The notes under the pieces: generated by a model
Databases searched by the model: none
Seen by the model: the letters and a program-made list of their open reading frames with translations, nothing else
Told to the model about the DNA's origin: nothing
Shown here: positions 1 to 64,000 of the stretch, one piece after another
Layout of the letters: every line of letters begins with the position of its first letter
Position numbering within the stretch: position 1 is the first letter of the stretch
Position numbers and translations under genes: made by a program
IMG/VR virus record: IMGVR_UViG_3300032156_000003
Span: 22,330-86,329 of that record
Strand: one strand, 5' to 3'
Origin: a virus
Length of the DNA: 64,000 nucleotides

Positions 1-1
1 G

Positions 2-916
2 GGACACACGGGTCTGTACGCCCTCGACACGCAGCCCGATCTTCGGATGTTTACCATCCCCGGCCAGGCGAGTGCGGCCATACACGCGGCCATAAATTCC
101 TATGCGCTGTACCGCGACTACACGTGCTACGGATTGCACCCGACGCCGACGCTAGTCCAGGCAGCGACGGCCGACCTCATGGTGGCGTGGGCGACATCCA
201 ACACTTTCGGAACCACAGAATTCGCTGCTGGTCCGGCTTGGCCGCGCGTCGCCATCGCCAACCCGAACACGACCGTCTTCGGCACCGGCCCGACAATCTA
301 TGTCGACCCGGTAATGTTTAAGATGGCCAAATTCTGCTACGTGGACGCGAACCACCCGGACAGCACGTTCACGAGCGCGGCTGGAATTAACCAGGATTCC
401 GGAACTATGACAAACGTCATCGGTCTGGAAGCTCCCGACACCGAACTGATACCCGGTCTCAGGGATCGACTCGCCGACGTCAATGTGGACCACATCAACA
501 AAGATGTGGGTACGCCGTACTACTTCGATGGTGGAGACAACTGCAAGACGACCGGAGACTGGCCTCGCCAGTGGCACGCTCGTGCTGCCATCCTGGTCAA
601 AGAGACCATCAAGAAGAACTGGGCTTGGGTCAAGCACTCCAAGAACACGTCTTCGATGCGGCAGTCGGCAGGTAGGCAGGCGAATCAGTACCTGCGCACC
701 ACGCCGGCCGAAGCCTTCGAAATCAGCACAGGAGCGGAAGACCCGAGCATCCCGGCGGGAGAACCGCTGCGCTACTGCGACACAAGCGACGCGCTGAACC
801 CTATCGAGGTGAGGCGCGCTGGCGAGTTCCACGCTACCGTGGGGCTCGGGTTCTGTGACGATGCCAAGTGGACGACCATCACCATCACTCGCACGACAGT
901 TGCGAGCGCTAGCTAA
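2..916 (+). CDS. Contractile tail sheath protein, C-terminal part (5'-truncated by window)
   Basis: Frame open from base 2. The C-terminus resembles sheath proteins (G-x-NCKT, 'AF...CD...N....RRAGEFHATVGL'). Directly upstream of the tail tube gene. Confidence 0.85.
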   Translation, partial: GHTGLYALDTQPDLRMFTIPGQASAAIHAAINSYALYRDYTCYGLHPTPTLVQAATADLMVAWATSNTFGTTEFAAGPAWPRVAIANPNTTVFGTGPTIYVDPVMFKMAKFCYVDANHPDSTFTSAAGINQDSGTMTNVIGLEAPDTELIPGLRDRLADVNVDHINKDVGTPYYFDGGDNCKTTGDWPRQWHARAAILVKETIKKNWAWVKHSKNTSSMRQSAGRQANQYLRTTPAEAFEISTGAEDPSIPAGEPLRYCDTSDALNPIEVRRAGEFHATVGLGFCDDAKWTTITITRTTVASAS

Positions 917-935
917 GGGATAGGAGGGTCATAAC

Positions 936-1391
936 ATGGCCGACCCGAAATCGTTTTTCGACCCGTTCAACTGGCGTCTCGAAGGTGGCGGTGGTGAGGT
1001 CATCGGCTGGGCTTGGGAGGCCGGTCCCTTCAAGCTGACCACGGCGACCACGGAAATCCCGGCGGGCGCGGGCGAGCTTCGTGACGTGCCGGGCACCACG
1101 AAGATGGCACAGATCGTCGTGACGGCTCCGCTGTCGACGAACCTGTCGCTGTACAACCGCTTCAAGGCGCAGCATGACGCGAGCACTGGCAAGGGCGTAT
1201 CTGAGCCCGATGTCTACGAGGACATCGACTTCGTCCAGATCGACCGCGACGGTGACGAGTTGGAGCGCATTCGCGTGTACGATTGCGTGGCCATCGATTA
1301 CGAGATGGACAACTTCAACAAGAAGTCGAACGACAAGCGCACCGAGAAGTTGACGCTGGCCGGGCGTCGGTTCGAGCGCATTCCGGCCTAG
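936..1391 (+). CDS. Tail tube protein (T4 gp19-like)
   Basis: 151 aa with GGAGG RBS, after sheath. 'IDFVQIDRDGDELERIRVYDC....YEMDNFN......EKLTLA' matches gp19-type tubes. Confidence 0.85.
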   Translation: MADPKSFFDPFNWRLEGGGGEVIGWAWEAGPFKLTTATTEIPAGAGELRDVPGTTKMAQIVVTAPLSTNLSLYNRFKAQHDASTGKGVSEPDVYEDIDFVQIDRDGDELERIRVYDCVAIDYEMDNFNKKSNDKRTEKLTLAGRRFERIPA

Positions 1392-1439
1392 TTCGTTGCC
1401 GTCTTCCCGAGGGGATCGTGAGGACAGGAGGACAATTCG

Positions 1440-2357
1440 ATGAACCCGCAAACCTTTCCGTTCAAGGTGACTCTAGACAATGGCGACGTCGTATTGTCGG
1501 TAACGCTACGGCGTCCGACAATTGATGACCAGTTCGCGTTCCGTGCGTCGTTCAGTGACGGGCTCGGCAAGGCCATCACGGGCATCCTCACGGCGTGTAC
1601 GGTTTCCGTTGAAGACCCAGGACCGTGGAGGGTCAAGCCGGGCTCAGAAGGCAAGGAGACGTCTTGCGACATCGATTGGGAGCGCGTGACGTCCGGGCTC
1701 CGCATGTGGGCGATGCTCACGCTGCGAATCAAGGGCAAGGAAGGCGGGCATCTGATACCCGTGGAACTGCTCTGCCCCATGTGCAAGCGCGGTGAAGACG
1801 AGTTCTCCGTAGACGTGGATGCGCGGCCCATAGAAGAGGGCGGAGAGTTGCTGTGGTTTGAGCCGGAGGACGGTGTGGCAGTCATCGATTCCATCATCTC
1901 GGGCACTCCGATGTCGGCTGAAATCGGTGGCATTCCCATAAAGGTCAAGCCGCCGAGCGGAACGACGGAGTTGAAACTTCAAGTCGTGTCGAAAGAGTTG
2001 CACAAGTCGCGGTCGAAGGATGCGCCGGTCAACGAGCAGACCATCTCCAACGACGTGTCGTTGCGAGGGCGTGCGTTACAAATCGCGAGCGTCGAAGGGC
2101 AGCACCCGAACGACTTGGGGCGGTGGGTCAAGACCTTACCAGAAGACCTGTATGATGAACTTGAGGCCGCCATAGAGGCGAGCGATTGGGGTGTCGATTT
2201 GTCCTTCGCGGCATCATGTCCGCGCGGTCACTCGGTAGCAGGTGAAGTCCCTTTCGTCTACCTGTTTGGACAGCCGAACACGGCCATGAAGTCGCTGCGA
2301 GACAGGCAGCGGGAGAGGGCGAAAGCGAAGAAGAATCGCCCTGTATCACCGGAATGA
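1440..2357 (+). CDS. Tail assembly chaperone / baseplate hub assembly protein with CxxC and CxxxH motifs
   Basis: Lies between tube and tape measure; CPMC and CPRGH motifs; AGGAGG RBS. Confidence 0.55.
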   Translation: MNPQTFPFKVTLDNGDVVLSVTLRRPTIDDQFAFRASFSDGLGKAITGILTACTVSVEDPGPWRVKPGSEGKETSCDIDWERVTSGLRMWAMLTLRIKGKEGGHLIPVELLCPMCKRGEDEFSVDVDARPIEEGGELLWFEPEDGVAVIDSIISGTPMSAEIGGIPIKVKPPSGTTELKLQVVSKELHKSRSKDAPVNEQTISNDVSLRGRALQIASVEGQHPNDLGRWVKTLPEDLYDELEAAIEASDWGVDLSFAASCPRGHSVAGEVPFVYLFGQPNTAMKSLRDRQRERAKAKKNRPVSPE

Positions 2358-2632
2358 TGATACCGACGACACACGGCAGCGCAGACCGCCGCGCCGTTGT
2401 CGTCGCATGTGGACCTCTGTTTCAGATTCTCGGCGAGTCGCTAGAACGCAAGGTACGTTTCCGACTGTCGTATCGGTCGGGAATCTCCGGCGGCATCATG
2501 GACTATGACAAGACGGGGGATGTGCCAGTAGGTGAGGCGCTGAAACTGTGTGAGATGACAAGCGAACGCGAGGTGGAAGACTTCAAGACCTACATGGAGT
2601 GCATTCGCGTGAGCATGTGGGGAAAGAACTAG
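2354..2632 (+). CDS. Small pre-tape-measure protein (tail chaperone partner)
   Basis: ATGA overlap with previous gene; abuts the tape measure gene. Confidence 0.5.
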   Translation: MMIPTTHGSADRRAVVVACGPLFQILGESLERKVRFRLSYRSGISGGIMDYDKTGDVPVGEALKLCEMTSEREVEDFKTYMECIRVSMWGKN

Positions 2633-5167
2633 ATGCGTACCATCTTCGACATCATAGCGCGAGACAACGCTAGCGGAACGCTAAACAAAGTGGACCGCTC
2701 CATGAAGAACCTGGGGAATAGCGCGCGGACTACTGAGAAGAGTATGGGCGCAGGCGGGGCAGCGAAGGGTGGGATGTTCGGTCCCGGTGTCGGTGGTCCG
2801 ATTGGGAAGATGCTGACTGGCGGAGCTATGATGGCGGGTGGCGACAAGATGGCGGACTTCGCCGTCAACGTCGCGCGCAGTTCTCGTACCATGGAGAACG
2901 CGATCGGCACGATGAAAGCCTACGGGGCAACCGAGGCGGACATCAACCGCGTGAGGGACGCGGCGTTCAAGTCGGGTTTCAATATCGACCGAGCGGCTGA
3001 ATCGATGGCTCAGTTTGCGCGAGAAGGGTACAACGCTACGCAGTCGGCTCAAATGCTGACACCGGCAATGCAAATGATGAAGTTCGGTCAGATGGGAGCG
3101 GAGGAGTCTTCGAAGTTCCTCGCCGATACACTCGACCAATTCAGCCTTTCGGCGGACCACGGGCAGGACATCACGAACAAGATGGCCGTGGCGATGAAAA
3201 TGTTCGGAGTTCAGGGGCCGGAACTCGCGGAGATGTTCAAGGGCGCGGCGTCCGGTGCTCAATTGGCCGGAGCCGGATTCGAAGACGTGCTGCTCACCAC
3301 GGGCATGATAAAGAAGGTGTTCCCGAGCGCGACGAAAGCGGCGATGGCGGCCGGACAAGCGTTCACGCAACTCGCCGATAAGAAGGTCCGCAAGGAGCTT
3401 CACGCACAAGGAGTGGAAGTTCTCGACGCAAACAAGAAGTTCAAGCCGTTGACGACAATCCTCGCCGAACTGCTCACGAAGACGTCGAAGATGACGGAAT
3501 CGCAGCGGGCGTCCGCGTTGGCCTCTGTGTTTTCCAAGCGCTCCGCCGGTGGTCTCTCCGTCATCATGGACCAACTGGCGAACGGTGTGACGGACGCCAC
3601 GGGGAAGATTTACAAGGGCGCGGATGCGGCAACCTACCTCGCTTCGCAGATGGCCAATTCAGAGGGAGCGGCAGCGGCGATGCGTGAAGCTATCCTGAAC
3701 ACGACAGCCGGGGCAGACGAAGCGTTCGCCAACTCTAAAACACGCATGAACGAGACGTTTGGCAGCGCCACCCAAGGCATCTACATCAAGGCCATGCGGG
3801 CGCTCGCGGGCGGGGTGAACGCCACGGCCGATGCGATGAACTCGCTTCCGCCTATCGCGCGCACCATCGTTGTCGGGCTGACCGGTGTCACGGGAGTCTT
3901 CATCAAGGCGCTCGGCGCGTGCATCCTTCTCGGGGGTGCCATGCGGATGCTCGGAATTACGTTCCGAGGATTGCTGTTCACGGTGGGCAAGGTGCTTCTA
4001 GTTGGAATTCCATTGCTAGGGTTGCTTGGAGCCATCGGTGTCGGGTTCTATGGGATGCATCGTGCGGCTGAAAAGAACGTCGGCGGTACTGGTGGTTTCT
4101 TCACGGGTCTGTGGTCGAAAATAAAACTCGGGTTCAAGGGCACGCTTGACCTCATCTCTGGTGGTGGATTGAGCGAGGCGGTCAAGAAGGACTTGCAGAA
4201 GTCTGAAAACAGCGGTGTGGCGAAGTTTCTCGTGTGGGTCACGGGTGCTATCGGGCGCGCAAAGGCGTTCTTCCAAGGCATGGTAGAAGGGTTTGATGCA
4301 GGTTTGGCAAAACTGGACGGACCGTTCTCTCGTTTCAAGTCAACGCTCATGGGGATCTTTGGTTTTAGCGATACGAGCGACCCAGCAAAGCAGATGGACG
4401 AATGGAAGAATGCTGGGGCTAGTCTAGGAGGTGGACTCGCCGAGTTGTCGGCGACTGTCATGGACCTTTCAACGCGTGCGCTTGGTTCTCTCAAGCAAGT
4501 TTTCAAGGACATCTCACTCAAGGACGTAGCGTCTGGACTGAAAACCATCGTGAGTCTTTTTCAAACAATGGCCAAGGCGGCGCAGTGGGTTGCGGATGCT
4601 TTCACAACAGTCGTCGATATGAAGAACGCAGCCTTCACTATCGGCAAGGGTGCTGAGAACATGAGCGCCGCCGAAATGCTTGGAGTAACGCGCGGGGCAG
4701 GAGGATTGCAGGCTAGAAAGAATCTGGCTATGTCCTTCGAAAACACGGACATGATGGTCCAGTTGGGTTTGATCGACAAGGCCGCCGGACAGGCGCAGAA
4801 AGTGTCGGCGTACAAATTTCAGTCCGGTGTATCCACGGTTGGGAATATCGAAACACTAAAAGGTATCGGAGATTTTTTCAAAGGTCCATCTGACAAGATA
4901 GCTTCTAAACTTACTGGAATACCAGTTGAACAATTTGGTGGAAATCGCGGTGGTCCAAACAATACGGCGGAACTAGCGCAGAAAAAAATAGGCGACGGTC
5001 TAATGAGCACGGCAGCCGCGTTGAGCAAACTTGCAGATATGGGATTCCAGGTAAATGTTGATGGTCAGACATTTGGCAAGGTTGTGTCCAACGTAAAACA
5101 TGAATCTGATGAACGTAGTTATCAAGAAGATCCTTTTCCGTCCGAACCTGTTACGGTTTGGAGATAG
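2633..5167 (+). CDS. Tail tape measure protein (TP901-like core)
   Basis: 844 aa, Ala/Gly-rich helical, N-terminal 'IIARDNASGTL', 'GVEVLDANKKFKPLTTILAEL' motif, central hydrophobic segments. Confidence 0.92.
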   Translation: MRTIFDIIARDNASGTLNKVDRSMKNLGNSARTTEKSMGAGGAAKGGMFGPGVGGPIGKMLTGGAMMAGGDKMADFAVNVARSSRTMENAIGTMKAYGATEADINRVRDAAFKSGFNIDRAAESMAQFAREGYNATQSAQMLTPAMQMMKFGQMGAEESSKFLADTLDQFSLSADHGQDITNKMAVAMKMFGVQGPELAEMFKGAASGAQLAGAGFEDVLLTTGMIKKVFPSATKAAMAAGQAFTQLADKKVRKELHAQGVEVLDANKKFKPLTTILAELLTKTSKMTESQRASALASVFSKRSAGGLSVIMDQLANGVTDATGKIYKGADAATYLASQMANSEGAAAAMREAILNTTAGADEAFANSKTRMNETFGSATQGIYIKAMRALAGGVNATADAMNSLPPIARTIVVGLTGVTGVFIKALGACILLGGAMRMLGITFRGLLFTVGKVLLVGIPLLGLLGAIGVGFYGMHRAAEKNVGGTGGFFTGLWSKIKLGFKGTLDLISGGGLSEAVKKDLQKSENSGVAKFLVWVTGAIGRAKAFFQGMVEGFDAGLAKLDGPFSRFKSTLMGIFGFSDTSDPAKQMDEWKNAGASLGGGLAELSATVMDLSTRALGSLKQVFKDISLKDVASGLKTIVSLFQTMAKAAQWVADAFTTVVDMKNAAFTIGKGAENMSAAEMLGVTRGAGGLQARKNLAMSFENTDMMVQLGLIDKAAGQAQKVSAYKFQSGVSTVGNIETLKGIGDFFKGPSDKIASKLTGIPVEQFGGNRGGPNNTAELAQKKIGDGLMSTAAALSKLADMGFQVNVDGQTFGKVVSNVKHESDERSYQEDPFPSEPVTVWR

Positions 5168-5170
5168 ACT

Positions 5171-5695
5171 ATGCCGATAGCAGCCGATGACGAACGAAGC
5201 GAGTTGGTGAACCTCGAAACGATGGACAGCATCTCGTTTCAGCTGACTCCCCATGTCATCTCGCCGAGTGTCAGCGTGAATTACAACGACCAGGGCGGAA
5301 TCGGCGCTTCGTCTGTCAATCAGGTCTACAGCAACACGAGCGCAGAAGAAATTACGGTTGAGTTCCCGTACTACCGAGTGGGTTTGGCGAACGCGGGTGG
5401 GATGTCCGTTGAGGCGGCAACTGCGGCGATGGATAGGCACCGCGACTTCGTGCGCTCGCTCACGTTGCCGGGTACGCGGTCGGATGGCTTGAGCAAGGGC
5501 GCACCACCTCTGTGTCTTCTCACGATACCGGGTCACCTTGTGTGGAAGTGCCGCGTGCGGTCGTTTAAGTACGACCGCCGCATCGGGCAAGACGGGAAGG
5601 CCATGGAACTGAAACTGAACATCACGTTCCGCGAAGAGTGGACCACGGCGCTGTCGAGCGAAGACATCTTGGAGAAGGGCTACAACCGTGGCTGA
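5171..5695 (+). CDS. Tail tube initiator / CIS tube-like protein
   Basis: Follows TMP; 'APPLCLLT.PG......V.S...........G....L.LNITFRE' pattern. Confidence 0.65.
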   Translation: MPIAADDERSELVNLETMDSISFQLTPHVISPSVSVNYNDQGGIGASSVNQVYSNTSAEEITVEFPYYRVGLANAGGMSVEAATAAMDRHRDFVRSLTLPGTRSDGLSKGAPPLCLLTIPGHLVWKCRVRSFKYDRRIGQDGKAMELKLNITFREEWTTALSSEDILEKGYNRG

Positions 5696-6032
5696 GAACG
5701 TCAAAACCTACAGCCGATTTCGAAGTTGCTTCGAGACGACCGACGATGACGGCGTGCTATTCACGGTGGACGACACGCCGTTCTCGTACACGGACCTCGC
5801 GGACAACTCGACTTACGAGGTAAAGGCGGGCGATACGTGGTGGTCCATCGCGGATGAAGTCTTCGCCCCACTCGACTACTCGTTTCAACTTTGGTGGGTC
5901 ATCATGGACTTTCAGCCGGAGCCGTACCTTGACCCCACGGTAATGCCGACGGCGGGCACGGTGCTCTACATCCCGAGCGTCAAGACGGTCACGTCCAAGA
6001 TTCTTAGTCCCGAGCGCAGGCGGTATTCGTAA
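5688..6032 (+). CDS. LysM-domain baseplate protein (gpX / gp53-like)
   Basis: 'YEVKAGDTWWSIA....LWWVIMD..P......GTVLYIP' LysM signature. Confidence 0.85.
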   Translation: MAENVKTYSRFRSCFETTDDDGVLFTVDDTPFSYTDLADNSTYEVKAGDTWWSIADEVFAPLDYSFQLWWVIMDFQPEPYLDPTVMPTAGTVLYIPSVKTVTSKILSPERRRYS

Positions 6033-7405
6033 TGGCGACACTCGGAGGACCGGCGCTGTGGGTTGAACTCATCCAATCGGATGAGGGCGACCGCGTCATC
6101 GAAATCCCGGTGAACGCGCTGGCGTCTTTCGAGTTCACGGACACGGACGAAGGGACGGACGTCGCGAAGCTGTCGCTCCGAAACGATGACATGCGGTGGT
6201 ACGACGAAGAGGCGTTCCGAGCCGGGCAGAAAATCAACCTCACGTGGGGGTGGGAATCCGGCATGTGTACGCCTCGGCGCATGGTCGTCAAGAAGCCTTC
6301 GCAGGGGTCCAACCCCATCACCATCACCATGCACGACGAAGGCGCGTTGCTCGACATCGTGCCGAAGAAACGCCACTGGGCGGGCATGACGGACGGTCAG
6401 ATAGCGTCGGCAATCGCCGACGAAAACGGGTACTCTGGAATCCTTCAAGACATCTCGATAACGACCGCCGTGCGTGAGGGGACAACGCAGGTCGGTACCG
6501 ACGCAGCGTTTCTCACGACGCTCGCACGGCGCAACGGGTTCAAGTGGTGGGTGGATGGTACGGGGTTGCATTGGGGCAACCGACCGACGGGCGCAACGCC
6601 GTCTGCGTTCTTCATCTATCGAAACGACCTGAGCGGGAACGTACTGTCGCAACCTGAAATCGAGGCGAATCTTTCGAAGGACGTCGCCAAGGTCAAGGTC
6701 GTGGCAATCGACCCGCTCACACGCAAGGAAGTCTCGGCGACGGTCGGAGTTGATGAAGGTGACGAGACGCTTGGTGACTACGTCAACAACATCATTTCAC
6801 TAGGCAACGAAGACGAGGTGAGCAACCCGGATTCACCGGATGGCGCGCGGTCGGCTCGCGTATCTCGCGCCGTAGAGTTCAACCTTGGGTCCGCAACCGA
6901 AGAGGAAGTGGCCACCGAGGCGGAGCGCATATACCGCGAGACGGCGATGAACCGCTACAAGATGTCCACCTCGGTGCTCGGCGACGTCGCGCTAGGTGCG
7001 AAGCAGCTTCACCACTGGACCATGCCGAGCGAGACGATGACGGGGCTCTGGTACTGTAAGAAAGCCATCACCAGTATCGAGCCGGGCAAGTACACGATCG
7101 GCCTGCACTACGTGAAGGACGCGCTCGGCAAGTTGTTCCTGTCGAAGATTCATCCGGTGTCGCGAAAGAAGAACGAACTGGACGAAAACGGAGTGCCGAT
7201 CGACAAGGACGGGCTCACGAAAAAGGCGACCTACTTCGAGGAAAATGGTAAGCCGACTGCGGCATGGCACTATGTTGACTCAAAAGACCAAACCGTCGGA
7301 AACGCCACCAAGATGAGCGTCGAGGACGTCGCTGCTCTGTCGCAGGCGGACCGCCTCGCGTTGGCGAACGCCAGCGCAGGGGCCATCATGTTGCCGGGTA
7401 AGTGA
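6032..7405 (+). CDS. Baseplate hub protein (gpD / VgrG N-terminal-like)
   Basis: Synteny; 'Q..TDAAFLTTLARRNGFKWWVDG..LHW' gpD motif. Confidence 0.85.
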   Translation: MATLGGPALWVELIQSDEGDRVIEIPVNALASFEFTDTDEGTDVAKLSLRNDDMRWYDEEAFRAGQKINLTWGWESGMCTPRRMVVKKPSQGSNPITITMHDEGALLDIVPKKRHWAGMTDGQIASAIADENGYSGILQDISITTAVREGTTQVGTDAAFLTTLARRNGFKWWVDGTGLHWGNRPTGATPSAFFIYRNDLSGNVLSQPEIEANLSKDVAKVKVVAIDPLTRKEVSATVGVDEGDETLGDYVNNIISLGNEDEVSNPDSPDGARSARVSRAVEFNLGSATEEEVATEAERIYRETAMNRYKMSTSVLGDVALGAKQLHHWTMPSETMTGLWYCKKAITSIEPGKYTIGLHYVKDALGKLFLSKIHPVSRKKNELDENGVPIDKDGLTKKATYFEENGKPTAAWHYVDSKDQTVGNATKMSVEDVAALSQADRLALANASAGAIMLPGK

Positions 7406-7406
7406 C

Positions 7407-7961
7407 ATGAGCGACGCACTTCACGGCACCTACGAGGGCTTCGTTATCAAGCGCGAAGAGGGCGACGCGGCGACTGATACCCCGCTCGGACGCATCAAGA
7501 TTCGCATCCCCGGCATGATGGAAGAGACGTCGTGGGCCTACCCGAGCGGATGGGGGAAGAACCAAAACGGACCCGTTCCGCAACTCGGCGACATGGTCGA
7601 GGTATTCTTCATCGCGGGGCGGCGCGACTCCCCACGGTGGCGGCCGTCGCATCCAGGGCAGGGCGAGACGTTCCCCGAGTTCGTGCATCCCGACGTCGCG
7701 GTATGGGGAGATGATAACCTCCGAATCATCCGCGACCCGCGCGACGGGCAGAAGTACACGTGCATCCGCGCGATGGAGAAGGTGAACGGCGTTGACGATG
7801 TGCTCGTCGAAATCTTCATCTCTCACGAAGGGCGCGCGCTTCGCATATACGGAGGTGCAGGGATAAAAATCGAGAGTGAGGGGGAGTTGTCCATAGATTC
7901 GAGTGGCGACGTTGACGTGCAAGGTCGGAAGGTCTTGCCGCGCAACAAGCCGCTCGCGTGA
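7407..7961 (+). CDS. Baseplate spike protein (gpV / gp5 OB-fold)
   Basis: 'LGRIKIRIP....SWA.P......VPQLGDMVEVFFIAG...PRW' OB-fold motif. Confidence 0.85.
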   Translation: MSDALHGTYEGFVIKREEGDAATDTPLGRIKIRIPGMMEETSWAYPSGWGKNQNGPVPQLGDMVEVFFIAGRRDSPRWRPSHPGQGETFPEFVHPDVAVWGDDNLRIIRDPRDGQKYTCIRAMEKVNGVDDVLVEIFISHEGRALRIYGGAGIKIESEGELSIDSSGDVDVQGRKVLPRNKPLA

Positions 7962-7969
7962 GGTAGAAC

Positions 7970-8758
7970 GTGGCAGCGCCGAACGTCTGGAAGCCGGTCA
8001 ACGATTTGGTGTGTCCGTTCCTGACACCCGTTGGGAGCATCGATGACATCTGCTTTCCGGGCGGTCTGTGTCTCTCTGCAATTCGCCCGCCGGACGATTA
8101 CCCGCGCATCTCCGATCTAGTCATGGCGCAGTTGGCGCAGATCGGCCCGGCGATGGCACCGCTCAAGCCGTTCTTCGACGTGCTCGATACGGCGCTGGCC
8201 ATCTTCAAGTGCATCGAGGCGATACCGGATTGCATCACCAAACTGGACCCAAGCGGGCTCATTAATTGCATTCCAGACCTCGTGGAGAAAATCAACCAAC
8301 TGCTCTCGCTGATACCACAGCTGACGATACCGCGCCTCATCATCCAGTTGATTCGCAACCTCGCGGCGTTTCTGCGGTCGCTTGCCGATGACCTGGACTA
8401 CCTCAAGCAACGGCTGGCGATGGTGGCACAGGCTATCAGCCGTGCGGCGGACCTGAACGACGTGACGTGGAGCGGTTTTCTGCAATGTGCAGAGCAAACC
8501 GTTACGGATGAATTGGATGCGTTGGCGCAGGCGTTACAGATGCTGGGCCGTATCATTCTGCTCGCCAATATCATGCTCTCTTTGATTTCCGGTGCGCCTG
8601 AGATTCCGTGCTTTGGTACAATGATGCAAGACATTGCCGTGCTTGATGATGTCATCGCGGCGATTCGCGCTCTGGCTGCGTTGCTCGAAGAATTGGCGAA
8701 CAAGATACCTGACCCGGAGATGGCAATAACTCTGCTGCTCAAGGGCGAGAAATGTTGA
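7970..8758 (+). CDS. Hypothetical helical protein in baseplate module
   Basis: GTG start with GAGG RBS; co-linear in the operon; function unknown. Confidence 0.6.
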   Translation: MAAPNVWKPVNDLVCPFLTPVGSIDDICFPGGLCLSAIRPPDDYPRISDLVMAQLAQIGPAMAPLKPFFDVLDTALAIFKCIEAIPDCITKLDPSGLINCIPDLVEKINQLLSLIPQLTIPRLIIQLIRNLAAFLRSLADDLDYLKQRLAMVAQAISRAADLNDVTWSGFLQCAEQTVTDELDALAQALQMLGRIILLANIMLSLISGAPEIPCFGTMMQDIAVLDDVIAAIRALAALLEELANKIPDPEMAITLLLKGEKC

Positions 8759-8765
8759 GGTCGAC

Positions 8766-9152
8766 ATGAGCGACGAGGAAGGACGGTTTGGGGTTGGATT
8801 GGCGATGCCGTTTGGCTTCGCATCCACTGACTTAAAGCAGGCTACGGGGACGCGGTTGCTTGAGATGAACCTCACCTTGGAGGTCGGAACGAAGCGTGGA
8901 GAACTCCCGTGGGATATGCACAGAGGTTCTCGCCTACACTTGCTCAAGCACACGAAAGTAGGGAAGACGGCTCGTATCGCATTGGCCGGATACCTCATGC
9001 AAGAAGCGCTTGCGTCTGACAATCGGATACGAGCTGGTGCAACCGAAGTGACCGGAACGGGTGGAGAGTTGCGGGTATCGACGGCATACGTTGAGCGTCG
9101 GTACAATGGAAGTGGCGGCGAGGGTCGGATAGATTACGAGGTGCCTGCGTGA
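8766..9152 (+). CDS. Baseplate wedge protein (gp25 / gpW-like)
   Basis: 'G.GLAMPF...T..GELPW....GSRL..L' motif; precedes baseplate J. Confidence 0.85.
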   Translation: MSDEEGRFGVGLAMPFGFASTDLKQATGTRLLEMNLTLEVGTKRGELPWDMHRGSRLHLLKHTKVGKTARIALAGYLMQEALASDNRIRAGATEVTGTGGELRVSTAYVERRYNGSGGEGRIDYEVPA

Positions 9153-10657
9153 CATTCGAAGCCGAAAATTACGACCACACGGGGCGCGATCAACCAGCTC
9201 TTGACGCTCGTCTGCAAAGTTTGTTTTTGTCCGTGTTCCCGGCGTGGACTGATACGACAACCCGCAACATGGCAAACGTCATTCGCAGTGGTTCTGCGTG
9301 GGTCAGTTCCGTCAACGACTACTACATGACGCGCAAGGCGCGCGGTGCATACGTCCCAACGGCAACAGAACGCCGGGATATGATAGCACTCGGGAAACGC
9401 CAGAGTTACGAGATGTCGGGAGCACAGGCCGCGACGTGCGACTTGACCGCAACGCTACTCAACGGGCCTCTCGCTGGCGACGTGACGTTCTCAATTAACG
9501 ACAAGGTGCAAACCGAAGATGTCGTCAACCCTGTCATCGGTGAGGTGCAAGCGACGGTCGTCATGGCAGCAGGCGCGACCACGGCAACTCTTTCGTGGAG
9601 GCACTGTCAGTCGAAAACGCAGACGTACACCGCGACAATCAACGCGAACCAAGAAGTATTCCTATCGGAAGGTCCGTACCTTGAAGATTCAGTGGCGTTC
9701 TCCACTGGACTCGGCGCGTGGACCGAAGTCGATTCGCTCGCTCTGTCTGGACCGACAGACCGTAACTTCGAGGTGTTGGTTGACCAGAACGACCGCGCAA
9801 CGGTGCGGTTTGGCGACGGCGTTAACGGCGCCGTGCCGACCGGTACGTTCACCATCTCCTACAAGACGGGAGGAGGGTTGACCGGGAATGTCGCCGAGAA
9901 TACCATCAAGAAGTTCGGCAAGACCTACGCCGACACGTTCGGGACACAGGCCATCTTTTCGGTTACGAACGCGGCGAAGGCGTCCGGAGGACTTGCACGC
10001 GAGACTGTCAATGCAGCTCGACAGCAAATCCCGTTGTCGAACACGTCTCCACGAACGACCGTAACCAGGTCCGATTTCGAGGTGCACGCTCTTGAAGTGC
10101 CGTCTGTTGCCCGAGCTCTCATGCTGTCGAGTGACGAGGACCTTGCAATCCCGGAAGTGGAAGGACGATTATACGTCGTTCCGGCGGGAGGTGGTGTGGC
10201 GAGTCAGGCTCTTCTCGACTCGGTCGAGACGATGGTCACAGTCACGTATCCTATGCTCACGAACTACAGCGTGCTCATCTCGACAGCAAGCTACCTCACA
10301 GTGAACGTGCGCGCCGTCATCTGGATTGCGGCGAACTACTCGGCGACGGCTGTCAAGACGGCTATACTCGCGGCGCTCGCTGCCTACTTCAACCCACTGT
10401 CCACGGACGGTAGCGCAAACACGCTAATCGATTTCGGCTACAACTATCGCGACGTCAACGACCTACCGTGTGGTGAAATTGCTCTATCGGATCTGTTCAA
10501 CCTCATCCGCGATATTCCTGGAGTGAGGAAAATCGGCACGGGACTAGACGATTTCACGCTGAACGGCGCGCACTCGGACCCGCCGATCTCAAATTGGCAG
10601 TTTCCAGAACTCGGTTCTGTCGTGTTGGTCAACGGCGCGACTGGAAATGTGATTTGA
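9149..10657 (+). CDS. Baseplate J-like wedge protein
   Basis: 'VRFGDGVNGAVP...Y.TGGG..GNV', 'A.GG...ET', 'R.TVTRSDFE..AL....VARA'. Confidence 0.92.
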   Translation: MTFEAENYDHTGRDQPALDARLQSLFLSVFPAWTDTTTRNMANVIRSGSAWVSSVNDYYMTRKARGAYVPTATERRDMIALGKRQSYEMSGAQAATCDLTATLLNGPLAGDVTFSINDKVQTEDVVNPVIGEVQATVVMAAGATTATLSWRHCQSKTQTYTATINANQEVFLSEGPYLEDSVAFSTGLGAWTEVDSLALSGPTDRNFEVLVDQNDRATVRFGDGVNGAVPTGTFTISYKTGGGLTGNVAENTIKKFGKTYADTFGTQAIFSVTNAAKASGGLARETVNAARQQIPLSNTSPRTTVTRSDFEVHALEVPSVARALMLSSDEDLAIPEVEGRLYVVPAGGGVASQALLDSVETMVTVTYPMLTNYSVLISTASYLTVNVRAVIWIAANYSATAVKTAILAALAAYFNPLSTDGSANTLIDFGYNYRDVNDLPCGEIALSDLFNLIRDIPGVRKIGTGLDDFTLNGAHSDPPISNWQFPELGSVVLVNGATGNVI

Positions 10658-10658
10658 C

Positions 10659-13193
10659 ATGGCGAATGTCGTTCTCAATCCGCTCTTCGCGACAGCCGAC
10701 CCGCTTGGTGAGCCTGGAGAGGCGGAGAACTGGGATCGAGTCTCGCACCAACACTATCCGGGCTTCGCTAAATTCCGACAGCCGCATTCGTTCTACGCGA
10801 CCTCAGAGCGGTTTCAGTTCGAGGACGCACCGGCGCGGGTTGTGGGTACTGAGCCGTTTGAGTACGGGCGCGCGACGGCTGTCGGGTTAACGACAACGCT
10901 GACCGATTCGACGAAGAGTTGGACGGTCAACGAGTGGACGGGGCATACTTTCCGCATCGTCTCCGGTACTGGGTTCGGCTATGCGGACGTCACGGTTGCG
11001 ACAAACGACGCTACTACTCTGACATATGCAGCGCAGTTGTTCACACCCGACACGACGTCGCGCTACATCATGAACAAGCCGTTCGTGTTGCCCACAACTC
11101 CGCAGTGGACGTTCCCCGTGGCTGCCGTCTTCGTATTGCCGACGAACGCAATCCAATTCAACGGCGTTGACCTGCGGGCGGCCATCCCACCGGGTTCGAG
11201 TTTCCAGGTCGTCGGCACCCCACCGGATACGCAACTGGACGGGTACTGGACCGTAGTCAGCATCTCGCTTGTCGGCGCGGATTCCGTTGTCTATGTGTCG
11301 GAAGACGTGCTCGCCATGGCACCGGGCGCGGTCGCAAACCTCCCGCCTGTCCTCGCGTGTACGGCGCACGAACACGCGTCCCAGGCGAGCGTCACGGACA
11401 CGACGGCGTACCCGGTTGCCCCGCTCGGGGCAGGTCAGACAATCGAGGTGCGGATAGACCGTGGCGACGCGCAGATGATAGCATTTCTCGGTGGCGAGAC
11501 AACGGCGCAGAACGTTGCGGAAGTCATTGATGAACTTCTAGTTGGCGGATGGGCTCGCGTCACGGGTGGGCAGGTGCAAGTCTACTCGGATGCTCGCGGG
11601 CCGACGTCGTTTGTTCAGGTCGAACCAATTACTGCCGGACTAACGTTCGATATTCATGAGTCGCGCGGTTACGGACAGTGGGCGCAAATGTGGCCGCTGT
11701 ATTTCGTCAACGCGGCGGATGCCACGACGGCAGAAATCGCGGACGTCCTCGGTGAGCACTGGCACCACATTCGGGTACGGTATCCGGGCGGCGCGGCCGG
11801 TGACGCGGTGCATGTCGAGACGGACCGCAAGGGCGCGACGGCGACACTGTTCATCAATGACACTGTTGGAGGATTCCATGACGCGGCGGTTTGGCCGATT
11901 CCGGCGAGAATCACGGTCGGTCCATTTGCGAACAACATTCTCACGTTCGATGTTGATGGTTCTGGAGTTGTTATCACTTTGCTTGCTGGCGATGTCACCC
12001 CGGAACTCGTGTCAGGGGCGATCTCGGCAGATTTCGTTGCGGCCGGTGTAGACGCCACTTCGACCTACAGCGCCGATCGCGTGTACGTCGACAGCCGACT
12101 CCCGCTGGTTTGCACAGGGGGAACGGCGAACCCGGACATCGGATTCCCCGCGACGTTCACGACTTACGGTGGCGGGACGACTGCGCGCATTGTCGGGCTT
12201 GCTGGTGCGACGGCGGTAGGTGTTGACGATGTCGGTTGGTTCTCAGATTTCAGCGACGTGACGAGCGTCTTTGCACTGTTCTCTGCGGATTCTCCGGTCG
12301 CGTTAAATGCGGACACGTTCGCGTGGTCCGAGATTTATGCGACGATGGACTCGGTAACTAACTACTACGCTCCGTTTGCGAGTTTCTACGGACCCACCTG
12401 GACCGTCCTTCGCGAGTCGTTTGACGAGGCGTGGGCAAACGAATGGATCGAAACATACAATCCGTTCACGCCGGTTGCGGGCGCATGGAAGCCACCTGGC
12501 ATGTCACCATCCGCCCAGATTATCGGGCGCGAGTTGACGTTCCCGCTGACAGTGCGGAGCAACGCGAATAAACTGACCATCCGCAGTGAGACGGACGCGA
12601 TGTGGTACACCGTGACGCTGACAGGTGGAATATACGCGACGATTGCAGCATTGGTGGCGCATCTCAATGTGCAACTGGTCGTGACTGGCATCACAGACGA
12701 CGTAATTTTTGGATACCACGGGAATTCATTGACTCTTGGATGGGACGGCACGGCGAACGCGGACGGAGCACTCCATTTGGCGAGCGGGATTGGCCTTGTG
12801 GCAGGAGCGGACGTGCGGACTACATTAGGGCTGTGGCCCCTCGCCCCGGACACTGGCGCTGCGTCTGTTGCCGTTCCAGGTGGGTTCTACGATGGCGACC
12901 CTGTCGGTACGTGGGATGCCAGCAACCAGTACGGTGTGGACCCGTTCTCCAGGTTGGTGTTCGACACGGTGCAAGACCCGGACTTGGCGACGTGGCATCC
13001 GCAAACAAACGGGGACCTGTCAGCGCTGTTCAACACGACGAAGCCATCGCCAGATTCCTACGCCGAAAGGTTCGCGTTCCCGAACTGGTACGGGGCCTAC
13101 GTGACTCCTGGGGCGGGTTCCATTTGGACGGCGGCGATTTTCGACGCGACGATTGCACCTGAAATCTACGAAGATTTCGAGGAAGGTTGGTAG
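10659..13193 (+). CDS. Large structural baseplate/tail protein
   Basis: 844 aa, beta-rich, Thr/Gly/Val-rich; 'LTDSTKSWTVNEW' module; within the tail operon. Confidence 0.6.
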   Translation: MANVVLNPLFATADPLGEPGEAENWDRVSHQHYPGFAKFRQPHSFYATSERFQFEDAPARVVGTEPFEYGRATAVGLTTTLTDSTKSWTVNEWTGHTFRIVSGTGFGYADVTVATNDATTLTYAAQLFTPDTTSRYIMNKPFVLPTTPQWTFPVAAVFVLPTNAIQFNGVDLRAAIPPGSSFQVVGTPPDTQLDGYWTVVSISLVGADSVVYVSEDVLAMAPGAVANLPPVLACTAHEHASQASVTDTTAYPVAPLGAGQTIEVRIDRGDAQMIAFLGGETTAQNVAEVIDELLVGGWARVTGGQVQVYSDARGPTSFVQVEPITAGLTFDIHESRGYGQWAQMWPLYFVNAADATTAEIADVLGEHWHHIRVRYPGGAAGDAVHVETDRKGATATLFINDTVGGFHDAAVWPIPARITVGPFANNILTFDVDGSGVVITLLAGDVTPELVSGAISADFVAAGVDATSTYSADRVYVDSRLPLVCTGGTANPDIGFPATFTTYGGGTTARIVGLAGATAVGVDDVGWFSDFSDVTSVFALFSADSPVALNADTFAWSEIYATMDSVTNYYAPFASFYGPTWTVLRESFDEAWANEWIETYNPFTPVAGAWKPPGMSPSAQIIGRELTFPLTVRSNANKLTIRSETDAMWYTVTLTGGIYATIAALVAHLNVQLVVTGITDDVIFGYHGNSLTLGWDGTANADGALHLASGIGLVAGADVRTTLGLWPLAPDTGAASVAVPGGFYDGDPVGTWDASNQYGVDPFSRLVFDTVQDPDLATWHPQTNGDLSALFNTTKPSPDSYAERFAFPNWYGAYVTPGAGSIWTAAIFDATIAPEIYEDFEEGW

Positions 13194-13196
13194 GCT

Positions 13197-13904
13197 ATGG
13201 CCGATGCAGATTGGGCCGCGCTGGACAATGAACTCGGATTTGCGGACGTCGCGCAGGACACAACCGCTGGGGTCACGCCTCCGAACGGTGGCGGGACGCA
13301 CGTCTACGCCTTCAACTGTCTAGACGGGACGGTGACTGGTGCTGCGGGGAAATACTGCATCATCGCCAACTACTCTCCGACGGTGAGCGGTGCGTGGATC
13401 GCCGGGGCGGTCAAGCGGCTGTCGAGTGCACAGAACACGGGATTCTCTCCGTTCCTGTGCGTCGCGGCGACTGGGCACGATACTGCCGACAACGGCTACC
13501 TCATCGGATTAGAGGACGCGGACCCGTACAGGATTGTTCTGCGCAAGGGGACAATCATCGGCGGGATTCCCGTGGCGGCCGACGGGGAATACCTGCGGCG
13601 GTCCTCGTCTCAGTACCAGATCTCGGACGACCTGTGGCACCACATCGCAGTCGAGGCGGTGGAGCAGCCGAACGGAGAAATCTACCTGAACTGTTGGGAG
13701 TCCGACCTCGTGGCTCACGCGGTGACGGCTCCCGTGTGGACGGCCATCTCCGGCATGACGCAGTTCATAGACGACGCGGTTGGAATCAACTCGGGCACGT
13801 TGCCGTTGAGCGGCGGTGGGTACTGCGGCTATGCGATGGCGGTTGCAGAGGCAATCGGCACGCGGGCGGCATTTGACCACATACAGATTCGGCGACAGGT
13901 CTGA
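13197..13904 (+). CDS. Virion structural protein (beta-sandwich-like)
   Basis: 235 aa co-linear in the baseplate operon. Confidence 0.55.
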   Translation: MADADWAALDNELGFADVAQDTTAGVTPPNGGGTHVYAFNCLDGTVTGAAGKYCIIANYSPTVSGAWIAGAVKRLSSAQNTGFSPFLCVAATGHDTADNGYLIGLEDADPYRIVLRKGTIIGGIPVAADGEYLRRSSSQYQISDDLWHHIAVEAVEQPNGEIYLNCWESDLVAHAVTAPVWTAISGMTQFIDDAVGINSGTLPLSGGGYCGYAMAVAEAIGTRAAFDHIQIRRQV

Positions 13905-13907
13905 TAG

Positions 13908-15062
13908 GTGTCGAGCGCGCCGACACTTCCGGGACCGGCTCCGGCGGCAACGTCACTTGTCCGAGAGGACGGGACGTGGTTCGACGCGGGAGTTGGTACG
14001 TTGTGCGGACGCATCTCTGCGGCGGGGTACGTGCTCGGGCTGTCGGCGAGCGTTGACCGACCGACGTTGTATCCAGGTGACTACATCGAAAACACGCAGG
14101 TTGTGGACCTCACGGGACAAGACATCGTTGCGCTTGCGGCCGAGATGACGGGTCTTGTAGTGCCGACCGGTATTGAGATGCCGGGGTACACGACTGGCAC
14201 GGACTCACTTTTGCACTACCGAATGGACGAGGTGAGCGGCGGGGCGCGCGATGAAGTCGATTGGAGTCACGACCTGCGGATGGCGGACGGCCTCATATCA
14301 CCGTCGGTGCCTGCGTACAATCTCGGGTATGGACTCGCGCGCACGTGGGGTGCGGGCGCAGGTGATATGGTCGGCGAGAACGACCCGCAGATTATACCTG
14401 CTGCTGGACTGCCGTCGTATACCGTCGATTGGTGGCAGAATTTCGACGTCGCTAGCATCGCGACAAGCAACGGAGTGAGCCCGACAGTGTTTCAGTTGAG
14501 GTCCGTGACGGCGGGAGGATTTCGGATTCTGTGGGGTGGACTCTCGGGCATGGGTGCGCATACGTGGCGGCTCTACATTGAGCACTGGAACTCCGGGGTC
14601 TACTCGGCACAGAACCTCATCGCTACGGCGCGAGCGGCGAACCAAGGCAACGAGTTCTTTTCGGTTGCGTTTGACGATACGACGATGGCGGCGCGGGTCT
14701 ACATCAACGGCGCGCTGGTCGCGACCACCGGGGCGTTCGCCGTAGCACCTGGACAGCCTCTTGTCGGCGCGCGAATTCATGTCGGCGACCCTCTGTACAG
14801 GGGCGTCATAGATGACGTGCGGCTGTCGAACACGAACCACAATCTGGCTACGCATCAAGCAGCATACGCTACGCGGTTGAACGCGCCGGTTATCTACGAC
14901 GTTAGTTGGTGGCTTCATATCGACATAGATGATGAGCACTACGCGAGCTGCAAAATCACGGCGGACTCCAGCGGACGCCCGGCGTACCTGAACGCACCGA
15001 CTGGAATCGTTCTCGGCGTGCACACATTGTCGTGTCGTCTCGAATTAGGGGCCGGTGCATGA
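13908..15062 (+). CDS. LamG / concanavalin-A-like domain tail protein
   Basis: 'YTVDWW', 'RVYINGALV', 'YRGVIDDVRLSN' LamG motifs. Confidence 0.75.
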   Translation: MSSAPTLPGPAPAATSLVREDGTWFDAGVGTLCGRISAAGYVLGLSASVDRPTLYPGDYIENTQVVDLTGQDIVALAAEMTGLVVPTGIEMPGYTTGTDSLLHYRMDEVSGGARDEVDWSHDLRMADGLISPSVPAYNLGYGLARTWGAGAGDMVGENDPQIIPAAGLPSYTVDWWQNFDVASIATSNGVSPTVFQLRSVTAGGFRILWGGLSGMGAHTWRLYIEHWNSGVYSAQNLIATARAANQGNEFFSVAFDDTTMAARVYINGALVATTGAFAVAPGQPLVGARIHVGDPLYRGVIDDVRLSNTNHNLATHQAAYATRLNAPVIYDVSWWLHIDIDDEHYASCKITADSSGRPAYLNAPTGIVLGVHTLSCRLELGAGA

Positions 15063-17410
15063 CCGTGCATCCACACATCCCCGAGGCGTTGCTCGAAAGC
15101 ATTCTGTCCGACGTCGTGACGTTTCCCCTTGTGCTGGTCGTGGCAAATCCGGGTGAGGACGCGGTGGAAGTCGCGACGTCGTTGCACCCGACCTTGCGAA
15201 TTGCGCACATTCACGGCGACCCAACCGTTGCTCCCGCGCCATACTTCACACTGCTTGTTGAGGTGAACGTTGGCGGCACGGGATGGGTGACGGCGTACAC
15301 GACGGCGGGTGGGTTCTTCGCGCCATGGAACGGCGCGGCGTGCGCGGTGTCGTACCACACGCCGATATCTCCTTATGTGTTTACTGAGTTGACCTTCGAA
15401 TACACGGGCGGCGTGATGCCGCACGACACGACCATAGAATTTCGAGTTACCGGAACAACGCTCACGACGGGATGGGGTCACTTCTCGTGGGGACATATGC
15501 CGTGGGGGCACGTCACGGGGACGTCAACCTCCATGATTGTGACCTACTCGTTTGCCACAGCAGATGAGGAAGCGCCTCAACTCCTGAGCGCCGTGGCGAC
15601 CGTCAAGGACGTTTTACGCCTCGTGTACGATGACACCATGAGGGTATCGACACCGGACGGCAGAGCGGTTGTGACGACGGTTACGAATGAAACCGCGTGG
15701 GGCGCGCTGCCGGTGCCTGGAACTCTCATCGTCTCTGTGGACGGTGGCGCGGCGACTCTCTACACGATAAACGCAACGATGCTATCTCTGTTCTACCCAG
15801 TCACGGCGGTGGACATCGCGAATCTACTCCCGAGCCTGATAGACGGCACGACCGCACACGCCAACGACGACGGCACGGTGTCTCTCTACAGCGAGACGGT
15901 GGGAGACGCGGCGACGTTGCAGGTCATGGGTGGGACCATGAACGCCGTACTTCAATTCCCGACCACGCTGGTCACCGGTAACGATTCATCAGCGTTGTCC
16001 GCGAGCAACTACACCATCGCGCGGAACAACGTGTATCCGGCCGTGGCGGTGCATCTCACTCCGCAGTCCGTGGAAGCGGTGGACGTGGCGCTCACGACGT
16101 TCGACCTCGCGGTCCAATGGCCGATGACACCGCAAGCGCCATACGAGGTGACGGTTGCGGCGGACGTCACGGACCACGCGGGGAACGTGATCGATGCAAC
16201 GGCAGACTCGGCGACGTTCTCTGGATTTCAACCTCCCATCCCGGCGGGGCGCGTGACGAAGTTCCCGATTCCGCAAGCGGCCTATAGCGTGGACGATACG
16301 CAGGAGTTGCGAGCGTTCGTCAACGCGCTTGAAGAGGTTTGGAATCTGCAACTGACCGACATCGATTCTCTGTCGGACGTGTGGGACCCGGACATTGTTG
16401 ACGAGACACGGCTCGCCTTGCATCTCAAAGACCAGGGCAACCCGTTCACGTGGGCGGAATTGGACCTCACGTTGGCGGAGCGTAAGAAGTTGCTTCGCAT
16501 GTTGCCCGACCTCTACAACTACCGAGGCACGGACCCTGGTATCGAGGCGGCGATTCTGACCTTGCTCGGAATCGAGTGCCATGTTGCCCCTGCCATGATG
16601 GACGTATGGACGCTCGGCGTATCGTTGCTTGGAGACTACTACCCAGCGCAGGTTGTTGCCGTGAATCCTGAGACGTATAACCTTGCGGCGGCTGGTCGGG
16701 ACCTGTGGGTCATCGTCGACAACGGGCATGCGGTCAACACCGTGAGCACAACGGCACAGACGTTCACGCTCGCTGGGCGCAACGCGGCGCAGTACGTCGC
16801 GGGATACCAATTCCGAATCTACGGGTCGACTGGAAACGACGCGCGGTACACGGTCGTTTCTTCTGTCGAGTCCGGGGATGATACGGTGGTAACGGTTGTC
16901 GAGGCGATCCCAAGTGCGGTTGCAGACGGCACGGCAATCCAGACAATGCAGTTCAGCAACGTTGCCGGTGTAGACTTCGCTGTACCAGCGGCGGCCACGG
17001 CAGACGAGGTTGCAGATGCTGTTGCGGTGGACATCTACGGCGGAGCGGCCACAGGACTGAATCCAGGAGGCGGTAATACAGTAGCGGTTGCTTCGATGAA
17101 TCCTGCGGGAACGATTCAAGTCGTCGGAGGCACGGCGAACGTCGCGCTCGCGTTCAACACGGTTTTGCATTCGTCGACAGGAGGTTGCGTGCTCGGCCCC
17201 GGAACGGCACGCGAGCGCCGAACCTTTGACCTCGTAGTGACTGGCGCGCTACCATCGGCACAGGAGGAGGCATTGATGCGTCGCATCGCTAACTGGGCCA
17301 AGCCGGTCAACACACACCTCGGTCGCATACGAAACGAGTATGTGGTCGAGGACGATGGCATCTGGCGGCTAGGCCGCAGTCGACTCGGCGCGGATACCGT
17401 GCTGGGCTAG
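15059..17410 (+). CDS. Baseplate wedge / tail protein I (P2 gpI-like) with Ig-like domains
   Basis: 'WDPD....L..L......RKKL....DLY..RGT..GIE.AI..LLG' and C-terminal 'KPVNTH'. Start placed at the ATG overlapping the previous stop. Confidence 0.8.
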   Translation: MTVHPHIPEALLESILSDVVTFPLVLVVANPGEDAVEVATSLHPTLRIAHIHGDPTVAPAPYFTLLVEVNVGGTGWVTAYTTAGGFFAPWNGAACAVSYHTPISPYVFTELTFEYTGGVMPHDTTIEFRVTGTTLTTGWGHFSWGHMPWGHVTGTSTSMIVTYSFATADEEAPQLLSAVATVKDVLRLVYDDTMRVSTPDGRAVVTTVTNETAWGALPVPGTLIVSVDGGAATLYTINATMLSLFYPVTAVDIANLLPSLIDGTTAHANDDGTVSLYSETVGDAATLQVMGGTMNAVLQFPTTLVTGNDSSALSASNYTIARNNVYPAVAVHLTPQSVEAVDVALTTFDLAVQWPMTPQAPYEVTVAADVTDHAGNVIDATADSATFSGFQPPIPAGRVTKFPIPQAAYSVDDTQELRAFVNALEEVWNLQLTDIDSLSDVWDPDIVDETRLALHLKDQGNPFTWAELDLTLAERKKLLRMLPDLYNYRGTDPGIEAAILTLLGIECHVAPAMMDVWTLGVSLLGDYYPAQVVAVNPETYNLAAAGRDLWVIVDNGHAVNTVSTTAQTFTLAGRNAAQYVAGYQFRIYGSTGNDARYTVVSSVESGDDTVVTVVEAIPSAVADGTAIQTMQFSNVAGVDFAVPAAATADEVADAVAVDIYGGAATGLNPGGGNTVAVASMNPAGTIQVVGGTANVALAFNTVLHSSTGGCVLGPGTARERRTFDLVVTGALPSAQEEALMRRIANWAKPVNTHLGRIRNEYVVEDDGIWRLGRSRLGADTVLG

Positions 17411-17422
17411 GGGATAAAGCGC

Positions 17423-19861
17423 ATGGACTCACTCAATTTCTACTATCTTCAGAGGGTGCTCGAATCCGAGCTTGACCTTGTAGAGACGAACACGTCAACG
17501 GCGCTCAAGAAGGCGCGGCAAGACCTCGGCATCGTCGGGATGCACGACGGCGGAGTGGTGACGCAGAACGCACCACCAGACCTATCTGTGCTCGTGAGCG
17601 GCCCGGCGCTTGGCACAGACCCAGACGGCGAGCGGTTGTACTGGGCGGCGGCGCAGACGGTGGATTGCACACAAGACCATCTAGGCGCTCCAACAACCGT
17701 CGTTGGAGCTGGCAACGAACGTTGGATTTCAGTCATCGCCGAATACGACCAGACGCTTGCGCTACCAGTCACGGATGGGAACGGCGTCACGGTCTATACG
17801 CGCGTCTACGATTCGTTCAATCTGTACGTGACAATGGCGACAGAGCAGGCGTTCGGCGCGAACGTAAAACCGGCTCTCCCATCCGACGGCGTGTTACTCG
17901 CGGACATCCGGTTGGTGTTCGGTGGAGTTCAGATTCTCGCGGCGGACATAAATATTGTCGCGGCAGGAATCACGAATCGTCGGCAAGATCTCGTGCGGTA
18001 CGCGGGAACTTCCATCCCTACGGCGGACTACGGCAACCTAGTCGACGCTGTGTTAGCGTTGTTTGGCTACGTGGACGCTCTATCGACGGGAGTAGGGGTC
18101 GTGTTTGCGGCGACCGGAGCATGGCGTGACGCTTCTGCAATTGCAGCCGTCACGGTCAGCGGGGCCATCAACGAAATCGTATCTGACCTTCAGGTAGATG
18201 CCGGTGCGGCGCGCACGGGTTCGGCTGCGCACGTCACGGCCGGAGGCTTCTGCGACCTTGCGAATGCGGCGTTGCAAACGAACCTAAACACAATCGCCGA
18301 TAATGTCGCGGGGCACATCAACGGTGGTGCTCCGGCGCATCCAGCGACTTCTATTACGACGGCTGCCATTCCCGGTGCTCCGGAATCCGAGGCCGGTCCG
18401 TCAACGGTCCAGGCTGTGCTATCTGATGTGTTTGGGCATCTGAATGCTAGAACCGAACGCGCGAGCGATGAAGACATTAGTGGCGCATGGATGTTCAGCA
18501 ATGGTTTGACGGGCAACAACAGAGCAAGAGCAGAAGAGAACCTACTCCTAACGAATGCTCCGTGGGTCAATTCGTTGGAAGGAGGTTCCATACCTCCCAA
18601 AGATGATATGACAAATGTGGCATCAGGATTGTATTCAGGTGCTAACGCATGGTGTCATTCTTTTTCAGGTTACAATTCCGTAAATTCCACACAGATCGCA
18701 GATATGTGTACCGTTTTCGAACCGGCCAGTGGAAGAAGATATATAATCCTGTTAATCACGGATACATGCTCAATTGAGGTTAGACGCGCAGAGAATCCGA
18801 ATGAAGGTGTGACTACAATCGCATTGGCAGGTCTACCGGCAGGAGCATGGATTCCGGATTCGTGTTGTTCAGACGGTACTAATATATATGTTCTTTTCCA
18901 CAAGGACGCCGGAGCTGCTACCGTTCATCAAGTTCAAGCTTACAACATGGATGGCTCGGTCAAGGCCGGATGGCTGGCGTTTGGTTTGGGGACTGGTTCC
19001 GCGCTCGCGGGGACCGGATATTTTGGAGGAGGAGCAACGCCATCTTTGGCGGCCAGCGACCGAATCAAAGTGGTATCGATGACGAGCCTAGGTCATGCAA
19101 CGTCCAGGCTTGCTGTAGCATGTTCCTGGGTCCCGTCGGTAGTCGGTGGATTAGGTGCATCTCCTTGTATTCAGATGCTGAATCTCGCAGACGGTTCTAC
19201 TTTCGCGAACAGCGCTGGATGCGGGGATCAACCGGAACTAGCCACGAGGTATCCCTGCGGAGGTCTTGCATCGGATGGCATTCGCGTGTTCTGGTCGAAT
19301 TATTCAGTGGCCGGTGGCACATCTTATGTGTCACATTGTAACATTGCGGATGCAACAGTGGACCCAGGTCTCACCGATTTTCCATTTTCGAATGGAGGAG
19401 AAGAGTGTAGAGAAATAATAAATGATGGAACTTGTCTATGGACCAGCAATGTAGATTTGAACACGCATCTTACTTGTTATCACTTAGACAGAGAAATAAA
19501 ATTTTTACATTCAATTCCTTCTTGCGCCCCAGTTCACATGACGTTTGATGGTCTAAACATATGGCTCCAGGAACTTAGAGATGTCGATTTTGCAGGGACA
19601 ACTTTTGCGACTCAACTTTTGAAAATACCTTGTGCATCTGCAAGAAATCACGACAGTGTATCCACTGACACATGGGAATTGAGTCAATTGGTAAGCAATT
19701 TGATGACTCATGAAGAAGTGGATACTGTAGTCCCTGACTCTGAATTCTTCGGTCATATGATGTTTGATGGCGCAGACATTTGGACAATACTGGACAACAG
19801 GTTACATGGGGCGAATCTTGGTGGTATTGTGCGAAAAATTCCTCGCGCCGGGATGAGGTAA
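17423..19861 (+). CDS. Tail fibre / receptor-binding protein with C-terminal beta-propeller-like region
   Basis: N-terminal 'NFYYLQRVLESEL' baseplate-attachment-type start; C-terminal 'MTFDG.NIW' / 'MMFDGADIW' blades; lower GC in the 3' half. Confidence 0.7.
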   Translation: MDSLNFYYLQRVLESELDLVETNTSTALKKARQDLGIVGMHDGGVVTQNAPPDLSVLVSGPALGTDPDGERLYWAAAQTVDCTQDHLGAPTTVVGAGNERWISVIAEYDQTLALPVTDGNGVTVYTRVYDSFNLYVTMATEQAFGANVKPALPSDGVLLADIRLVFGGVQILAADINIVAAGITNRRQDLVRYAGTSIPTADYGNLVDAVLALFGYVDALSTGVGVVFAATGAWRDASAIAAVTVSGAINEIVSDLQVDAGAARTGSAAHVTAGGFCDLANAALQTNLNTIADNVAGHINGGAPAHPATSITTAAIPGAPESEAGPSTVQAVLSDVFGHLNARTERASDEDISGAWMFSNGLTGNNRARAEENLLLTNAPWVNSLEGGSIPPKDDMTNVASGLYSGANAWCHSFSGYNSVNSTQIADMCTVFEPASGRRYIILLITDTCSIEVRRAENPNEGVTTIALAGLPAGAWIPDSCCSDGTNIYVLFHKDAGAATVHQVQAYNMDGSVKAGWLAFGLGTGSALAGTGYFGGGATPSLAASDRIKVVSMTSLGHATSRLAVACSWVPSVVGGLGASPCIQMLNLADGSTFANSAGCGDQPELATRYPCGGLASDGIRVFWSNYSVAGGTSYVSHCNIADATVDPGLTDFPFSNGGEECREIINDGTCLWTSNVDLNTHLTCYHLDREIKFLHSIPSCAPVHMTFDGLNIWLQELRDVDFAGTTFATQLLKIPCASARNHDSVSTDTWELSQLVSNLMTHEEVDTVVPDSEFFGHMMFDGADIWTILDNRLHGANLGGIVRKIPRAGMR

Positions 19862-19867
19862 TCGGAG

Positions 19868-20497
19868 ATGGTTGCGGAGTTGAAGGTAATTATGGAACAA
19901 GAAGAAAGAATGCCGGGTGCCTGCTCTGGCCATCCATACCTTATGGCTAAAATCGATGTACTCGCGAGCGACATGAAGATCGGGTTCAAGGAACTCGGTA
20001 AAAAAATTGAGGACATGCGAGTAGAGCAGGCGGAAACGAATGCCTCTCTCAAAGGTGCGTGGTATCGAGTAAACGAACTCGACCGGCAGGTTGTCGACGT
20101 CCCAACAAAGATCGCCAATGCCGTGCATGTTCATATGCGCGGTTGTCCTATTAACGACGTCACAGAGGTGGGCATTAAAAGTTCAAAGCGCCATCACTCG
20201 GACGAACCTGCGGCCCCATACCACTCCCGAAAACCGTCGATTGGTCCATCTCAAATCCTTAGTGCTCCGAAGTGGGCCATTGGTGTAGGAATCGGAGTGG
20301 TTCTCGCGATAGTTCTAGTCGGTATTTTTGTCGGCGTTTTTATGTCGACTGGTAATTCAGATAAGGCTTCCAAAACGGTTCGCGGACTTGCCGAACAGGT
20401 AGGCTCGCATGCTACGATAGAAAACGAAACGGGCGATAGCCCGCAGGCCGCGACGGCCGCTACAGGAGGAAGCTATGACGACCCTGACCGTAATTAA
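19868..20497 (+). CDS. Coiled-coil membrane protein (holin-like candidate)
   Basis: One TM segment (AIGVGIGVVLAIVLVGIFVGVF) after a coiled coil. Confidence 0.45.
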   Translation: MVAELKVIMEQEERMPGACSGHPYLMAKIDVLASDMKIGFKELGKKIEDMRVEQAETNASLKGAWYRVNELDRQVVDVPTKIANAVHVHMRGCPINDVTEVGIKSSKRHHSDEPAAPYHSRKPSIGPSQILSAPKWAIGVGIGVVLAIVLVGIFVGVFMSTGNSDKASKTVRGLAEQVGSHATIENETGDSPQAATAATGGSYDDPDRN

Positions 20498-20981
20498 TCC
20501 TGCCAAGGAATTTCGCGGCGGAATGAACATCGTTCCCGATGCGGACACAGAAAAGGAACTCGGCGACCTCATCTACGACATCCAGACCGCCGTGAATACC
20601 ATCGGCAACGCGGCTGTCGAGAGCACGCACGCGGGCCTTGCTCTGCGGACGCTGAATAACGAAGTGGCGGCGGTGCTCAACGGCACGGCCGCAAAGAAGT
20701 TCATTCCCGAGGGGATCGACTTCGTTGTAACCGCAATCACGGGCGCTCCGGCTGGGAATGCTATCGTGACGGTGGGAACCACGGCGGGCGGCACGCAGAT
20801 TCTTCCGGCAACTTCTCTGACCGGACTCAACGCCGTCGGTGAGACGTTCCCGGTTCAGATCACCGGAATCCTGCCGAGCATCGCGGGCACGGCGACTCTG
20901 TACGTTAAGTGCACCACGGCGGACACTGGTGCGGGTTCGACACTGACGGCGACCGCCCGCATCTACGGGCGCGAGAACTGA
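20475..20981 (+). CDS. Virion structural protein (decoration/fibre-like beta-sandwich)
   Basis: AGGAGG RBS; Thr/Ala/Gly-rich 'VTVGTTAGGTQIL'. Confidence 0.5.
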   Translation: MTTLTVINPAKEFRGGMNIVPDADTEKELGDLIYDIQTAVNTIGNAAVESTHAGLALRTLNNEVAAVLNGTAAKKFIPEGIDFVVTAITGAPAGNAIVTVGTTAGGTQILPATSLTGLNAVGETFPVQITGILPSIAGTATLYVKCTTADTGAGSTLTATARIYGREN

Positions 20982-21035
20982 TAGTCGAGTGACGGAGTAA
21001 CAAATCGCGGCGGACATCCGCCGACGGAGGATGAG

Positions 21036-22163
21036 ATGGCAATCAGGGTAAGTGCGACACGAGTTCTCACGGCGCTCGACACGACCAAACTGGACGGCAT
21101 CGAGGCGGGCGCAGATATCACCGACGCGGCAAACGTCGCGGCTGCTGGCGCGGTCATGGACGCGGACATGGCGGGTGTGACGGTCGGTCACATGATGCGC
21201 ACGGGGGCCGGTGCCTACGCCGTGATTCAGGATAACATGGCGGCTGTTGTAGCCCCGGCTGTCGGCGACGACAGCGTGGCGGGCTACGCGGTCGGTTCGC
21301 GGTGGGTGGACAACGCACTCAACAACACCTACGAGTGTGCGGACGCGGCGGTTGGCGCGGCGGTGTGGCGGCTCACGCTGAACGCGGCGGCTGCCGGTGG
21401 GGAACTCGCGGGCACGTACCCGAACCCGACCGTGGCGGACGGCGTCATCGACGCGGCGAACGGCCTCGCGGGTGCGGTGGCTGGCATCGTCGTCGACAAG
21501 GGCACGCCGAGTTCGTGTGTTATCGCGTTTGACGTTGGAGGCGCGGCACAGCGTCCAGCAGACGGCGCGTCCTATACGTTCAGCATCGGTGGCGTTCCGC
21601 TCGCGGCCATCGAAGCGCGGGATGTCGTGGTCGACCAGTACGACTTTCTGCGGTCGTCTGTCGGTGCCGAAGAGGCCGATACCATCCTCATGGCGGCGGC
21701 TTTCGCGGCGGCCATCAACGCGAACACGGTTATTGGCTTGCGGATTCGCGCGGCCATCTACGGCGGTGCGGGAGATGGTCGCTGGTACGTCCAGTGCTAC
21801 ACGCGGCTCCAGGCGGACATCACGGCGGGATCGGCCCTCACGTGCGCGCTCGCGGGTGGACAGCCGGGCGTGTACCAGGCTCGCGCGACGGCGGTCGCGG
21901 CGTCCAAACGCCAGATGTTCCCGATTCGCTACGCGGTCACCGCGCAGGACGTTCTCGCGGGTGAGATACGGTTCGACTTCGGCGGGTCGGATGTTGTAGC
22001 CTACGGGCTCGACATCCTGACTGCCGCTGCGAACTACACGCGCATCGCCTGGACCGGAGCCGTGACGCTGGCCGGTGGTCAGTTGACCGTCGACAACAGC
22101 GCTGGAACGGATTGGGCGGCGGGCAACGTCATCACCGGTTGGATGCTCTGCACCGTCCTGTAG
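21036..22163 (+). CDS. Fibre-like structural protein
   Basis: 'KLDGIEAGADITDAANVAAAGAVMD', 'DDSVAGYAVGSRW', 'AGGELAGTYPNPTV' motifs typical of phage fibres. Confidence 0.7.
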   Translation: MAIRVSATRVLTALDTTKLDGIEAGADITDAANVAAAGAVMDADMAGVTVGHMMRTGAGAYAVIQDNMAAVVAPAVGDDSVAGYAVGSRWVDNALNNTYECADAAVGAAVWRLTLNAAAAGGELAGTYPNPTVADGVIDAANGLAGAVAGIVVDKGTPSSCVIAFDVGGAAQRPADGASYTFSIGGVPLAAIEARDVVVDQYDFLRSSVGAEEADTILMAAAFAAAINANTVIGLRIRAAIYGGAGDGRWYVQCYTRLQADITAGSALTCALAGGQPGVYQARATAVAASKRQMFPIRYAVTAQDVLAGEIRFDFGGSDVVAYGLDILTAAANYTRIAWTGAVTLAGGQLTVDNSAGTDWAAGNVITGWMLCTVL

Positions 22164-22273
22164 TCTCTTGGCCCCGGCGGGGGCTTCCCTGTTAGCGTAG
22201 CGGCCCCAAGCCGCCGGTCGGGGCGGACAGCGAAGAACCGCGCCCCCTTGCGCGCGTCGATTAGGAGGTCCAC

Positions 22274-25261
22274 GTGGCAGGTTACAGTACCCCGTATGCG
22301 TTCGCGAACTACCTCGGCGAATGGGCCAACGACGCGGCGGCTCTGATAGAACTTCGGGCGCGCAAATGGGACTCGACTGCGGACGGTTTGGGTTTGCCTC
22401 GCAATGGAATGACCTACTACGCCACGGGAACAAACACGTACAGAGGCTACCAGGGCGGTGCATGGGCGAACTTTGTGACTCCGGGCGCCTCTACCCTCGA
22501 CTTTGCCTACGACGCGGGTGGAGCGGGGCTGGGGCGTTCCATTACGGCGGACGCGGGTGCGGTAACAATTACCGTACCTGACAACTCCAGTTGTCGTGTT
22601 CTTGAGTTGACGCAGAATGATACGACCAACGACCCGGATGCGTTGCTCATTACAAACGCAGGGACAAACGCAAGTATCCAGTTGGCCGGTGCTACTCGCT
22701 GGATTGAGTCTGACTCCGGGAGTTTGCGGATTCAGATGACGGCCAATGACGCGAATGCGTACAACCTGCAATTCTTCGCAGAAAATCTAGGGGTGGGCGG
22801 AACTGCCGATATAGGTATCAAGGCCGACAACGAAATCATCATTAATTCAACTACCGGGAAATTGAGCCTGCATGGATACAACTCGGGTGGCATCGGAGTT
22901 GAGGTTGAAGCAACGGCTGGCGGTGGATCGGTAAACATTGGTGGCACAGCACTGACAAATCAGATCAACCTTGGTACCAACGGTGCGCGCAACATCTATG
23001 TGGGAAGTGCTGTGGCGGCCACTTTGACGTTGGAGGCTGTCGGTGCGTCGAGTTGGGTGGTGGACGGTGCTGGTGCAACTCCTGCAACTCCCCTGATCCT
23101 CCGTTCTGGAGCTGCGGGTTCCAAGTCCGCGACATTGGAACTTCTTAGCGGTGGCGACGTCGGACTGACCTGTGTTGCAACATCGGCGCTGGCCCAGCGA
23201 CTTGTCATCGCTGCGGCGAATGCAGGAGTCGGGACAGCGATCATTGACATCGACGCAGACGACGCCATCACGATTGATTCGTTGGCAGCCGGTATTTCTC
23301 TCGACGCGGCTGGCGCGTCGAACTTCTCAACGTCGACAGGGGCGCTCACGCTGTCCGGTGTCGGGCTCGACTTGAATTCGACCGGTCCCGTTACGATAGA
23401 TGCCAGTGCGGCAAACTCAATTACTATCGGCGGGGATGCGAACACCGGATCGATGAACTTTGGAACGGGTGCGTCACAAAGAACGATAACGGTTGGCAAC
23501 GCAACTCTGGCGACGTCGGTTCTGGTGAACACGGGCACCGGGAATTTCAATGTCAACACCACGCAACTGGTTGTGGAACAAGCCAACGGGAACATCGGTA
23601 TTGGGCTCTCCACATGGGGAACAGCCTCTGCGAAAGTCATCGGTCTCGCATCGGGGACGGCTCCAACGACGTCTCCGGCTGATGCTGTTCAGGTGTGGTC
23701 CGCAGATCGTGGTGGTGTTGCGCTCAAGGCGGCGCTGCACATGCGAACCGAAAACGGGTTTACAAACGTCCTCGGTGATTTCTGCGGGTTCGGTACTGCG
23801 ACTCCGCTCCAGAAGATCGACGTCCAATCCGGTGCCATCCGGTTCGACTACGTTCCGACGATCAGCGCGGCGGGCGTGACCTTCGCGGACGGCGCTGGCG
23901 GGTCGAACACGGCAGGCGATCACAGACTCAAGTTCACTGCGGTCAATCCTCTTGGAGAAACAGAACTTGGGACACAAAGTGGGATCTATACTGTACATAC
24001 GAATGAGAAAATTGATGTATCCAATATCCCTGTGTCTCCCGATCCAACGGTCACGAGCAGGAATGTCTATGCGACGAGAACAGGACCGGGTGCAACGTGG
24101 TATTTGATCGCGGGACTGCTTCCCAACAACACGGCAACGACTTGTACGATTGACGTAGCGGATGTGAGTCTGGTGACGGCTGGTTCGGCATTTAACAATA
24201 CGTCTGGGTATCTGTATGCAGGTACCACGCAATTGTTCAGGTCGGATAGTGCTGGGAATTGGAGTTTGGGAAAATCTCCGACTCCACTGGTTTCTGGTTA
24301 TAATTTCATATCCATCGGGTCAAATTTCCTGTCCTTTATGGATTCAGTTGGTAACTGGAAAGGAAATGTTTCTGCGGCCGGAAACTGGCATCTTGGGAAC
24401 GCATCCTCGGCAGGAACGCAGTTGCTCAGTCTTGAGGGCGAGGGTGCGCGGCAGGTATTCATGGATCGTCGCACCGTTGCCGACTCTGCAGGAAATTCGT
24501 TGTCTGTTGTCGGTGGTGGCGCAACTCTTGGGGCAACGAACAGGGCCGGTGGACCGCTCTATCTCATTCCAGGTACCGCGACAGGCGCAGCTTCGGCGGC
24601 GTCGTCTCTGTGGTGTTCTCCTGTAGGCGCAGCAGGAGTTACCGACAACACACCGGTCCAGGTGTTGACGGCTGGCCCAAAGTCTGGAGGTGCGGCGGGT
24701 TCAATCGCCGTTGGTATTGGAACGATTCTACCGACGTCGTTACTCGATCTCGAACGTCCGGGGTCAGCAAAATCAATTGTCGATTTCCTTGAAATAACCA
24801 ATAGTGCCAACGCCGCCGACATGGATGGTACTGGTACAGGAATTCTGTTTAATCAGTGGTACTACGACGCGGCTACCCCAGCAGTTGCGGATGCGGGGAG
24901 AATCGCCGTCGTGGCTGAAAAGGATTGGCTCGCAGCATCTAACCAGGACGCTTGTATGACCTTCTGCACGGCCCTGAACGGTACCGTTGCAGAGGGTTGG
25001 AGAATCGCATCTAGTAAGGCGTTTAGCAATACAGGAGCCACAGGCACCGCGTACATCCACATGAAAGCGGGAACGACTACTGCATCTCAGGCTCCTATGA
25101 AGTATACGATGGGAAGTTTGCTGGCTACCGCAGAGGAGGGTACGCGTGAGTATAGCGTGTCAACCATGTGGATGACACCCATTGGTACGCAACGCGAGTC
25201 GATTGTGGGGTGTGCGTTTTCTCAGTACGAGACAATCAGACTCGGATCAAATCCGGCGTAG
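22274..25261 (+). CDS. Long tail fibre protein
   Basis: 995 aa Gly/Thr/Ala-rich; repeated 'GNIGIG/VGIGT..P...LD' motifs; GTG start with AGGAGG. Confidence 0.75.
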   Translation: MAGYSTPYAFANYLGEWANDAAALIELRARKWDSTADGLGLPRNGMTYYATGTNTYRGYQGGAWANFVTPGASTLDFAYDAGGAGLGRSITADAGAVTITVPDNSSCRVLELTQNDTTNDPDALLITNAGTNASIQLAGATRWIESDSGSLRIQMTANDANAYNLQFFAENLGVGGTADIGIKADNEIIINSTTGKLSLHGYNSGGIGVEVEATAGGGSVNIGGTALTNQINLGTNGARNIYVGSAVAATLTLEAVGASSWVVDGAGATPATPLILRSGAAGSKSATLELLSGGDVGLTCVATSALAQRLVIAAANAGVGTAIIDIDADDAITIDSLAAGISLDAAGASNFSTSTGALTLSGVGLDLNSTGPVTIDASAANSITIGGDANTGSMNFGTGASQRTITVGNATLATSVLVNTGTGNFNVNTTQLVVEQANGNIGIGLSTWGTASAKVIGLASGTAPTTSPADAVQVWSADRGGVALKAALHMRTENGFTNVLGDFCGFGTATPLQKIDVQSGAIRFDYVPTISAAGVTFADGAGGSNTAGDHRLKFTAVNPLGETELGTQSGIYTVHTNEKIDVSNIPVSPDPTVTSRNVYATRTGPGATWYLIAGLLPNNTATTCTIDVADVSLVTAGSAFNNTSGYLYAGTTQLFRSDSAGNWSLGKSPTPLVSGYNFISIGSNFLSFMDSVGNWKGNVSAAGNWHLGNASSAGTQLLSLEGEGARQVFMDRRTVADSAGNSLSVVGGGATLGATNRAGGPLYLIPGTATGAASAASSLWCSPVGAAGVTDNTPVQVLTAGPKSGGAAGSIAVGIGTILPTSLLDLERPGSAKSIVDFLEITNSANAADMDGTGTGILFNQWYYDAATPAVADAGRIAVVAEKDWLAASNQDACMTFCTALNGTVAEGWRIASSKAFSNTGATGTAYIHMKAGTTTASQAPMKYTMGSLLATAEEGTREYSVSTMWMTPIGTQRESIVGCAFSQYETIRLGSNPA

Positions 25262-25278
25262 GCTATAGGAGAAGACGA

Positions 25279-25719
25279 ATGACAACATTACTATCGGCGG
25301 CAAATTTTCGTGGCTCAAAAACGTTGGTGGCCAACTTCTTCGGCCAGCCAGGTAAAGGGTTTTGTTTTCACGCGAAGGGGTACTCTTCTGCCCTTAACCC
25401 GGAACCGGAGTTTATATTCACATTGGGGGGAACGACTATTTGGGACAGTGGTTCGGTGACTGGATGGCGCATGTGGTCTCTGGAATTGGATGTCATCTGC
25501 GTCACCACGGGCGCGCCGGGTTCGGTTCGAGCGACGGGAAAGTTCTTAATACAGGAAACCGCTGGAGGTGGCGTGCTATGGTTGTCAGGCAGCAACTTAC
25601 ACGCGAGTTACATCGCCGTCACGACTACTGGGGCGTTGGCAATAGATCTGGACTGCACACTTGCAGGTGCTACCGGGTATGTATATTGCTCAAGCGCGTG
25701 GCTGGAGGAGTTCGACTGA
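25279..25719 (+). CDS. Fibre tip-like domain encoded as a separate ORF
   Basis: AGGAGA RBS before ATG 25279; 'TTLL...GSKTL.ANF...GK' resembles fibre C-terminal modules. Confidence 0.55.
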   Translation: MTTLLSAANFRGSKTLVANFFGQPGKGFCFHAKGYSSALNPEPEFIFTLGGTTIWDSGSVTGWRMWSLELDVICVTTGAPGSVRATGKFLIQETAGGGVLWLSGSNLHASYIAVTTTGALAIDLDCTLAGATGYVYCSSAWLEEFD

Positions 25720-25793
25720 TTACCTTGATTTTTCTCGTCGAAAGTATTACATTGACGGTTGCAATCGAAACACACCAACCAAGGGGATAGACG

Positions 25794-26381
25794 ATGCTGA
25801 CACACCGGAAGATTGAGGGATTCAACCAGTTTCTCACCAAGATGGCCGGGGCCTACTTCACGTCGACAGACCAGACGGAGCAGGCGGGAAACAAAGCCGC
25901 CGCTGCGGACCTAGTAGAGAAAGTCCGCCTCCACACTCGTTACGCTTATGGCATCGCTCGTAACCAGCGCATTATTGAGGGTGTCATAAAGTCCATGAGT
26001 GACGCTCTGAAAAATGAGAAGCTGGAAGCGTGGCAGAAGGCGCATCAGGCGCTCGTCGCCGAGAAGCTGGACGCCGAAAAGATGGAGAAACGATACACCG
26101 CGCTAAAGATGGAGCACGACGTCGATAACCTCATCGCAGAAGCCAACCGTCGGCACAACGAATTGATGGAGTTGGAAGTTCTAGCTGACGACGGAACTCC
26201 GCTTAAACTGTACCGAATTCTCGTGACTGACCTTCCTGGTTGGAACGACCCAGCGGATGCTCCCGGCGACAAGCGCAACGGAATCGTGACGCCCATAGAT
26301 ATCGCGTTCTTGTTCGACATCGGCGTGCTGTTCGACCCGTCCGATGCCGAAGCCGCTAAGCCAGCCGGACCAGCGAACTAA
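25794..26381 (+). CDS. Hypothetical helical protein (possible fibre assembly chaperone)
   Basis: AGGGG RBS; last gene of the tail module. Confidence 0.5.
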   Translation: MLTHRKIEGFNQFLTKMAGAYFTSTDQTEQAGNKAAAADLVEKVRLHTRYAYGIARNQRIIEGVIKSMSDALKNEKLEAWQKAHQALVAEKLDAEKMEKRYTALKMEHDVDNLIAEANRRHNELMELEVLADDGTPLKLYRILVTDLPGWNDPADAPGDKRNGIVTPIDIAFLFDIGVLFDPSDAEAAKPAGPAN

Positions 26382-26410
26382 CCAGCCCACGTCGATTTTC
26401 GAACAACTCG

Positions 26411-26440
26411 CTTGACAATCGCAACGGCAAGGCGCAAGCT
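26411..26440 (+). promoter_or_regulatory. Sigma70-like promoter with CTTGACA-N3-GCAA motif
   Basis: TTGACA 26412-26417, GCAA 26421-26424, weak -10 CAAGCT at 17-nt spacing; heads the recombination/replication module. Confidence 0.6.
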
Positions 26441-26496
26441 GTCCCTTGAGGTGGGCGGTGACGAGTGCACAACCCAATCGAGAGGAGTTGAAGTAG

Positions 26497-26766
26497 ATGC
26501 CAAGGTACTACACGCCTGAATATGCTCGCGTTAAAGTCCGAGCAGCCACGCACGGCATGACGTTCGCGCAACTCGCGGGGAAGTGTGGGGTGTCGCGACA
26601 GGCGCTTGAGATGTCGCTCAAGGCCGGGCGTCCCGCGCTGGCCGGGCTGGAACGTCTCGCCGGGGCGCTCAACATGGACCGTGACGCCGTGCTCGCGCCG
26701 CTCAAGAACTCGGAACTCATTGCGGCGGCCCTGTGGTACGCCGGGTTGACGGGAGGACAGCGTTGA
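26497..26766 (+). CDS. XRE/Cro-like HTH regulator
   Basis: 'GMTFAQLAGKCGVSRQAL......P....LERLAGAL' HTH. Confidence 0.85.
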   Translation: MPRYYTPEYARVKVRAATHGMTFAQLAGKCGVSRQALEMSLKAGRPALAGLERLAGALNMDRDAVLAPLKNSELIAAALWYAGLTGGQR

Positions 26767-27578
26767 CGACCTTGGACCACCTGTCGGCGTCGTCCTATGG
26801 CCAGTTCTTCAAGTGCCCGGCACAGTGGGACTACGTGCACAACCAGGGAATCAAGATTCCTCCCGGAATCGCGGCGCACGTCGGGAGCGGGTTGCACGGC
26901 GCGGCGGAAGTGAACTTCCGGCAGAAGATTGTCACGGGGGTAGACCTACCGGCATCCGACCTTGCCGACGCGGCTGTCACCAAGTACCGCGAGCGAGTCG
27001 AGAAGGACGGCGTGCTCTGTACGCGCGAAGAACGGCCCGCCCTTGGTCGTCTGCTGTCCGAGGGGGTAGACAGAGCGGTGAAATTCTCCCGCGTACTGGC
27101 GGCCACGGTAGCGCCCTTGTATCGCCCCGCCTCGGTTGAGCAGTTCGTCAAGTACCAGGGGCCGGATTCGCCGGTCCCGTGGGTGGGGTATATCGATCTC
27201 ACGACGGCGGACAACAAACTCGTCGACTGGAAAACAGCGGGCAAGCGGTGGCCGAAGGGGCGGGAGCACCGCGAGTCGCAAGCGACGGTGTACAGAAAGT
27301 TATTCCGCGCCGACCGTGGCATCGAACCGGCCTCGACGGTGTTCGAAGTGTTCTTCGATTCGAAGGACGGGGCGAAGCGAGACGACCGGACCACGGTGCG
27401 GGACGACGCGGATTGGGTGGCGTTGCAGCACGGAGCGGGAATCATGCTGCGGATGATAGACCACGGGGACTTCCCACCGTGTGTGCCGGGGTCGTGGAAT
27501 TGCTCGCCCACGTGGTGTGGCTTATTTTGGGTGTGTCGACACGTGTCCGAGCGGGTTCGGAGATTGCCGAATGTGTGA
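26763..27578 (+). CDS. PD-(D/E)XK exonuclease (RecB/Cas4-like)
   Basis: 'HLSAS....F.KCP', 'G.IDL......LVDWKT', 'Q...Y', C-terminal C..C...C cluster. Confidence 0.88.
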   Translation: MTTLDHLSASSYGQFFKCPAQWDYVHNQGIKIPPGIAAHVGSGLHGAAEVNFRQKIVTGVDLPASDLADAAVTKYRERVEKDGVLCTREERPALGRLLSEGVDRAVKFSRVLAATVAPLYRPASVEQFVKYQGPDSPVPWVGYIDLTTADNKLVDWKTAGKRWPKGREHRESQATVYRKLFRADRGIEPASTVFEVFFDSKDGAKRDDRTTVRDDADWVALQHGAGIMLRMIDHGDFPPCVPGSWNCSPTWCGLFWVCRHVSERVRRLPNV

Positions 27579-27653
27579 GGTCTGGCATGGTTTTTCTTTG
27601 TTCGGTGCGGCATGGCATGGCGAAGTGCTGCTGAGTTGAGTGTCGCAAAGTAT
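27574..27653 (+). repeat. 5-nt-periodic (N)GY-NN tract, 16 units
   Basis: TGT-GA GGT-CT GGC-AT GGT-TT TTC-TT TGT-TC GGT-GC GGC-AT GGC-AT GGC-GA AGT-GC TGC-TG AGT-TG AGT-GT CGC-AA AGT-AT. 15/16 units have GY at positions 2-3 and 7 are GGY. Confidence 0.85.
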
Positions 27654-27657
27654 AGAA

Positions 27658-27691
27658 ACCGCTCGGTGAGATCACGTTCAACCCGAGTGGT
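27658..27691 (+). other. Stem-loop directly 3' of the pentamer tract
   Basis: ACCGCTCGG pairs with CCGAGTGGT (one G-U). Confidence 0.65.
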
Positions 27692-27718
27692 CTAGGGAAA
27701 CGAAGAAAGGGGATTCCA

Positions 27719-28966
27719 ATGGCAGACAAGAATCAGGAATGGCAGGGGAACGTCAAGGTCGTGGACCCGCAGGCGCTCGCGCCGGTCGCGCCGATTCAGG
27801 CGCTCGCGCAGTCGGCGGCCGTCGACGCGGCGCGTGTGCTGTCGGAAACGCAGGCCATGGTGCTCATGGCGAGGTCCAACCCGCGCAACGAGTTCGCGGT
27901 GCTCAAGAAAATCAAGGCGATGTGCTCGCGGTTGCGGCTCGCCGAGAAGGCGCTCTACTCGTTTCCGCGCAGCAACAAGACCGTCACCGGCCCTAGCATC
28001 GATCTCATGGAGGCCATCGCCACGGCCTACGGCAACCTGGACCACGGGTGGCGGATGCTCGAAGAGGACGGCGAGTCCGTGCGCGTGGAAACCTACGCTT
28101 GGGACATGGAGACGAACTCGCGGACCCGTATCGAATTCTGGATGCGCCGCGTCCGCGACACGAAGCAGGGGGAGAAGGAACTCCATGACGAGCGCGACAA
28201 ATACGAGATCGTGGCGAACTACGCCAGCCGTCGCAAGCGCGCGTGCCTGGAGAAAATCATCCCCGTCGACATCGTTGAGCAGGCTGTCGAGTGGTGCATG
28301 AAGACCATCGAAAAGGGCGATGACGAGATGCCGCTGGTAGACCGCATCCGGGGTATGGTGTTGCAGTTCGCGGAACTCGGTGTCAGCCAAGTCATGTTGG
28401 AAAAGCGACTCGGGCACACGGTGGACACGACCATCGCGAAGGAACTGCCAGAGCTTCGCGCCATCGCCAACGGGTTGAAGGGTGGACGCGGGCGGGAGGA
28501 GTTCTTTGACCTCGCGCTGGCCGGGCAGGCTCCCGCGACGAAGGCCGCCCCGTCCGCGAAGGCAGACCCCGCGCCGGTCGAACTGCCCAAGGCTGCGGAC
28601 CCGCCGACGGTCGCCGAGAAGCCCAAGGCCGAACCGACCCCGGCCGCCGTCCACGTTGTGACGAAGCCCGAGACGTCCGAGCCCGCGAGCACGGCCACGC
28701 ATCGGCTGTTCGATACGTTGCTCGGCCGGTTGCACAACACCTACAAGATGACCGACGAGATGATTCGCGCGGCCCTTGGAGGACCCATCGAAGGTGCTCC
28801 CGTAGATGAATTAGAGCGGGTCATCACTGAAACCGAACTACGAAACAAGAGGACGCGCAAGGGGAAGAACCCGCCGCCGCTGAATCTCGTGCCGCAGGGC
28901 GAACCCGAGACGGGCGGACCTCCCGAGATGGAAATGCCGCCGAACGACCAGGATGAAGAATTCTAG
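27719..28966 (+). CDS. Putative ssDNA-annealing / recombination protein
   Basis: Follows the exonuclease; 'PR.E.....A.YSFPR...V.GPSI.L.EAIA..YGNL' and 'AWDMETN' N-terminal domain; Pro/Ala-rich linker. Confidence 0.6.
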   Translation: MADKNQEWQGNVKVVDPQALAPVAPIQALAQSAAVDAARVLSETQAMVLMARSNPRNEFAVLKKIKAMCSRLRLAEKALYSFPRSNKTVTGPSIDLMEAIATAYGNLDHGWRMLEEDGESVRVETYAWDMETNSRTRIEFWMRRVRDTKQGEKELHDERDKYEIVANYASRRKRACLEKIIPVDIVEQAVEWCMKTIEKGDDEMPLVDRIRGMVLQFAELGVSQVMLEKRLGHTVDTTIAKELPELRAIANGLKGGRGREEFFDLALAGQAPATKAAPSAKADPAPVELPKAADPPTVAEKPKAEPTPAAVHVVTKPETSEPASTATHRLFDTLLGRLHNTYKMTDEMIRAALGGPIEGAPVDELERVITETELRNKRTRKGKNPPPLNLVPQGEPETGGPPEMEMPPNDQDEEF

Positions 28967-28976
28967 GAGGTACCCC

Positions 28977-29585
28977 GTGGCGTTTATCAAACGAGGTGGA
29001 TACTCGCAACCGAGCGGTCCGCCGGCCAACCCCGTGCCGCCGTCACAACGCGCACAACTGGCGCTCGGGTTTCGACACTACGAGGACAGCGACAAGGCCC
29101 GGAGCGAGTTCGAGACGACGGAGCGGGACCACGTCGTGAAGCAACTCCGCGCCGAGGTCCAGGCCGGTGCCGAGGCCGGTTGTCGTTGCCCCGCGTGCGA
29201 CCGCCTCGTGAAGTCGTACCGTCGCGCGATGAACGCCGATATGGCGCGGTTCCTCATCCTGCTCTGTCGCGAGTACCTCGCCAAGCCGCCGGACACGTTC
29301 GTCGACATCCGCACAATCTCGGTCCGTGGCGGCGACTATGCGAAGCTCACCCATTGGGGACTGGTAGAGCAGGCGCACAACGACGACCCCGCCAAACGCT
29401 CCAGCGGCCTCTGGCGTCCGACTCCGCGCGGGCTGGCATTCGCCCAAGGGACGGCAACGGAGCCGGGTCACGTGGTGCTTCTCGACAACCAGGTGAGGGG
29501 CTTTACCGATGACCGCGTGAACATCTGGGAAGCGCTCGGGACTCACTTCAACTTTGAGGTGCTGTGGAGAGGAGAGAAGAAATGA
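28977..29585 (+). CDS. Hypothetical protein (CxCxxC plus winged-helix-like)
   Basis: AGGAGG RBS before GTG; 'CRCPAC', 'GGDYAKL.HWGLVE', 'SGLWRPT.RG'. Confidence 0.6.
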   Translation: MAFIKRGGYSQPSGPPANPVPPSQRAQLALGFRHYEDSDKARSEFETTERDHVVKQLRAEVQAGAEAGCRCPACDRLVKSYRRAMNADMARFLILLCREYLAKPPDTFVDIRTISVRGGDYAKLTHWGLVEQAHNDDPAKRSSGLWRPTPRGLAFAQGTATEPGHVVLLDNQVRGFTDDRVNIWEALGTHFNFEVLWRGEKK

Positions 29586-29884
29586 GAATCGATAAAACCT
29601 ATACCGCCGAATTCGAATTCGAAGTGGACAAGCTAACTGAGAGAGTCCACAGGCTTGACGGTGTTCTTATAATGCCGTGCGGGCCAGATTTCTTGATGTT
29701 CGCCGTGGACGAAATGCTCGACATAAATGGAGAGAAGATAGACGTCACGGAACACCACTGCGATGAGTTGGCCTCTGGACATCAATTCGGGGAACTCAAA
29801 TTCCCAGAGGAGTATCAGTTGTGTCTTGTGCGTCGAATGGATTCCGCGAAGATGATCGAATACGACAAAAGGAACAAAGAATGA
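29582..29884 (+). CDS. Hypothetical protein
   Basis: ATGA-coupled ORF; lower GC. Confidence 0.55.
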   Translation: MRIDKTYTAEFEFEVDKLTERVHRLDGVLIMPCGPDFLMFAVDEMLDINGEKIDVTEHHCDELASGHQFGELKFPEEYQLCLVRRMDSAKMIEYDKRNKE

Positions 29885-29929
29885 CCGGTACGACGAATCG
29901 AGGTGTCGAACCGTTTGGAGGGTTCCGAG

Positions 29930-30097
29930 ATGTCCGAATCACAAGCTGAAATTCAGGCACAACTCGAAGCCGCAAACCTGCGCTTGATGGAGAGGCGGCG
30001 GGCGCTCGGGATACGAGACGACCGGCCGGTCCACGTCGGCGACGTCGTTGATGGCGTGCTCGCGGACCTGCGGCGGGAAGCGGAGGCGGCGAGATGA
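29930..30097 (+). CDS. Small hypothetical protein
   Basis: GGAGG RBS; coupled to the initiator gene. Confidence 0.5.
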   Translation: MSESQAEIQAQLEAANLRLMERRRALGIRDDRPVHVGDVVDGVLADLRREAEAAR

Positions 30098-31185
30098 CCT
30101 CCCAACGCGAGCCGTTCACCTGTCTCTATCGGGGCATCTGGAACGATGACAAATTCTGGCTGCGCTCGGAACTCGGGCAGCGTGTTTACCTCTACGTCCT
30201 GTCCACCCCTCTCGGTAACGGGCTCGGCTGTTTCAAGGCCGGGATGGCAGCGATGGCCGAAGACCTCCGAATGTTGCCGTCAAGGTTCGCCGAAGGTTTC
30301 GGGGAAGGTTTCGATGAACGTTACGGTGAACCTTTGTTCAACTATGACGAAGGGGCTCGGGTAGTTTTCATCCCGAAGTATTTGGAGCGCAACCCGCCGA
30401 GCAACCCGAACGGTATCCGGGCGCTCGCCAAGGCGTTCGTATCCATCCCGGACTGCAAACTGAAACACGATTGCTATCAAACGGTTAAGGCATTTGTCGA
30501 GAGAAAAAACCCAACAACCGAGGGTGGCGGGAAAACGTTCGCGCAAGCATTCGAGGAATCATTCGCTGAACCTTCATTGAACCATGCCGCCAACGTTGAC
30601 CGAACCATGCCGCTATGGTTCGAGGACTCACCAGGAATAAATACCGTTCCCGTTCCCCTTCCCGTTCCCTTGGCCGTTCCCGATACCTGTACCGGGAGCG
30701 CGAGCCGCGCTCCTCGCACACCCGCGCGTGTCGTATACGACCTAGAAGATCCAAGGGGATTTGAAGACGATTGGGATTGGGAGAACCTACCGGAAGAACT
30801 AACCGACCAACTATCGGCATCCCTGTCGGATGTCTCACACGAACTCGCGGTGCGGTTGCTATGGTACTGGCCGATGGTCGGACCGCAGTGGGCAGAAGAG
30901 ACGGCCGTCCAAACCCTAAAACTCTACGTCGACAAGGGGGTGGACGTGAAGTTTGCGCTGGCACAGGCGGCGGCGAGATACCATCGCTCGGACACGATGG
31001 TGCATTCTCTTCGCGGCTCACTGTCGTCATGGATGTCCAACGACCTTGACAAGCTGAAAAAGACCAACGGAAAAGGTGGCGGATACGTCGAACCTCCGAA
31101 AAAACAAGCGGCGTGGGAAATCGAGGCGACTCGGATGCAAAAACTGTGGGACGAAAAACATGGCAAAAAACCCGCAGCCGGTTGA
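30094..31185 (+). CDS. Phage replication initiator (wHTH N-terminus)
   Basis: 'IWND.KF....VYLY.LS.P..N.LG.F', 'YD....V.IP.Y...NPP.NPN', VPVPLPVP linker; upstream of DnaB. Confidence 0.8.
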   Translation: MTSQREPFTCLYRGIWNDDKFWLRSELGQRVYLYVLSTPLGNGLGCFKAGMAAMAEDLRMLPSRFAEGFGEGFDERYGEPLFNYDEGARVVFIPKYLERNPPSNPNGIRALAKAFVSIPDCKLKHDCYQTVKAFVERKNPTTEGGGKTFAQAFEESFAEPSLNHAANVDRTMPLWFEDSPGINTVPVPLPVPLAVPDTCTGSASRAPRTPARVVYDLEDPRGFEDDWDWENLPEELTDQLSASLSDVSHELAVRLLWYWPMVGPQWAEETAVQTLKLYVDKGVDVKFALAQAAARYHRSDTMVHSLRGSLSSWMSNDLDKLKKTNGKGGGYVEPPKKQAAWEIEATRMQKLWDEKHGKKPAAG

Positions 31186-32566
31186 CGGACAGCGCGTCCC
31201 GCCGCACAACCTGGAAGCCGAAGCGGCCGTGCTCGGGGCGGTGCTCCTCAACAACGCGGCGTTTCACGTGGCGGCCCCGCGTATCACGTCGGCGGACTTT
31301 TACGCCTGGAAACATAGGTACATTTGGGATGCCATGTCCCGGCTGTCCAAGTTGGGCGAACCGATAGACGCCGTGACGGTCGGCAACGACCTGATACAAG
31401 CGGGGAACCTGGAGAAGTGCGGTGGTGCGCTTGCCCTGGACGGCCTGATAGAAGAGGTGGCGACCGTCGCCAACATCGAGCACTACGCGAAAATCATCGC
31501 GCGCAAGGCGGCGCTTCGGCGTGTCATCTACGCGGCGCAGACCATCGTGGCGGAAGCGTTCGCGAACGGCGGCGAGGACGAAACCGTTGAGGAGTTTCTG
31601 GCGCAGTCCCGCGCCGACTTCACTGTGGCGTCTCTGTCGCTGGCGTCCACGGGTAGCGTGTGCCAGTCGGCGAGCCAGGGGATGCACGATTTGTTCAACG
31701 CCTTGGAGGCTGGAAGGCCCATCGTCGACACCATGCCGATCGGGTTCGGTGGAATCAAGATTCCGAGAGGTACGCCGACGGTCATCGGTGGCCGCCCATC
31801 GAACGGAAAGAGTGTCGTGGCCATGACGGCAGCCCGCAACCTTGCGGCACAGGGGCGGAGTGGCATCTACTTCTCGCTGGAAGAGACGTCACGGGTTCAG
31901 TGGGCGCGGCTCGCGTGCCAGATGTCGGGCATCGCTGCGAAGCGGATCATCGAGTGCGACGTGCGAGGAAACGAATTCAAGGTGCTCGCGGACGCGGCGA
32001 GCGATGCGGCCCGGTTCAATCTCTACCTGTGCGACAGGACGGGTGTCGACTCCATGTTCATCCGGCAGGAAGCGGCGGCGCACAAGGAACGGCACGGCCT
32101 GGATTTCGTGGTCGTCGACTACATCCAACTGATTCGCGAGAAGGTGCGGTCGGGACAGGCGCGACACGAGAGGTACGCCGAGGCCATGCAAGGACTTGTG
32201 GACCTCGCCCGCGAACTGGACATCGCGGTTATCGTCGTCTCGCAGATTCGACGGAGCGAGTTCAAACCTGAAAAAGAGCCGTCTCCGCCGTCAATTGAGC
32301 AACTGAAAGAGACGGGCGAAATCGAGCAAGCGGCGAAGCTCATTCTGCTTTTGCACTACCCGTATTTCTACACGAAGAACATCGAGGGCGCGGAGCAAAA
32401 GCCGAACATCTTGCGGATGGACATCGCCAAGGACAGCATCGGAGAGGGCGGGGTACGGATGCTTCACGCCATCATGCCGCGCCTGTGGGTTGGGGACGTG
32501 GAAGCGGTGTACGAACCGGGTCAGCCGGACGAGGCGTATCGAGAGAATCGGCCAGGGGAGTATTGA
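31160..32566 (+). CDS. dnaB: Replicative DNA helicase DnaB
   Basis: 'PPHNLEAEAAVLGA', Walker A GRPSNGKS, FSLE, VVDYIQL, SQ..R, 'LKETGEIEQ.A'. Confidence 0.95.
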   Translation: MAKNPQPVDGQRVPPHNLEAEAAVLGAVLLNNAAFHVAAPRITSADFYAWKHRYIWDAMSRLSKLGEPIDAVTVGNDLIQAGNLEKCGGALALDGLIEEVATVANIEHYAKIIARKAALRRVIYAAQTIVAEAFANGGEDETVEEFLAQSRADFTVASLSLASTGSVCQSASQGMHDLFNALEAGRPIVDTMPIGFGGIKIPRGTPTVIGGRPSNGKSVVAMTAARNLAAQGRSGIYFSLEETSRVQWARLACQMSGIAAKRIIECDVRGNEFKVLADAASDAARFNLYLCDRTGVDSMFIRQEAAAHKERHGLDFVVVDYIQLIREKVRSGQARHERYAEAMQGLVDLARELDIAVIVVSQIRRSEFKPEKEPSPPSIEQLKETGEIEQAAKLILLLHYPYFYTKNIEGAEQKPNILRMDIAKDSIGEGGVRMLHAIMPRLWVGDVEAVYEPGQPDEAYRENRPGEY

Positions 32567-32576
32567 GGTCTCGGGA

Positions 32577-32606
32577 CTGACACCGCGTCCCCTCCCGTGG
32601 TAGAAT
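32577..32606 (+). promoter_or_regulatory. Putative sigma70 promoter for lysis genes
   Basis: CTGACA -35-like box and TGG-TAGAAT extended -10 upstream of the amidase. Confidence 0.45.
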
Positions 32607-32625
32607 CGCCCGAAAGGTAAAGCGG

Positions 32626-33417
32626 ATGACGAACACTAGCATCATGGTTGGCGGCTCCCCGGTGGACATCGGCATCCCTGTTATTCGGTGGACCGACCAC
32701 GGCGGGTTTGACGGCTACACGACCAAGGCCGTGACCGTGGAAGACCGCAAGACGGGGAAGGACCGGACCATCAAGGGACCGCGCTACAGCGCCCGCAAGG
32801 CTGGGCTGGCCTCGGTGTCGCAGTTGTTCGTGCACCACTCGGGCGGCGACGGGAAGAACCCCTCCGGCATGTACCAGACCTTGTGGATGGACCGGGGGTT
32901 GAGCGTCCAGTTCGCCATTGAGGATGACGGCCGGGTGTACCAGTTCCTTGACGCGGTGGAATGCGCCTGGCACGCCGGGGCTCACAACGGGATTTCGGTG
33001 GGCGCGGAGCTGTGCCTGTTCCCGGACGCGGCGGCTGACCCGGACTACTACAGCCCGGCGAACTGCAAGCGGCGGAACAACCTGCCCCACGCCATCCGGT
33101 ACGAGACGTTGCAGGGCTCGCCGCGCAAGGTATACGTCATGCCCGACGTTCAGGTGGACGCCTGCGCTCGGGTCATGGGAGGCGTGTGGGCGGCCGTGAC
33201 GAAGGCGCGGGGCGAGGCGACAACAGCCCCGATGTTCCCGCGCGTCAGCGGGGTGATACCGCGAGAGGTCATCGCGAACCCGAAAGAGCACGTCGGGATG
33301 ATAGCCCACCTTCACACGACCACCCACAAGTGGGATTGTGCGGGCTTCAACTATGAGGAAGCGGAGCGCCTTTGCGGCTTGTACGCATCGGCGTTTCGCA
33401 CAGCGCTAGGAGGTTAG
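32626..33417 (+). CDS. N-acetylmuramoyl-L-alanine amidase (Amidase_2 endolysin)
   Basis: 'VHHSG', 'S.QF.I..DG.VYQ', 'AWHAG..N..SVG.E', 'H......KWDC' Zn ligands. Confidence 0.9.
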   Translation: MTNTSIMVGGSPVDIGIPVIRWTDHGGFDGYTTKAVTVEDRKTGKDRTIKGPRYSARKAGLASVSQLFVHHSGGDGKNPSGMYQTLWMDRGLSVQFAIEDDGRVYQFLDAVECAWHAGAHNGISVGAELCLFPDAAADPDYYSPANCKRRNNLPHAIRYETLQGSPRKVYVMPDVQVDACARVMGGVWAAVTKARGEATTAPMFPRVSGVIPREVIANPKEHVGMIAHLHTTTHKWDCAGFNYEEAERLCGLYASAFRTALGG

Positions 33418-33419
33418 TT

Positions 33420-34259
33420 TTGTTGGACGAATACTTGAAGCAACAGAGGCAGGTGGAGCACGAACGGCGCGTCAAGCGCGAGAAGCGCGAGATGCTGATT
33501 ACGGGGTTGGTATTGCTCGCGGCGGCCATCGTCGCGGCGGCGTTGCTGTGGGCGTCGAATGTGCACGCGGCGGCCGAAACAGAGTTGACCCACAAGGGCA
33601 AGGCGTGGGTGGTTAGTGCAGGGCGCGCATTCGCGGCGATTACGCGGCGGGAGTCTCCGAAACATTGGTACGACTGCGGCGAGTTGACACCGGCTGGCGA
33701 GTGGAACGCTCGCGGCGAGCGCATAGCAGAAGCCGCCTTGCTCGCGATGAAACACCATGGGTTACACGTTGACCCCATGGGTTTACTCGCCGTCGCCTGG
33801 AATGAGAGTCGTGGAAACGCTTGCTCGATTGGCCCACGGACGCGGGCGCGAGCCGAGAAGATGGGACTCCTACCGGTTGGGAAGACTTGGCGAGAGTACA
33901 CCCGAGCGGACGTGCTCGCCGTGCTCGACAACCCCAAGTGGAAGGAACGCGGCAACGTGGCGGACGTCGGGGTGTGGCAGGATGTCTACCCGCCCTACGC
34001 GCGCATCCTCGACGACAGCGGCGACTTGACGTGTCTGCGACCGAAAAACGTCCGCTGTCGCATCCCACGGACGCATGAACTTGTGACCGTCGAGACGAGC
34101 GCGGAAGTGGGGGTTCACGGGATGCTAGTACGCTACTTCCATTTTCGGACTCGCGAGCCGTGGCTGTACTGGCCTTGGACGATTCGAGACAGCTACAGCC
34201 GAGCGGTCGAGGCGACAATCAAGGCGCTGAACGACGAAATGAAGAAGGGGAGAACATGA
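33420..34259 (+). CDS. Membrane-anchored lytic transglycosylase-like protein
   Basis: N-terminal TM; 'LAVAWNESRG' catalytic-Glu motif and 'D.G.WQ'. Confidence 0.55.
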   Translation: MLDEYLKQQRQVEHERRVKREKREMLITGLVLLAAAIVAAALLWASNVHAAAETELTHKGKAWVVSAGRAFAAITRRESPKHWYDCGELTPAGEWNARGERIAEAALLAMKHHGLHVDPMGLLAVAWNESRGNACSIGPRTRARAEKMGLLPVGKTWREYTRADVLAVLDNPKWKERGNVADVGVWQDVYPPYARILDDSGDLTCLRPKNVRCRIPRTHELVTVETSAEVGVHGMLVRYFHFRTREPWLYWPWTIRDSYSRAVEATIKALNDEMKKGRT

Positions 34260-34597
34260 GCGAAACCATCGAAATCATCGTGTCCGAAGACCTGCCTTGG
34301 GTGAACCGCAACGCGCCGCATCCGGGGCACCGGGAGATTGAGCGCATCGTGGCGACGTGCGAGGACAACCCGCGCGGGAACCATCCGAAGCGAGTTGTGG
34401 CCGCCAAGGTCGCGCTCGAAACGTGGATTGCCGAGAACGGCGGTCGCGTGCGGTCGCTGAACCCGACGAAGACCGACGACGGGTCGCCGGGGTTCCTCGC
34501 CGTCATCGAGGGGTACAAGCCGTTGCCGAGACAACGGCCCGTGGCGAGGGCTGGCGTCCATGCTCCGGCGGCGAACCGACTGGTCAAGGGCCGGTAG
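34256..34597 (+). CDS. Hypothetical protein
   Basis: GGAG RBS; ATGA overlap. Confidence 0.55.
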   Translation: MSETIEIIVSEDLPWVNRNAPHPGHREIERIVATCEDNPRGNHPKRVVAAKVALETWIAENGGRVRSLNPTKTDDGSPGFLAVIEGYKPLPRQRPVARAGVHAPAANRLVKGR

Positions 34598-34870
34598 ATG
34601 ACCGAGACCACCGCTGTCATCTTGCAAACGCCCGTGATATACGGCCCGACCGTGGTCTACGCACCCGGAACGTTCGGACATCCGTGCACGGTGGCGGGCG
34701 CGATGCAGGCGCAGAACCCGTGCGGCTGGGAGTTCTTCGCGTGCGAGACGTGCCTTCACTGGAAGGGCGGATGCGGGTGCAAGCGCAACGTGTTCATCTC
34801 GGTTGTCGGCGCGAACATGAGCGGGTGCAGGTTCTACGAGGCTGAGCGCAGAAAGCGGGAGACGCGATGA
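34598..34870 (+). CDS. Small Cys-rich hypothetical protein
   Basis: C..C.HW...C...C..Y pattern. Confidence 0.55.
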   Translation: MTETTAVILQTPVIYGPTVVYAPGTFGHPCTVAGAMQAQNPCGWEFFACETCLHWKGGCGCKRNVFISVVGANMSGCRFYEAERRKRETR

Positions 34871-35301
34871 CAACCGACCCCAACCGCCTTGACCACCTGC
34901 GCCGCCTGTGCGACCTCGTGAGCGACCCGGAAGCTCCATACGCCTACTCCACCCACGCGCAACCGGGGCAGGTCTACGCGAGCAACGGGCCGCCCTACCC
35001 GCCGCTCACGGTGATTGACTCGACAACGACGCCCATCAAAGAGTTGCTGTACCACCGGCAAACCGTGGCCGTGGACATCCACCCCGGCGAGGAACCCGAG
35101 CGCATCTCGGTCAACCGCATGGTAGGCGTGCTAGAGGACGGCCGCGAGGTGTGTATGGGCGAGGTGTGGGCGCTCCCGGACGTCATGTTGACGGCAGCCG
35201 AGCGCGGGCCGGTGAAGTGCGCGGCGTGCGGGATACTGGTCCGGGAGCTCCCGGTGTTCGACGATGCGGGGCTGGCCTATCACAAGGGGTGCGCGGGATG
35301 A
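34867..35301 (+). CDS. Hypothetical protein with C-terminal Zn finger
   Basis: CAACG...YHKGC. Confidence 0.55.
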   Translation: MTTDPNRLDHLRRLCDLVSDPEAPYAYSTHAQPGQVYASNGPPYPPLTVIDSTTTPIKELLYHRQTVAVDIHPGEEPERISVNRMVGVLEDGREVCMGEVWALPDVMLTAAERGPVKCAACGILVRELPVFDDAGLAYHKGCAG

Positions 35302-35648
35302 CGACCAAAGCGGACATCATCGCGGCGCAGCAAGCGGCGGCCGATGCCTACTACATCGCCGACCCCGTGACGGGCGCGTCGATCAAGCTCGGGCTCGGGT
35401 CCACCGGGACGGTCGTGACGATCGCGGGGCAGAAGTTCGACAGCGGCGCGGCGTGGGGACCGGAGCCAGCTGCCATCCCGTGTCAGGTGGAAGGGCTCGC
35501 GGACTACCTGGATACGCTCGGTATCTCAGAGACGGCGGCAATCAAGGGCAAGGTGAACGACCTGTGCGCATCTCTGAATCAGTTGATTGCCGACTTCGAT
35601 TCGAGTACGATTCCGACCACCGCGCCGACCGTTCCGCCCCTCCCGTAG
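35298..35648 (+). CDS. Hypothetical protein
   Basis: ATGA-coupled ORF ending just before a promoter region. Confidence 0.5.
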   Translation: MTTKADIIAAQQAAADAYYIADPVTGASIKLGLGSTGTVVTIAGQKFDSGAAWGPEPAAIPCQVEGLADYLDTLGISETAAIKGKVNDLCASLNQLIADFDSSTIPTTAPTVPPLP

Positions 35649-35657
35649 CGTCCCGAC

Positions 35658-35757
35658 CAGCAACAGTGCGGGTTCCCGGGGCTGAAAAAAACGACATAGG
35701 CCCTGTCGATTTTGCTGTCTTCGGCTTGACACGCGCAATGAGAGGCGCTATATATAG
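35658..35757 (+). promoter_or_regulatory. Strong early-type promoter with upstream conserved box
   Basis: TTGACA 35726-35731, GCAA 35735-35738, TATATA 35749-35754, A-tract; shares motifs with 60834-60923. Confidence 0.8.
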
Positions 35758-35788
35758 AGTAGGCGGACGGAAACAAAAGGGGAACGCG

Positions 35789-36496
35789 GTGGTTATCAGG
35801 GCAAAATACGACGGCAAGTGCAGGAAGTGCGGACAGTCGATTCGGGCGGGAGAGCAAATCGAGTGGAGTCGCGAGAGCGGTGCCGGGCACGTCACATGCC
35901 CGGCGAAAAAGGAGACCGCCCCAACGTTCGACGGCCCGACGTATAAGTTGTACGGCGGGTCGGGATACGGGTGCCGAGGCTGGCGCGTCGGCTCCGTGTT
36001 CGCAGCGAACCCGAAGCACCGCGCGGAGGGATGGCCGGAATTCGTCACGATTTTGACCGCCTCGTCTCGGTGCGTCTACGAGGACGGACTGTCGTTCGGC
36101 GTCGGAGATGACGAGGGGACGCTCTACTCCGCGACGGCACGGGCGGCAACGGAAGAGGAAGCAGTTCCGGTGCGTGAGAAGCTCGCGGCGGTGGAGAAAG
36201 CGGCGACGGCGACGGCAGTTCGCGACGCGGCGCTCAAGGAGCTGTGCGGACTGTGCCGCGCCGGCCTCCGCGTCGGAAACGACAGCGTGGATATACCGAT
36301 CGGAGAGCAGATAGTGGTGCTTACAGGAAGCGGTGGCAGTGGTCGCGAAGTCGTGGTGGTCGACGACGTCCAGGTGTCGTGGTGGTGCTCAGGATACTAC
36401 GACGATTACCGCCGGTCGCTGTACACGACGACGGCCGCGCGGGCCGTCGAGTTGGCTCGGATGCTGAAGGAGATGGGAACAGGAGCAGGAGCATGA
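35789..36496 (+). CDS. Hypothetical early protein with N-terminal Zn finger
   Basis: 'AKYDGKCRKCG..I..GE.I.W......H..C'; AGGGG RBS. Confidence 0.65.
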   Translation: MVIRAKYDGKCRKCGQSIRAGEQIEWSRESGAGHVTCPAKKETAPTFDGPTYKLYGGSGYGCRGWRVGSVFAANPKHRAEGWPEFVTILTASSRCVYEDGLSFGVGDDEGTLYSATARAATEEEAVPVREKLAAVEKAATATAVRDAALKELCGLCRAGLRVGNDSVDIPIGEQIVVLTGSGGSGREVVVVDDVQVSWWCSGYYDDYRRSLYTTTAARAVELARMLKEMGTGAGA

Positions 36497-36576
36497 AGAA
36501 CCTAAAAAAAGACCACCGATTGCAGGTCCAGTTTGACCGCCAGATGGTGCGTTGGCTCGCGACCGAGGCCGCCTAG
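36493..36576 (+). CDS. Very short ORF, possibly a truncated ribbon-helix-helix protein
   Basis: AGGAG RBS; MKNLKKDHRLQVQFDRQMVRWLATEAA* looks like an RHH strand plus helix A only. Confidence 0.3.
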   Translation: MKNLKKDHRLQVQFDRQMVRWLATEAA

Positions 36577-36588
36577 TCTCCATCCCGT

Positions 36589-36617
36589 TTGACTTTCTCA
36601 ATCATCGGCCGTACATT
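36589..36617 (+). promoter_or_regulatory. Sigma70-like promoter
   Basis: TTGACT-17 nt-TACATT. Confidence 0.7.
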
Positions 36618-36634
36618 CCCTACATGATGCTTCA

Positions 36635-36719
36635 CACCTCCAAGTGAATCGCCGAGAGGTCAATCGAGAGTCCCCCCACTCTCACTGTCCACCTCATCTC
36701 GGCGGTTCTCTTGGGGGTG
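36635..36719 (+). ncRNA. Long structured RNA hairpin / leader
   Basis: CACCTCCAAG/CTTGGGGGTG, GAATCGCCGAGA/TCTCGGCGGTTC, GGT/ACC, GAGAGT/ACTCTC; the non-Watson-Crick pairs in the two long stems are G-U. Confidence 0.6.
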
Positions 36720-36742
36720 CGAGGTGTCGAGAGGAATGAAAC

Positions 36743-36994
36743 ATGGAATTGTCGGCAGAAGGAATCCAGTGTCTAGACGAATTGCTACGGGCCGTCGCGT
36801 CGGCGAAGAGCAACACGGAAGATGAACTCGCTTCCAGTCGAGATGAAATTGATAGACTTCGTGGCGAGGTGAAAGTTCTCACCATCGCCCTGAAACACAA
36901 GCGCGACGAATTGAAGTTGAAGGGCAAGTCGCCTTGGCAGAAAATCTGCGATTGGATTGCGAGCATTTTTAGGCGTTCGAACCGAACGGCGTGA
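36743..36994 (+). CDS. Coiled-coil hypothetical protein
   Basis: GAGG RBS; C-terminal 'SPWQKICDWI..IF'. Confidence 0.6.
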   Translation: MELSAEGIQCLDELLRAVASAKSNTEDELASSRDEIDRLRGEVKVLTIALKHKRDELKLKGKSPWQKICDWIASIFRRSNRTA

Positions 36995-36997
36995 TTC

Positions 36998-37097
36998 GCG
37001 CTGTTTGCCGTGTCTCGGAGTTGCCGTTTGCTGACATCCTTTCCGTGCCGCATTCGGATCGACCTTCTCCGGGACACGGTCAACCGCGCGACAGCGC
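36998..37097 (+). ncRNA. Second long structured RNA hairpin
   Basis: GCGCTGT/ACAGCGC plus 13-bp CCGTGTCTCGGAG/CTCCGGGACACGG (one G-U). Confidence 0.55.
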
Positions 37098-37113
37098 AGA
37101 ACCGAGGGGAAAC

Positions 37114-37401
37114 ATGGCAACACCGATTTTTGTTCCGCAGTTGGGAGACTCCGTCCGCGACAGCATCTCGGGATTCGAGGGTGTTGTCATCGGCATCACC
37201 GAGTGGCTGTACGGATGCCGACGTTGCGGCGTCCAGTCGACGGCGCTTCACGAGGGCAAGCCGATTTCCGCCGAGTGGTTCGACAGTCCGCAACTCCGTG
37301 TCACCTTGTCCGCCAGAGACGGCGACAACGCGGCGGAGCCGGGGAAACCGGGCGGACAGCGAGACGACAAGGCGAGTGCGCGTAAGGACCCGACGCGATA
37401 G
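37114..37401 (+). CDS. Small SH3/KOW-like phage protein
   Basis: GAGGGG RBS; 'LGD.VRD.ISGF.GVV.G.TEWLYGC.R..VQ.......WFD..L'. Confidence 0.7.
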   Translation: MATPIFVPQLGDSVRDSISGFEGVVIGITEWLYGCRRCGVQSTALHEGKPISAEWFDSPQLRVTLSARDGDNAAEPGKPGGQRDDKASARKDPTR

Positions 37402-37404
37402 CCG

Positions 37405-37935
37405 ATGCCCTACCGCGACAAAGACTTCCTCGCCTTCGTCCACACCGCACGTCGCGACGGTCTGTGTGTTGCGTGCGAGTCGCGGCCGTGGAGCCAACTT
37501 CACCATTGCGGCTCCGATGGTGGTGTGGGGCTCAAGCCGTCGGACTACCTAGTTGCGCGCATCTGCGGCGAATGCCACCGGACCGCGCCGTACAACTTGA
37601 AACTGCGGTCGCTTTTGAAGGCGCACCACGAAGGGCTCGCAGCGACCTACCTCTCCGACGCGGCCGACTCCCTGTCCCTATGGTCCGCCCACCTCGAAAG
37701 CCGCCTGGCCGAATTCGAGGCGAACGGTTGTGCGCGTGACGAGTTGGTCACCTGGCTCATGGATTACGACGCAACCGACCTGGCAGGCGCGGAGGCGTGG
37801 CTTCTCGCGTGGGCGCACCGTCGGCACGCGAACGCGCTGGAAGGGCTCTGCGAGGCGTTGGGCGAGGTCACGAGGGCGACAGATTTGGAAGGCGCGCGGT
37901 TCATCGCGGACCGGGCGCTCAAGGCGTGGGGGTAG
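37405..37935 (+). CDS. DUF968 / HNH-like Zn-binding protein
   Basis: 'FLAFV...CVAC......HH.....G.G.KPSD.....C..CH'. Confidence 0.7.
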   Translation: MPYRDKDFLAFVHTARRDGLCVACESRPWSQLHHCGSDGGVGLKPSDYLVARICGECHRTAPYNLKLRSLLKAHHEGLAATYLSDAADSLSLWSAHLESRLAEFEANGCARDELVTWLMDYDATDLAGAEAWLLAWAHRRHANALEGLCEALGEVTRATDLEGARFIADRALKAWG

Positions 37936-37958
37936 ACATGAACAGAAAGGAAGGGGAT

Positions 37959-38255
37959 ATGCGAAAGGTAAGAATCGGAGAGGTGACGGTAGACAACTGC
38001 AACATCAAACGGGCTGTTCTCGACGATGAGACGGGAGACGCACTTCGTTGCTGGCACCGGGTCGACGTGGTTTGCACAAGGGTCTGTGCCGCTTGCCATG
38101 TTGAGCGCGGCGCTTGCCATCAACGCGATCCGCGATACGGGCACACCGAATTCGAGAAGGACACGGTTGCGACGATGGTTCACTGTTTGGCGAACGGTGG
38201 ATTTCTGATTGGTATCTTTGACGAAGAGGTTCAGCCTCCCACGTCCGAAACTTGA
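37959..38255 (+). CDS. Cys-rich hypothetical protein
   Basis: GGAAGGGG RBS; C...C...CAAC. Confidence 0.5.
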   Translation: MRKVRIGEVTVDNCNIKRAVLDDETGDALRCWHRVDVVCTRVCAACHVERGACHQRDPRYGHTEFEKDTVATMVHCLANGGFLIGIFDEEVQPPTSET

Positions 38256-38286
38256 AAATCAATTTCGCTTCTGATATACATTGAAA

Positions 38287-38730
38287 ATGGAGTCCGTAAT
38301 CAGTCCCGTGGACGTGCGTCAACTGCTTCTGTCCATTCTGCGCGCCGACGCGACTCCTCCGAAAATCCGACCGGGTCACGTAGCGACATGCGAGGGGATC
38401 AACGTGGCCCGGCGGTCATTAACTGGCGAGTTGTCCCTGAGATGCTTTCGCGCGGCGCACGGGACGGCACCTCAATACGCCTCGATTCAGTCGGCGCTCT
38501 GCAAGCTCGTAGGAGGCTTTCCGAAGTGCACGACGTGTGGCGGCAAGGGTTGGCTGGCTATCGACGGCAAGGAAGCTCGGGAGGCGGCCTTGAAGTCGCT
38601 GGCGTTCGGCGCGTTCCGGGGGATACGATTCGAGTCGCTGTCTTCGGCAGATGAACTACTCAAGCAGTCGAGCATGTTGGACCTAATATCAGACGGGACG
38701 AATTGTGGCAAAAAAACAGTCACCATCTGA
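38287..38730 (+). CDS. Hypothetical protein with CxxCxGxG motif
   Basis: CTTCGGKGW. Confidence 0.45.
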   Translation: MESVISPVDVRQLLLSILRADATPPKIRPGHVATCEGINVARRSLTGELSLRCFRAAHGTAPQYASIQSALCKLVGGFPKCTTCGGKGWLAIDGKEAREAALKSLAFGAFRGIRFESLSSADELLKQSSMLDLISDGTNCGKKTVTI

Positions 38731-39313
38731 GTTGCGCGCACGTCGAGCTGCTCTGTTCGAGGCATTATGCTCAATCGTGCGAGAAGAATGCCAACCTCCA
38801 ACAATGACCGCGTTGAAGTCGCGCACTGGTACTGGGAAGAACACTCTTCTCGCCGACCTCGCGATACTGATACAGAACGGAATGGTCAAGCGAATCTCGA
38901 ACCTCTACAGCAAGGGCACGACCGGATATTCATGGGTGCCCACCTCTCGCCATCTCGCGCACGGAATCGGCTTCTGTTCGAGTGATGGGTGTGACGCGGA
39001 CCCTGTTCTTGTCGTAGCGGGGCATGCTCTGTGCTCTCAATGCTCGCACGGGCCGGTGGACCGGGAGCACGGCGGAGGGCAGTTTCGCAGTGACGTAGAC
39101 GAGGACCGCACGGCGCGGGAAATGGTCGCGTCGGGCTACAACGCGGCGTGCTACGCTGGCGGGTGGGAGCCATCGGACGGAGAGAAAGAAACGCGGGCGG
39201 TCGCTATCCCGAGGATGAAAAGTGCGCTGTACCCTCGCAAGTGTTCGGCCCGAATTCCCGGCCTGTCGCTCCCCACGATGACCCCGTCCGAGGTTGAGGT
39301 GGAGTTCGGCTAG
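38705..39313 (+). CDS. Winged-helix protein with Zn finger
   Basis: LexA-like 'PPTM..L....G.........L..L...G.V.R' then C...C / C..C. Confidence 0.55.
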   Translation: MAKKQSPSELRARRAALFEALCSIVREECQPPTMTALKSRTGTGKNTLLADLAILIQNGMVKRISNLYSKGTTGYSWVPTSRHLAHGIGFCSSDGCDADPVLVVAGHALCSQCSHGPVDREHGGGQFRSDVDEDRTAREMVASGYNAACYAGGWEPSDGEKETRAVAIPRMKSALYPRKCSARIPGLSLPTMTPSEVEVEFG

Positions 39314-39345
39314 CCCGAACTGCGCTTAAAAAAAGAAATACAAAA

Positions 39346-39375
39346 CTTGACACGGGCAAGCGGCCGTGCTACATC
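39346..39375 (+). promoter_or_regulatory. Promoter with CTTGACA-N3-GCAA motif
   Basis: A-rich UP element, TTGACA 39347-39352, GCAA 39356-39359, TGC-TACATC -10. Confidence 0.75.
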
Positions 39376-39419
39376 TATTCTCAGACAGCGGGGAAGCCCG
39401 CACAGCGAGGAGAGAGAAG

Positions 39420-39620
39420 ATGCGAGCGGCGGCGGTAGCGATGGACACGCGGCGTGAAACGGCGTTGAGGGCCGTTCCGAGCGGAGAAGTCGAGCGGTTG
39501 CGGTTGCACGTTGAGCGGCAAGCGGCGGTCATCCGTCGGCAAGAGCAGCGCATCGCGGACCTCATCGATTTGGCCGAGCGGCAGCGTGACGAACTGGACC
39601 GGATGAAGGCGCGCGACTAG
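39420..39620 (+). CDS. Small coiled-coil protein
   Basis: GAGGAG RBS; first gene after the promoter. Confidence 0.55.
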   Translation: MRAAAVAMDTRRETALRAVPSGEVERLRLHVERQAAVIRRQEQRIADLIDLAERQRDELDRMKARD

Positions 39621-39735
39621 CGATGGTTGCGATGTACCTTCTCGCGGCGCTCGCCGTCGCGGTGCTCGTGTTGACCCTCGCGGACCTCGTGAGGAACGTT
39701 CGGAAACCTTCGAGCCTTGGGGATGGGAGGCGGTC

Positions 39736-39972
39736 TTGGCGAAAAGCAAAAGTAGGAATCTGTCGTGTCCGAAGTGTGACGGCCCGCTCGTAGTCGAGCA
39801 CCGGCACGAGATGATCGAAACGGACATGGGGTCATGCCCCACGGTATTCGCCGCGCAGGCCACGTGCCCCGCCTGTGGGCGCAAGGTATCGGCGCACCTA
39901 TTCGGGCTCGGGCCGTCTCCGGTGGCGGCGCAAGCGGCGATGGAGCGACGGGTTGAGGAGGCGAGGGGATGA
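39736..39972 (+). CDS. Small Zn-ribbon protein
   Basis: CPKC...CPAC; GGAGG RBS before TTG. Confidence 0.55.
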   Translation: MAKSKSRNLSCPKCDGPLVVEHRHEMIETDMGSCPTVFAAQATCPACGRKVSAHLFGLGPSPVAAQAAMERRVEEARG

Positions 39973-40295
39973 GCGGCGAGACGTGCACGCGAATCGTTCA
40001 CGCCGGGGTCTCGTGGCGTCGGACTCACGAAGAGTGCTGCAAGCCCGCCAAGGGCATCGGCAAAGACGGCAAGCCTCTGTGCGGCCTTCACCTCGCGGCC
40101 GAGCGCAGGCGGGCGGCGACGGACGCAAAGCACACGGCGAAGTGGGATGCTGACAAAGCGTTCCGCGCCGAGGTCGCCGACTTCGCGAAGGCTCACGCGC
40201 TCGCGTCACTATCGGCAGGGGAAGCCGTACACCGTTCGGTGTCGCTGTCGTTGGACGAACTGGCGAAACTGGTCGAGAGGGCGGAGCGCGCGTAA
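39969..40295 (+). CDS. Hypothetical protein (C..C..CxxH)
   Basis: ATGA-coupled ORF. Confidence 0.55.
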   Translation: MSGETCTRIVHAGVSWRRTHEECCKPAKGIGKDGKPLCGLHLAAERRRAATDAKHTAKWDADKAFRAEVADFAKAHALASLSAGEAVHRSVSLSLDELAKLVERAERA

Positions 40296-40325
40296 CTGAG
40301 GTGGACAAGTCGGAAGGGGATTGCA

Positions 40326-41756
40326 GTGTCGAACTATCTCGAATTTCTGTCGGCGAAAATGCACCGGGGGTGTGACCATGGGTTTGAACCGCTGTCTCTG
40401 AATGACGACCTGTTTGATTTTCAAAAAGCACTGACCGAGTGGGCATTGATAAAGGGGCGCGCTGCGATCTGGGCTGACTGTGGTTTGGGCAAAACGCTCA
40501 TGCAACTCGTCTGGGCAGACAACGTTGCGCGCAAGACGAACAAGAAAGTTTTGATTCTTACTCCGTTGGCCGTCGGTTCTCAGACGGTCAGGGAAGGAGA
40601 GAAGTTCGGCATTGAATGTGTGCAATCGCGAGACGGAAACATAGAGCACGAGAAGCACATCATAGTAACGAATTATGAGAAGTTACATCTTTTCAACTCG
40701 GAAGACTTCACGGCTTGCGTGTGTGATGAAAGTTCTATTTTGAAGCACTTTACGGGGGCAACTCAAAAACAAGTGACGAGGTTTATGAGCAAGTTGCCGT
40801 ACCGTCTTCTGTGCACGGCGACTGCGGCACCGAATGATTACGTTGAACTCGGCACGTCGAGTGAGGCGCTTGGATGGCTGAGTCATTCCGACATGCTAAC
40901 GAGGTTTTTCAAGCAACTTGATGACAAGGGGCAGAAACGCGAGCGACAGAAACTCGGCGAGAATGAAAAACTCGCGAACCACTTTGCGAAGCTGTCGTTC
41001 AGGGTTCATCAGTCGATAGGCCAATGGAGAATCAAGCACCACGCGGAGTCCGAATTCTGGCGATGGGTTTGCTCATGGGCTCGCGCGTGTAGGAAGCCGA
41101 GCGACCTTGGGTTCGACGATATAAACTTCATCTTACCGGAGTTGGTGCAACACAACCACGTCATCAAGCCGAACTCACCACCGGAGGGGATGCTGTTCAC
41201 GATGCCCGCCGTCGGTCTGTCAGAAGAGAGGGCGGAGCGCAGGCGCACGTTGACGCAGAGATGCGAATACGTTGCCGAACTCGTGAACCACGACAGACCC
41301 GCCGTCGTATGGTGTCACATGAACAACGAAGGCGACTTGCTTGAGAAGATGATACCGGGAGCTCGGCAAGTTGCGGGCAAGACACCGGACGAAGAGAAGG
41401 AAGAAATATACAAGGACTTTGCTTCTGGCACTCTAAAGAAGCTGGTCATCAAGCCGAAGATTGGAGCATGGGGACTAAATTGGCCCCACTGTGCGCACGT
41501 CGTCACTTTCGCAAGTCATAGTTATGAACAATTCTACCAATCGGTCAGACGATGTTGGAGGTTCGGACAGAAGAACGAAGTGCGCCTTGACGTCATCGCG
41601 ACAGAGGGCGAGGGCGGTGTGATCTCCAACATGCTGCGCAAGGCAGAGCAGGCGGACGCTATGTTCACCGAACTTGTAAAGTACATGAACGCATCGATGG
41701 AAATCAGGAAAGAAAACCGAAACACAAAGACACCGGAGTTACCAGCATGGGTATAA
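40326..41756 (+). CDS. SNF2-like SF2 helicase
   Basis: 'DFQ', 'ADCGLGKT', 'TNYE', 'DESS', 'TATAAPND', 'GLNW', 'YQ..RRCWRFGQ'. Confidence 0.92.
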   Translation: MSNYLEFLSAKMHRGCDHGFEPLSLNDDLFDFQKALTEWALIKGRAAIWADCGLGKTLMQLVWADNVARKTNKKVLILTPLAVGSQTVREGEKFGIECVQSRDGNIEHEKHIIVTNYEKLHLFNSEDFTACVCDESSILKHFTGATQKQVTRFMSKLPYRLLCTATAAPNDYVELGTSSEALGWLSHSDMLTRFFKQLDDKGQKRERQKLGENEKLANHFAKLSFRVHQSIGQWRIKHHAESEFWRWVCSWARACRKPSDLGFDDINFILPELVQHNHVIKPNSPPEGMLFTMPAVGLSEERAERRRTLTQRCEYVAELVNHDRPAVVWCHMNNEGDLLEKMIPGARQVAGKTPDEEKEEIYKDFASGTLKKLVIKPKIGAWGLNWPHCAHVVTFASHSYEQFYQSVRRCWRFGQKNEVRLDVIATEGEGGVISNMLRKAEQADAMFTELVKYMNASMEIRKENRNTKTPELPAWV

Positions 41757-41813
41757 ACCGTTACAACGGTGAATGCTATTGACAATCTCCACAGAAGAGA
41801 TTAGTATTTTGAT

Positions 41814-42311
41814 ATGAGAAAAATGACAGAAGAGCACAAGAGGAGGATAGGAGAATCACGGAAGCGGGGACAATGGTTTGAATGTATATCATGCGGGAAG
41901 AAATTCTGGAGAAAACCGTATGATATAAAAAACGGAAACAATAAATTCTGTTCTAGGGCATGTTATGGGAAATATCAAAAGGGAAAGCCGAAGGATCTAT
42001 CGAATAGGAAGAAAAAATATGGTTATAAAAATCCCAATTGGAAGGGTGGAATAACCGGTAAAAATAAACTATTGAGAAACAGTAAAGAATTTAAGAAATG
42101 GAAAAAGGAAGTATTGGAGAGAGACAATCATACATGTCGAAAATGTGGGAATACAAATAGATCGAACTCATACGTATTGATACATGCTCATCATGTCAAA
42201 CCCTTCGCGACATTCCCGGAACTTAGATTTGAAATATCGAACGGGCTCACTCTGTGCAAGAAGTGCCACGATAAAGAACCCAAGGGCAAGGAAATTTATA
42301 ACATTCACTGA
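41814..42311 (+). CDS. Free-standing HNH homing-type endonuclease
   Basis: NUMOD3-like 'EEHKRRIGES', 'FCSRAC', 'NPNWKGG', 'HAHH.......NGLTLCKKCH'; AT-rich island with its own TTGACA. Confidence 0.9.
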   Translation: MRKMTEEHKRRIGESRKRGQWFECISCGKKFWRKPYDIKNGNNKFCSRACYGKYQKGKPKDLSNRKKKYGYKNPNWKGGITGKNKLLRNSKEFKKWKKEVLERDNHTCRKCGNTNRSNSYVLIHAHHVKPFATFPELRFEISNGLTLCKKCHDKEPKGKEIYNIH

Positions 42312-42323
42312 CTGGAGAGGAAC

Positions 42324-43328
42324 ATGGGAGTAAAAGACCAGACAATTACGGACGAGTACGCACTGTACAATTCAGATTGCATGGAGGTCATGCGCGGTCT
42401 GAAAGACGGGAGCGTGCATCTGTCCGTCTATTCGCCTCCGTTTTGCACCGGGTCAGGCGGGATGTACGTTTACAGTTCGGACCCGGAAGACATCTCGAAC
42501 TCCATCGACCGAGAAGAATTTTTCAAGCACTATGAATACTGCGTCCGCGAGATACACCGAATCACCATGCCTGGACGCATGACCGCCGTTCATTGCATGG
42601 ACATCACAACGGGCAACTCCGGCTGCGACAACTTGATGGACTTCCCAGGTGACATCATTCGGCTTCACGAGAAGTGCGGATTCAAGTACATCGCTCGCTA
42701 CCACGTGTGGAAAGAACCGCTGACCATTCGCAACCGGACCATGATGAAGTCGCTTTCCCACAAGTGCCTTACTCTCGATTCGACAAAATGCAGCATGGCG
42801 AACGCCGATTACCTGCTCATCTTCCGGCGCTCGGGAGAGAACCCGGTTGCGGTAAACCATCCGCACGGGCTGACAGAATACGCAGGAGAAAGGTTGGTCC
42901 CGTCCGACATTCTCTACTACCGAAATTGGCAGGGAAGCCAACTCGAAAACAGGTACTCTCAGTGGGTATGGAGGCAGTACGCTTCTGCGTTTTGGGATGA
43001 CGTTCGCCTTGACCGCACGTTGCCGTACCGAGAGGCGAAAGAGCAAGATGACGAGAAGCACGTTCACCCGTTGCAACTCGACGTCATCGAACGCGCCGTG
43101 GTGATGTGGAGTAACCCCGGCGAGGTGGTTCTTTCCCCGTTCATGGGCGTTGGGAGTGAATGCTTCGGGGCAATCATCAATGGGCGTAAGGCGGTCGGTA
43201 TTGAATTGAAGGCGTCGTATTTCCGGCAGGCTGTCGCCAATGTTTCCCAGGGTGCAATCTCCGGTCGCGAGTCGGAACAGGTCTTACTTCCCGGCGTCGA
43301 CATGGACAGAAAGGGCGATGACGAATGA
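42324..43328 (+). CDS. DNA methyltransferase (N6_N4_Mtase, beta class)
   Basis: SPPF catalytic motif, 'HVHPLQLD', 'VLSPFMGVGSE', 'GIELK.SYF'. Confidence 0.92.
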   Translation: MGVKDQTITDEYALYNSDCMEVMRGLKDGSVHLSVYSPPFCTGSGGMYVYSSDPEDISNSIDREEFFKHYEYCVREIHRITMPGRMTAVHCMDITTGNSGCDNLMDFPGDIIRLHEKCGFKYIARYHVWKEPLTIRNRTMMKSLSHKCLTLDSTKCSMANADYLLIFRRSGENPVAVNHPHGLTEYAGERLVPSDILYYRNWQGSQLENRYSQWVWRQYASAFWDDVRLDRTLPYREAKEQDDEKHVHPLQLDVIERAVVMWSNPGEVVLSPFMGVGSECFGAIINGRKAVGIELKASYFRQAVANVSQGAISGRESEQVLLPGVDMDRKGDDE

Positions 43329-43729
43329 CAACCCTCTACGAAAAGCGCAACGGTCGATACCTGCCCGTTCGCGACACGGCGGCATGTGACGGGCTCGGGC
43401 TCGGGTCGCACGTCGTGACGGTTCAGAGGACGGAGGATGGTTACACGCTGACATCGTACCGGGGCCAAATCATCCCGGCGTTCGCGTCGGTGCTCGCGGC
43501 AATACCGTTCGCGCGAGAGGCGATGCTGTCGGCGATGAATAAGGCAAACCGCGTAGAGAAACCTTTACTGCGTCAACTGACACCGAAAATGAAGCGAGCC
43601 TATGCCGCGTACCAATCCGTCATGGCCGAAGACGCGGATATACCGATGTCGTTCGAGGGCGTGTCCATGCATGAAGTTATCGACGCGGGCATCAAAGCGC
43701 TGGAAGCGCAGATGGGGGTGGACAGGTGA
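43325..43729 (+). CDS. Hypothetical protein
   Basis: Coupled ORF; 'LYEK..GRY.PV'. Confidence 0.6.
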   Translation: MTTLYEKRNGRYLPVRDTAACDGLGLGSHVVTVQRTEDGYTLTSYRGQIIPAFASVLAAIPFAREAMLSAMNKANRVEKPLLRQLTPKMKRAYAAYQSVMAEDADIPMSFEGVSMHEVIDAGIKALEAQMGVDR

Positions 43730-44031
43730 AAATCGAAATCGAACTGAACGACCAAATCATCCGTGACGTCGTGTCCGAGTCGGCGCGTCTGGCGTTCCAG
43801 AATGACGGCTATCTCAAGGGGTACGGGACGAAGGTTGTCGTTGACGAGGTGGCGCGACAGGTCGCGGCAATCGACTTCCGTCCCATCGTGGCAGCGGAGT
43901 GCAAGCGCGTTGCGGAGTCGCGCGTTGCCGAAGTGACGGCCGAAGCCATCCGCGCGGCGACGAAGAAAACGGTCAAGCAGATGACCGCGAGCGGCGAGCT
44001 GTTCGCGGGAATGGAAGGGGATAAGAAATGA
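43726..44031 (+). CDS. Hypothetical protein
   Basis: Coupled ORF. Confidence 0.55.
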   Translation: MKIEIELNDQIIRDVVSESARLAFQNDGYLKGYGTKVVVDEVARQVAAIDFRPIVAAECKRVAESRVAEVTAEAIRAATKKTVKQMTASGELFAGMEGDKK

Positions 44032-44297
44032 ACCCAGCCTACGCGCTCATGGTCGCGACGTTCATCGTGCTCGGCATCGCCGTGGTGACGTGTCACGACG
44101 GGTGCGAGCCGGAGGATACGAAGTGCGACGGGACGGCGGTAGAAGAGTGTGCGAGCGACGGCGACTGGTACACGGTCGAGAACTGTGCCGAAGTCGGGCC
44201 GGGTGCGTGGGAGTGCTGCGAAACGGCGCTCGTGTGGGAGGGCGCGGAGACGGCCGGGTGCGTGACGGTCGGGGATTGCGACGGAGGTATTGAATGA
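44028..44297 (+). CDS. Cys-rich secreted protein / lipoprotein
   Basis: Hydrophobic signal followed by C; 'C.....KC.G.....C...G.W....C' module as in myxobacterial proteins. Confidence 0.6.
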   Translation: MNPAYALMVATFIVLGIAVVTCHDGCEPEDTKCDGTAVEECASDGDWYTVENCAEVGPGAWECCETALVWEGAETAGCVTVGDCDGGIE

Positions 44298-44875
44298 CCG
44301 CGAAACTCGTTGACCTCGTTGGTAAGGTGAAGACGGGCGCAGCGGCAAAGCGTGTGTGCCTCGCACTGGCGAAGCACTACGGCGCGACCATCAAGTACGG
44401 GCGGGGCGAGCCGCTGATTGGCGTGTTCGGTGCGGCATTGAACGCGCTCGGCATCAAGAACAAAACGCAGTTTGTGAATCACTGCGCAATCACGGTAGGA
44501 GATGCCATCTATCTCCCGTTCAAGCCGGGTGACTCGCAACCGCCATGGAGGCAGGTCGCGACGGTCGCTCACGAGTGCCGCCACGTTCAGCAAGGAGCAG
44601 ACGACCATCTGCTTTTCTGGTTGCGCTACTTCACGAGCAAGGCACACCGGACGGAGTTTGAAACGTCTGCGCTGTCAGTGGATATGGAAGTCATCTACCG
44701 GCTCAAGGGGTACCTCTGCGACCCGTATGCGTTCGCCGAGATACTTGCATGGTACAACGTTCGGTCGAAGGACATCGCCGTGTGCGCGAAGCACCTCGCC
44801 ATCGTGAAGAACACGTTGCAGCGAGGCGGGGAAGTGAGCGAGCAAATCAGGGTTATCGCGAAGGCGTTGGCATGA
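44294..44875 (+). CDS. HExxH zincin-like protein
   Basis: 'AIT.G..IY', 'AHECRHVQQ', 'FE..A'. Confidence 0.65.
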   Translation: MTAKLVDLVGKVKTGAAAKRVCLALAKHYGATIKYGRGEPLIGVFGAALNALGIKNKTQFVNHCAITVGDAIYLPFKPGDSQPPWRQVATVAHECRHVQQGADDHLLFWLRYFTSKAHRTEFETSALSVDMEVIYRLKGYLCDPYAFAEILAWYNVRSKDIAVCAKHLAIVKNTLQRGGEVSEQIRVIAKALA

Positions 44876-45297
44876 GACGTCGCGCCCTCACGTTCGTGCC
44901 ATTGGAGCATGACGAGCAAGTCACGGTTATCAAGTGGTGCCGAGACTACGCCCGATTCCGTTGGCCCGGCCTGTGTTTGCCGAACGGCGACTTCGCGATT
45001 TACGCAACGCCCAACGGTGGTGAGCGGGTCAAGGCGGTCGCGACTCGGCTCAAAGCAGAAGGCGTCAACTCGGGTGTGCCGGACCTGCACGTGCCGGGGC
45101 TCCGGCTGTGGATTGAAATGAAGCGGGTCAAGGGCAGCGTCACGAGCGACGCGCAGAAGGGTTGGCACGAACACCTGTCCAGTATCGGTGACACGGTTGT
45201 GGTAGCCAAGGGCGCGGCGGAAGCGATACGGGAGATAACGAGCGCGGCGACCCTACATGAGCCGTGGCCGAGAACCTACTTCAAGGGCAAACGATGA
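44872..45297 (+). CDS. VRR-NUC nuclease
   Basis: 'EH.EQ', 'PNGG.R', 'EGV.SGVPDL', 'IEMK...G.....Q..W'. Confidence 0.9.
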   Translation: MRRRALTFVPLEHDEQVTVIKWCRDYARFRWPGLCLPNGDFAIYATPNGGERVKAVATRLKAEGVNSGVPDLHVPGLRLWIEMKRVKGSVTSDAQKGWHEHLSSIGDTVVVAKGAAEAIREITSAATLHEPWPRTYFKGKR

Positions 45298-46109
45298 CCG
45301 ACCAACTGCATCTGCCGAGTTGCGGTGTCACGCTCGACGAACTTGAGCGCGCGGCGGTGCTCTGTCTCCAGACGTTCGCGCCGACCGATGCGCCGTACTA
45401 TGGTTGCTTCTCGGGCGGCAAGGACTCGGTTGTAATAAAGCACCTCGCCGCGTTGTCCGGTGTCGCCGTCGATTGGCACTACAACGTCACGACAATCGAC
45501 CCACCAGAGTTGTGCAAATTCATCAAGCGCGAGCACCCGGATGTTGAGTGGGAGCACTCGAAGCACGGGAATTTCTTCAAGCGGATGTTGACGAATGGAT
45601 TCCCAACGCGCCGCGCTCGGTGGTGTTGCGTCGAATATAAAGAGTCACATGTTCCGGTTGGGAGAAGGATTGTTTTGGGAATCCGCGCCGCCGAATCGCC
45701 GCGCCGCCGCAACTCCTGGAAGCAAGTCACGGCGCATAAGCGGACGGGCGAATGGGCTATCAATCCGGTCATCTCTTGGACAGACGATGACGTGTGGGCG
45801 TACATCCGCAGCCGCGCGATCCCCTACTGCTCGCTCTACGACGAAGGGTTCAAGCGCCTCGGGTGCATTGGTTGCCCAATGTCAACGCGGCGTCGAGATG
45901 ATTTCAAGCGGTGGCCTCGATTCGAACGACTGTGGCGAAAAGCGTTCAAGGGGCTATGGGAGAAGCGCATCGGCAAACCGCAGCGCGACGGCCGCGAGTG
46001 GTTCGGCTCCGCGAAGTTCGAGACCTGGGAAGAGATGTTCGAATGGTGGATTTCAAACGATCCGTTGCCGACCGAGGATGATGAGTGTGAAGGGTTGCCA
46101 CTGACATGA
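45294..46109 (+). CDS. PAPS-reductase-family protein (with Cys ligands)
   Basis: PP-loop FSGGKDS, 'RWCC...K', 'GIRAAES.RR', 'RLGCIGCP'. Confidence 0.9.
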   Translation: MTDQLHLPSCGVTLDELERAAVLCLQTFAPTDAPYYGCFSGGKDSVVIKHLAALSGVAVDWHYNVTTIDPPELCKFIKREHPDVEWEHSKHGNFFKRMLTNGFPTRRARWCCVEYKESHVPVGRRIVLGIRAAESPRRRNSWKQVTAHKRTGEWAINPVISWTDDDVWAYIRSRAIPYCSLYDEGFKRLGCIGCPMSTRRRDDFKRWPRFERLWRKAFKGLWEKRIGKPQRDGREWFGSAKFETWEEMFEWWISNDPLPTEDDECEGLPLT

Positions 46110-46639
46110 AAGCATTTACGGTCTACCCCTGGTACGCTTTCGCGTTCACCTCGCTCGGCAAGCAATGTGAAAACCGCACGTGGAAGCCGACCCTTGCGCA
46201 CGGGGAGTGGGTAGCGATTCACGCGGGCGCTCGCAAGCTCGGTGGCGCGCGTCACCCGAAACTCGGGGAGCTGCTAGACCTCGTGAGGGACGCGGAAGCG
46301 GCAGGGTGGGAATCCGAGGTGACGGAGTTCGGCCGGGTGCGCTTCATAGAAACGGACGCACTTGAGCCGACGTGCCTCAAGACCGTGGCCGTCTACGATG
46401 ACCGACACTCGCCCCGCTCCGCCATCGTCGCGGTGGCTCAATTCAACGGGGCAACGCAGGGCATACCGATGCCGTGGGGGCACACAACTGGCTACCAGTG
46501 GCGCTTCACGTCGGTCATGCCATTGGCCCGACCTGTGTCGATACGGGGCGCGCAAGGACTGTGGCGCGTGCCCCCTGTGATGTTGCGAAAGATGGTCGGA
46601 CAGGTGCCGGAGTCGGTACTGGAAGGGGAGAAACTGTGA
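46106..46639 (+). CDS. ASCH-domain protein
   Basis: 'PW.......K..ENR.W', 'AIHAG', 'W......L..P....GAQGLW'. Confidence 0.85.
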   Translation: MKAFTVYPWYAFAFTSLGKQCENRTWKPTLAHGEWVAIHAGARKLGGARHPKLGELLDLVRDAEAAGWESEVTEFGRVRFIETDALEPTCLKTVAVYDDRHSPRSAIVAVAQFNGATQGIPMPWGHTTGYQWRFTSVMPLARPVSIRGAQGLWRVPPVMLRKMVGQVPESVLEGEKL

Positions 46640-46911
46640 AACTCAAAGACGGCGAAACCGTAGTGGTCGCATGGGCGGAGCACGCGAGCGAGCCGGGGTG
46701 GTCCAACCAACTCGTGTGGGTGCTGATTCGGGAGCGCGGAGGGAAGTTGCGCAGATAGGCGTTCCAGCCGAGCGAGCAAAGCGGCGGGATGATTGAGTTG
46801 TTCAACGTGTGCGAGGCGGCGACGCAATCGCTCACGGCCGAAGTGAAGCGGGTACTCGCGTTTGCGGCTGAAGTGAGGCAAGTGATGACGGGAGGAACCG
46901 ATGGACGCTGA
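46636..46911 (+). pseudogene. Small gene with an in-frame TAG at 46756-46758
   Basis: GTG overlaps the previous stop; after TAG the frame stays open for 50 more codons to a TGA overlapping the next gene. Confidence 0.55.
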
Positions 46912-47401
46912 GAAATTCCGCACCTTAATGAACAGACTTGTCGACAGTTTCGAGGACGTCATGGACGATGAAGAGTTGACGCCAGATGAACAGAAGGTGG
47001 CGAAACTGACGCAGGAGCACATGCTCGCGGCCTACTACGAATGGCAGCGGGCTCACACAATCCGAAAACTCACTGAAGAGTGCGACCGTCTTCGCGCCGA
47101 GAACGCCGAACTCCGCACCTCTCTCACAGGCTGGGTTACGTCGCACTCGCCGGGGCCGATGCTGGAAGGAATCACGTTGACAGACGCAATCAGTGCGAGA
47201 TGGGTGAACTCGGACGGGACACCCTACGTTATCGATATGGGCGAGGTGCCCACGCCGTTCACACTTGTCGAGACGACGAACCGAATCTGTCGTGATTGCT
47301 GTCACTCGAAAAGAGCGGCCGTCCCAAAGTGCGACAAGGGTTTTAAGCTAGGAAGTGCGACAACTTGCGAAAGCTACGAGGAAGGCACGCCAACCCCGTG
47401 A
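46901..47401 (+). CDS. Hypothetical protein (coiled coil plus Cys-rich tail)
   Basis: GGAGG RBS. Confidence 0.55.
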   Translation: MDAEKFRTLMNRLVDSFEDVMDDEELTPDEQKVAKLTQEHMLAAYYEWQRAHTIRKLTEECDRLRAENAELRTSLTGWVTSHSPGPMLEGITLTDAISARWVNSDGTPYVIDMGEVPTPFTLVETTNRICRDCCHSKRAAVPKCDKGFKLGSATTCESYEEGTPTP

Positions 47402-47637
47402 AGCGCACATCCCAAGTCATCGTCCGCCTGTCGCTCGCCGAGAAGACGACGCTACAGGACAAGGCCCGCGCGGCCGGGATGACGGTATCGGACTACTCCC
47501 GGACGGCGCTCCTTTGTGACGAGGCGGGTCTAGTCGACGAACTGGGCCGGGTTCGGGCGTTGGCCGATTCGGCACTAGAGCGGGCGAAGGAAGCCGACAG
47601 ACGGGCGCTGAGGGCGCTTACGATGGGGAGAGAATGA
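47398..47637 (+). CDS. Ribbon-helix-helix (MobC/NikA-like) regulator
   Basis: 'KRT..I.VRLS..EK..L..KA..AGMTVSDY.R..L'; coupled to csf1. Confidence 0.8.
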   Translation: MKRTSQVIVRLSLAEKTTLQDKARAAGMTVSDYSRTALLCDEAGLVDELGRVRALADSALERAKEADRRALRALTMGRE

Positions 47638-48380
47638 TAAGCGCTTGCCAAGCGATTTGGAAATCCGCTGATCAACCGGCAGGGCAGCGCGGCAACCTCG
47701 CGGAAGACATTCTCGGAATGTGTGCACTATGTGGACATGATGACGAGAGGACTGTCCCGTTGACAGTTGCGTGTCCACCCGCGAGTTTTGGCGGATGGCA
47801 GCAAATGCGGTGGCCCTCGTCCGACAGAGTTTGTCGAGCTTGCACGTGGGCGATGGAAGGGAAGCCACCGAATACGCTCCGGATGTGGTCCACTCTGTAT
47901 CGAGAGGATGGGGTGAGAACATCGAACGGTCCGGAACTTGGCCCCCGCGTGGGCACGCTCAATAGGGCAGATTTGTCTCCAGTTCTAGAGACGCTGTGCT
48001 TTCCTCCGTCGTGTCGGTGGGCAGTTGGTATCGCCGAGAGTGGCAAGGTGCACATCGTTCCGTACATCCCGATGAACAGCGGCAGCGGAGTGTGGTCGAT
48101 TCGAGTGGACCGCGTGAACGTACATGCGAGCGCCTTTGAGTTTCGGCGAGTGGTCCACAACTTCGCGGTACTGGCTGAGGCTGGATACTCGGCAAGAGCT
48201 ATCATCAACCGCAACCCCTCGACGCGAGACCTTGTGAAAAATGGGATTGAAGTTTGGCGTGAAAACATCTCGGCACTTGGGCCTACGGCGGGGCAGATTG
48301 AGCGACTTGTCGCCATGATGGTCAGAAAGGAAAACGCGAGTGAGTGGAGAGAACGAAGCGAAGCAAGGACCGGAACTTGA
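47634..48380 (+). CDS. csf1: Type IV CRISPR-Cas large subunit Csf1 (Cas8-like)
   Basis: CALCG...VCRAC Zn finger, 'L..PP...W...IAESGK.H'; first gene of the csf operon. Confidence 0.8.
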   Translation: MISACQAIWKSADQPAGQRGNLAEDILGMCALCGHDDERTVPLTVACPPASFGGWQQMRWPSSDRVCRACTWAMEGKPPNTLRMWSTLYREDGVRTSNGPELGPRVGTLNRADLSPVLETLCFPPSCRWAVGIAESGKVHIVPYIPMNSGSGVWSIRVDRVNVHASAFEFRRVVHNFAVLAEAGYSARAIINRNPSTRDLVKNGIEVWRENISALGPTAGQIERLVAMMVRKENASEWRERSEARTGT

Positions 48381-48732
48381 CCTTGTTCTAACTGATATGG
48401 CGGTGGCATGGGTGCGCGCTGCGATGCGATCAGTCGACTCGACAGTGGTGAAGCCGAAGGACTGGTGGGAACGTGCGAGAACGTCGCTCATCACGGCGGC
48501 GGCCGTTGCCGACACGTGGCCGCAGATGGTAGCTCGGCACCTCGGAAAGTTACAGGTTCGAGCAACGACGACAACAACGGCAGAATCGGTAGAGGTCATC
48601 GGCGCGCAACTCACGGAACTCGGTGAGAACGCGTGGCCACGGTTCCGCGCTCTGTGTGAGCGTGACGCGCTGTACATCGTGGCGATGGCACAAGCGGAGA
48701 GCGCGAAGAAGAAGGAGAAGGCACGTGACTGA
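48340..48732 (+). CDS. cas11: Type IV-B small subunit (Cas11-like)
   Basis: ~130 aa all-helical, 'WWER.......AA....W......KLQ'; between csf1 and csf2. Confidence 0.7.
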   Translation: MSGENEAKQGPELDLVLTDMAVAWVRAAMRSVDSTVVKPKDWWERARTSLITAAAVADTWPQMVARHLGKLQVRATTTTTAESVEVIGAQLTELGENAWPRFRALCERDALYIVAMAQAESAKKKEKARD

Positions 48733-49717
48733 AATCTATCATGGAAGGCTAGAGTGGACGGCGACGGCGTTGGACCCAATACATCACGGGGCGGGAACGG
48801 AGGGGAACACGCAGATTCTGCGAATGCAGGATGTCATGCTTCCAGACGGAAGCCCGGCGCGGGTTCCGTTCATTTCCGGGAACAGCATCAAGCACATGAT
48901 TCGTGACGGCGGCGTACGCTTCGCGCTTGAGGCGATGGGTGTTCAGGCGGGGACGTTGAGCAAAGCTGTCGTCGATTTGCTTTTCAGCGGAGGCGCGTTG
49001 ACGAAAAGCGGAGCGGCTGTGAACCTGGCACATGCGAGAGATATCGCGACGCTATTTCCGATTCTGTCGGTGTGTGGATATGCGGCCGGGAACTTCATGC
49101 AGGCGAGCAAGGTGCGCGTCGAACACATGCACCTCGCGTGTGCCGAAAACGAATGGAGGGTTCCGACATCGGCGGCGTCGGTTCCGCAACTTCGGATTCG
49201 TGCCGCTGCGTTTCGCGGGGAAGAGTTCGGGACACGTCATGAGCCGACGCGGGAGCCGCGAGTGTTCGCTCTTCTGACAGAAGCCGACCGTGGTGCGCGC
49301 TTGCGACAACTCACGGGAGACGTACAGAATGGTGAGTCCGAAAAGTCACAACAGATGTATTACGAGTTTCAGACCGTAGCGGCTGGCTCTGTGTGGTTCG
49401 GAGGATTGACGTTTGATGACTTGTCGATATTCGAGCTTGCGGCCCTGCGTTCGGCCTTGGAGCGCGCGGCAGACGGGACAGCCGGAGACGGTTCGATCAT
49501 CTACCGCATCGGAGCCAAGGGTGCGATTGGGTACGGCCGCATGTCATTCCGTTTCGACGGCGGTTTGCGCGGCACGGTTTCTCCGCCGACATACTCATCA
49601 GAAGAGGGAATCATGCCGCTTGGAGAGAAGGCAGACATCGACGCCATGGCTGCTTACGTGAAGCACCTTCGGGAGAAGAGAGACACTATCCTACAATCGC
49701 TGGAGGCTATCGCGTGA
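48725..49717 (+). CDS. csf2: Type IV backbone RAMP Csf2 (Cas7-like)
   Basis: 'TALDPIHHG', 'VPFISGNSIKH..RD', 'LLFSGGAL', 'FP..S..G', 'SQQM.Y', G-loop 'IGAKGAIGYG'. Confidence 0.92.
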   Translation: MTEIYHGRLEWTATALDPIHHGAGTEGNTQILRMQDVMLPDGSPARVPFISGNSIKHMIRDGGVRFALEAMGVQAGTLSKAVVDLLFSGGALTKSGAAVNLAHARDIATLFPILSVCGYAAGNFMQASKVRVEHMHLACAENEWRVPTSAASVPQLRIRAAAFRGEEFGTRHEPTREPRVFALLTEADRGARLRQLTGDVQNGESEKSQQMYYEFQTVAAGSVWFGGLTFDDLSIFELAALRSALERAADGTAGDGSIIYRIGAKGAIGYGRMSFRFDGGLRGTVSPPTYSSEEGIMPLGEKADIDAMAAYVKHLREKRDTILQSLEAIA

Positions 49718-50466
49718 AACCCATCATGGTAACGGCGCACATGTCCGAGCCGATCGTAACCTACGGAGACGGTCTGCACCTTGACGGGCCGCTGGCGTTC
49801 GCGTGCTACCAGGACTTGGACGCAGAGGCACGCGCTATAGTACCCGCCATAGAGTCACCGTGGGCAGAAGATTTCGAGTTGCCGTTGGAGAAGTGGTCTG
49901 GTCCAAGTGAACTCTTTTCGACAACAGACACGCGACTCACAACTGATGGCGTGATAGCACCGGACACCGACGGCGTTCTTTGCGGTGAGGTGTGGGGATG
50001 GCGATGCTCTGCGGCTGTCGCTGTCGGTCCATCGTGGGCAACGACACACGACCATCGCCGAAGGCCAGCGGTTGAAGAGATGGTTCAGTGGTCAGAGGCC
50101 AAGCGACTTGAAATCGGAGGTGGGCCGCGAGCTGCGAGAAACCTCAAGTTCCCGGCGACGACAGTGAGAACGCTTCGGTGGTACGCGGTTGGTGACGGTG
50201 ACAAGGTGCGAGCGCTTCTTTCTCGACACGTCCCGGCGATAGGGAAACTGGCGAGGACAGGTTCAGGCCGCGTGAAGGAATGGATAGTTGAAGAAACGGG
50301 GAATGATTGGTCAACATCCGGTCCGAACGGAGAAGTCATGCGGCGCTTGCCGTCTCGGATGTTGCCTGATTTTCCGACGACGGAAGGAGCGATTCGCGCT
50401 CCGTATCACCATCGTTCCAGGTGGGTGAATACGGTGTCGCCAGAGGCGTGGACAAGTGGTCTCTGA
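49714..50466 (+). CDS. csf3: Type IV RAMP Csf3 (Cas5-like)
   Basis: 'LHLDG.LA', 'LPL', 'W...CS', 'W.AVGD...V..LL....IGK....G.G.V..W', 'RR.P', 'R.PY.H'. Confidence 0.88.
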   Translation: MKPIMVTAHMSEPIVTYGDGLHLDGPLAFACYQDLDAEARAIVPAIESPWAEDFELPLEKWSGPSELFSTTDTRLTTDGVIAPDTDGVLCGEVWGWRCSAAVAVGPSWATTHDHRRRPAVEEMVQWSEAKRLEIGGGPRAARNLKFPATTVRTLRWYAVGDGDKVRALLSRHVPAIGKLARTGSGRVKEWIVEETGNDWSTSGPNGEVMRRLPSRMLPDFPTTEGAIRAPYHHRSRWVNTVSPEAWTSGL

Positions 50467-51277
50467 ACCCGTACTCACAGATGAGGACCGACGGTTGTGG
50501 GCGATGTGGGAGCGCGCGGCGGTCGCGTGGTCCAAGACGCTGGCGCACTCTGTTCGTGTTGATAGGGCGCAAGATACGCTACGAAGATTTTCAGAGGCGT
50601 CGAATGACAACGGGTGGCGCTTAATGTGGTCCGGCGGTAAGGATTCAACCGCCATGGCGCACCTCGCGGCGAACGCTGGAGTTGGTGTTGTGCGAGCGGT
50701 GAGCGTCAAGGATGACCTCGATTTTCCCGGTGAAGAAGAGTACGTGCAAGAGCGAGCGCGAGAGTGGGGAGTTGATGTTGAGGTTATTCACCCGACATGT
50801 TCTCTTGTGGAACTCGTGTCCAACGACAACGAAGCGTTCATTCCTGGGGCGGACATCCACGGGCGCGGAACGCTGCTTTCGCGGGCAGGGTTCTACCCTC
50901 TCTTGCGAGATCACAGGGCGTCTCACGGAAACTATCACATCGCTCTTGGGTTGCGCACCGCAGAGTCTCGCGCACGCACGGTAAACCGCGCGACACATGG
51001 AACCATCTACCGCAAGAAGGACGGTCAACTGGTGTGCCAGCCGATAGCGGATTGGGCAGACATCGACGTGTATGCCTATCTGTTTTCTAACGATATCGAG
51101 GTGCTACCTCTGTATCGCTGCGTGCGACTGTCCGAGTCTCCGGGCCGCGTCCGAAAGAGTTGGTGGCTGCCTGGAAAGAGCGCGACGCAGGGCGGGACAA
51201 TTTGGTTGAGGACGTACTACCCGAGCCTGTTCTCAAAGCTCCGGGAGATGTTGCCGCAGCACAACATTTTCGCTTGA
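50456..51277 (+). CDS. Type IV-B-associated CysH-like (PAPS reductase family) protein
   Basis: WSGGKDS PP-loop, 'GLRTAES..R', 'P..DW...DV.AY'; no CC/CxxC ligands; overlaps csf3. Confidence 0.9.
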   Translation: MVSEPVLTDEDRRLWAMWERAAVAWSKTLAHSVRVDRAQDTLRRFSEASNDNGWRLMWSGGKDSTAMAHLAANAGVGVVRAVSVKDDLDFPGEEEYVQERAREWGVDVEVIHPTCSLVELVSNDNEAFIPGADIHGRGTLLSRAGFYPLLRDHRASHGNYHIALGLRTAESRARTVNRATHGTIYRKKDGQLVCQPIADWADIDVYAYLFSNDIEVLPLYRCVRLSESPGRVRKSWWLPGKSATQGGTIWLRTYYPSLFSKLREMLPQHNIFA

Positions 51278-51304
51278 CACGAGCAACAGCCTGTAATAGG
51301 CTGT
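51273..51304 (+). promoter_or_regulatory. Promoter with CTTGACA-N3-GCAA motif and overlapping inverted repeat
   Basis: TTGACA 51274-51279 overlaps the cysH stop; TAGGCT -10; ACAGCCT-GTAAT-AGGCTGT at 51286-51304. Confidence 0.65.
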
Positions 51305-51319
51305 CGAGTGAGGTGGGCG

Positions 51320-51589
51320 ATGCGCGGACGGTGGTTTATTTCTCCACATGCGGTTAGGCGTTTCATGGAGCGTGCGTTGCGCGGTGCAACATACGAAGAG
51401 GCGCTTGAGAAACTGATTGTCGCGTCCGAGACGGCACGACTGATTCGAGAGGACCACAATCCCGGCGTCGACCTGTACAGGACGAAGGCAGAGCCAGGTG
51501 GACGTGGCAGAATACGCCTTCTCGTGTCGCGTCGGTTACCGGGAGCGCCACAACTCATGACGGTTATTGTCGGGGGAAGGGAAGCATAA
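51320..51589 (+). CDS. Small protein with 'HAxxR' motif (DUF4258 / RNase-toxin-like)
   Basis: 'ISPHAVRRF.ER' and C-terminal 'LMTV'. Confidence 0.45.
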   Translation: MRGRWFISPHAVRRFMERALRGATYEEALEKLIVASETARLIREDHNPGVDLYRTKAEPGGRGRIRLLVSRRLPGAPQLMTVIVGGREA

Positions 51590-51590
51590 A

Positions 51591-52226
51591 ATGATTGTAG
51601 AAAATATTGTGTCAGAGATTTCAAAGCTTTCACAATTGGCAGAATCCAAAAGAGTTTACGCGTACAACGCCATCGTGCGCGCCGCGTCAAACATCGTGCG
51701 CGACGTTTCTGGAGACCCGGCGACGTGTCCGCAACTCATCCCGGCAGCAAGGATAGTCGGGAACTCCTACAACCCAAACACGGTCGCCGGTCCAGAACTC
51801 GACCTGCTAGAGCAATCGATGCGCGCAGACGGCATTACGATGTGCGTCGTTGTCATGAAGGATGCAGACGAATGGACGGTTGTAGACGGGTTTCACCGGC
51901 ACAAGGTGGGGACGTCCAGACTTGGACGTCGGTACATTCCATGCTCGGTGATAGACCGTCCATTGGCCGATCGTATGGCTTCGACGATTCGGCATAACAG
52001 AGCGCGTGGTAAACATCAGGTTGAACTCATGGGTGCTCTTGTGCGTAGCATGTTGGGTCTCGGGTGGGATGATGAACGTATTGCTGAATCACTTGGGATG
52101 TCCATAGAGGAGCTTCTCAGATTGAAACAGGTTGTTGGTGTTGCTGTTCTCATGGCCGCCGAGCGATATGGAGAGTTCTACGGACGTGACGATGAGCCTC
52201 CTTTGCCACCGGAGGATGAGCCGTGA
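51591..52226 (+). CDS. IbrB-like ParB/Srx domain protein
   Basis: 'N.YNPN.VA.PE..LL..S...DG', 'VVDGFHR', 'RMASTIRHNRARGKH', C-terminal HTH. Confidence 0.9.
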   Translation: MIVENIVSEISKLSQLAESKRVYAYNAIVRAASNIVRDVSGDPATCPQLIPAARIVGNSYNPNTVAGPELDLLEQSMRADGITMCVVVMKDADEWTVVDGFHRHKVGTSRLGRRYIPCSVIDRPLADRMASTIRHNRARGKHQVELMGALVRSMLGLGWDDERIAESLGMSIEELLRLKQVVGVAVLMAAERYGEFYGRDDEPPLPPEDEP

Positions 52227-53026
52227 GCGGTAATATTTGGATAACAGGTGATCCCAATAATGTCCCGTTGGATAGGGGTGAAAGGTCACTTTGGGTCTAC
52301 TCTGACAAGTGGGTCACACCTGTTGTGGAGCGAAAAATGACATTTGACAAATATCTTAAAGACCCATGGGGTTCCATTGCAGATATTGATCGTGTGATTG
52401 TAGTCGGATTGACGGATATTATCACGCCGTCCAACCGTGTAAAAACAGGTCCATTTCTTACCGAGCCGTGGCGCGGACCAATGCGAGAAAGCATTGACCG
52501 TAGGTTATTTATAGGAGAACCGTGGCGCGCATGGTGGCACTGGGGATGTGTTGGTGGTAAATGGGATGATATAAATCACAGTTTCGCGTTGGAGGGGAAA
52601 TGGAATCAAGCAATGGATGGGAGGATAACTGACCCGTGTTCAATTGCTGAATTCTTACGAGTCGGGAAAGGCACAATCAAAACACATCGGAGCGCGCCTA
52701 CATTTGGTGGAATTCACATTGATGTCAGAGCAGTATCCAATGATATACGGAACGCCTATGAAAAAGAGAAGGCACGAGCTTTCGAAGAAGAAACCACGTG
52801 GCGAGGTGTAGTTAAACGGCTAGGTGCGTTTGCACAATCGAATTGCCCATGGCGCGTTATGCCGTCACGAATGAATCTGTTTAAGGTTTTGGGTGAACTC
52901 ATCCCTCCTAGAATTGTTGCGACGGACCTTCCAGTAGATACGCTGGTCTCCGATTGGCATAGCAAAACCGTACAACTTGTTGATTGTATTGTAAAAGAAT
53001 TCACGGGGACGCAATGGACACGCTAA
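52223..53026 (+). CDS. Hypothetical protein between IbrB-like and IbrA-like genes
   Basis: Coupled ORF, lower GC. Confidence 0.6.
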   Translation: MSGNIWITGDPNNVPLDRGERSLWVYSDKWVTPVVERKMTFDKYLKDPWGSIADIDRVIVVGLTDIITPSNRVKTGPFLTEPWRGPMRESIDRRLFIGEPWRAWWHWGCVGGKWDDINHSFALEGKWNQAMDGRITDPCSIAEFLRVGKGTIKTHRSAPTFGGIHIDVRAVSNDIRNAYEKEKARAFEEETTWRGVVKRLGAFAQSNCPWRVMPSRMNLFKVLGELIPPRIVATDLPVDTLVSDWHSKTVQLVDCIVKEFTGTQWTR

Positions 53027-54066
53027 CGGTATCAGTAAGGCGCATCAGATGGTTATTTCGGGAATTTCCGCGCGTTGTGGTGAGCGTATCCAGCGGGAAG
53101 GATTCGACCGTCCTCTACCACCTCGCACTGACGGAGGCGGAGCGCGCAGGACGGAAGGTCGAGGTGTTCTTCCTCGACCAGGAGGCCGAGTATCAATCCT
53201 CAATTGACATCATCTCACAATGGATGCGGCACCCGCTCGTGATTCCCAAGTGGTATCAGGTTCCGCTGTTGCTAACGAACGCAACATCCCACAGGGATGT
53301 TTTCCTACGGGCCTGGTGGCCCGGTGAGAAGTGGATCAGGGATAAGGACCCGATTGCAATCAGCGAGATTGATGGGCACTACCCAAACAGGTTCTACGAT
53401 TTTTTCCCGTGGATAGAGGCCCAGGCGAGTGAGAAGACGGCGTTCCTCGTCGGGATTCGGATGTGGGAGTCACTCAATCGCCAGCGTGCGACGAAGATCC
53501 ACGCTGGGTATGAAAACTACGGATGGAGCACGAAGACCAAGAACCCGTTGTCGTTCCGGTTCTATCCTATCTACCATTGGCAACCGAGGTACATTTGGAA
53601 GTACATTGCGGACAGTGGCGTTCCATATAACAACGTTTACAATAAGATGTACATGAAGTCGGGAGTCGACCTGTGCAAAATGCGCGTAAGCAATCTCGTA
53701 CACGAGCAAGCGTATCGATCGCTACTTTCATTGCAAGAGTACGAGCCAGAAACCTACGAACGTCTCATCACCAGACTCGGCGGAGTACACGCTGCGGCAC
53801 TCTACGCGAACGAACAAGGCATATATAAGGCTGACAAACTTCCGACCGCTCATCCGTCGTGGTTATCATACAGAGACTATCTTTTGGAAACCACGCCAAG
53901 CGAATACAAGGAAAGATTTTCCAAGAGATTTTCCCGACAGCATACAGACGAGGCTACCTGCAAACAACAGGTCAAACAGCTGTTGTCCAATGATTGGGAG
54001 GGAAACCTACCCATCTTGCGCCCAAAGGCGGAAAGGCTGCGGGAGACGTGGTGGAACAGATTATAG
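53014..54066 (+). CDS. IbrA-like PAPS-reductase / DUF3440 protein
   Basis: 'RI...F.EF....VS.SSGKDS', 'F.DQEAEY', 'VGIR..ES..R', 'FYPIY.W', 'YN..Y..M', 'MRVS', 'EPET'. Confidence 0.88.
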   Translation: MDTLTVSVRRIRWLFREFPRVVVSVSSGKDSTVLYHLALTEAERAGRKVEVFFLDQEAEYQSSIDIISQWMRHPLVIPKWYQVPLLLTNATSHRDVFLRAWWPGEKWIRDKDPIAISEIDGHYPNRFYDFFPWIEAQASEKTAFLVGIRMWESLNRQRATKIHAGYENYGWSTKTKNPLSFRFYPIYHWQPRYIWKYIADSGVPYNNVYNKMYMKSGVDLCKMRVSNLVHEQAYRSLLSLQEYEPETYERLITRLGGVHAAALYANEQGIYKADKLPTAHPSWLSYRDYLLETTPSEYKERFSKRFSRQHTDEATCKQQVKQLLSNDWEGNLPILRPKAERLRETWWNRL

Positions 54067-54704
54067 AGTCGACATGGTCCGGCATAGTGATGACGCACCC
54101 ATCCCGCGCACATCAACAGAACTGGTTTCATGGGTGGCCACGCATGGTTGATCCCGGGATAGGGCTCACGCGGAACTTCTGCGAGGCGATGAGGAGCGCA
54201 GCAACCGCAGGGGAGACGTGGTCCGTCGTCGCACAGGATGACGTTGAACCGTGTCGCGGTTTGGTATCCAATTTGGGGCGGATTCTCGGCGAAGTTCCAT
54301 TCGGTTTTGGTGTAGTTTCTTTTTTTTCCATCGGGAGGGTTCGCGATTGGAATGACATTCGGAGTGGGGTAAGGTGGAGGGCTCATAGGCGAGGAGAATT
54401 ACTTTGGATTTTGCTCCTAGCCGTCCGCACAGAAATTGCGCATGCGGTCGCTAACGGAGTCGAGATGCAGAGGCGACCGGCCGATGCAAACGGCTGTCGC
54501 CATACCACAACCGGATGTGATGAGCGCCTTTCGTTGTGGCTCGACGCGAACGGGGTCATGTCGGCAACACACCTTCCTAGCCTGGTGCAGCATCGCGGGG
54601 AAAGGTCGTTGGCAGGGCACGGGTGGACAATAGGTGGAAGGGCTAGAGTATCACCTACCTATTCGTACAACACGCTGGAAGCCCTGTATGGAGAATGGCA
54701 ATGA
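54048..54704 (+). CDS. Glycosyltransferase-like protein (GT-A fold)
   Basis: 'M.HPSR', 'VAQDDV' DxD-like motif, 'D..L..W', 'PSLVQH...SL'. Confidence 0.6.
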   Translation: MVEQIIESTWSGIVMTHPSRAHQQNWFHGWPRMVDPGIGLTRNFCEAMRSAATAGETWSVVAQDDVEPCRGLVSNLGRILGEVPFGFGVVSFFSIGRVRDWNDIRSGVRWRAHRRGELLWILLLAVRTEIAHAVANGVEMQRRPADANGCRHTTTGCDERLSLWLDANGVMSATHLPSLVQHRGERSLAGHGWTIGGRARVSPTYSYNTLEALYGEWQ

Positions 54705-56412
54705 CCACGTGCTTGTGGTGTGCCAGACCCACGTGCAACGCCAGTGGCAACGGGCGATAGGTTCCCTGTTCGACCTCCCATGCGGCGGGCAGGGCGCGCT
54801 TGTCGAGACGCCGTGGGAGAGGGCCGTGCGTCGCGGGCAGGCCATGGCACCCATCCTGCGAACGCTCACGCCGTATAGCATCCCGGACACGCCGTTCACC
54901 ATCGTGCACTACGGGCTTCTTTCGGCGTGGCAGAAGACCCTTGACGAGCGCGGATACCCCGTCGTCATTTTCGATGAGGTGCAGGAACTTCGGCACTCGG
55001 GAAGCCTGAAATACTCGGCTGCGTCGCTACTGTCATCGGCCGCCGACTGTGTGTGGGGTCTGTCCGGTACCCCCATCTACGGCTACGGCGGAGAGATTTG
55101 GAACGTGCTGAACGCAATAGACTTTCACTGCCTCGGTTCATACGACGCCTTCTCTCGCGAGTGGTGCGCGGGGTACGGCGAGAAGGTGATAGAGAAGCCG
55201 GACGTGCTCGGGGACTACCTTCGGCGCGAAGGGCTCATGCTGCGACGTCGACAGGCAGAGGTACAGCCGGACCTACCGCCCATCATGCGTCGCGTCCAAG
55301 ACGTTGACCACGATGAGTCGTTGCACGCGGAGTTGATGAAAACGGCCGTAGCACAGGCACGCGGATTCAACCAACTTGAATGGCACCGACGCGGGCAAAC
55401 GGCACGTGACATCGACAGGGCGTCCCGACATGCGGCCGGGGTAGCCAAGGCTCACCAGGTCGGCGCGTTTGTGGCGGGGCTGCTGGAAGCCGGAGAACGA
55501 CCCCTCGTGTTCGCCTGGCACCACGACGTCCACGACATCCTGCAAACTACGCTGTCTGCCTACTCGCCGTCCGTGCTCACCGGGCGCGAGACCGAAGCGC
55601 AAAAGGACAAGGCGCTACAGCGGTTCATCGAAGGAAAGACCGACGTGGCGTTGATGTCCCTACGAACTGCGGCCGGTCTCGACGGCCTACAGGCCAGGGC
55701 GACTTGCGTGGTGATGGCAGAACTCGATTGGTCGCCAGCCGTGCATGGTCAGTGCGAAACTAGGGCGGCCCGGCTTGGAGTCGACGGCAATGTGAAGGAA
55801 ATCCCGAGCTACTATTGCGTTGCGCAAACCGGATACGACATGGTGATGATGGATGTGCTCGGGCTCAAGACCTCTCAATTTGTCGGCATCATGGGAGACG
55901 TGCCGGAGTCGTCCGAGGACAGGAAGGCGCAAGACGAGGCTGTGGCGCGGCGCATTCAGATGCTCATTCAACGGCTGTCGGGAACCGAAACTAAACTGGA
56001 ACCGCGCGGCATCGTCGAGATGTTGGAAAACGGGGAAGTCATTTGGGTAGTGTATCAGTTTGAAGTTCCGGGCCAGAGTCGTGAAAAATTATCGGAGAGC
56101 AGCGATCTCCCCAGCGGCGCATGGCGCGATACCGAGGTGCCGAACCATCGTGCGCAAGTGCCCGACCTCAATCTCAGCATTCGACTTTTTCTTCTTGTGC
56201 GGTCCCTTCGGAAGGTTCGGGAAGGTCATCGGGCCGAACCGCACCAGCCAGTTATGTTCACGCTCGGTCATCGTGAATCCCGGAGCGCACTTTTCAAGCA
56301 TTTCTCTAATCTGCTTGAGAGGAATCGTTCCGAACGACGACATGGCTTACCTAGGCCGCTTCCTCTATCGAGTCGATCTGATTTTGGGCTGGCGTCGTCT
56401 GGCTCATCTTGA
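54688..56412 (+). pseudogene. SNF2 helicase lacking motif I; native stop displaced by the IS
   Basis: Has motif Ia (VLVVC), DEVQ, LSGTP, GLDGLQ, ELDWSP, Q.E.R..R but no Walker A. The pre-insertion end was ...ENGEVIW*. Confidence 0.7.
56089..56343 (-). CDS. HicA-like toxin candidate
   Basis: 84 aa basic; 'H...V......P..H......G.LR.M...LGI' pattern. Confidence 0.55.
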   Translation of the reverse strand: MSSFGTIPLKQIREMLEKCAPGFTMTEREHNWLVRFGPMTFPNLPKGPHKKKKSNAEIEVGHLRTMVRHLGIAPCAAGEIAALR

Positions 56413-56818
56413 TTTCGGAGATCGACAACCCAGGAGTCCGGGCATCTGCATCAACTCGGTTGAGGCCGTCCAGGGCCAACCCTGTGCGGCGTACCTCGGC
56501 GAGGGCTTCGGACCATTCCTCGGCGTTGGGGCGGTTGATCTGCGCGAAGAAACCGATAACCTGATCCCGAAAATTAGCGAAATCTGGTGCGTCGGCCGCT
56601 ATGTCGAACAGAACGGAGTTGTAGCTGTCCCTGAACCGGCACAGGGCCGTCCCGCGATCCTCTCCACCTGCGGCGAGGCCACCAGGTTGGACACCATACA
56701 TCCAGAACCCGTCCCCCTCATCGCTTAGCAAGACCTGTCCACGGATGTCCACGCCAGCCACGAAACCGGTGCCAGCAATCAGGTTACGGAACGAAAAAAT
56801 CATGGGATACTTTTTCAT
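56351..56818 (-). CDS. HicB-like antitoxin candidate
   Basis: GAGG RBS; 'E.DGFW......PGG....G.....A' pattern; adjacent to the HicA-like gene. Confidence 0.55.
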   Translation of the reverse strand: MKKYPMIFSFRNLIAGTGFVAGVDIRGQVLLSDEGDGFWMYGVQPGGLAAGGEDRGTALCRFRDSYNSVLFDIAADAPDFANFRDQVIGFFAQINRPNAEEWSEALAEVRRTGLALDGLNRVDADARTPGLSISEIKMSQTTPAQNQIDSIEEAA

Positions 56819-56937
56819 AGTGACCTCTGGAGGCTGTGCCGATGGCCTCCGCATGGTTCTGTATATAAGATAGTGCCGCCCAAGGGGTAGGGCAACAATG
56901 GAGCCCTTGTCAACGCCGAACATGAGTTCAGGGATGG

Positions 56938-57765
56938 TTACGGGTTGAGCATACCGACCAACTCTTCGATGCTCCACACGTGATCCGCGACTCCCGCTTC
57001 CATGACCGGGGTGACGCGCAGGGTCTTGTGAATCCGGCAGAAGTTGTAGTGCATGAAGTGGAGCGCGACGGCCGCGATGTGGTTCTCCACCTTCTTGCTG
57101 AAAGCGTTGGTCAACCGCGTGAACCGCCGCATGCTCATCCGCATCGTGAGGTTCTGGCGCTCTACGTAGCTCGTGGAGATGTGTTTGGGGTCGGGGTTGC
57201 CGGTTACCACGTCGGTCTCCGTCCCGGTGCACACGGGCGGGCTATAGCGCTTCTCGCCGTTGGGGTCCGTGCCGTACAGCTTTATGAGCACCGCGTAGTC
57301 AATCTCGGAACCGAACGCGCCTTCGACAGCCTGAAGGTACGGCTTGTGACCGTCGCTCGTGAGCTGCACGCGCTTCGCAAGGCGGGAGGCCAAGTCCGAG
57401 ATGAACTGCGCGGCGTCTTCGGCGTTCCTACCGCCGACGTGCCAAGAGGGAACCAACTTCGTGTCCGCGTCGATAGCCGTCCAGGTCCAGACGTCGCCGA
57501 TGCCCTTCTCACCCCTCATGTTCGCGGGGATGTTCTTCTGCTTGGCGTAGACGAAGGACCAGATCTCGTCGACCTGGACGCGCTCGCAAGGCAGTTTGAC
57601 GAGCGTTTTGTGCTGGTAGGCATCGCAGGCCGCGCCGAGGTCTAGGAGCAACTTGATGACGGTGTTGATCGCGGTGTCGGTCATGCGGGCCGTGGCACGG
57701 AGGCTGTTTCCCTCGACCAGCGCCGCGACGATCCGAACCTGCTTCTCTTTTGTGATCCTGTTCAT
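56938..57765 (-). CDS. IS1-family DDE transposase (single ORF)
   Basis: N-terminal HTH 'EGNSLRATAR', 'DEIW', 'W.W.A.D', 'SDG', 'TS.VER.N...R....R..R'. Confidence 0.92.
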   Translation of the reverse strand: MNRITKEKQVRIVAALVEGNSLRATARMTDTAINTVIKLLLDLGAACDAYQHKTLVKLPCERVQVDEIWSFVYAKQKNIPANMRGEKGIGDVWTWTAIDADTKLVPSWHVGGRNAEDAAQFISDLASRLAKRVQLTSDGHKPYLQAVEGAFGSEIDYAVLIKLYGTDPNGEKRYSPPVCTGTETDVVTGNPDPKHISTSYVERQNLTMRMSMRRFTRLTNAFSKKVENHIAAVALHFMHYNFCRIHKTLRVTPVMEAGVADHVWSIEELVGMLNP

Positions 57766-57800
57766 AACTATAATATGCTACAGCGCTCAAGCATTGTCAA

Positions 57801-57829
57801 GCTCTTTTTGTCAGTTTGACAAAAAGAGC
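57801..57829. promoter_or_regulatory. Perfect 13-bp inverted repeat between divergent genes
   Basis: GCTCTTTTTGTCA-GTT-TGACAAAAAGAGC; contains a TTGACA box. Confidence 0.7.
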
Positions 57830-57871
57830 AGAATGCCTGTTGACGGTCATTTTTGATGGTGCTACAAGGAA

Positions 57872-59032
57872 ATGGTCATGAAGAACACCACCTCCACTAC
57901 TACAGAATTTCGAACTCCAGGGCAGTACATTGAAAAACTATTGCGCGAACGTGGATGGACCCAGCGCGTGCTGGCAATAGTGCTGGAACACGACGAAACC
58001 GGCCTCAATAAAATTGTAGCCGGGAAGAGACCAGTGGCGGCTGGCTTGGCCATCGCCCTTGGAGAAGTGTTTGGAGTTGCTCCAGAGATGTTTTTGGAAC
58101 TTCAAAAATCATACGATTTGGCTCAGGCCAGAATTGTGGAACGACCGGACCCTGGGCGCACAACCCGAGCGCATCTTTTTGGAGATCTTCCAGTCGCTGA
58201 GATGATTAAGCGTCGATGGCTAGACGCAGAAAGTATGCGCGATGTGGCAATGGTTGAGGCTTCATTAATAAAGTTTTTTGGTGTGAATTCGACGGATGAA
58301 ATAGAAGTCCTCCCACATGCCGCGAAAAAGACTTGCGTTACCGGCCAAGTGACACCGCCTCAACTGGCATGGCTATATCGCGTCAAGGAAATTGCTGGGG
58401 AGATGATCGTCGGCAGGTATTCGGCGAATGGAATGCGAACGGCAGTAACAAAATTGAGTGCGCTTCTGGCATCGGCAGAAGAGGCCAGAAAGGTCCCCCG
58501 CATACTGGCAGAGTCGGGTGTCCGATATGTGATTGTCGAGTCATTGCCAGGAGCAAAGATTGACGGTGTTGCATTCTGGTTGAATGATTCTTCACCCGTC
58601 ATCGGCATGACCATGAGATATGATCGTCTCGATAATTTCTGGTTTGTTCTTCGACACGAATTAGAACATATTTTACGTTTGCATGGTCATTCTTCTGTAA
58701 TGTTAGATTCGGAGCTTGAAGGAGAACGCGCCGGACTTGGAGAGAGCATTTCCGAAGAGGAACGAGAGGCCAACGTGGCCGCCGCAGAGTTTTGTGTTCC
58801 ACAGCGGCAACTTGAAAAATTCATAGCGCGAAAAAGTCCATTGTTTTCCGAGAGAGATATTCTCGGCTTTGCGAACACACTGCAAATCCATCCTGGTCTT
58901 GTTGCAGGACAGTTGCAGCACAAGACCGGACGGTACGACCGTTTCAAGAATCATCAAGTGAAAGTGCGATCTATCGTTGCCCCTGGCGCGATGGTCGATG
59001 GGTGGGGTGATGTTGCCCCTGTTGGAATGTAA
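57872..59032 (+). CDS. HigA-like XRE HTH fused to ImmA/IrrE metallopeptidase
   Basis: 'PG..I..LL.ERGWTQ..LA', 'F.L.LQ..YDL', 'R.DNFWF.L.HELEH', 'E..AN..A'. Confidence 0.9.
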   Translation: MVMKNTTSTTTEFRTPGQYIEKLLRERGWTQRVLAIVLEHDETGLNKIVAGKRPVAAGLAIALGEVFGVAPEMFLELQKSYDLAQARIVERPDPGRTTRAHLFGDLPVAEMIKRRWLDAESMRDVAMVEASLIKFFGVNSTDEIEVLPHAAKKTCVTGQVTPPQLAWLYRVKEIAGEMIVGRYSANGMRTAVTKLSALLASAEEARKVPRILAESGVRYVIVESLPGAKIDGVAFWLNDSSPVIGMTMRYDRLDNFWFVLRHELEHILRLHGHSSVMLDSELEGERAGLGESISEEEREANVAAAEFCVPQRQLEKFIARKSPLFSERDILGFANTLQIHPGLVAGQLQHKTGRYDRFKNHQVKVRSIVAPGAMVDGWGDVAPVGM

Positions 59033-59043
59033 GGAGTAGAGCG

Positions 59044-59526
59044 ATGGCAAGGAAACATCAGGAATGGCAAAGTGTAATACGACAATACAGACTCGAAACA
59101 GGACAGAAGGAAGTCGATATTCACGACGTTGTAAAATACGCAGTGGAAAAACTTAGATGGAGTCCCCCGAGTCCAACCGACCCGATGGAGATGCTTGCCA
59201 GGGAGTGCGCCAGGTCGTTGCGCGAAGAGACGCGAACGGATAGCAAGACCGGAAGACCATACCGAGTCAATCATGCCTACAGGGTGGGTTCTGGAGATGG
59301 ACAGTTAACGCTATGGATTGATATCGAAGATGCGACTCGTAAGCAGATGCACCTATCGTTAATGCAACGTCGCGAACAGATGGTTGGTGATGCGGTTCAG
59401 TTATCCTTTGATATGGATCACTGGAACGGAATTCATCCAGGCGAAGAGCCAATATCTGTTCCGCTCGATTTTGAACCTGACGTCGAATGGCGGAAGAATT
59501 CTGAATCAGAAGGGAAGGCGAGTTAG
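59044..59526 (+). CDS. Hypothetical cargo protein coupled to XRE-ImmA
   Basis: AAGGAG RBS 11 nt after the previous stop. Confidence 0.65.
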   Translation: MARKHQEWQSVIRQYRLETGQKEVDIHDVVKYAVEKLRWSPPSPTDPMEMLARECARSLREETRTDSKTGRPYRVNHAYRVGSGDGQLTLWIDIEDATRKQMHLSLMQRREQMVGDAVQLSFDMDHWNGIHPGEEPISVPLDFEPDVEWRKNSESEGKAS

Positions 59527-59831
59527 TCGTCTTTCTTCCTCCATCGCGCTTGTGCAGCTAGTCGTGCTATCTCTCGTCGTTTTCGCGCCGACAGCTTCGC
59601 TGCCCTTGCAGGACCGCCCTTCTTGCCACCGAGACGACCGAGCGCGACAGCGGCAGGGTTCTTTCCGTCGTCGGTGGGCTCCTCTTCGGCCTCGTCTTCG
59701 GGCGTGTCTTCGTCGGCGTCCGTTGTCGCTTCGTCCGTGGCCTCGGCGACTATCGAGGCGGCGAGTTGGTTGACGTCCAGGTGACCGCGTTTCGGCTTCG
59801 GCTTCGTTTTCTTGCGTGCTTGAGCGTTCAT
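59523..59831 (-). CDS. Small basic/acidic IS-associated protein
   Basis: 'D.NQLA..IV', 'KNPAAVALGRLGG.KGG.ARA.KLS...R.EIA..AA.ARW'. Confidence 0.75.
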   Translation of the reverse strand: MNAQARKKTKPKPKRGHLDVNQLAASIVAEATDEATTDADEDTPEDEAEEEPTDDGKNPAAVALGRLGGKKGGPARAAKLSARKRREIARLAAQARWRKKDD

Positions 59832-59948
59832 GCTGTCAAGGTAAACCGTCGCGGGGTCGGGCGCAAGGTGGGCGGAACATCAAACTGATACACTACCGTC
59901 ATTTGGTAGCGCTTGACAACGGTTACCCGCGAGCCCTACGCTGGATGT

Positions 59949-60152
59949 ATGGAAATGGTTTCCACAACTGACAAATTCGACCAGCACTTGACCATTCGGC
60001 TGCGAACAATGGACGTGGAAAATTTACGTTCGCTCGCACGCGCACTCGACAGGGGCGTTGCATCGACCGTGCGATTGATACTCAGGCGGGCGATGGAAAG
60101 AGGGGCGACGGCGGCTGGTGAGATAAGAGAGGGAGCGAATGACGCCCGATAG
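59949..60152 (+). CDS. Ribbon-helix-helix-like small regulator
   Basis: 'LTIRL......L..LA........VR.IL'; TTGACA at 59913 upstream. Confidence 0.55.
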   Translation: MEMVSTTDKFDQHLTIRLRTMDVENLRSLARALDRGVASTVRLILRRAMERGATAAGEIREGANDAR

Positions 60153-60792
60153 AGATGATGGGTCTCCCGCCGGGGACGACGAAGACGAGCCGAACCGGCA
60201 ACACCGCAAGAAGAAAGAGAAACGTTGGACAAAGCCGCCGATGGTAACGGTTGACATGTACAACGCTCTTTGGCGGGCGTATCAGGACGAACCGGACTAC
60301 CGAAAGGCGGGGAAGGCGGCGGGGGTTAGGCTGCCCGTGGCGCGGTGGTACTGCGAAGGGGACGCTTGGCCCGCCGTGGGGTTCGTGCAGCTCGCCGGGC
60401 GGTTGCGTGCGATTCAGGGGATGGTCGCAGACATCAACGATCACGGGACGGGGAAGTGGCGCGCGGAACAACTCAAGGTCTTGACCGAGGGGTTGCGTAC
60501 CACGGCGGCGGGGTTGGCCATCCACCAACGCGGGGTGCGGGAGATGGCGGAGAAGGTCCAGTCGGGGGAGCTCCCGGCGGAGATGGTCGTCATGTCTAAG
60601 GAGTTTTCACTCACCAAAGTGGTCGACGCGCACAACACCTTGCTGCGCGCCGCCCTCCTCACGATGGGCGAGGCCGACTCGCTGACAGGGACGGTGGACG
60701 CCCCGATGAAGCTGAACTTCGCCGAGTGGACGCGCGAGGAGTGCGAGGCTTACGCGGAGCGGCAACTGGTACCAGAGCGTTTCAAAAAGTAA
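60139..60792 (+). CDS. HTH protein, possible terminase small subunit
   Basis: N-terminal HTH-like segment, helical body, C-terminal 'NFAEWTREEC'; no large terminase adjacent. Confidence 0.35.
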   Translation: MTPDRDDGSPAGDDEDEPNRQHRKKKEKRWTKPPMVTVDMYNALWRAYQDEPDYRKAGKAAGVRLPVARWYCEGDAWPAVGFVQLAGRLRAIQGMVADINDHGTGKWRAEQLKVLTEGLRTTAAGLAIHQRGVREMAEKVQSGELPAEMVVMSKEFSLTKVVDAHNTLLRAALLTMGEADSLTGTVDAPMKLNFAEWTREECEAYAERQLVPERFKK

Positions 60793-60833
60793 CGCTGTCC
60801 CGGTCGTTTCCCGCGCTTCGAATCGCTACGGTT

Positions 60834-60923
60834 CAACAACCACGCGGGTTTTACGGGCTGAGAAAAAAGTGAAAATAGTTGTGAATCTTGCTTGACAATG
60901 GCAACGACATGCGCTATATATAG
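60834..60923 (+). promoter_or_regulatory. Strong early-type promoter with upstream conserved box
   Basis: TTGACA 60892-60897, GCAA 60901-60904, TATATA 60915-60920, A-tract. Confidence 0.8.
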
Positions 60924-60956
60924 GGTATGGGACGCAGCACACAGGAGGGACGGGAG

Positions 60957-61355
60957 ATGAGACACGAGATCACGTGGAAAACGGTGAGTGGCAAATCGGC
61001 AAACGTGGTAGTTGAGCTGGTCACGAGTCGTCGCGTAAATCTCGACGGTGACTCGGTCGACGTCGCCTGCTGTGACCTCCATGTCTCCGCTTACGTAGAG
61101 GGCTACGGATGCGTTGGCAACGGCTCGCCGGTAACGCCGCGCGGTCCGCTGGCCCACAAGGTCCCCGCCGGCCACTCTCTGATAGGTAAGCTGGCTGTCC
61201 CCGCCGAGCACACCGCCCGTATCAACTCTGCAATCGCAGAGTGCATGGACACGGACGAGTATCACGCCGACATCGCCAAGCGCGCGCAAAACCTGCGGGA
61301 TGGTGAGTCGATTGACCGTGTCAACGCCAACATCGCGCGCATGATGCGCGAGTAA
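60957..61355 (+). CDS. Hypothetical early protein
   Basis: First ORF after the promoter; GGAGG upstream. Confidence 0.6.
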   Translation: MRHEITWKTVSGKSANVVVELVTSRRVNLDGDSVDVACCDLHVSAYVEGYGCVGNGSPVTPRGPLAHKVPAGHSLIGKLAVPAEHTARINSAIAECMDTDEYHADIAKRAQNLRDGESIDRVNANIARMMRE

Positions 61356-61370
61356 AAAGGGGGAAGTGAT

Positions 61371-61649
61371 ATGTTAAGTCACACGATAATGACGCACAAC
61401 AACGGATACGACATGATTTTGTTGGTCAACGATGACGACGACGTGGTCAGCGCGTGGGAGGCTACGGACGAGGTGATGCGCAATTACACTACCGATACCG
61501 ACGCCGACCTGTGGGAGACGGGAGTCGGGTCGGATGGACTCGACGACGACGGTTGCCCGACCATGTTTTACGCGATCTCCGACTACGGAGATGAGGTTGG
61601 GCGTGACGGCGAGATGACAGTCGAGCGCCGAGCATTTTGGTTTCGATAG
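61371..61649 (+). CDS. Acidic hypothetical protein
   Basis: Very Asp/Glu-rich 92 aa; AGGGG RBS. Confidence 0.6.
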   Translation: MLSHTIMTHNNGYDMILLVNDDDDVVSAWEATDEVMRNYTTDTDADLWETGVGSDGLDDDGCPTMFYAISDYGDEVGRDGEMTVERRAFWFR

Positions 61650-61651
61650 AA

Positions 61652-61710
61652 GCCGAAACCGCCTACGGGCGGTCGGCGCGGCTGGCTACCGCGCCCTGAT
61701 GAGGCAGCCA
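61652..61710 (+). ncRNA. Hammerhead ribozyme, type II
   Basis: GCC-GAAA-CCGCC(TACG)GGCGG-TC^-GGCGCGG(CTGGCTA)CCGCGCC-CTGATGA-GGC-AGCCA; complete core plus loop-I/3'-tail pseudoknot. Confidence 0.92.
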
Positions 61711-61724
61711 AGGAGGAGGGGAAC

Positions 61725-62132
61725 ATGGAACGCATAATGATGATCGATGACAGTAACGTAGAACTCAAATGGACCGTCGCGGCTCTACGTCCCTACGGGA
61801 TCGACGTCCTCGCGTGCAACAGGGCTCTCGGCGTACAGGCTCTCGCGGCGCAGCACATGCCCGCGCTCATCCTCCTCGACGTCAATATGCCCGCGCTCAC
61901 GGGAGATGTGCTCTGTAAGTTCTTGCGCACCAATCCTGCGACAGCTGACATCCCCGTGCTGCTCTACTCCGACATGCCCGCGGGCGAGTTGAGAGTGCTG
62001 GTCGAGCGCTGCGGTGCAGACGGCTACATCGAAAAAAATCATAACGCGCAGTTTCTGGCACTTCGGGTGCATAGTGAGTTGGCGAACTCCAGTGAGGCGC
62101 GCGTGAAAGACCTGGTTGGGGGTGTGCGGTGA
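61725..62132 (+). CDS. Single-domain response regulator receiver (CheY-like)
   Basis: 'IDDS', 'LILLDVNMP...G', 'IPVLLYS', 'GADGYIEK'. Confidence 0.92.
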   Translation: MERIMMIDDSNVELKWTVAALRPYGIDVLACNRALGVQALAAQHMPALILLDVNMPALTGDVLCKFLRTNPATADIPVLLYSDMPAGELRVLVERCGADGYIEKNHNAQFLALRVHSELANSSEARVKDLVGGVR

Positions 62133-62306
62133 CAAAATGTCAGAGAAACAAGGAGGTCTAACGATGGGACGAAAACTGTACAATGTGATGCTGACCGACG
62201 CCGATCGCGAGCGGTTGGCAGACGAGTTCGAGCGGGCGTGGCGGCAGCGGTGCGAGATGGCGGCAGCGAAGTGGGAGTTCGAGCGCGGGAGGAGAATCGC
62301 GCCGAC

Positions 62307-62803
62307 GTTCTGAGGGAGGCCCAAGGTCATCCCTTGGGCGGTGCGTCCGAGCCTGCGTTATTCTCCTTTCGTGGGTTTGGGCGTACCGCCGAGGGGTTGA
62401 CTGAAAAAGGAGAACCGATGGACTACCCAAATCCGATGGTGCGCGAGACACGGATTAGAAATATGGTCCACAATCGGCACCTGTCCAAAAGCATCATGGA
62501 CGCGGGCTGGGGTTATCTGCGACAAAGGCTTGAAGTCAAAGCGGTAGAAGCTGGGCGTCAAGTCATCGCAGTTGAACCGGCGTACACGTCCAAGTCATGC
62601 TCCGATTGTGGAACCGTTTTCGAGGATCTGAAATTGAGCGACAGGTGGGTACGTTGTGATTGCGGTCTATCACTGGATCGCGACCACAACGCTGCCTTGA
62701 ACATTCTTAGGAGGGGACACCTCCTTCGGGAGTCAACGTGGGCTGCTAGAGGGCCGAGCGTATCCCGAGAAGCCGCTGGGTTTTAACCCATGCGGAGTGT
62801 CAC
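62307..62803 (+). mobile_element. Non-autonomous IS200/IS605-family element (internally deleted)
   Basis: Left hairpin CCCAAGG-TCATC-CCTTGGG; right end GAAGCC..hairpin..GGAGTGTCAC; no TSD; TnpB C-terminal remnant inside. Confidence 0.85.
62418..62786 (+). pseudogene. tnpB: TnpB C-terminal remnant (Zn ribbon plus RuvC-III)
   Basis: 'LSKSI.DAGW....L..KA..AG..V..V.PAYTSK.CS.CG...C.CG...DRD.NAA.NIL'; N-terminal two-thirds absent. Confidence 0.88.
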
Positions 62804-62919
62804 GGAGTTCTCGCGCGGGAAGTTCGAGACGCAGGGGCAGGCGGCGCAATACTACTGCGCCAATGTCAACGGATTGCACGCGGCGGGGTGGGTCACCCTG
62901 TCGTTCGCGTAGGTGCAAC

Positions 62920-63702
62920 GTGAGCGACTACCAGGACCGCCACACAGCTCGCATCGCTAGGTTGCGGGAACGCGCCGAGAAGAAGGCGGGGCAGGCGAGC
63001 GCGCACGTCAACACCGTCTCCAAGATGGCCGACGCGATGGCGGGAAGCCCAATTCTCATCGGCCATCATAGCGAGAAGAGACACCGCCGGGACGCCGAAC
63101 GCATGGACTCGCTCATGTCCAAGTCCGTCACCGAGTCGCGGGAAGCCGCCGAGCTGGAGCGCCGCGCCGAAGCGGCCGAGCGCAACACCGCGATTTCATC
63201 CGACGACCCGAACGCACTGGACGCCTTGCGCGCGAAGCTCGCGAAGATGGAGCGGTTGCGCGCGGACATGGCCCGCATCAACCGGCAGTATCGAGGCGGC
63301 GGTGTGGACGCCGTGACTGGCATCTCAGACGACCAGCGGGAGAAGATACGGGCGGCGATGGCGGACCGCTCCATGGGCGTGAGGCGTGCCCCGTTCGAGG
63401 CGTACCAGTTGACGAACCTCGGTGCGAAGATACGCGCGACGGCCAAGCGGATTGGGGAACTGGAAGCCAAGGCGGCGGACGTCACGACAGAGGAACGGCA
63501 CGGGGAAGTGGTGCTCCGTGACGACGTTGAGGCGAACCGCTTGATGCTCGTGTTTCCCGGCAAGCCCGACCCGGCGACAATCGACGCGCTCAAGGGGTAC
63601 GGGTTCCGGTGGTCTCCGAGCAACGGGGCGTGGCAACGGATGCGCGGGAACGGAGCGCGGGCTTGTGCCTTGGCCGTGCTCGCAACGATGAAAGGGGAGT
63701 GA
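62920..63702 (+). CDS. DUF3560-domain protein
   Basis: 'G.PILIGHHSEKRHRRD', 'ISSDDP.A...LR.KL', 'NR..L.FPGKPD......LK..GFRWSP..GAWQR'. Confidence 0.85.
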   Translation: MSDYQDRHTARIARLRERAEKKAGQASAHVNTVSKMADAMAGSPILIGHHSEKRHRRDAERMDSLMSKSVTESREAAELERRAEAAERNTAISSDDPNALDALRAKLAKMERLRADMARINRQYRGGGVDAVTGISDDQREKIRAAMADRSMGVRRAPFEAYQLTNLGAKIRATAKRIGELEAKAADVTTEERHGEVVLRDDVEANRLMLVFPGKPDPATIDALKGYGFRWSPSNGAWQRMRGNGARACALAVLATMKGE

Positions 63703-63703
63703 G

Positions 63704-64000
63704 ATGACAGACCATTGTAAGAACTGTACGGTGCGAGGAGACCTGTCAGCCTGCGAAGAGGTGTGCGAGCGCAACAACTGCGACGTGCCTTTGTCGTGGG
63801 GAGCTGCGGCTCGAATCGATGCATTGTCGGAAGCGCGACGTGCCGAACGTGCGGCGCAAAGGACGTTTGACGAAGCCGATGAAAAGAAGATGAACGACCT
63901 TCGACGCGAATCGAATATGTGGAAGGAATCGTGGGAGGGTCAGAGACGCAACACCTTGGCTTTCATGGACGATGCCGAAAAGTTGAAGGCCATCATCCGC
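63704..64000 (+). CDS. Hypothetical protein (3'-truncated by window)
   Basis: GGGGAG RBS; frame open to the window end; N-terminal CxxC. Confidence 0.55.
   Translation, partial: MTDHCKNCTVRGDLSACEEVCERNNCDVPLSWGAAARIDALSEARRAERAAQRTFDEADEKKMNDLRRESNMWKESWEGQRRNTLAFMDDAEKLKAIIR

Follow-up and report, generated by a model that had tools for sequence, protein, structure and literature searches.

A 126-nt cassette in the recombination operon of an uncultured phage (27580–27705, plus strand) is probably a stand-alone, or solo, guide-RNA gene of the VIPR type, for which the Vipr protein would be used in trans; from the comparative analysis presented here, we give this reading a probability of about 0.6. 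The cassette combines a tract of 16 in-phase (N)GY-NN pentamers with a hairpin that follows its last unit. Throughout, the window means the whole 64,000-nt stretch of DNA that was analysed, which is part of a phage record of 86,329 nt.

VIPR is a phage silencing system that resembles CRISPR and was described in 2026. It consists of Vipr, a RAMP protein, and of vrRNAs made of alternating GGY and NN units. One protomer reads one unit, with a 1-nt skip on the target, and the guides contain 9–16 units in a variable tract that is followed by a structured 3' end (bioRxiv 10.64898/2026.04.26.720920,.720927). The methods of the first of these preprints also list alternative vrRNA repeat forms of other VIPR types, namely NNNGG, YNNNG and NNNNG (bioRxiv 10.64898/2026.04.26.720920). 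Solo vrRNAs are known in VIPR-null phages of the SUSP1 family and in F5 satellites (bioRxiv 10.64898/2026.10.15.759431). The original prediction, made from the DNA alone, had invoked a GGY-NN guide system of this kind, and such a system does exist in print.

Results

A pentamer tract with a constant scaffold

The tract occupies 27574–27653 on the plus strand, where 16 consecutive 5-nt units follow one another with zero indels over 80 nt, and its first unit overlaps the TGA stop (27576–27578) of the upstream exonuclease gene. Position 1 of the unit is loosely held (G7/T4/A4/C1), with G1 in 7/16 units or 44%. Position 2 is G in 15 units and T in one, while position 3 is T in nine and C in seven, so that a pyrimidine is found in all 16 units. 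At positions 4 and 5 the four bases occur almost equally often, each position having an entropy of 1.8 bits versus 0.3 at G2. These counts agree with the initial description of 16 pentamers carrying GY in 15/16 and strict GGY in 7, and the accompanying list of 16 variable dinucleotides was confirmed when the tract was read again. The sole off-scaffold unit is unit 5 (27594–27598), and units 6–16 (27599–27653) therefore form a run of 11 conforming units without a break.

This tract is genuine and lies far above chance expectation. Scoring 16-unit GY agreement on both strands of the 86,329-nt genome gave a mean of ~2.5, and the runner-up site reached 11; the whole-genome check for more 5-periodic tracts that had been proposed thus yielded a next best of only 11/16. 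No second site with 8/8 GY or 6/8 GGY was present in the same 86,329 nt. Given the genome-wide unit frequency of ~0.157, the chance of at least 15/16 units is calculated as ~1e-11 per position. A pentanucleotide microsatellite or slippage repeat, which the first reading had already discounted, is ruled out on two grounds: Tandem Repeats Finder reported nothing at the tract at a score of at least 30, and among 200,000 simulations in which a pentanucleotide repeat decayed uniformly, 0 reached G2 in at least 15 units together with Y3 in 16/16.

The tract and its hairpin form an exchangeable cassette

Directly 3' of the last unit, the DNA folds into a hairpin on the plus strand, as had been noticed at the outset. 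Its 9-bp stem pairs 27658–27666 with 27683–27691, including one G-U pair, and four inner pairs continue it; an alternative fold has four outer pairs, and the span is then 27653–27694. The predicted stability is -18.6 kcal/mol with z = -2.0 (66 nt). A fold at least as stable occurs in 15% of random 50-nt windows of the same genome, so the hairpin alone adds little weight. It has no U-run and is therefore not an intrinsic terminator, and terminator prediction made no call at the hairpin. Its position makes it a candidate vrRNA 3' tail.

Tract and hairpin together make up a discrete accessory cassette, and it lies on the operon's coding strand. In the alignment with the closest relative, the sister phage G001, the edges of the cassette (27580–27705) coincide exactly with the exonuclease stop and with the ribosome-binding site of the next gene, and G001 carries an unrelated insert of ~300 nt in the same slot. 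The exchange is seen again in independent soil-metagenome contigs, in which 27579 is joined to 27731 via 323 other letters. G001, present also as soil-metagenome contigs, is the one close relative of this phage.

Neither the sister phage, over its whole genome, nor any of 14 more distant exonuclease relatives in metagenomes has the tract, and no further genome with it turned up when the sister phage, IMG/VR, metagenomes and a phage collection were searched. BLAST against 50,697 phage records left the operon unmatched and returned only 26-nt chance matches for the cassette, and an exact search for the tail in IMG/VR gave 0 matches. Rfam yielded nothing at the locus at E-values up to 10, and nothing over the whole 64,000-nt window at gathering scores. 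A distant version of the exonuclease-recombinase module (39% and 42% identity) was found in viral contig L057, where a complete vrRNA-vipr-vap-vrRNA locus begins or ends only 1 kb away.

Genomic neighbourhood and transcription

The phage comes from sediment and has a GC content of 59%, and its 86-kb record has a CheckV completeness of 91%. Upstream of the cassette is a gene for a PD-(D/E)XK (Cas4/RecB-like) exonuclease (26733–27578, plus strand; PF12705 at 1.3e-13, phrog_69 exonuclease). Downstream is the gene for a 415-aa putative single-strand annealing or ssDNA-binding recombination protein (27719–28966, plus strand; phrog_3657 at 1.3e-73), whose phage relatives found by tblastn carry the annotation 'RecE-linked protein' or 'ssDNA binding protein'. 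The exonuclease and recombination functions first assigned to the two neighbours are confirmed by these matches; both genes are context and lie outside the element.

A TTGAC-N5-CAA box at 26412–26424 (plus strand) precedes the gene row HTH-exonuclease-tract-recombinase and is likely the promoter that co-transcribes the tract in the sense direction. The motif has 11 matches in the 64,000-nt window versus 1.9 expected, a count in which one palindromic site is entered twice, once for each strand. No sigma-70 consensus site was found nearer to the tract than this box, and no promoter of the cassette's own was found. No RNA runs were listed with the tract sequence.

Similarity to VIPR guide RNAs

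Read in the Y-NN-G-G frame, the tract becomes Y-NN-N-G, in which the pyrimidine and the second G are kept and the first G is free; judged by sequence, this scaffold equals the published YNNNG form of the vrRNA repeat. The 16 units, or 11 when the unbroken run alone is counted, fall within the published range of 9–16. In four verified SUSP1 vrRNAs, read from KT454805, G1 is kept in 60–100% of units, G2 in 93–100% and Y3 in 100%. The tract shares with them the order of conservation, Y3 >= G2 >> G1 with random NN, and its G1 of 44% is below that of each of the four.

The resemblance to the type II VIPR vrRNAs of Escherichia phage SUSP1 (PDB 36pp) extends to the 5-nt unit with a fixed G-pyrimidine and two free bases, the number of units (9–16), a candidate 3' structure directly after the last unit, and a phage-borne, intergenic location. 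Even the occasional AGT/TGT units have counterparts among the verified guides. Unlike the SUSP1 vrRNAs, the tract has no vipr or vap nearby or anywhere in the 86-kb record, keeps the first G in fewer than half of its units, and lacks a promoter of its own or a known target. Its pyrimidine is a C/T mix, whereas that of SUSP1 is almost all T, and its tail has neither sequence likeness to SUSP1 tails nor a demonstrable pseudoknot.

From one IMG/VR scan, 80 tract-bearing viral loci were listed, 56 of which are genuine tracts, and as a positive control a diverse Vipr profile recovered Vipr in 41 of the 56 genuine-tract loci listed. Natural Vipr-adjacent tracts in IMG/VR share units of the AGT/TGC/CGC type with the cassette tract. 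Among the alternative repeat forms, IMG/VR arrays in which G1 is near 0 or intermediate adjoin Vipr genes, so that G1 is as loose there as in the tract. Contig L080 has G1 = 0.70 and a vipr start 9 nt past the tract, and the Vipr-adjacent array of contig L090 has G1 = 0.71–0.9. A hairpin directly after a single tract also occurs in contigs L066, L076, L082, L091 and L117. Single tracts in records without Vipr by the same profile were found in G004 (56 kb), G011 (105 kb) and G005. No guide string of the cassette is shared with the 170 census tracts.

No Vipr gene in the 86-kb record

The stand-alone RAMP that the original prediction proposed to look for was sought with three Vipr profiles: a SUSP1-type HMM, the iterated diverse census profile and alignment A2. 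In all frames of the 86-kb record the Vipr profiles were negative, with best E-values of 0.6–4.6, and 9,574 nt past the right end of the window lie outside the record; the positive control, G006, scored 9e-54. Alignment A2, run in all frames down to 30 aa, found no Vipr and no vipr fragment in the 86-kb record. Further searches of the same kind, by phmmer with SUSP1 Vipr, phrog_4652, Pfam RAMPs and a 119-sequence type II HMM, were negative for Vipr. Comparison of 27 unknown ORFs by hhalign also revealed no Vipr, a weak negative since hhalign is blind to the bona fide RAMP Csf2. The initial remark that no dedicated RAMP gene is adjacent thus holds, and with a validated Vipr profile it extends from the neighbourhood of the tract to the 86-kb record.

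Search for a gapped target

Potential targets of the variable pairs were scored under skip rules 0–3 in windows of 8, 10 and 12 units against shuffled-guide nulls. No gapped target rose above these nulls in 1.4 Mb, which covered the genome of the phage itself and that of its sister, the type IV-B relative G003 and VIPR-bearing loci totalling 1.1 Mb. When parts of the pattern were sought as exact matches in IMG/VR and in 185,579 prokaryote genomes (GTDB), the scans returned 0, 0, 0 and 1 matches. The expectation that the NN pairs would spell a gapped target therefore found no match above chance in the sequences searched. A rival allele of a neighbouring gene spelled by the variable pairs was looked for and not found.

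The single exact match covers nine units in a GpA-type terminase gene of the low-GC contig L045, with the variable pairs at codon positions 1–2. It was rejected as a target; it does not extend, and ~1–2 chance matches are estimated for such a pattern.

Discussion

A probable solo guide with Vipr supplied in trans

Reading the cassette as a solo VIPR-type guide is favoured because its scaffold statistics and the order Y3 >= G2 >> G1 match verified vrRNAs and the YNNNG form, because natural Vipr-adjacent tracts are equally loose at G1 and 16 units are within range, and because a hairpin follows, a slippage repeat is excluded and the cassette is swapped in the sister phage. It is further favoured because Vipr-negative single tracts (G004, G011, G005) and published solos both exist, and because L057 has a related exonuclease-recombinase module beside a complete VIPR locus. 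Counted against it are the negative searches for Vipr, a target, RNA runs and a promoter, the low G1, the broken unit 5, the singleton status of the cassette among relatives, and a hairpin that is unexceptional for a GC-rich genome.

We infer that the cassette is transcribed, bound by protein and directed at a target, in the following way. Transcription would proceed in sense with the HTH-exonuclease-recombinase operon. By analogy with the SUSP1 structures, Vipr would polymerise on the RNA with one protomer per pentamer, gripping G and pyrimidine in every unit while displaying the two variable bases, and the 3' hairpin may cap or protect the RNA end. If the SUSP1 rule is assumed, the variable pairs of all 16 units, or of only the 11 without a break, would read a dsDNA target with every third base skipped, and binding would silence transcription of a rival mobile element. 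With no vipr detectable in 86 kb, Vipr would have to come from elsewhere, which may be the 9.6 kb outside the record, a resident prophage or a co-infecting phage; supply by a prophage or by a co-infecting phage is the 'guns for hire' arrangement in print for solo vrRNAs.

Like the cassette, published solo vrRNAs are guide-like tracts in vipr-less elements for which Vipr is presumed to act in trans. The published phage solos mark the site of a vipr-vap1 deletion, or else reside in satellites of Enterobacteriaceae phages, whereas the cassette is a free-standing 126-nt insert within a recombination operon of an unrelated phage and bears no trace of a vipr deletion. Published solos also have predicted targets (vipr, satellites and other vrRNAs), and the cassette has no found target. 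The first reading had offered three options, namely an orphan or decaying guide, a guide whose protein is encoded outside the window, and a new system; the orphan and outside-supply part is the best supported of these three options, and it does not make the cassette a new kind of element, since solos are in print.

Alternative explanations

The tract may instead be a dead relic, a former vrRNA that decays in a lineage without access to Vipr. The loss of G1 in 9/16 units, the off-scaffold unit 5, the want of even a vipr fragment in the 86-kb record and of a target in the sequences searched would all suit a relic, yet neutral decay would not be expected to leave G2 in 15/16, Y3 in 16/16 and no indel in 80 nt. 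Moreover, loss of G1 alone gives the functional form YNNNG as listed in the published methods, and it is also seen in the Vipr-adjacent L080 and L090; the cassette is cleanly bounded and the operon intact. We regard decay as unlikely. Quite unlikely, too, is a cis-regulatory leader unrelated to VIPR, in which another oligomeric RNA-binding protein would occupy the GY array or the U-rich units 4–5 would mask the ribosome-binding site. TRAP provides the precedent, binding 11 (G/U)AG triplets with 2–3-nt spacers in the leaders of Bacillus trp genes. Such leaders resemble the tract in having a periodic short motif, free spacers, an mRNA leader position and one subunit per repeat, but they differ from it in motif, in their irregular 5–6-nt spacing, in having 11 repeats and in their attenuator context. 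The tract does lie in the 140-nt spacer that directly precedes the recombinase start, the search for a promoter belonging to the cassette was negative, and the minimum-energy fold pairs 27588–27604 (U-rich units 4–5) with 27701–27718, which contains the Shine-Dalgarno sequence (~27706–27713). That fold, however, is no better than shuffles (z = -1.1), and no TRAP-like gene is among the annotated ORFs. The sister phage keeps the recombinase gene and this ribosome-binding site behind an unrelated insert, which makes the tract dispensable for recombinase expression. Against a regulatory leader also stands the exact coincidence of motif, period and unit number with vrRNAs.

Two further alternatives take the tract out of VIPR altogether or assign it to another RAMP system. 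Very unlikely, in our judgement, is a tract without RNA function, be it a protein-binding or bending array at the DNA level or a compositional accident. The RNA runs offer no direct evidence of transcription or processing, and under an independent-sites model we calculate that a few tenths of a 15/16 tract would arise by chance in ~250,000 windows; but phage DNA contains genuine vrRNA tracts far more often than chance would have it (56 of the 80 loci listed), and the motif is strand-specific and on the transcribed strand. A 5-bp GY period is not known to us from any DNA element. The original prediction also raised the possibility that the tract is the missing RNA of type IV-B RAMPs ~20 kb downstream, a new system. 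These genes are real: csf genes lie at 48.6–51.3 kb in a cassette at 47.4–51.3 kb, 21 kb downstream of the tract. The type IV-B Csf complex of Mycobacterium sp. JS623 forms a RAMP filament that binds heterogeneous RNA and lacks a CRISPR array of its own, and its Csf2 flips one base per six nucleotides (PMC7937560). A homologous array-less cassette is thus present in this phage, type IV-B has no known cognate RNA (PMC7937560), and the sister phage lacks both the tract and the csf cassette. Against a dedicated guide or assembly RNA for this complex stands the mismatch between the 6-nt Csf2 register and a strictly 5-periodic tract. G003, whose Csf2 is 74% identical, has no tract in 43 kb (44% complete). 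Likewise, no association of csf with pentamer tracts appeared in the loci examined: Csf2/Csf3 homologues occur at 0/80 tract-bearing loci listed, and Vipr occurs instead in 41/56 genuine ones. The co-occurrence of tract and csf comes down to one genome pair, which differs in many other cassettes. The type IV-B proposal is thus unsupported and highly improbable; if it were true, type IV-B would be a VIPR-like pentamer reader and its RNA question would be answered.

Implications of a probable solo guide in a recombination operon

If the cassette is indeed a solo VIPR-type guide, stand-alone guides extend past the SUSP1 family of Enterobacteriaceae phages and their satellites to an unrelated, high-GC, uncultured phage. 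The guide would then be a self-contained cassette within a recombination operon and not the leftover of a deleted vipr locus, which would back the idea that phages trade guides alone and exploit Vipr made by others. Tract-bearing records without detectable Vipr (G004, G005, G011) hint that solo VIPR guides might be mobile 'moron' cassettes whose spread among unrelated environmental phages does not depend on any vipr locus. The cassette opens no new class, as solo vrRNAs have already been published, but its 126-nt RNA offers a concrete and cheap test case against a panel of Vipr proteins.

Adjacent to this locus is a 195-aa ORF that is predicted to be helical over residues 1–126 in a low-confidence AlphaFold model (pLDDT 53). 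Among PDB sequences it matches an alpha-helical repeat protein, and its look-alikes in the ESM Atlas are viral hypothetical proteins only.

A pentamer tract between exonuclease and recombinase genes

The 140-nt coding-strand spacer between a PD-(D/E)XK exonuclease gene (26733-27578) and a 415-aa gene (27719-28966), whose relatives are annotated as RecE-linked or ssDNA-binding, contains 16 in-phase 5-nt units with zero indels (27574-27653, + strand), the first overlapping the TGA stop of the exonuclease gene. Position 2 is G in 15 of the 16 units and position 3 is always a pyrimidine (T in nine, C in seven); position 1 is G in only 7/16, and positions 4 and 5 are near random, at 1.8 bits each. 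Unit 5 is the sole off-scaffold unit, and units 6-16 form a run of 11 perfect units. The original prediction, which proposed a guide RNA here, described the tract and its variable dinucleotides accurately.

The tract is beyond chance. A 16-unit score averages ~2.5 over both strands of the 86,329-nt genome, where a scan for further 5-periodic tracts found none comparable (the second-best place scores 11), and neither GY in eight of eight units nor GGY in six of eight is reached anywhere else on either strand. The argument that a constant scaffold with variable NN is not a slippage microsatellite was borne out: Tandem Repeats Finder reports nothing at the tract, and an evenly decayed pentanucleotide repeat was rejected after 0 of 200,000 simulations kept G at position 2 in at least 15 units together with a pyrimidine at position 3 in 16/16. 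That the tract has no RNA function is, in our estimate, improbable.

Directly 3' of the tract lies a hairpin without a U-run, with a 9-bp stem (27658-27666/27683-27691) and additional pairs. By itself it is weak evidence, because its stability is unexceptional: in this 59%-GC genome, 15% of 50-nt windows drawn at random are equally stable. The U-rich units 4-5, including the off-scaffold unit (27588-27604), can base-pair with the sequence around the Shine-Dalgarno of the recombinase gene that follows (27701-27718). The minimum-energy fold has 8+4+3 pairs between the two stretches; taken whole, this fold (z = -1.1) is no better than shuffles.

Genomic setting and the sister phage

The source record is linear, with 59% GC and a CheckV completeness of 91%. 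The gene row holding the tract is preceded by a TTGAC-N5-CAA box at 26412, and neither a sigma-70 consensus promoter nor a terminator was found nearer to the tract. The TTGAC-N5-CAA motif occurs at 11 sites in the window against 1.9 expected, an approximately six-fold enrichment to which a single palindromic site contributes twice, once per strand. The sites typically precede gene starts (for example 25752, 26412, 35726, 47177, 51274 and 60892), and the motif resembles a promoter or operator box specific to this phage.

The sole close relative found, the sister phage IMGVR_UViG_3300030613_000008, is collinear at 80-88% identity and has no comparable tract genome-wide. Homology stops precisely at the exonuclease stop and restarts where the following gene has its ribosome-binding site; the slot holds a 126-nt tract-plus-hairpin cassette here (27580-27705) versus, in the sister phage, ~300 nt of unrelated sequence that is lower in GC and includes a small ORF, and soil-metagenome contigs of another study carry the same replacement. 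These boundaries argue that the element is a discrete accessory cassette, not a drifted spacer. Small cassettes are swapped in this exonuclease-recombinase spacer. The sister-phage insert (L001 6847-7161) encodes a cysteine-rich product of roughly 95 aa.

Comparison with VIPR guide RNAs

The system invoked in the original prediction, with GGY-NN guides, a RAMP protein and a gapped DNA target, does exist: two preprints of April 2026 describe it as VIPR (bioRxiv 10.64898/2026.04.26.720920, 10.64898/2026.04.26.720927). Its minimal RAMP protein, Vipr, polymerises on a guide RNA (vrRNA) with one protomer per repeat; the vrRNA is built from 9-16 GGY/NN units with a structured tail behind them. Its NN pairs recognise double-stranded DNA, skipping one base per unit, and this binding represses transcription (10.64898/2026.04.26.720920, 10.64898/2026.04.26.720927). 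Internal degeneracy is frequent in vrRNAs, and other types have NNNGG, YNNNG or NNNNG repeats (methods, 10.64898/2026.04.26.720920); by its sequence, the present tract reads as YNNNG in the published alternative frame. In the four verified vrRNAs of Escherichia phage SUSP1 (locus read from KT454805; Vipr, PDB entry 36pp), Y3 is invariant (100% of units), G2 reaches 93-100% and G1 no more than 60-100%, and AGT and TGT units occur, as they do here.

An IMG/VR scan for 14 in-phase GY units gave at least 80 loci, and 56 of the 80 listed have high-entropy-NN tracts. Among the matches listed, arrays have G1 near 1, near 0 or intermediate, and some belong to high-GC phages with C at the pyrimidine. 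One locus (L080) has a 20-unit tract with G1 of 0.70 and a vipr gene starting 9 nt after it, and the arrays of L090 are similar; single tracts followed immediately by a GC-rich hairpin occur in L066, L076, L082, L091 and L117. The scaffold, the looseness at G1 and the tract-then-hairpin layout each have natural counterparts. In L057 (IMGVR_UViG_3300037504_000599, 7882-12122), a 22-unit tract, vipr, a 163-aa partner gene and a 16-unit tract make up a complete VIPR locus, 1 kb upstream of exonuclease (39% identity) and recombinase (42% identity) genes homologous to those flanking the tract; the similarity indicates a distant relative of the tract-flanking module.

Searches for Vipr and for a target

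A SUSP1-family HMM detects a Vipr ORF in 41/56 census loci, YNNNG-type arrays included, and is therefore usable as a Vipr detector. With this HMM, an iterated diverse profile and a 31-member alignment profile (9e-54 on a positive-control record), searches of every frame, in pieces down to 30 aa, gave a best E of 0.6 in the 86,329-nt record. The original prediction that no dedicated RAMP gene is adjacent therefore holds for Vipr, and these profiles detect none elsewhere in the record. The source-sample assembly has a phage contig of 95,903 nt that continues 9,574 nt beyond the record's right end (past window position 64000); the record is therefore truncated, with genes out of view, among which there may be a vipr. 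A neighbouring 195-aa gene of otherwise unassigned kind (25794-26381), conserved in the tract-less sister phage, was rejected as encoding an RRM protein because a weak model predicts the first 126 residues of its product to be helical.

Under the rule of one skipped nucleotide, the genome of the phage itself, the complete genome of the sister phage, that of a type IV-B relative and the census loci (1.1 Mb) all gave best target scores equal to shuffled-guide nulls, as did skip controls of 0, 2 and 3 and sub-guides of 8, 10 and 12 units; the gapped target expected of the NN string was not found in the sequence scanned. The exact pattern of units 6-16 has no match in IMG/VR or among 185,579 prokaryote genomes, and that of units 8-16 has 0. 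Units 6-14 match once, over nine consecutive units at L045 7038-7063, in a terminase gene (GpA-type) on an unrelated viral contig of low GC, where codon positions 1-2 hold the variable pairs (peptide TQQASMIAD). We judged this match to be chance because the flanking units mismatch and 1-2 chance matches are estimated for a pattern of that size.

A probable solo guide and its alternatives

The reading we favour (probability about 0.6) is a solo guide RNA gene of VIPR type, which would work with a Vipr provided in trans. The proposal of an orphan guide or one served by a gene outside the window survives in this form, the 86-kb record having no detectable Vipr; the protein would come from the unread genome end, a prophage or a co-infecting phage. 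We infer that the tract RNA would be transcribed, bound by protein and directed to a target. A dead relic of a vrRNA is unlikely, and a leader outside VIPR is a little more doubtful still. The least probable reading makes the tract the missing RNA partner of the type IV-B RAMPs downstream, which are real (csf1-cas11-csf2-csf3-cysH-like cassette, 47.4-51.3 kb). The sister phage lacks both tract and csf cassette, a single data point from genomes differing by many cassettes. Csf2 flips one base per six nucleotides (PMC7937560) and therefore does not fit the strict 5-nt register. No tract occurs in the 43 kb of a phage whose Csf2 is 74% identical, and none of the 80 tract-bearing loci listed has a Csf2 or Csf3 homologue.

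Solo guides have been published for phages of the SUSP1 family and for satellites of these phages (bioRxiv 10.64898/2026.10.15.759431). The setting of the guide proposed here is new to some degree: it would be a free-standing 126-nt cassette, not a vipr-deletion remnant, carried by an unrelated sediment phage of high GC. Single tracts in two large records with a negative Vipr profile (G004, 56 kb; G011, 105 kb) suggest that such free-standing cassettes may be common. Single 14-15-unit tracts in L066 (9846-9960), L076 (- strand, reverse-complement positions 1596-1700) and L064, viral records of 56, 24 and 105 kb that are each negative for the Vipr profile, may be solo guides outside the Enterobacteriaceae phages of the original description.

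Other elements in the window

A type II hammerhead ribozyme (61651-61713, + strand; Rfam RF02276, 54.9 bits, gathering score 37) ends 11 nt before a gene for a 135-aa response-regulator receiver protein (61725-62132, PF00072); it was rejected as a ribozyme-vrRNA array because no pentamer tract adjoins it. A 182-aa ORF (62238-62783, + strand) with only a C-terminal Cas12f1-like TNB domain (PF07282, 3.4e-22) is probably a TnpB remnant. It lies 5 kb downstream of an IS1/DDE-type transposase gene (56938-57765, - strand), and both are in or beside segments absent or rearranged in the sister phage.

Follow-up and report, generated by a model that had tools for sequence, protein, structure and literature searches.

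Gene content of the locus

The window (the whole stretch of DNA that was analysed, 64 kb) includes six intact open reading frames on the plus strand, from an RHH gene to a cysH-like gene, of which five overlapping genes (47634-51277) make up the cassette proper; a further small gene lies downstream:

47398-47637, plus strand: RHH gene (GTG start; GTGA overlap with the preceding open reading frame, 46901-47401)
47634-48380, plus strand: csf1, type IV large subunit (ATGA overlap with the RHH gene; PADLOC typeIV_Cas8/Csf1, 7.8e-19)
48340-48732, plus strand: cas11, type IV small subunit (41-nt overlap with csf1; PADLOC typeIV_Cas11, 2.2e-9)
48725-49717, plus strand: csf2, Cas7 backbone subunit (GTG start; 8-nt overlap; PADLOC typeIV_Cas7, 3.3e-65)
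49714-50466, plus strand: csf3, Cas5 subunit (GTGA overlap; PADLOC typeIV_Cas5, 6.5e-37)
50456-51277, plus strand: cysH-like gene, PP-loop ATP pyrophosphatase (11-nt overlap with csf3; Pfam PAPS_reduct, 8.6e-13)
51308-51589, plus strand: gene for a 93-aa protein with no family match (homologues beside type IV-B genes in relatives)

Two hallmarks of type IV-B are present: a Cas11-like gene is placed between csf1 and csf2, a position kept in relatives, and a gene of the PAPS-reductase family adjoins the module, overlapping the csf3 stop codon. The five genes almost certainly constitute a genuine, intact, array-less type IV-B CRISPR-Cas effector cassette, and the PADLOC, Pfam and PDB matches bear out the preliminary description of a complete module of this kind, with its CysH-like gene, in a tailed phage.

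The source virus record (86,329 bp, from a sediment metagenome) contains genes for a tail sheath, a tape measure protein and a baseplate wedge as well as a large terminase gene, which identifies a tailed phage; the carrier is a contractile-tailed phage (myovirus-type tail genes) of approximately 86-96 kb. Neither a tyrosine integrase nor a serine recombinase is found in the 86-kb record. Because the completeness of the record is estimated at approximately 91% (CheckV), and an 89-aa product identical to that of 51320-51589 is on record in a 95,903-bp contig, approximately 9.6 kb (9% of the genome) may lie beyond the record.

Neither the 64-kb window nor the complete 86,329-bp record has a repeat-spacer array, and within the same record, from which some 9% of the genome may be absent, there is no match to Cas1, Cas2, Cas6 or Helicase_C_2 (DinG type). 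The lack of cas1, cas2, cas6, dinG and an array, first noticed in the window, thus holds beyond it, and a cas6 gene with a cognate array just outside the window, named beforehand as evidence that would count against an array-less system, does not occur in the rest of the record. No candidate for an RNA partner was found: positions 46640-46900 are occupied by two coupled 40-aa open reading frames that leave the operon without a non-coding flank, and the Rfam search returned nothing but a distant hammerhead. An SNF2 helicase is encoded 3.3 kb downstream of the cassette and is linked to type IV-B genes in no relative.

Subunits of the effector complex

Csf1 has the zinc finger attributed to it from its sequence, a four-cysteine zinc-ribbon motif (CxxC...CxxC at C30, C33, C67 and C70) that aligns with 21 homologues. 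C-terminal extensions of Csf1 end in QLSLF in the related loci L005 and L007, and in Q(G/Q)DLF in L006, L008 and L023; the proteins of the window (248 aa) and of the closest relative, L004 (255 aa), have no motif of the QLSLF type. The window Csf1 lacks the putative clamp-docking tail seen in these five relatives of its clade. Cas11 aligns with its L004 homologue from the first residue onwards (62% identity), in support of the overlapping start of cas11.

The best solved relative of Csf2 is the type IV-B Csf2 of PDB 7JHY (5.5e-9 with a single sequence, 1.7e-15 with a profile). Database searches yielded 286 Csf2 homologues; an alignment of 20 of these (45-83% identity) has 48 invariant columns, and the clade to which the window protein belongs is made up almost wholly of viral contigs. 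Csf3 matches TIGR03116 (3.3e-15), and its AlphaFold2 model (pLDDT 78.9) matches the Csf3/Cas5 chains 8rc3_F (2.2e-12), 7xg1_B and 8rc2_F. The RAMP fold, on which the preliminary description had staked its assignment of 48725-49717 and 49714-50466, is thus recovered in both, in the former through the match to 7JHY Csf2 and in the latter through the match of its model to 8rc3_F.

The order csf1-cas11-csf2-csf3, usually followed by a PAPS-reductase-family gene, is conserved across related loci, although cas11 was detected in 16 of the 28 (tblastn, E<=1e-4). In several actinobacterial relatives, csf1 is coupled to a gene of the Cas6e type (Pfam CRISPR_assoc, approximately 1e-18), a hint that some type IV-B lineages handle crRNA. 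This observation, the retention and conservation of Csf3 and of Csf1 with its four zinc-binding cysteines, and the nuclease-free interference exerted by type IV-A (PMC11519345) are consistent with guided silencing, in which the complex would bind complementary DNA or RNA by means of borrowed host crRNAs or a non-CRISPR RNA of the phage and repress genes of the host or of rival elements as type IV-A does. However, no Cas6, array, helicase partner or conserved non-coding RNA lies beside the cassette, and arrays within 8 kb are absent from all the related type IV-B loci, even those that have Cas6e; such silencing is quite unlikely here.

Position in the phage genome

The region to the right of the RHH gene differs from that of a sister phage, L035:

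47630-59900: accessory island, approximately 12.3 kb, missing from the matching slot of L035, which holds approximately 2.7 kb of other genes
56938-57765, minus strand: IS1-like DDE transposase gene (Pfam DDE_Tnp_IS1, 2.3e-7), near the right end of the island

By tblastx, window positions 44144-47628 are syntenous with L035 1-3168, and 59910-63693 with L035 5911-10846; between these blocks nothing matches L035 except the relocated transposase gene, an 85-92% identical copy of which lies elsewhere in that phage (17479-18378). Homology ends at the last two codons of the RHH gene, the product of which (Pfam NikA-like, 3.3e-10, a NikA/MobA/RelB-like DNA-binding protein) is 94% identical in L035 (2938-3177); in that phage, the place of csf1 is taken by a radical-SAM gene and unrelated small genes. 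None of the 28 related type IV-B loci has an RHH homologue. From its synteny, the RHH gene evidently belongs to the phage backbone, where it borders a variable slot on the left, and is not a component of the cassette; its inclusion in the operon by the preliminary description does not stand. The proposal that it is an Aca-like autoregulator co-inherited with the cassette finds no support in the same evidence; the 11-nt direct repeats upstream of the gene are not conserved in L035 either. Other small DNA-binding proteins are encoded directly before csf1 in two relatives (HTH_3 in L006, 6e-11; a weak HTH_11 in L004, 0.0028), so a regulator at this position is possible, but it would not be a conserved feature of type IV-B loci.

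L004, the closest type IV-B relative (Csf2 75% identical), has none of the tested flanking genes in common with the window. Comparison of these contigs shows movement of the cassette between unrelated phage backbones, as cargo in a hypervariable island. The 93-aa gene probably belongs to the cassette and travels with it in close relatives: homologues of its product, which has no match in Pfam, PHROG or PADLOC, are encoded next to type IV-B genes in L004 (82% identical, upstream of csf1), L005, L009 and L017, and its database homologues are on contigs equal in size to those of the Csf2 relatives P0004 and P0005.

An island that has an IS1-like transposase gene near its right end and is missing from the sister phage might have brought in the cassette recently, as an inactive passenger with no role for the phage. 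This is highly improbable, given that the five genes are intact and tightly coupled and keep the residues invariant in the family, that many homologues exist at 45-88% identity, and that whole cassettes are found on at least 18 viral contigs.

The CysH-like enzyme

The PP-loop noticed earlier in the CysH-like protein reads SGGKDS. The final 50 residues are free of cysteine, and the CC...CxxC Fe-S motif is missing; the paralogue encoded at 45264-46109, by contrast, has the Fe-S cysteines. CasCysH proteins, for which AMPylation has been proposed, keep the PP-loop (SGGxDS/T) and are devoid of the C-terminal catalytic cysteine of PAPS reductases (PMC8175902), and the window protein agrees with them in both respects. 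With the Cas-linked CysH proteins it has in common an N-terminal LTDxDRxxW-type motif, S-G-K-D-S, GxRxxES and a C-terminal W..Y, of which the PP-loop and others are invariant across that group. Its AlphaFold2 model (pLDDT 82.8) has the adenine-nucleotide alpha-hydrolase fold and matches the PAPS domain of FAD synthase, TtuA, CysH/APS reductases, TilS and LarE. The solved proteins closest to the model are adenylating enzymes, among which TtuA and TilS modify tRNA. A profile of 20 Cas-linked CysH proteins scores 73.6 bits over nearly the full length of the window protein, versus 63.1 bits (core only) for the unrelated paralogue at 45264-46109. In the phylogenetic tree, the protein is sister to the main Cas-linked clade (93/83), on a branch of 2.9 units common only to L023; as far as the tree indicates, it and a protein of one Trueperaceae metagenome-assembled genome form a divergent lineage.

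Three PAPS-reductase-family genes (45264-46109, 50456-51277 and 52984-54066) lie within 9 kb, and genes for a ParB-like protein (phrog_2159, 5e-51), a glucosyltransferase-like protein, a DNA methylase and the SNF2 helicase are nearby. The CysH-like enzyme might act with its paralogues and with the ParB-like and glucosyltransferase-like proteins in modification of phage DNA, the Csf complex being a scaffold that holds nucleic acid. L014 likewise has genes for a DUF3440 PAPS reductase and a ParB protein directly after csf3, and the clamp-binding-like ends of Csf1 in five relatives would be a link to replication. Such a role is nonetheless improbable: the ParB/DUF3440 pair occurs in one of the 28 related loci, and PAPS1, ASCH, glucosyltransferase-like and SNF2 genes in none; phages commonly carry genes for PAPS reductases and ParB anyway (PHROG families); the window Csf1 has no clamp tail; and a search of the genome for TGT/DpdA and SpoU-type methylase found neither.

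Comparison with known systems

The type IV-B system of the Mycobacterium sp. JS623 megaplasmid (PDB 7JHY; PMC7937560) has the same set and order of csf1, cas11, csf2 and csf3, and likewise no array, Cas6 or helicase; a cysH-like gene is typical of type IV-B loci generally. The window locus differs in that it is carried by a phage and its CysH-like protein is of a divergent lineage. The two Csf2 proteins have low similarity outside the N-terminal half, and the putative catalytic Asp42 of JS623 Csf2 lies in a two-residue insertion missing from the clade of the window, which has an invariant Gly-Asn there. Type IV-A (PDB 7XG1, 8RC3, 8RC2) has homologous Csf1, Csf2 and Csf3, and the window Csf3 model superposes best on type IV-A Csf3 chains, but the array, Cas6/Csf5 and DinG of type IV-A are all lacking here, and the presence of Cas11 and of a CysH-like gene is as in type IV-B.

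Type IV-B loci have been published from prophages and viruses (PMC7038947, PMC10848311, PMC11656645) as well as plasmids. Actinobacterial prophages (PMC7038947) and the archaeal viruses of the 'Fuxiviridae' (PMC10848311) similarly have, on viral DNA, type IV-B effector and CysH-like genes and lack an adaptation module, but a Fuxivirus has a mini-array and the window phage has none. The window also differs from these in that its carrier is a bacterial phage with a contractile tail and no integrase, and in a Csf2 of an almost wholly viral clade. The sole Csf2 match among 50,697 GenBank phage records is in the cultured actinophage SPI1 of Skermania (KR011061), in which Orf40-Orf44, all annotated as hypothetical, comprise Csf1, Cas11, Csf2 and Csf3 (PADLOC 1.9e-28, 5.9e-15, 1.2e-66 and 2.1e-36) and then a 239-aa gene; its Csf2 is just 26% identical to that of the window, and Orf44 has no PADLOC match.

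The JS623 complex binds heterogeneous RNA of 55-60 nt without sequence preference (PMC7937560). Loading of this kind would suit a guide-RNA sponge, an idea already published (PMC7038947, PMC8175902), in which the Csf filament sequesters guide RNAs, host crRNAs or others, and blocks CRISPR interference of the host as a multi-protein anti-CRISPR that needs no targeting; a cassette without array or Cas6, on a phage without an integrase and in a variable cargo island of a kind that often holds counter-defence genes, also fits. A sponge is unlikely, however: it leaves unexplained why csf3 is followed almost universally by an enzyme gene whose PP-loop is invariant, co-expressed type I-E crRNAs were not loaded by the JS623 complex (PMC7937560), and a set of five proteins is a high cost next to known anti-CRISPRs (PMC7038947).

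Proposed function

Hypotheses published for type IV-B comprise recruitment of an adenylating enzyme, a crRNA sponge and silencing with a non-CRISPR guide (PMC7038947, PMC8175902, PMC7937560). The best overall explanation of the window, to which we assign a probability of roughly 0.55, is a type IV-B cassette carried as cargo in a phage accessory island, combining an RNA filament with an adenylating enzyme to the benefit of the phage. By homology with the JS623 complex, Csf2 and Cas11 would polymerise on RNA of approximately 55-60 nt, which need not be a CRISPR-derived guide, into a filament capped by Csf1 and Csf3. The CysH-like enzyme would use ATP, probably adenylating a small molecule or nucleic acid that the filament presents to it as substrate. 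During infection this would most likely serve the phage in counter-defence, or in competing against other mobile elements, rather than in adaptive immunity.

As a mechanism, a ribonucleoprotein plus adenylation is put forward tentatively. Adenylation may not be the common denominator, because the enzyme slot varies in relatives, holding a radical-SAM gene in L017 and the DUF3440 PAPS reductase and ParB genes in L014. Two further observations count against the mechanism: the CysH-like protein scores only modestly better on the Cas-linked profile than the paralogue at 45264-46109, and no RNA partner was found.

New here are the assignment of the RHH gene to the phage backbone, the island of approximately 12.3 kb, the travelling 93-aa gene, the divergent CysH-like lineage and the Csf1 with no clamp-docking tail. 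SPI1, as a cultured carrier of an unannotated homologous module, could be a test system. A more specific form of the proposal, enzymatic counter-defence, is a long shot: the Csf filament would capture short RNAs, host guides included, and the CysH-like enzyme, perhaps helped by the 93-aa protein, would adenylate or otherwise mark them, disabling RNA-guided immunity in lytic infection. If true, type IV-B would have its first function, and anti-CRISPRs a new class.

Identity of the type IV-B cassette

The six ORFs from the RHH gene to the cysH-like gene are all intact, lie on the + strand and overlap head to tail:

Genes of the type IV-B operon and the RHH gene preceding it (window coordinates)
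47398-47637, + strand: RHH gene, intact ORF overlapping csf1
47634-48380, + strand: csf1 (PADLOC 7.8e-19)
48340-48732, + strand: cas11 (PADLOC 2.2e-9)
48725-49717, + strand: csf2 (PADLOC 3.3e-65)
49714-50466, + strand: csf3 (PADLOC 6.5e-37; NCBIfam 3.3e-15)
50456-51277, + strand: cysH-like gene (Pfam PAPS-reductase family, 8.6e-13)

The type IV-B identity proposed for this operon in the preliminary description is confirmed by the PADLOC, NCBIfam and Pfam matches, by Csf2, of which the best solved relative is its type IV-B counterpart in 7JHY, and by the fold of Csf3. The RAMP fold expected of the 49714-50466 product was recovered in an AlphaFold2 model (pLDDT 78.9), with matches to Csf3 from three type IV-A complexes (2e-12 to 2e-8). 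Csf1 has the four zinc-ribbon cysteines. The operon gave no blastn match among GenBank phages, and a predicted complex of Csf1, Csf3 and the CysH-like protein (22-row alignment each) scored 0.03, which is uninformative either way. At 39-57 kb, promoter and terminator sites were rarer than in shuffles, and the sole + strand promoter-like site is at 41779.

The virus record (86,329 bp, no end repeats), of which the window covers bases 22330-86329, is ~91% complete by CheckV, and a 95,903-bp contig is listed as encoding an 89-aa protein identical to the product of 51320-51589, so that the record may have been trimmed by ~9.6 kb. No repeat-spacer array was found in the window or the whole record, and Cas1, Cas2, Cas6 and a DinG-type helicase were not found in the 86,329 bp; the absences first remarked in the window thus extend across the record. 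Taken together, the gene set, the fold and these absences give the operon all the defining features of type IV-B (PMC7038947, PMC8175902), as read from a record of which ~9.6 kb may be unseen. Guided silencing, using borrowed guides, is one rival account of what this array-less cassette does.

The left part of the window encodes a tail sheath, tape measure, baseplate wedge and large terminase, and the carrier is therefore a contractile-tailed phage; neither a tyrosine integrase nor a serine recombinase was found in the 86,329-bp record. Only one public run, of DNA, contains the window; it comes from a sediment metagenome that is probably where the phage was sampled. No RNA run containing it was found.

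Related type IV-B loci

Database searching gave 286 homologues of Csf2; many are 45-88% identical to it, and nearly all lack a name. Pattern scans identified the IV-B module in 18 IMG/VR contigs and 10 cellular genomes, the latter mainly Actinomycetota with one Trueperaceae MAG. The order csf1-cas11-csf2-csf3 is conserved among these related loci, a PAPS-reductase-family gene lies directly 3' of csf3 in 25 of the 28, and no array was found within 8 kb of any of them. In the Csf2 tree the window falls inside a clade of six viral contigs and the Trueperaceae contig (support 100/99). The closest locus, L004, is 62%, 62%, 75% and 71% identical to the window in Csf1, Cas11, Csf2 and Csf3, respectively. 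Among 50,697 GenBank phage records, only that of Skermania phage SPI1 (KR011061) has a Csf2 homologue: at 3831-7464 its Orf40-43 are Csf1, Cas11, Csf2 and Csf3 (PADLOC 1.9e-28 to 1.2e-66), with a 239-aa Orf44 next, and all five products are annotated as hypothetical.

The genes 5' of csf1 vary among the related loci, and include an XRE HTH gene (L006), a weak HTH_11 match (L004), primase-like genes (L009, L017) and an integrase (L008). In seven actinobacterial loci, none with an array within 8 kb, csf1 is preceded by and translationally coupled to a Cas6e-type gene (Pfam CRISPR_assoc, ~1e-18, for L024 2771-3340, L026 6266-6829 and L030 6340-6897; by eye in L025, L027, L029 and L031). Three of the four zinc-ribbon cysteines of Csf1 are missing from five of these seven (L024, L026, L027, L029, L030), and all four are kept in L025 and L031. 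In five other related loci Csf1 is 80-130 residues longer than that of the window, its tail overlapping cas11 in another frame and ending in QLSLF (L005, L007) or Q(G/Q)DLF (L006, L008, L023), sequences that resemble beta-clamp-binding motifs; such a tail is absent from the window and L004.

Limits of the cassette and the accessory island

The 93.5-kb contig of a sister phage, L035, is collinear with the window on either side of the operon (window 44144-47628 = L035 1-3168; window 59910-63693 = L035 5911-10846). Thus, the window holds an accessory island of ~12.3 kb, at about 47630-59900, that is missing from the homologous slot of L035. The island contains the IV-B cassette, a 93-aa gene, and ParB-like, DUF3440 PAPS reductase, glucosyltransferase-like, SNF2 helicase, IS1-like transposase and HTH-M78 genes. 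The IS1-like DDE transposase (56938-57765, - strand) is near the right end of the island, and an 85-92% identical copy is found elsewhere in L035 (17479-18378), which also has a TnpB-type gene (11907-13469). The SNF2 helicase was rejected as a DinG-like partner, none being near any related locus. A part for the cassette in DNA modification, together with its neighbouring genes, is a further rival explanation; no DpdA/TGT gene and no SpoU/TrmL-type methylase gene was found in the phage record.

Judging from its distribution, the RHH gene lies outside the IV-B system. Its product is 94% identical in L035 (DNA ~92% identical over the gene alone), where small ORFs and a radical-SAM gene come next, the homology between the two phages stopping at the last two RHH codons; no RHH homologue was found in any of the 28 related loci. 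The suggestion that this gene is an Aca-like autoregulator of the operon is therefore unsupported as a property of the cassette, and the RHH protein may still affect whatever genes lie downstream of it. ORF 46901-47401 shares a GTGA overlap with the RHH start, and the string of ORFs runs on upstream without a real gap; a candidate non-coding RNA at 46640-46900 was rejected because two coupled ORFs of 40 aa each fill 46636-46911. Just 5' of the RHH start is a perfect 11-nt direct repeat, AAGTGCGACAA, at 47327-47337 and 47353-47363 (26 nt apart); ORF 46901-47401 spans both copies, which it reads in different frames. The repeat lacks conservation in L035 and was dismissed as an RHH operator.

At the other end, the 93-aa ORF (51308-51589) is probably a cassette member, on the evidence of its recurrence beside IV-B genes. 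It is the only one of the window flanking genes tested that L004 has in common (82% identical, positioned upstream of csf1); homologues also flank IV-B genes in L005, L009 and L017, and more occur on contigs equal in bp to those of two other close Csf2 relatives. No family was found for the protein, its sole match being the C-terminal tail of GyrB (DNA gyrase subunit B) at a marginal profile E of 0.003.

Type II hammerhead ribozymes (Rfam RF02276, 43.6-54.9 bits) are encoded on the + strand of the window (61651-61713), L017 (12006-12071) and L023 (11705-11770), downstream of the IV-B genes, and of L035 (9212-9274), at the same backbone position as in the window. Those of the window, L017 and L035 are each directly 5' of a ribosome-binding site and start codon. 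Since hammerheads occur in this setting whether or not IV-B genes are close by, they are read as a feature of the phages and not of IV-B; substitution for Cas6 was rejected, given that L035 has no IV-B genes in the 20.8 kb examined.

The CysH-like enzyme

The CysH-like protein has the SGGKDS motif and is modelled (pLDDT 82.8) with an adenine-nucleotide alpha-hydrolase fold, nearest among solved structures to the FAD synthase PAPS domain, TtuA, CysH/APS reductases, TilS and LarE. It lacks a C-terminal cysteine and the CC...CxxC pattern of the paralogue at 45264-46109. The enzyme gene is one of three divergent members of the PAPS-reductase family encoded within 9 kb: 45264-46109, with this Fe-S-type pattern and missing from L035; 50456-51277; and 52984-54066, a DUF3440 gene separated by one ORF from an upstream ParB-like gene in an IbrA/IbrB-like pair.

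In the family tree, 20 Cas-linked proteins form one clade, to which the window protein, paired with that of L023 (100/100), is sister on a long branch. The window protein has N- and C-terminal motifs in common with this clade, and the clade profile gives it 73.6 bits versus 63.1 for an unrelated paralogue, a modest separation. By sequence it is probably a CasCysH, an assignment that is not clean. The enzymes of L004 and L009 group together (98/94) and their Csf2 proteins fall in different clades, which indicates that the enzyme gene has been exchanged between IV-B loci. In the slot after csf3, L017 has a radical-SAM gene (9508-10740, Pfam 2.4e-12) and L014 has a DUF3440 PAPS reductase gene with a ParB-like gene (10246-12499), a pair also found 0.3-2.8 kb downstream of the window cassette.

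Possible role of the cassette

In the type IV-B complex of Mycobacterium sp. JS623, Csf2 and Cas11 form a double filament along heterogeneous RNA of 55-60 nt (PMC7937560). By homology, the phage proteins may form a Csf2/Cas11 filament on RNA, capped by Csf1 and Csf3. Whereas JS623 Csf2 has a putative catalytic Asp42 within a two-residue insertion, the window clade lacks the insertion and has an invariant Gly-Asn there, so that RNA cleavage by the window Csf2 is not expected. A pure RNA sponge is another rival explanation. The solved fold relatives of the CysH-like enzyme adenylate their substrates, two acting on tRNA bases, which fits the AMPylation idea for CasCysH (PMC8175902); the modelled enzyme would adenylate a substrate in concert with the Csf complex. 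We infer these steps, an RNA-bound Csf filament plus adenylation, at a probability of about 0.3.

As swappable cargo on an integrase-less phage, the cassette is argued to pay off during infection and not in plasmid maintenance, most plausibly in counter-defence or in competition between mobile elements; the rival to any such benefit is an inert passenger. The functional ideas of the preliminary description are restatements of published hypotheses, and nothing here is unexpected to specialists. The system is known as a metagenomic sequence.

To our knowledge, type IV-B is the only CRISPR-Cas subtype without a known function, and each well-described carrier cuts down the options. The limits set here, with the RHH gene out and the 93-aa gene probably in, guide the choice of genes to clone, and the module in cultured Skermania phage SPI1 provides a phage-host pair allowing deletion and RNA pull-down.
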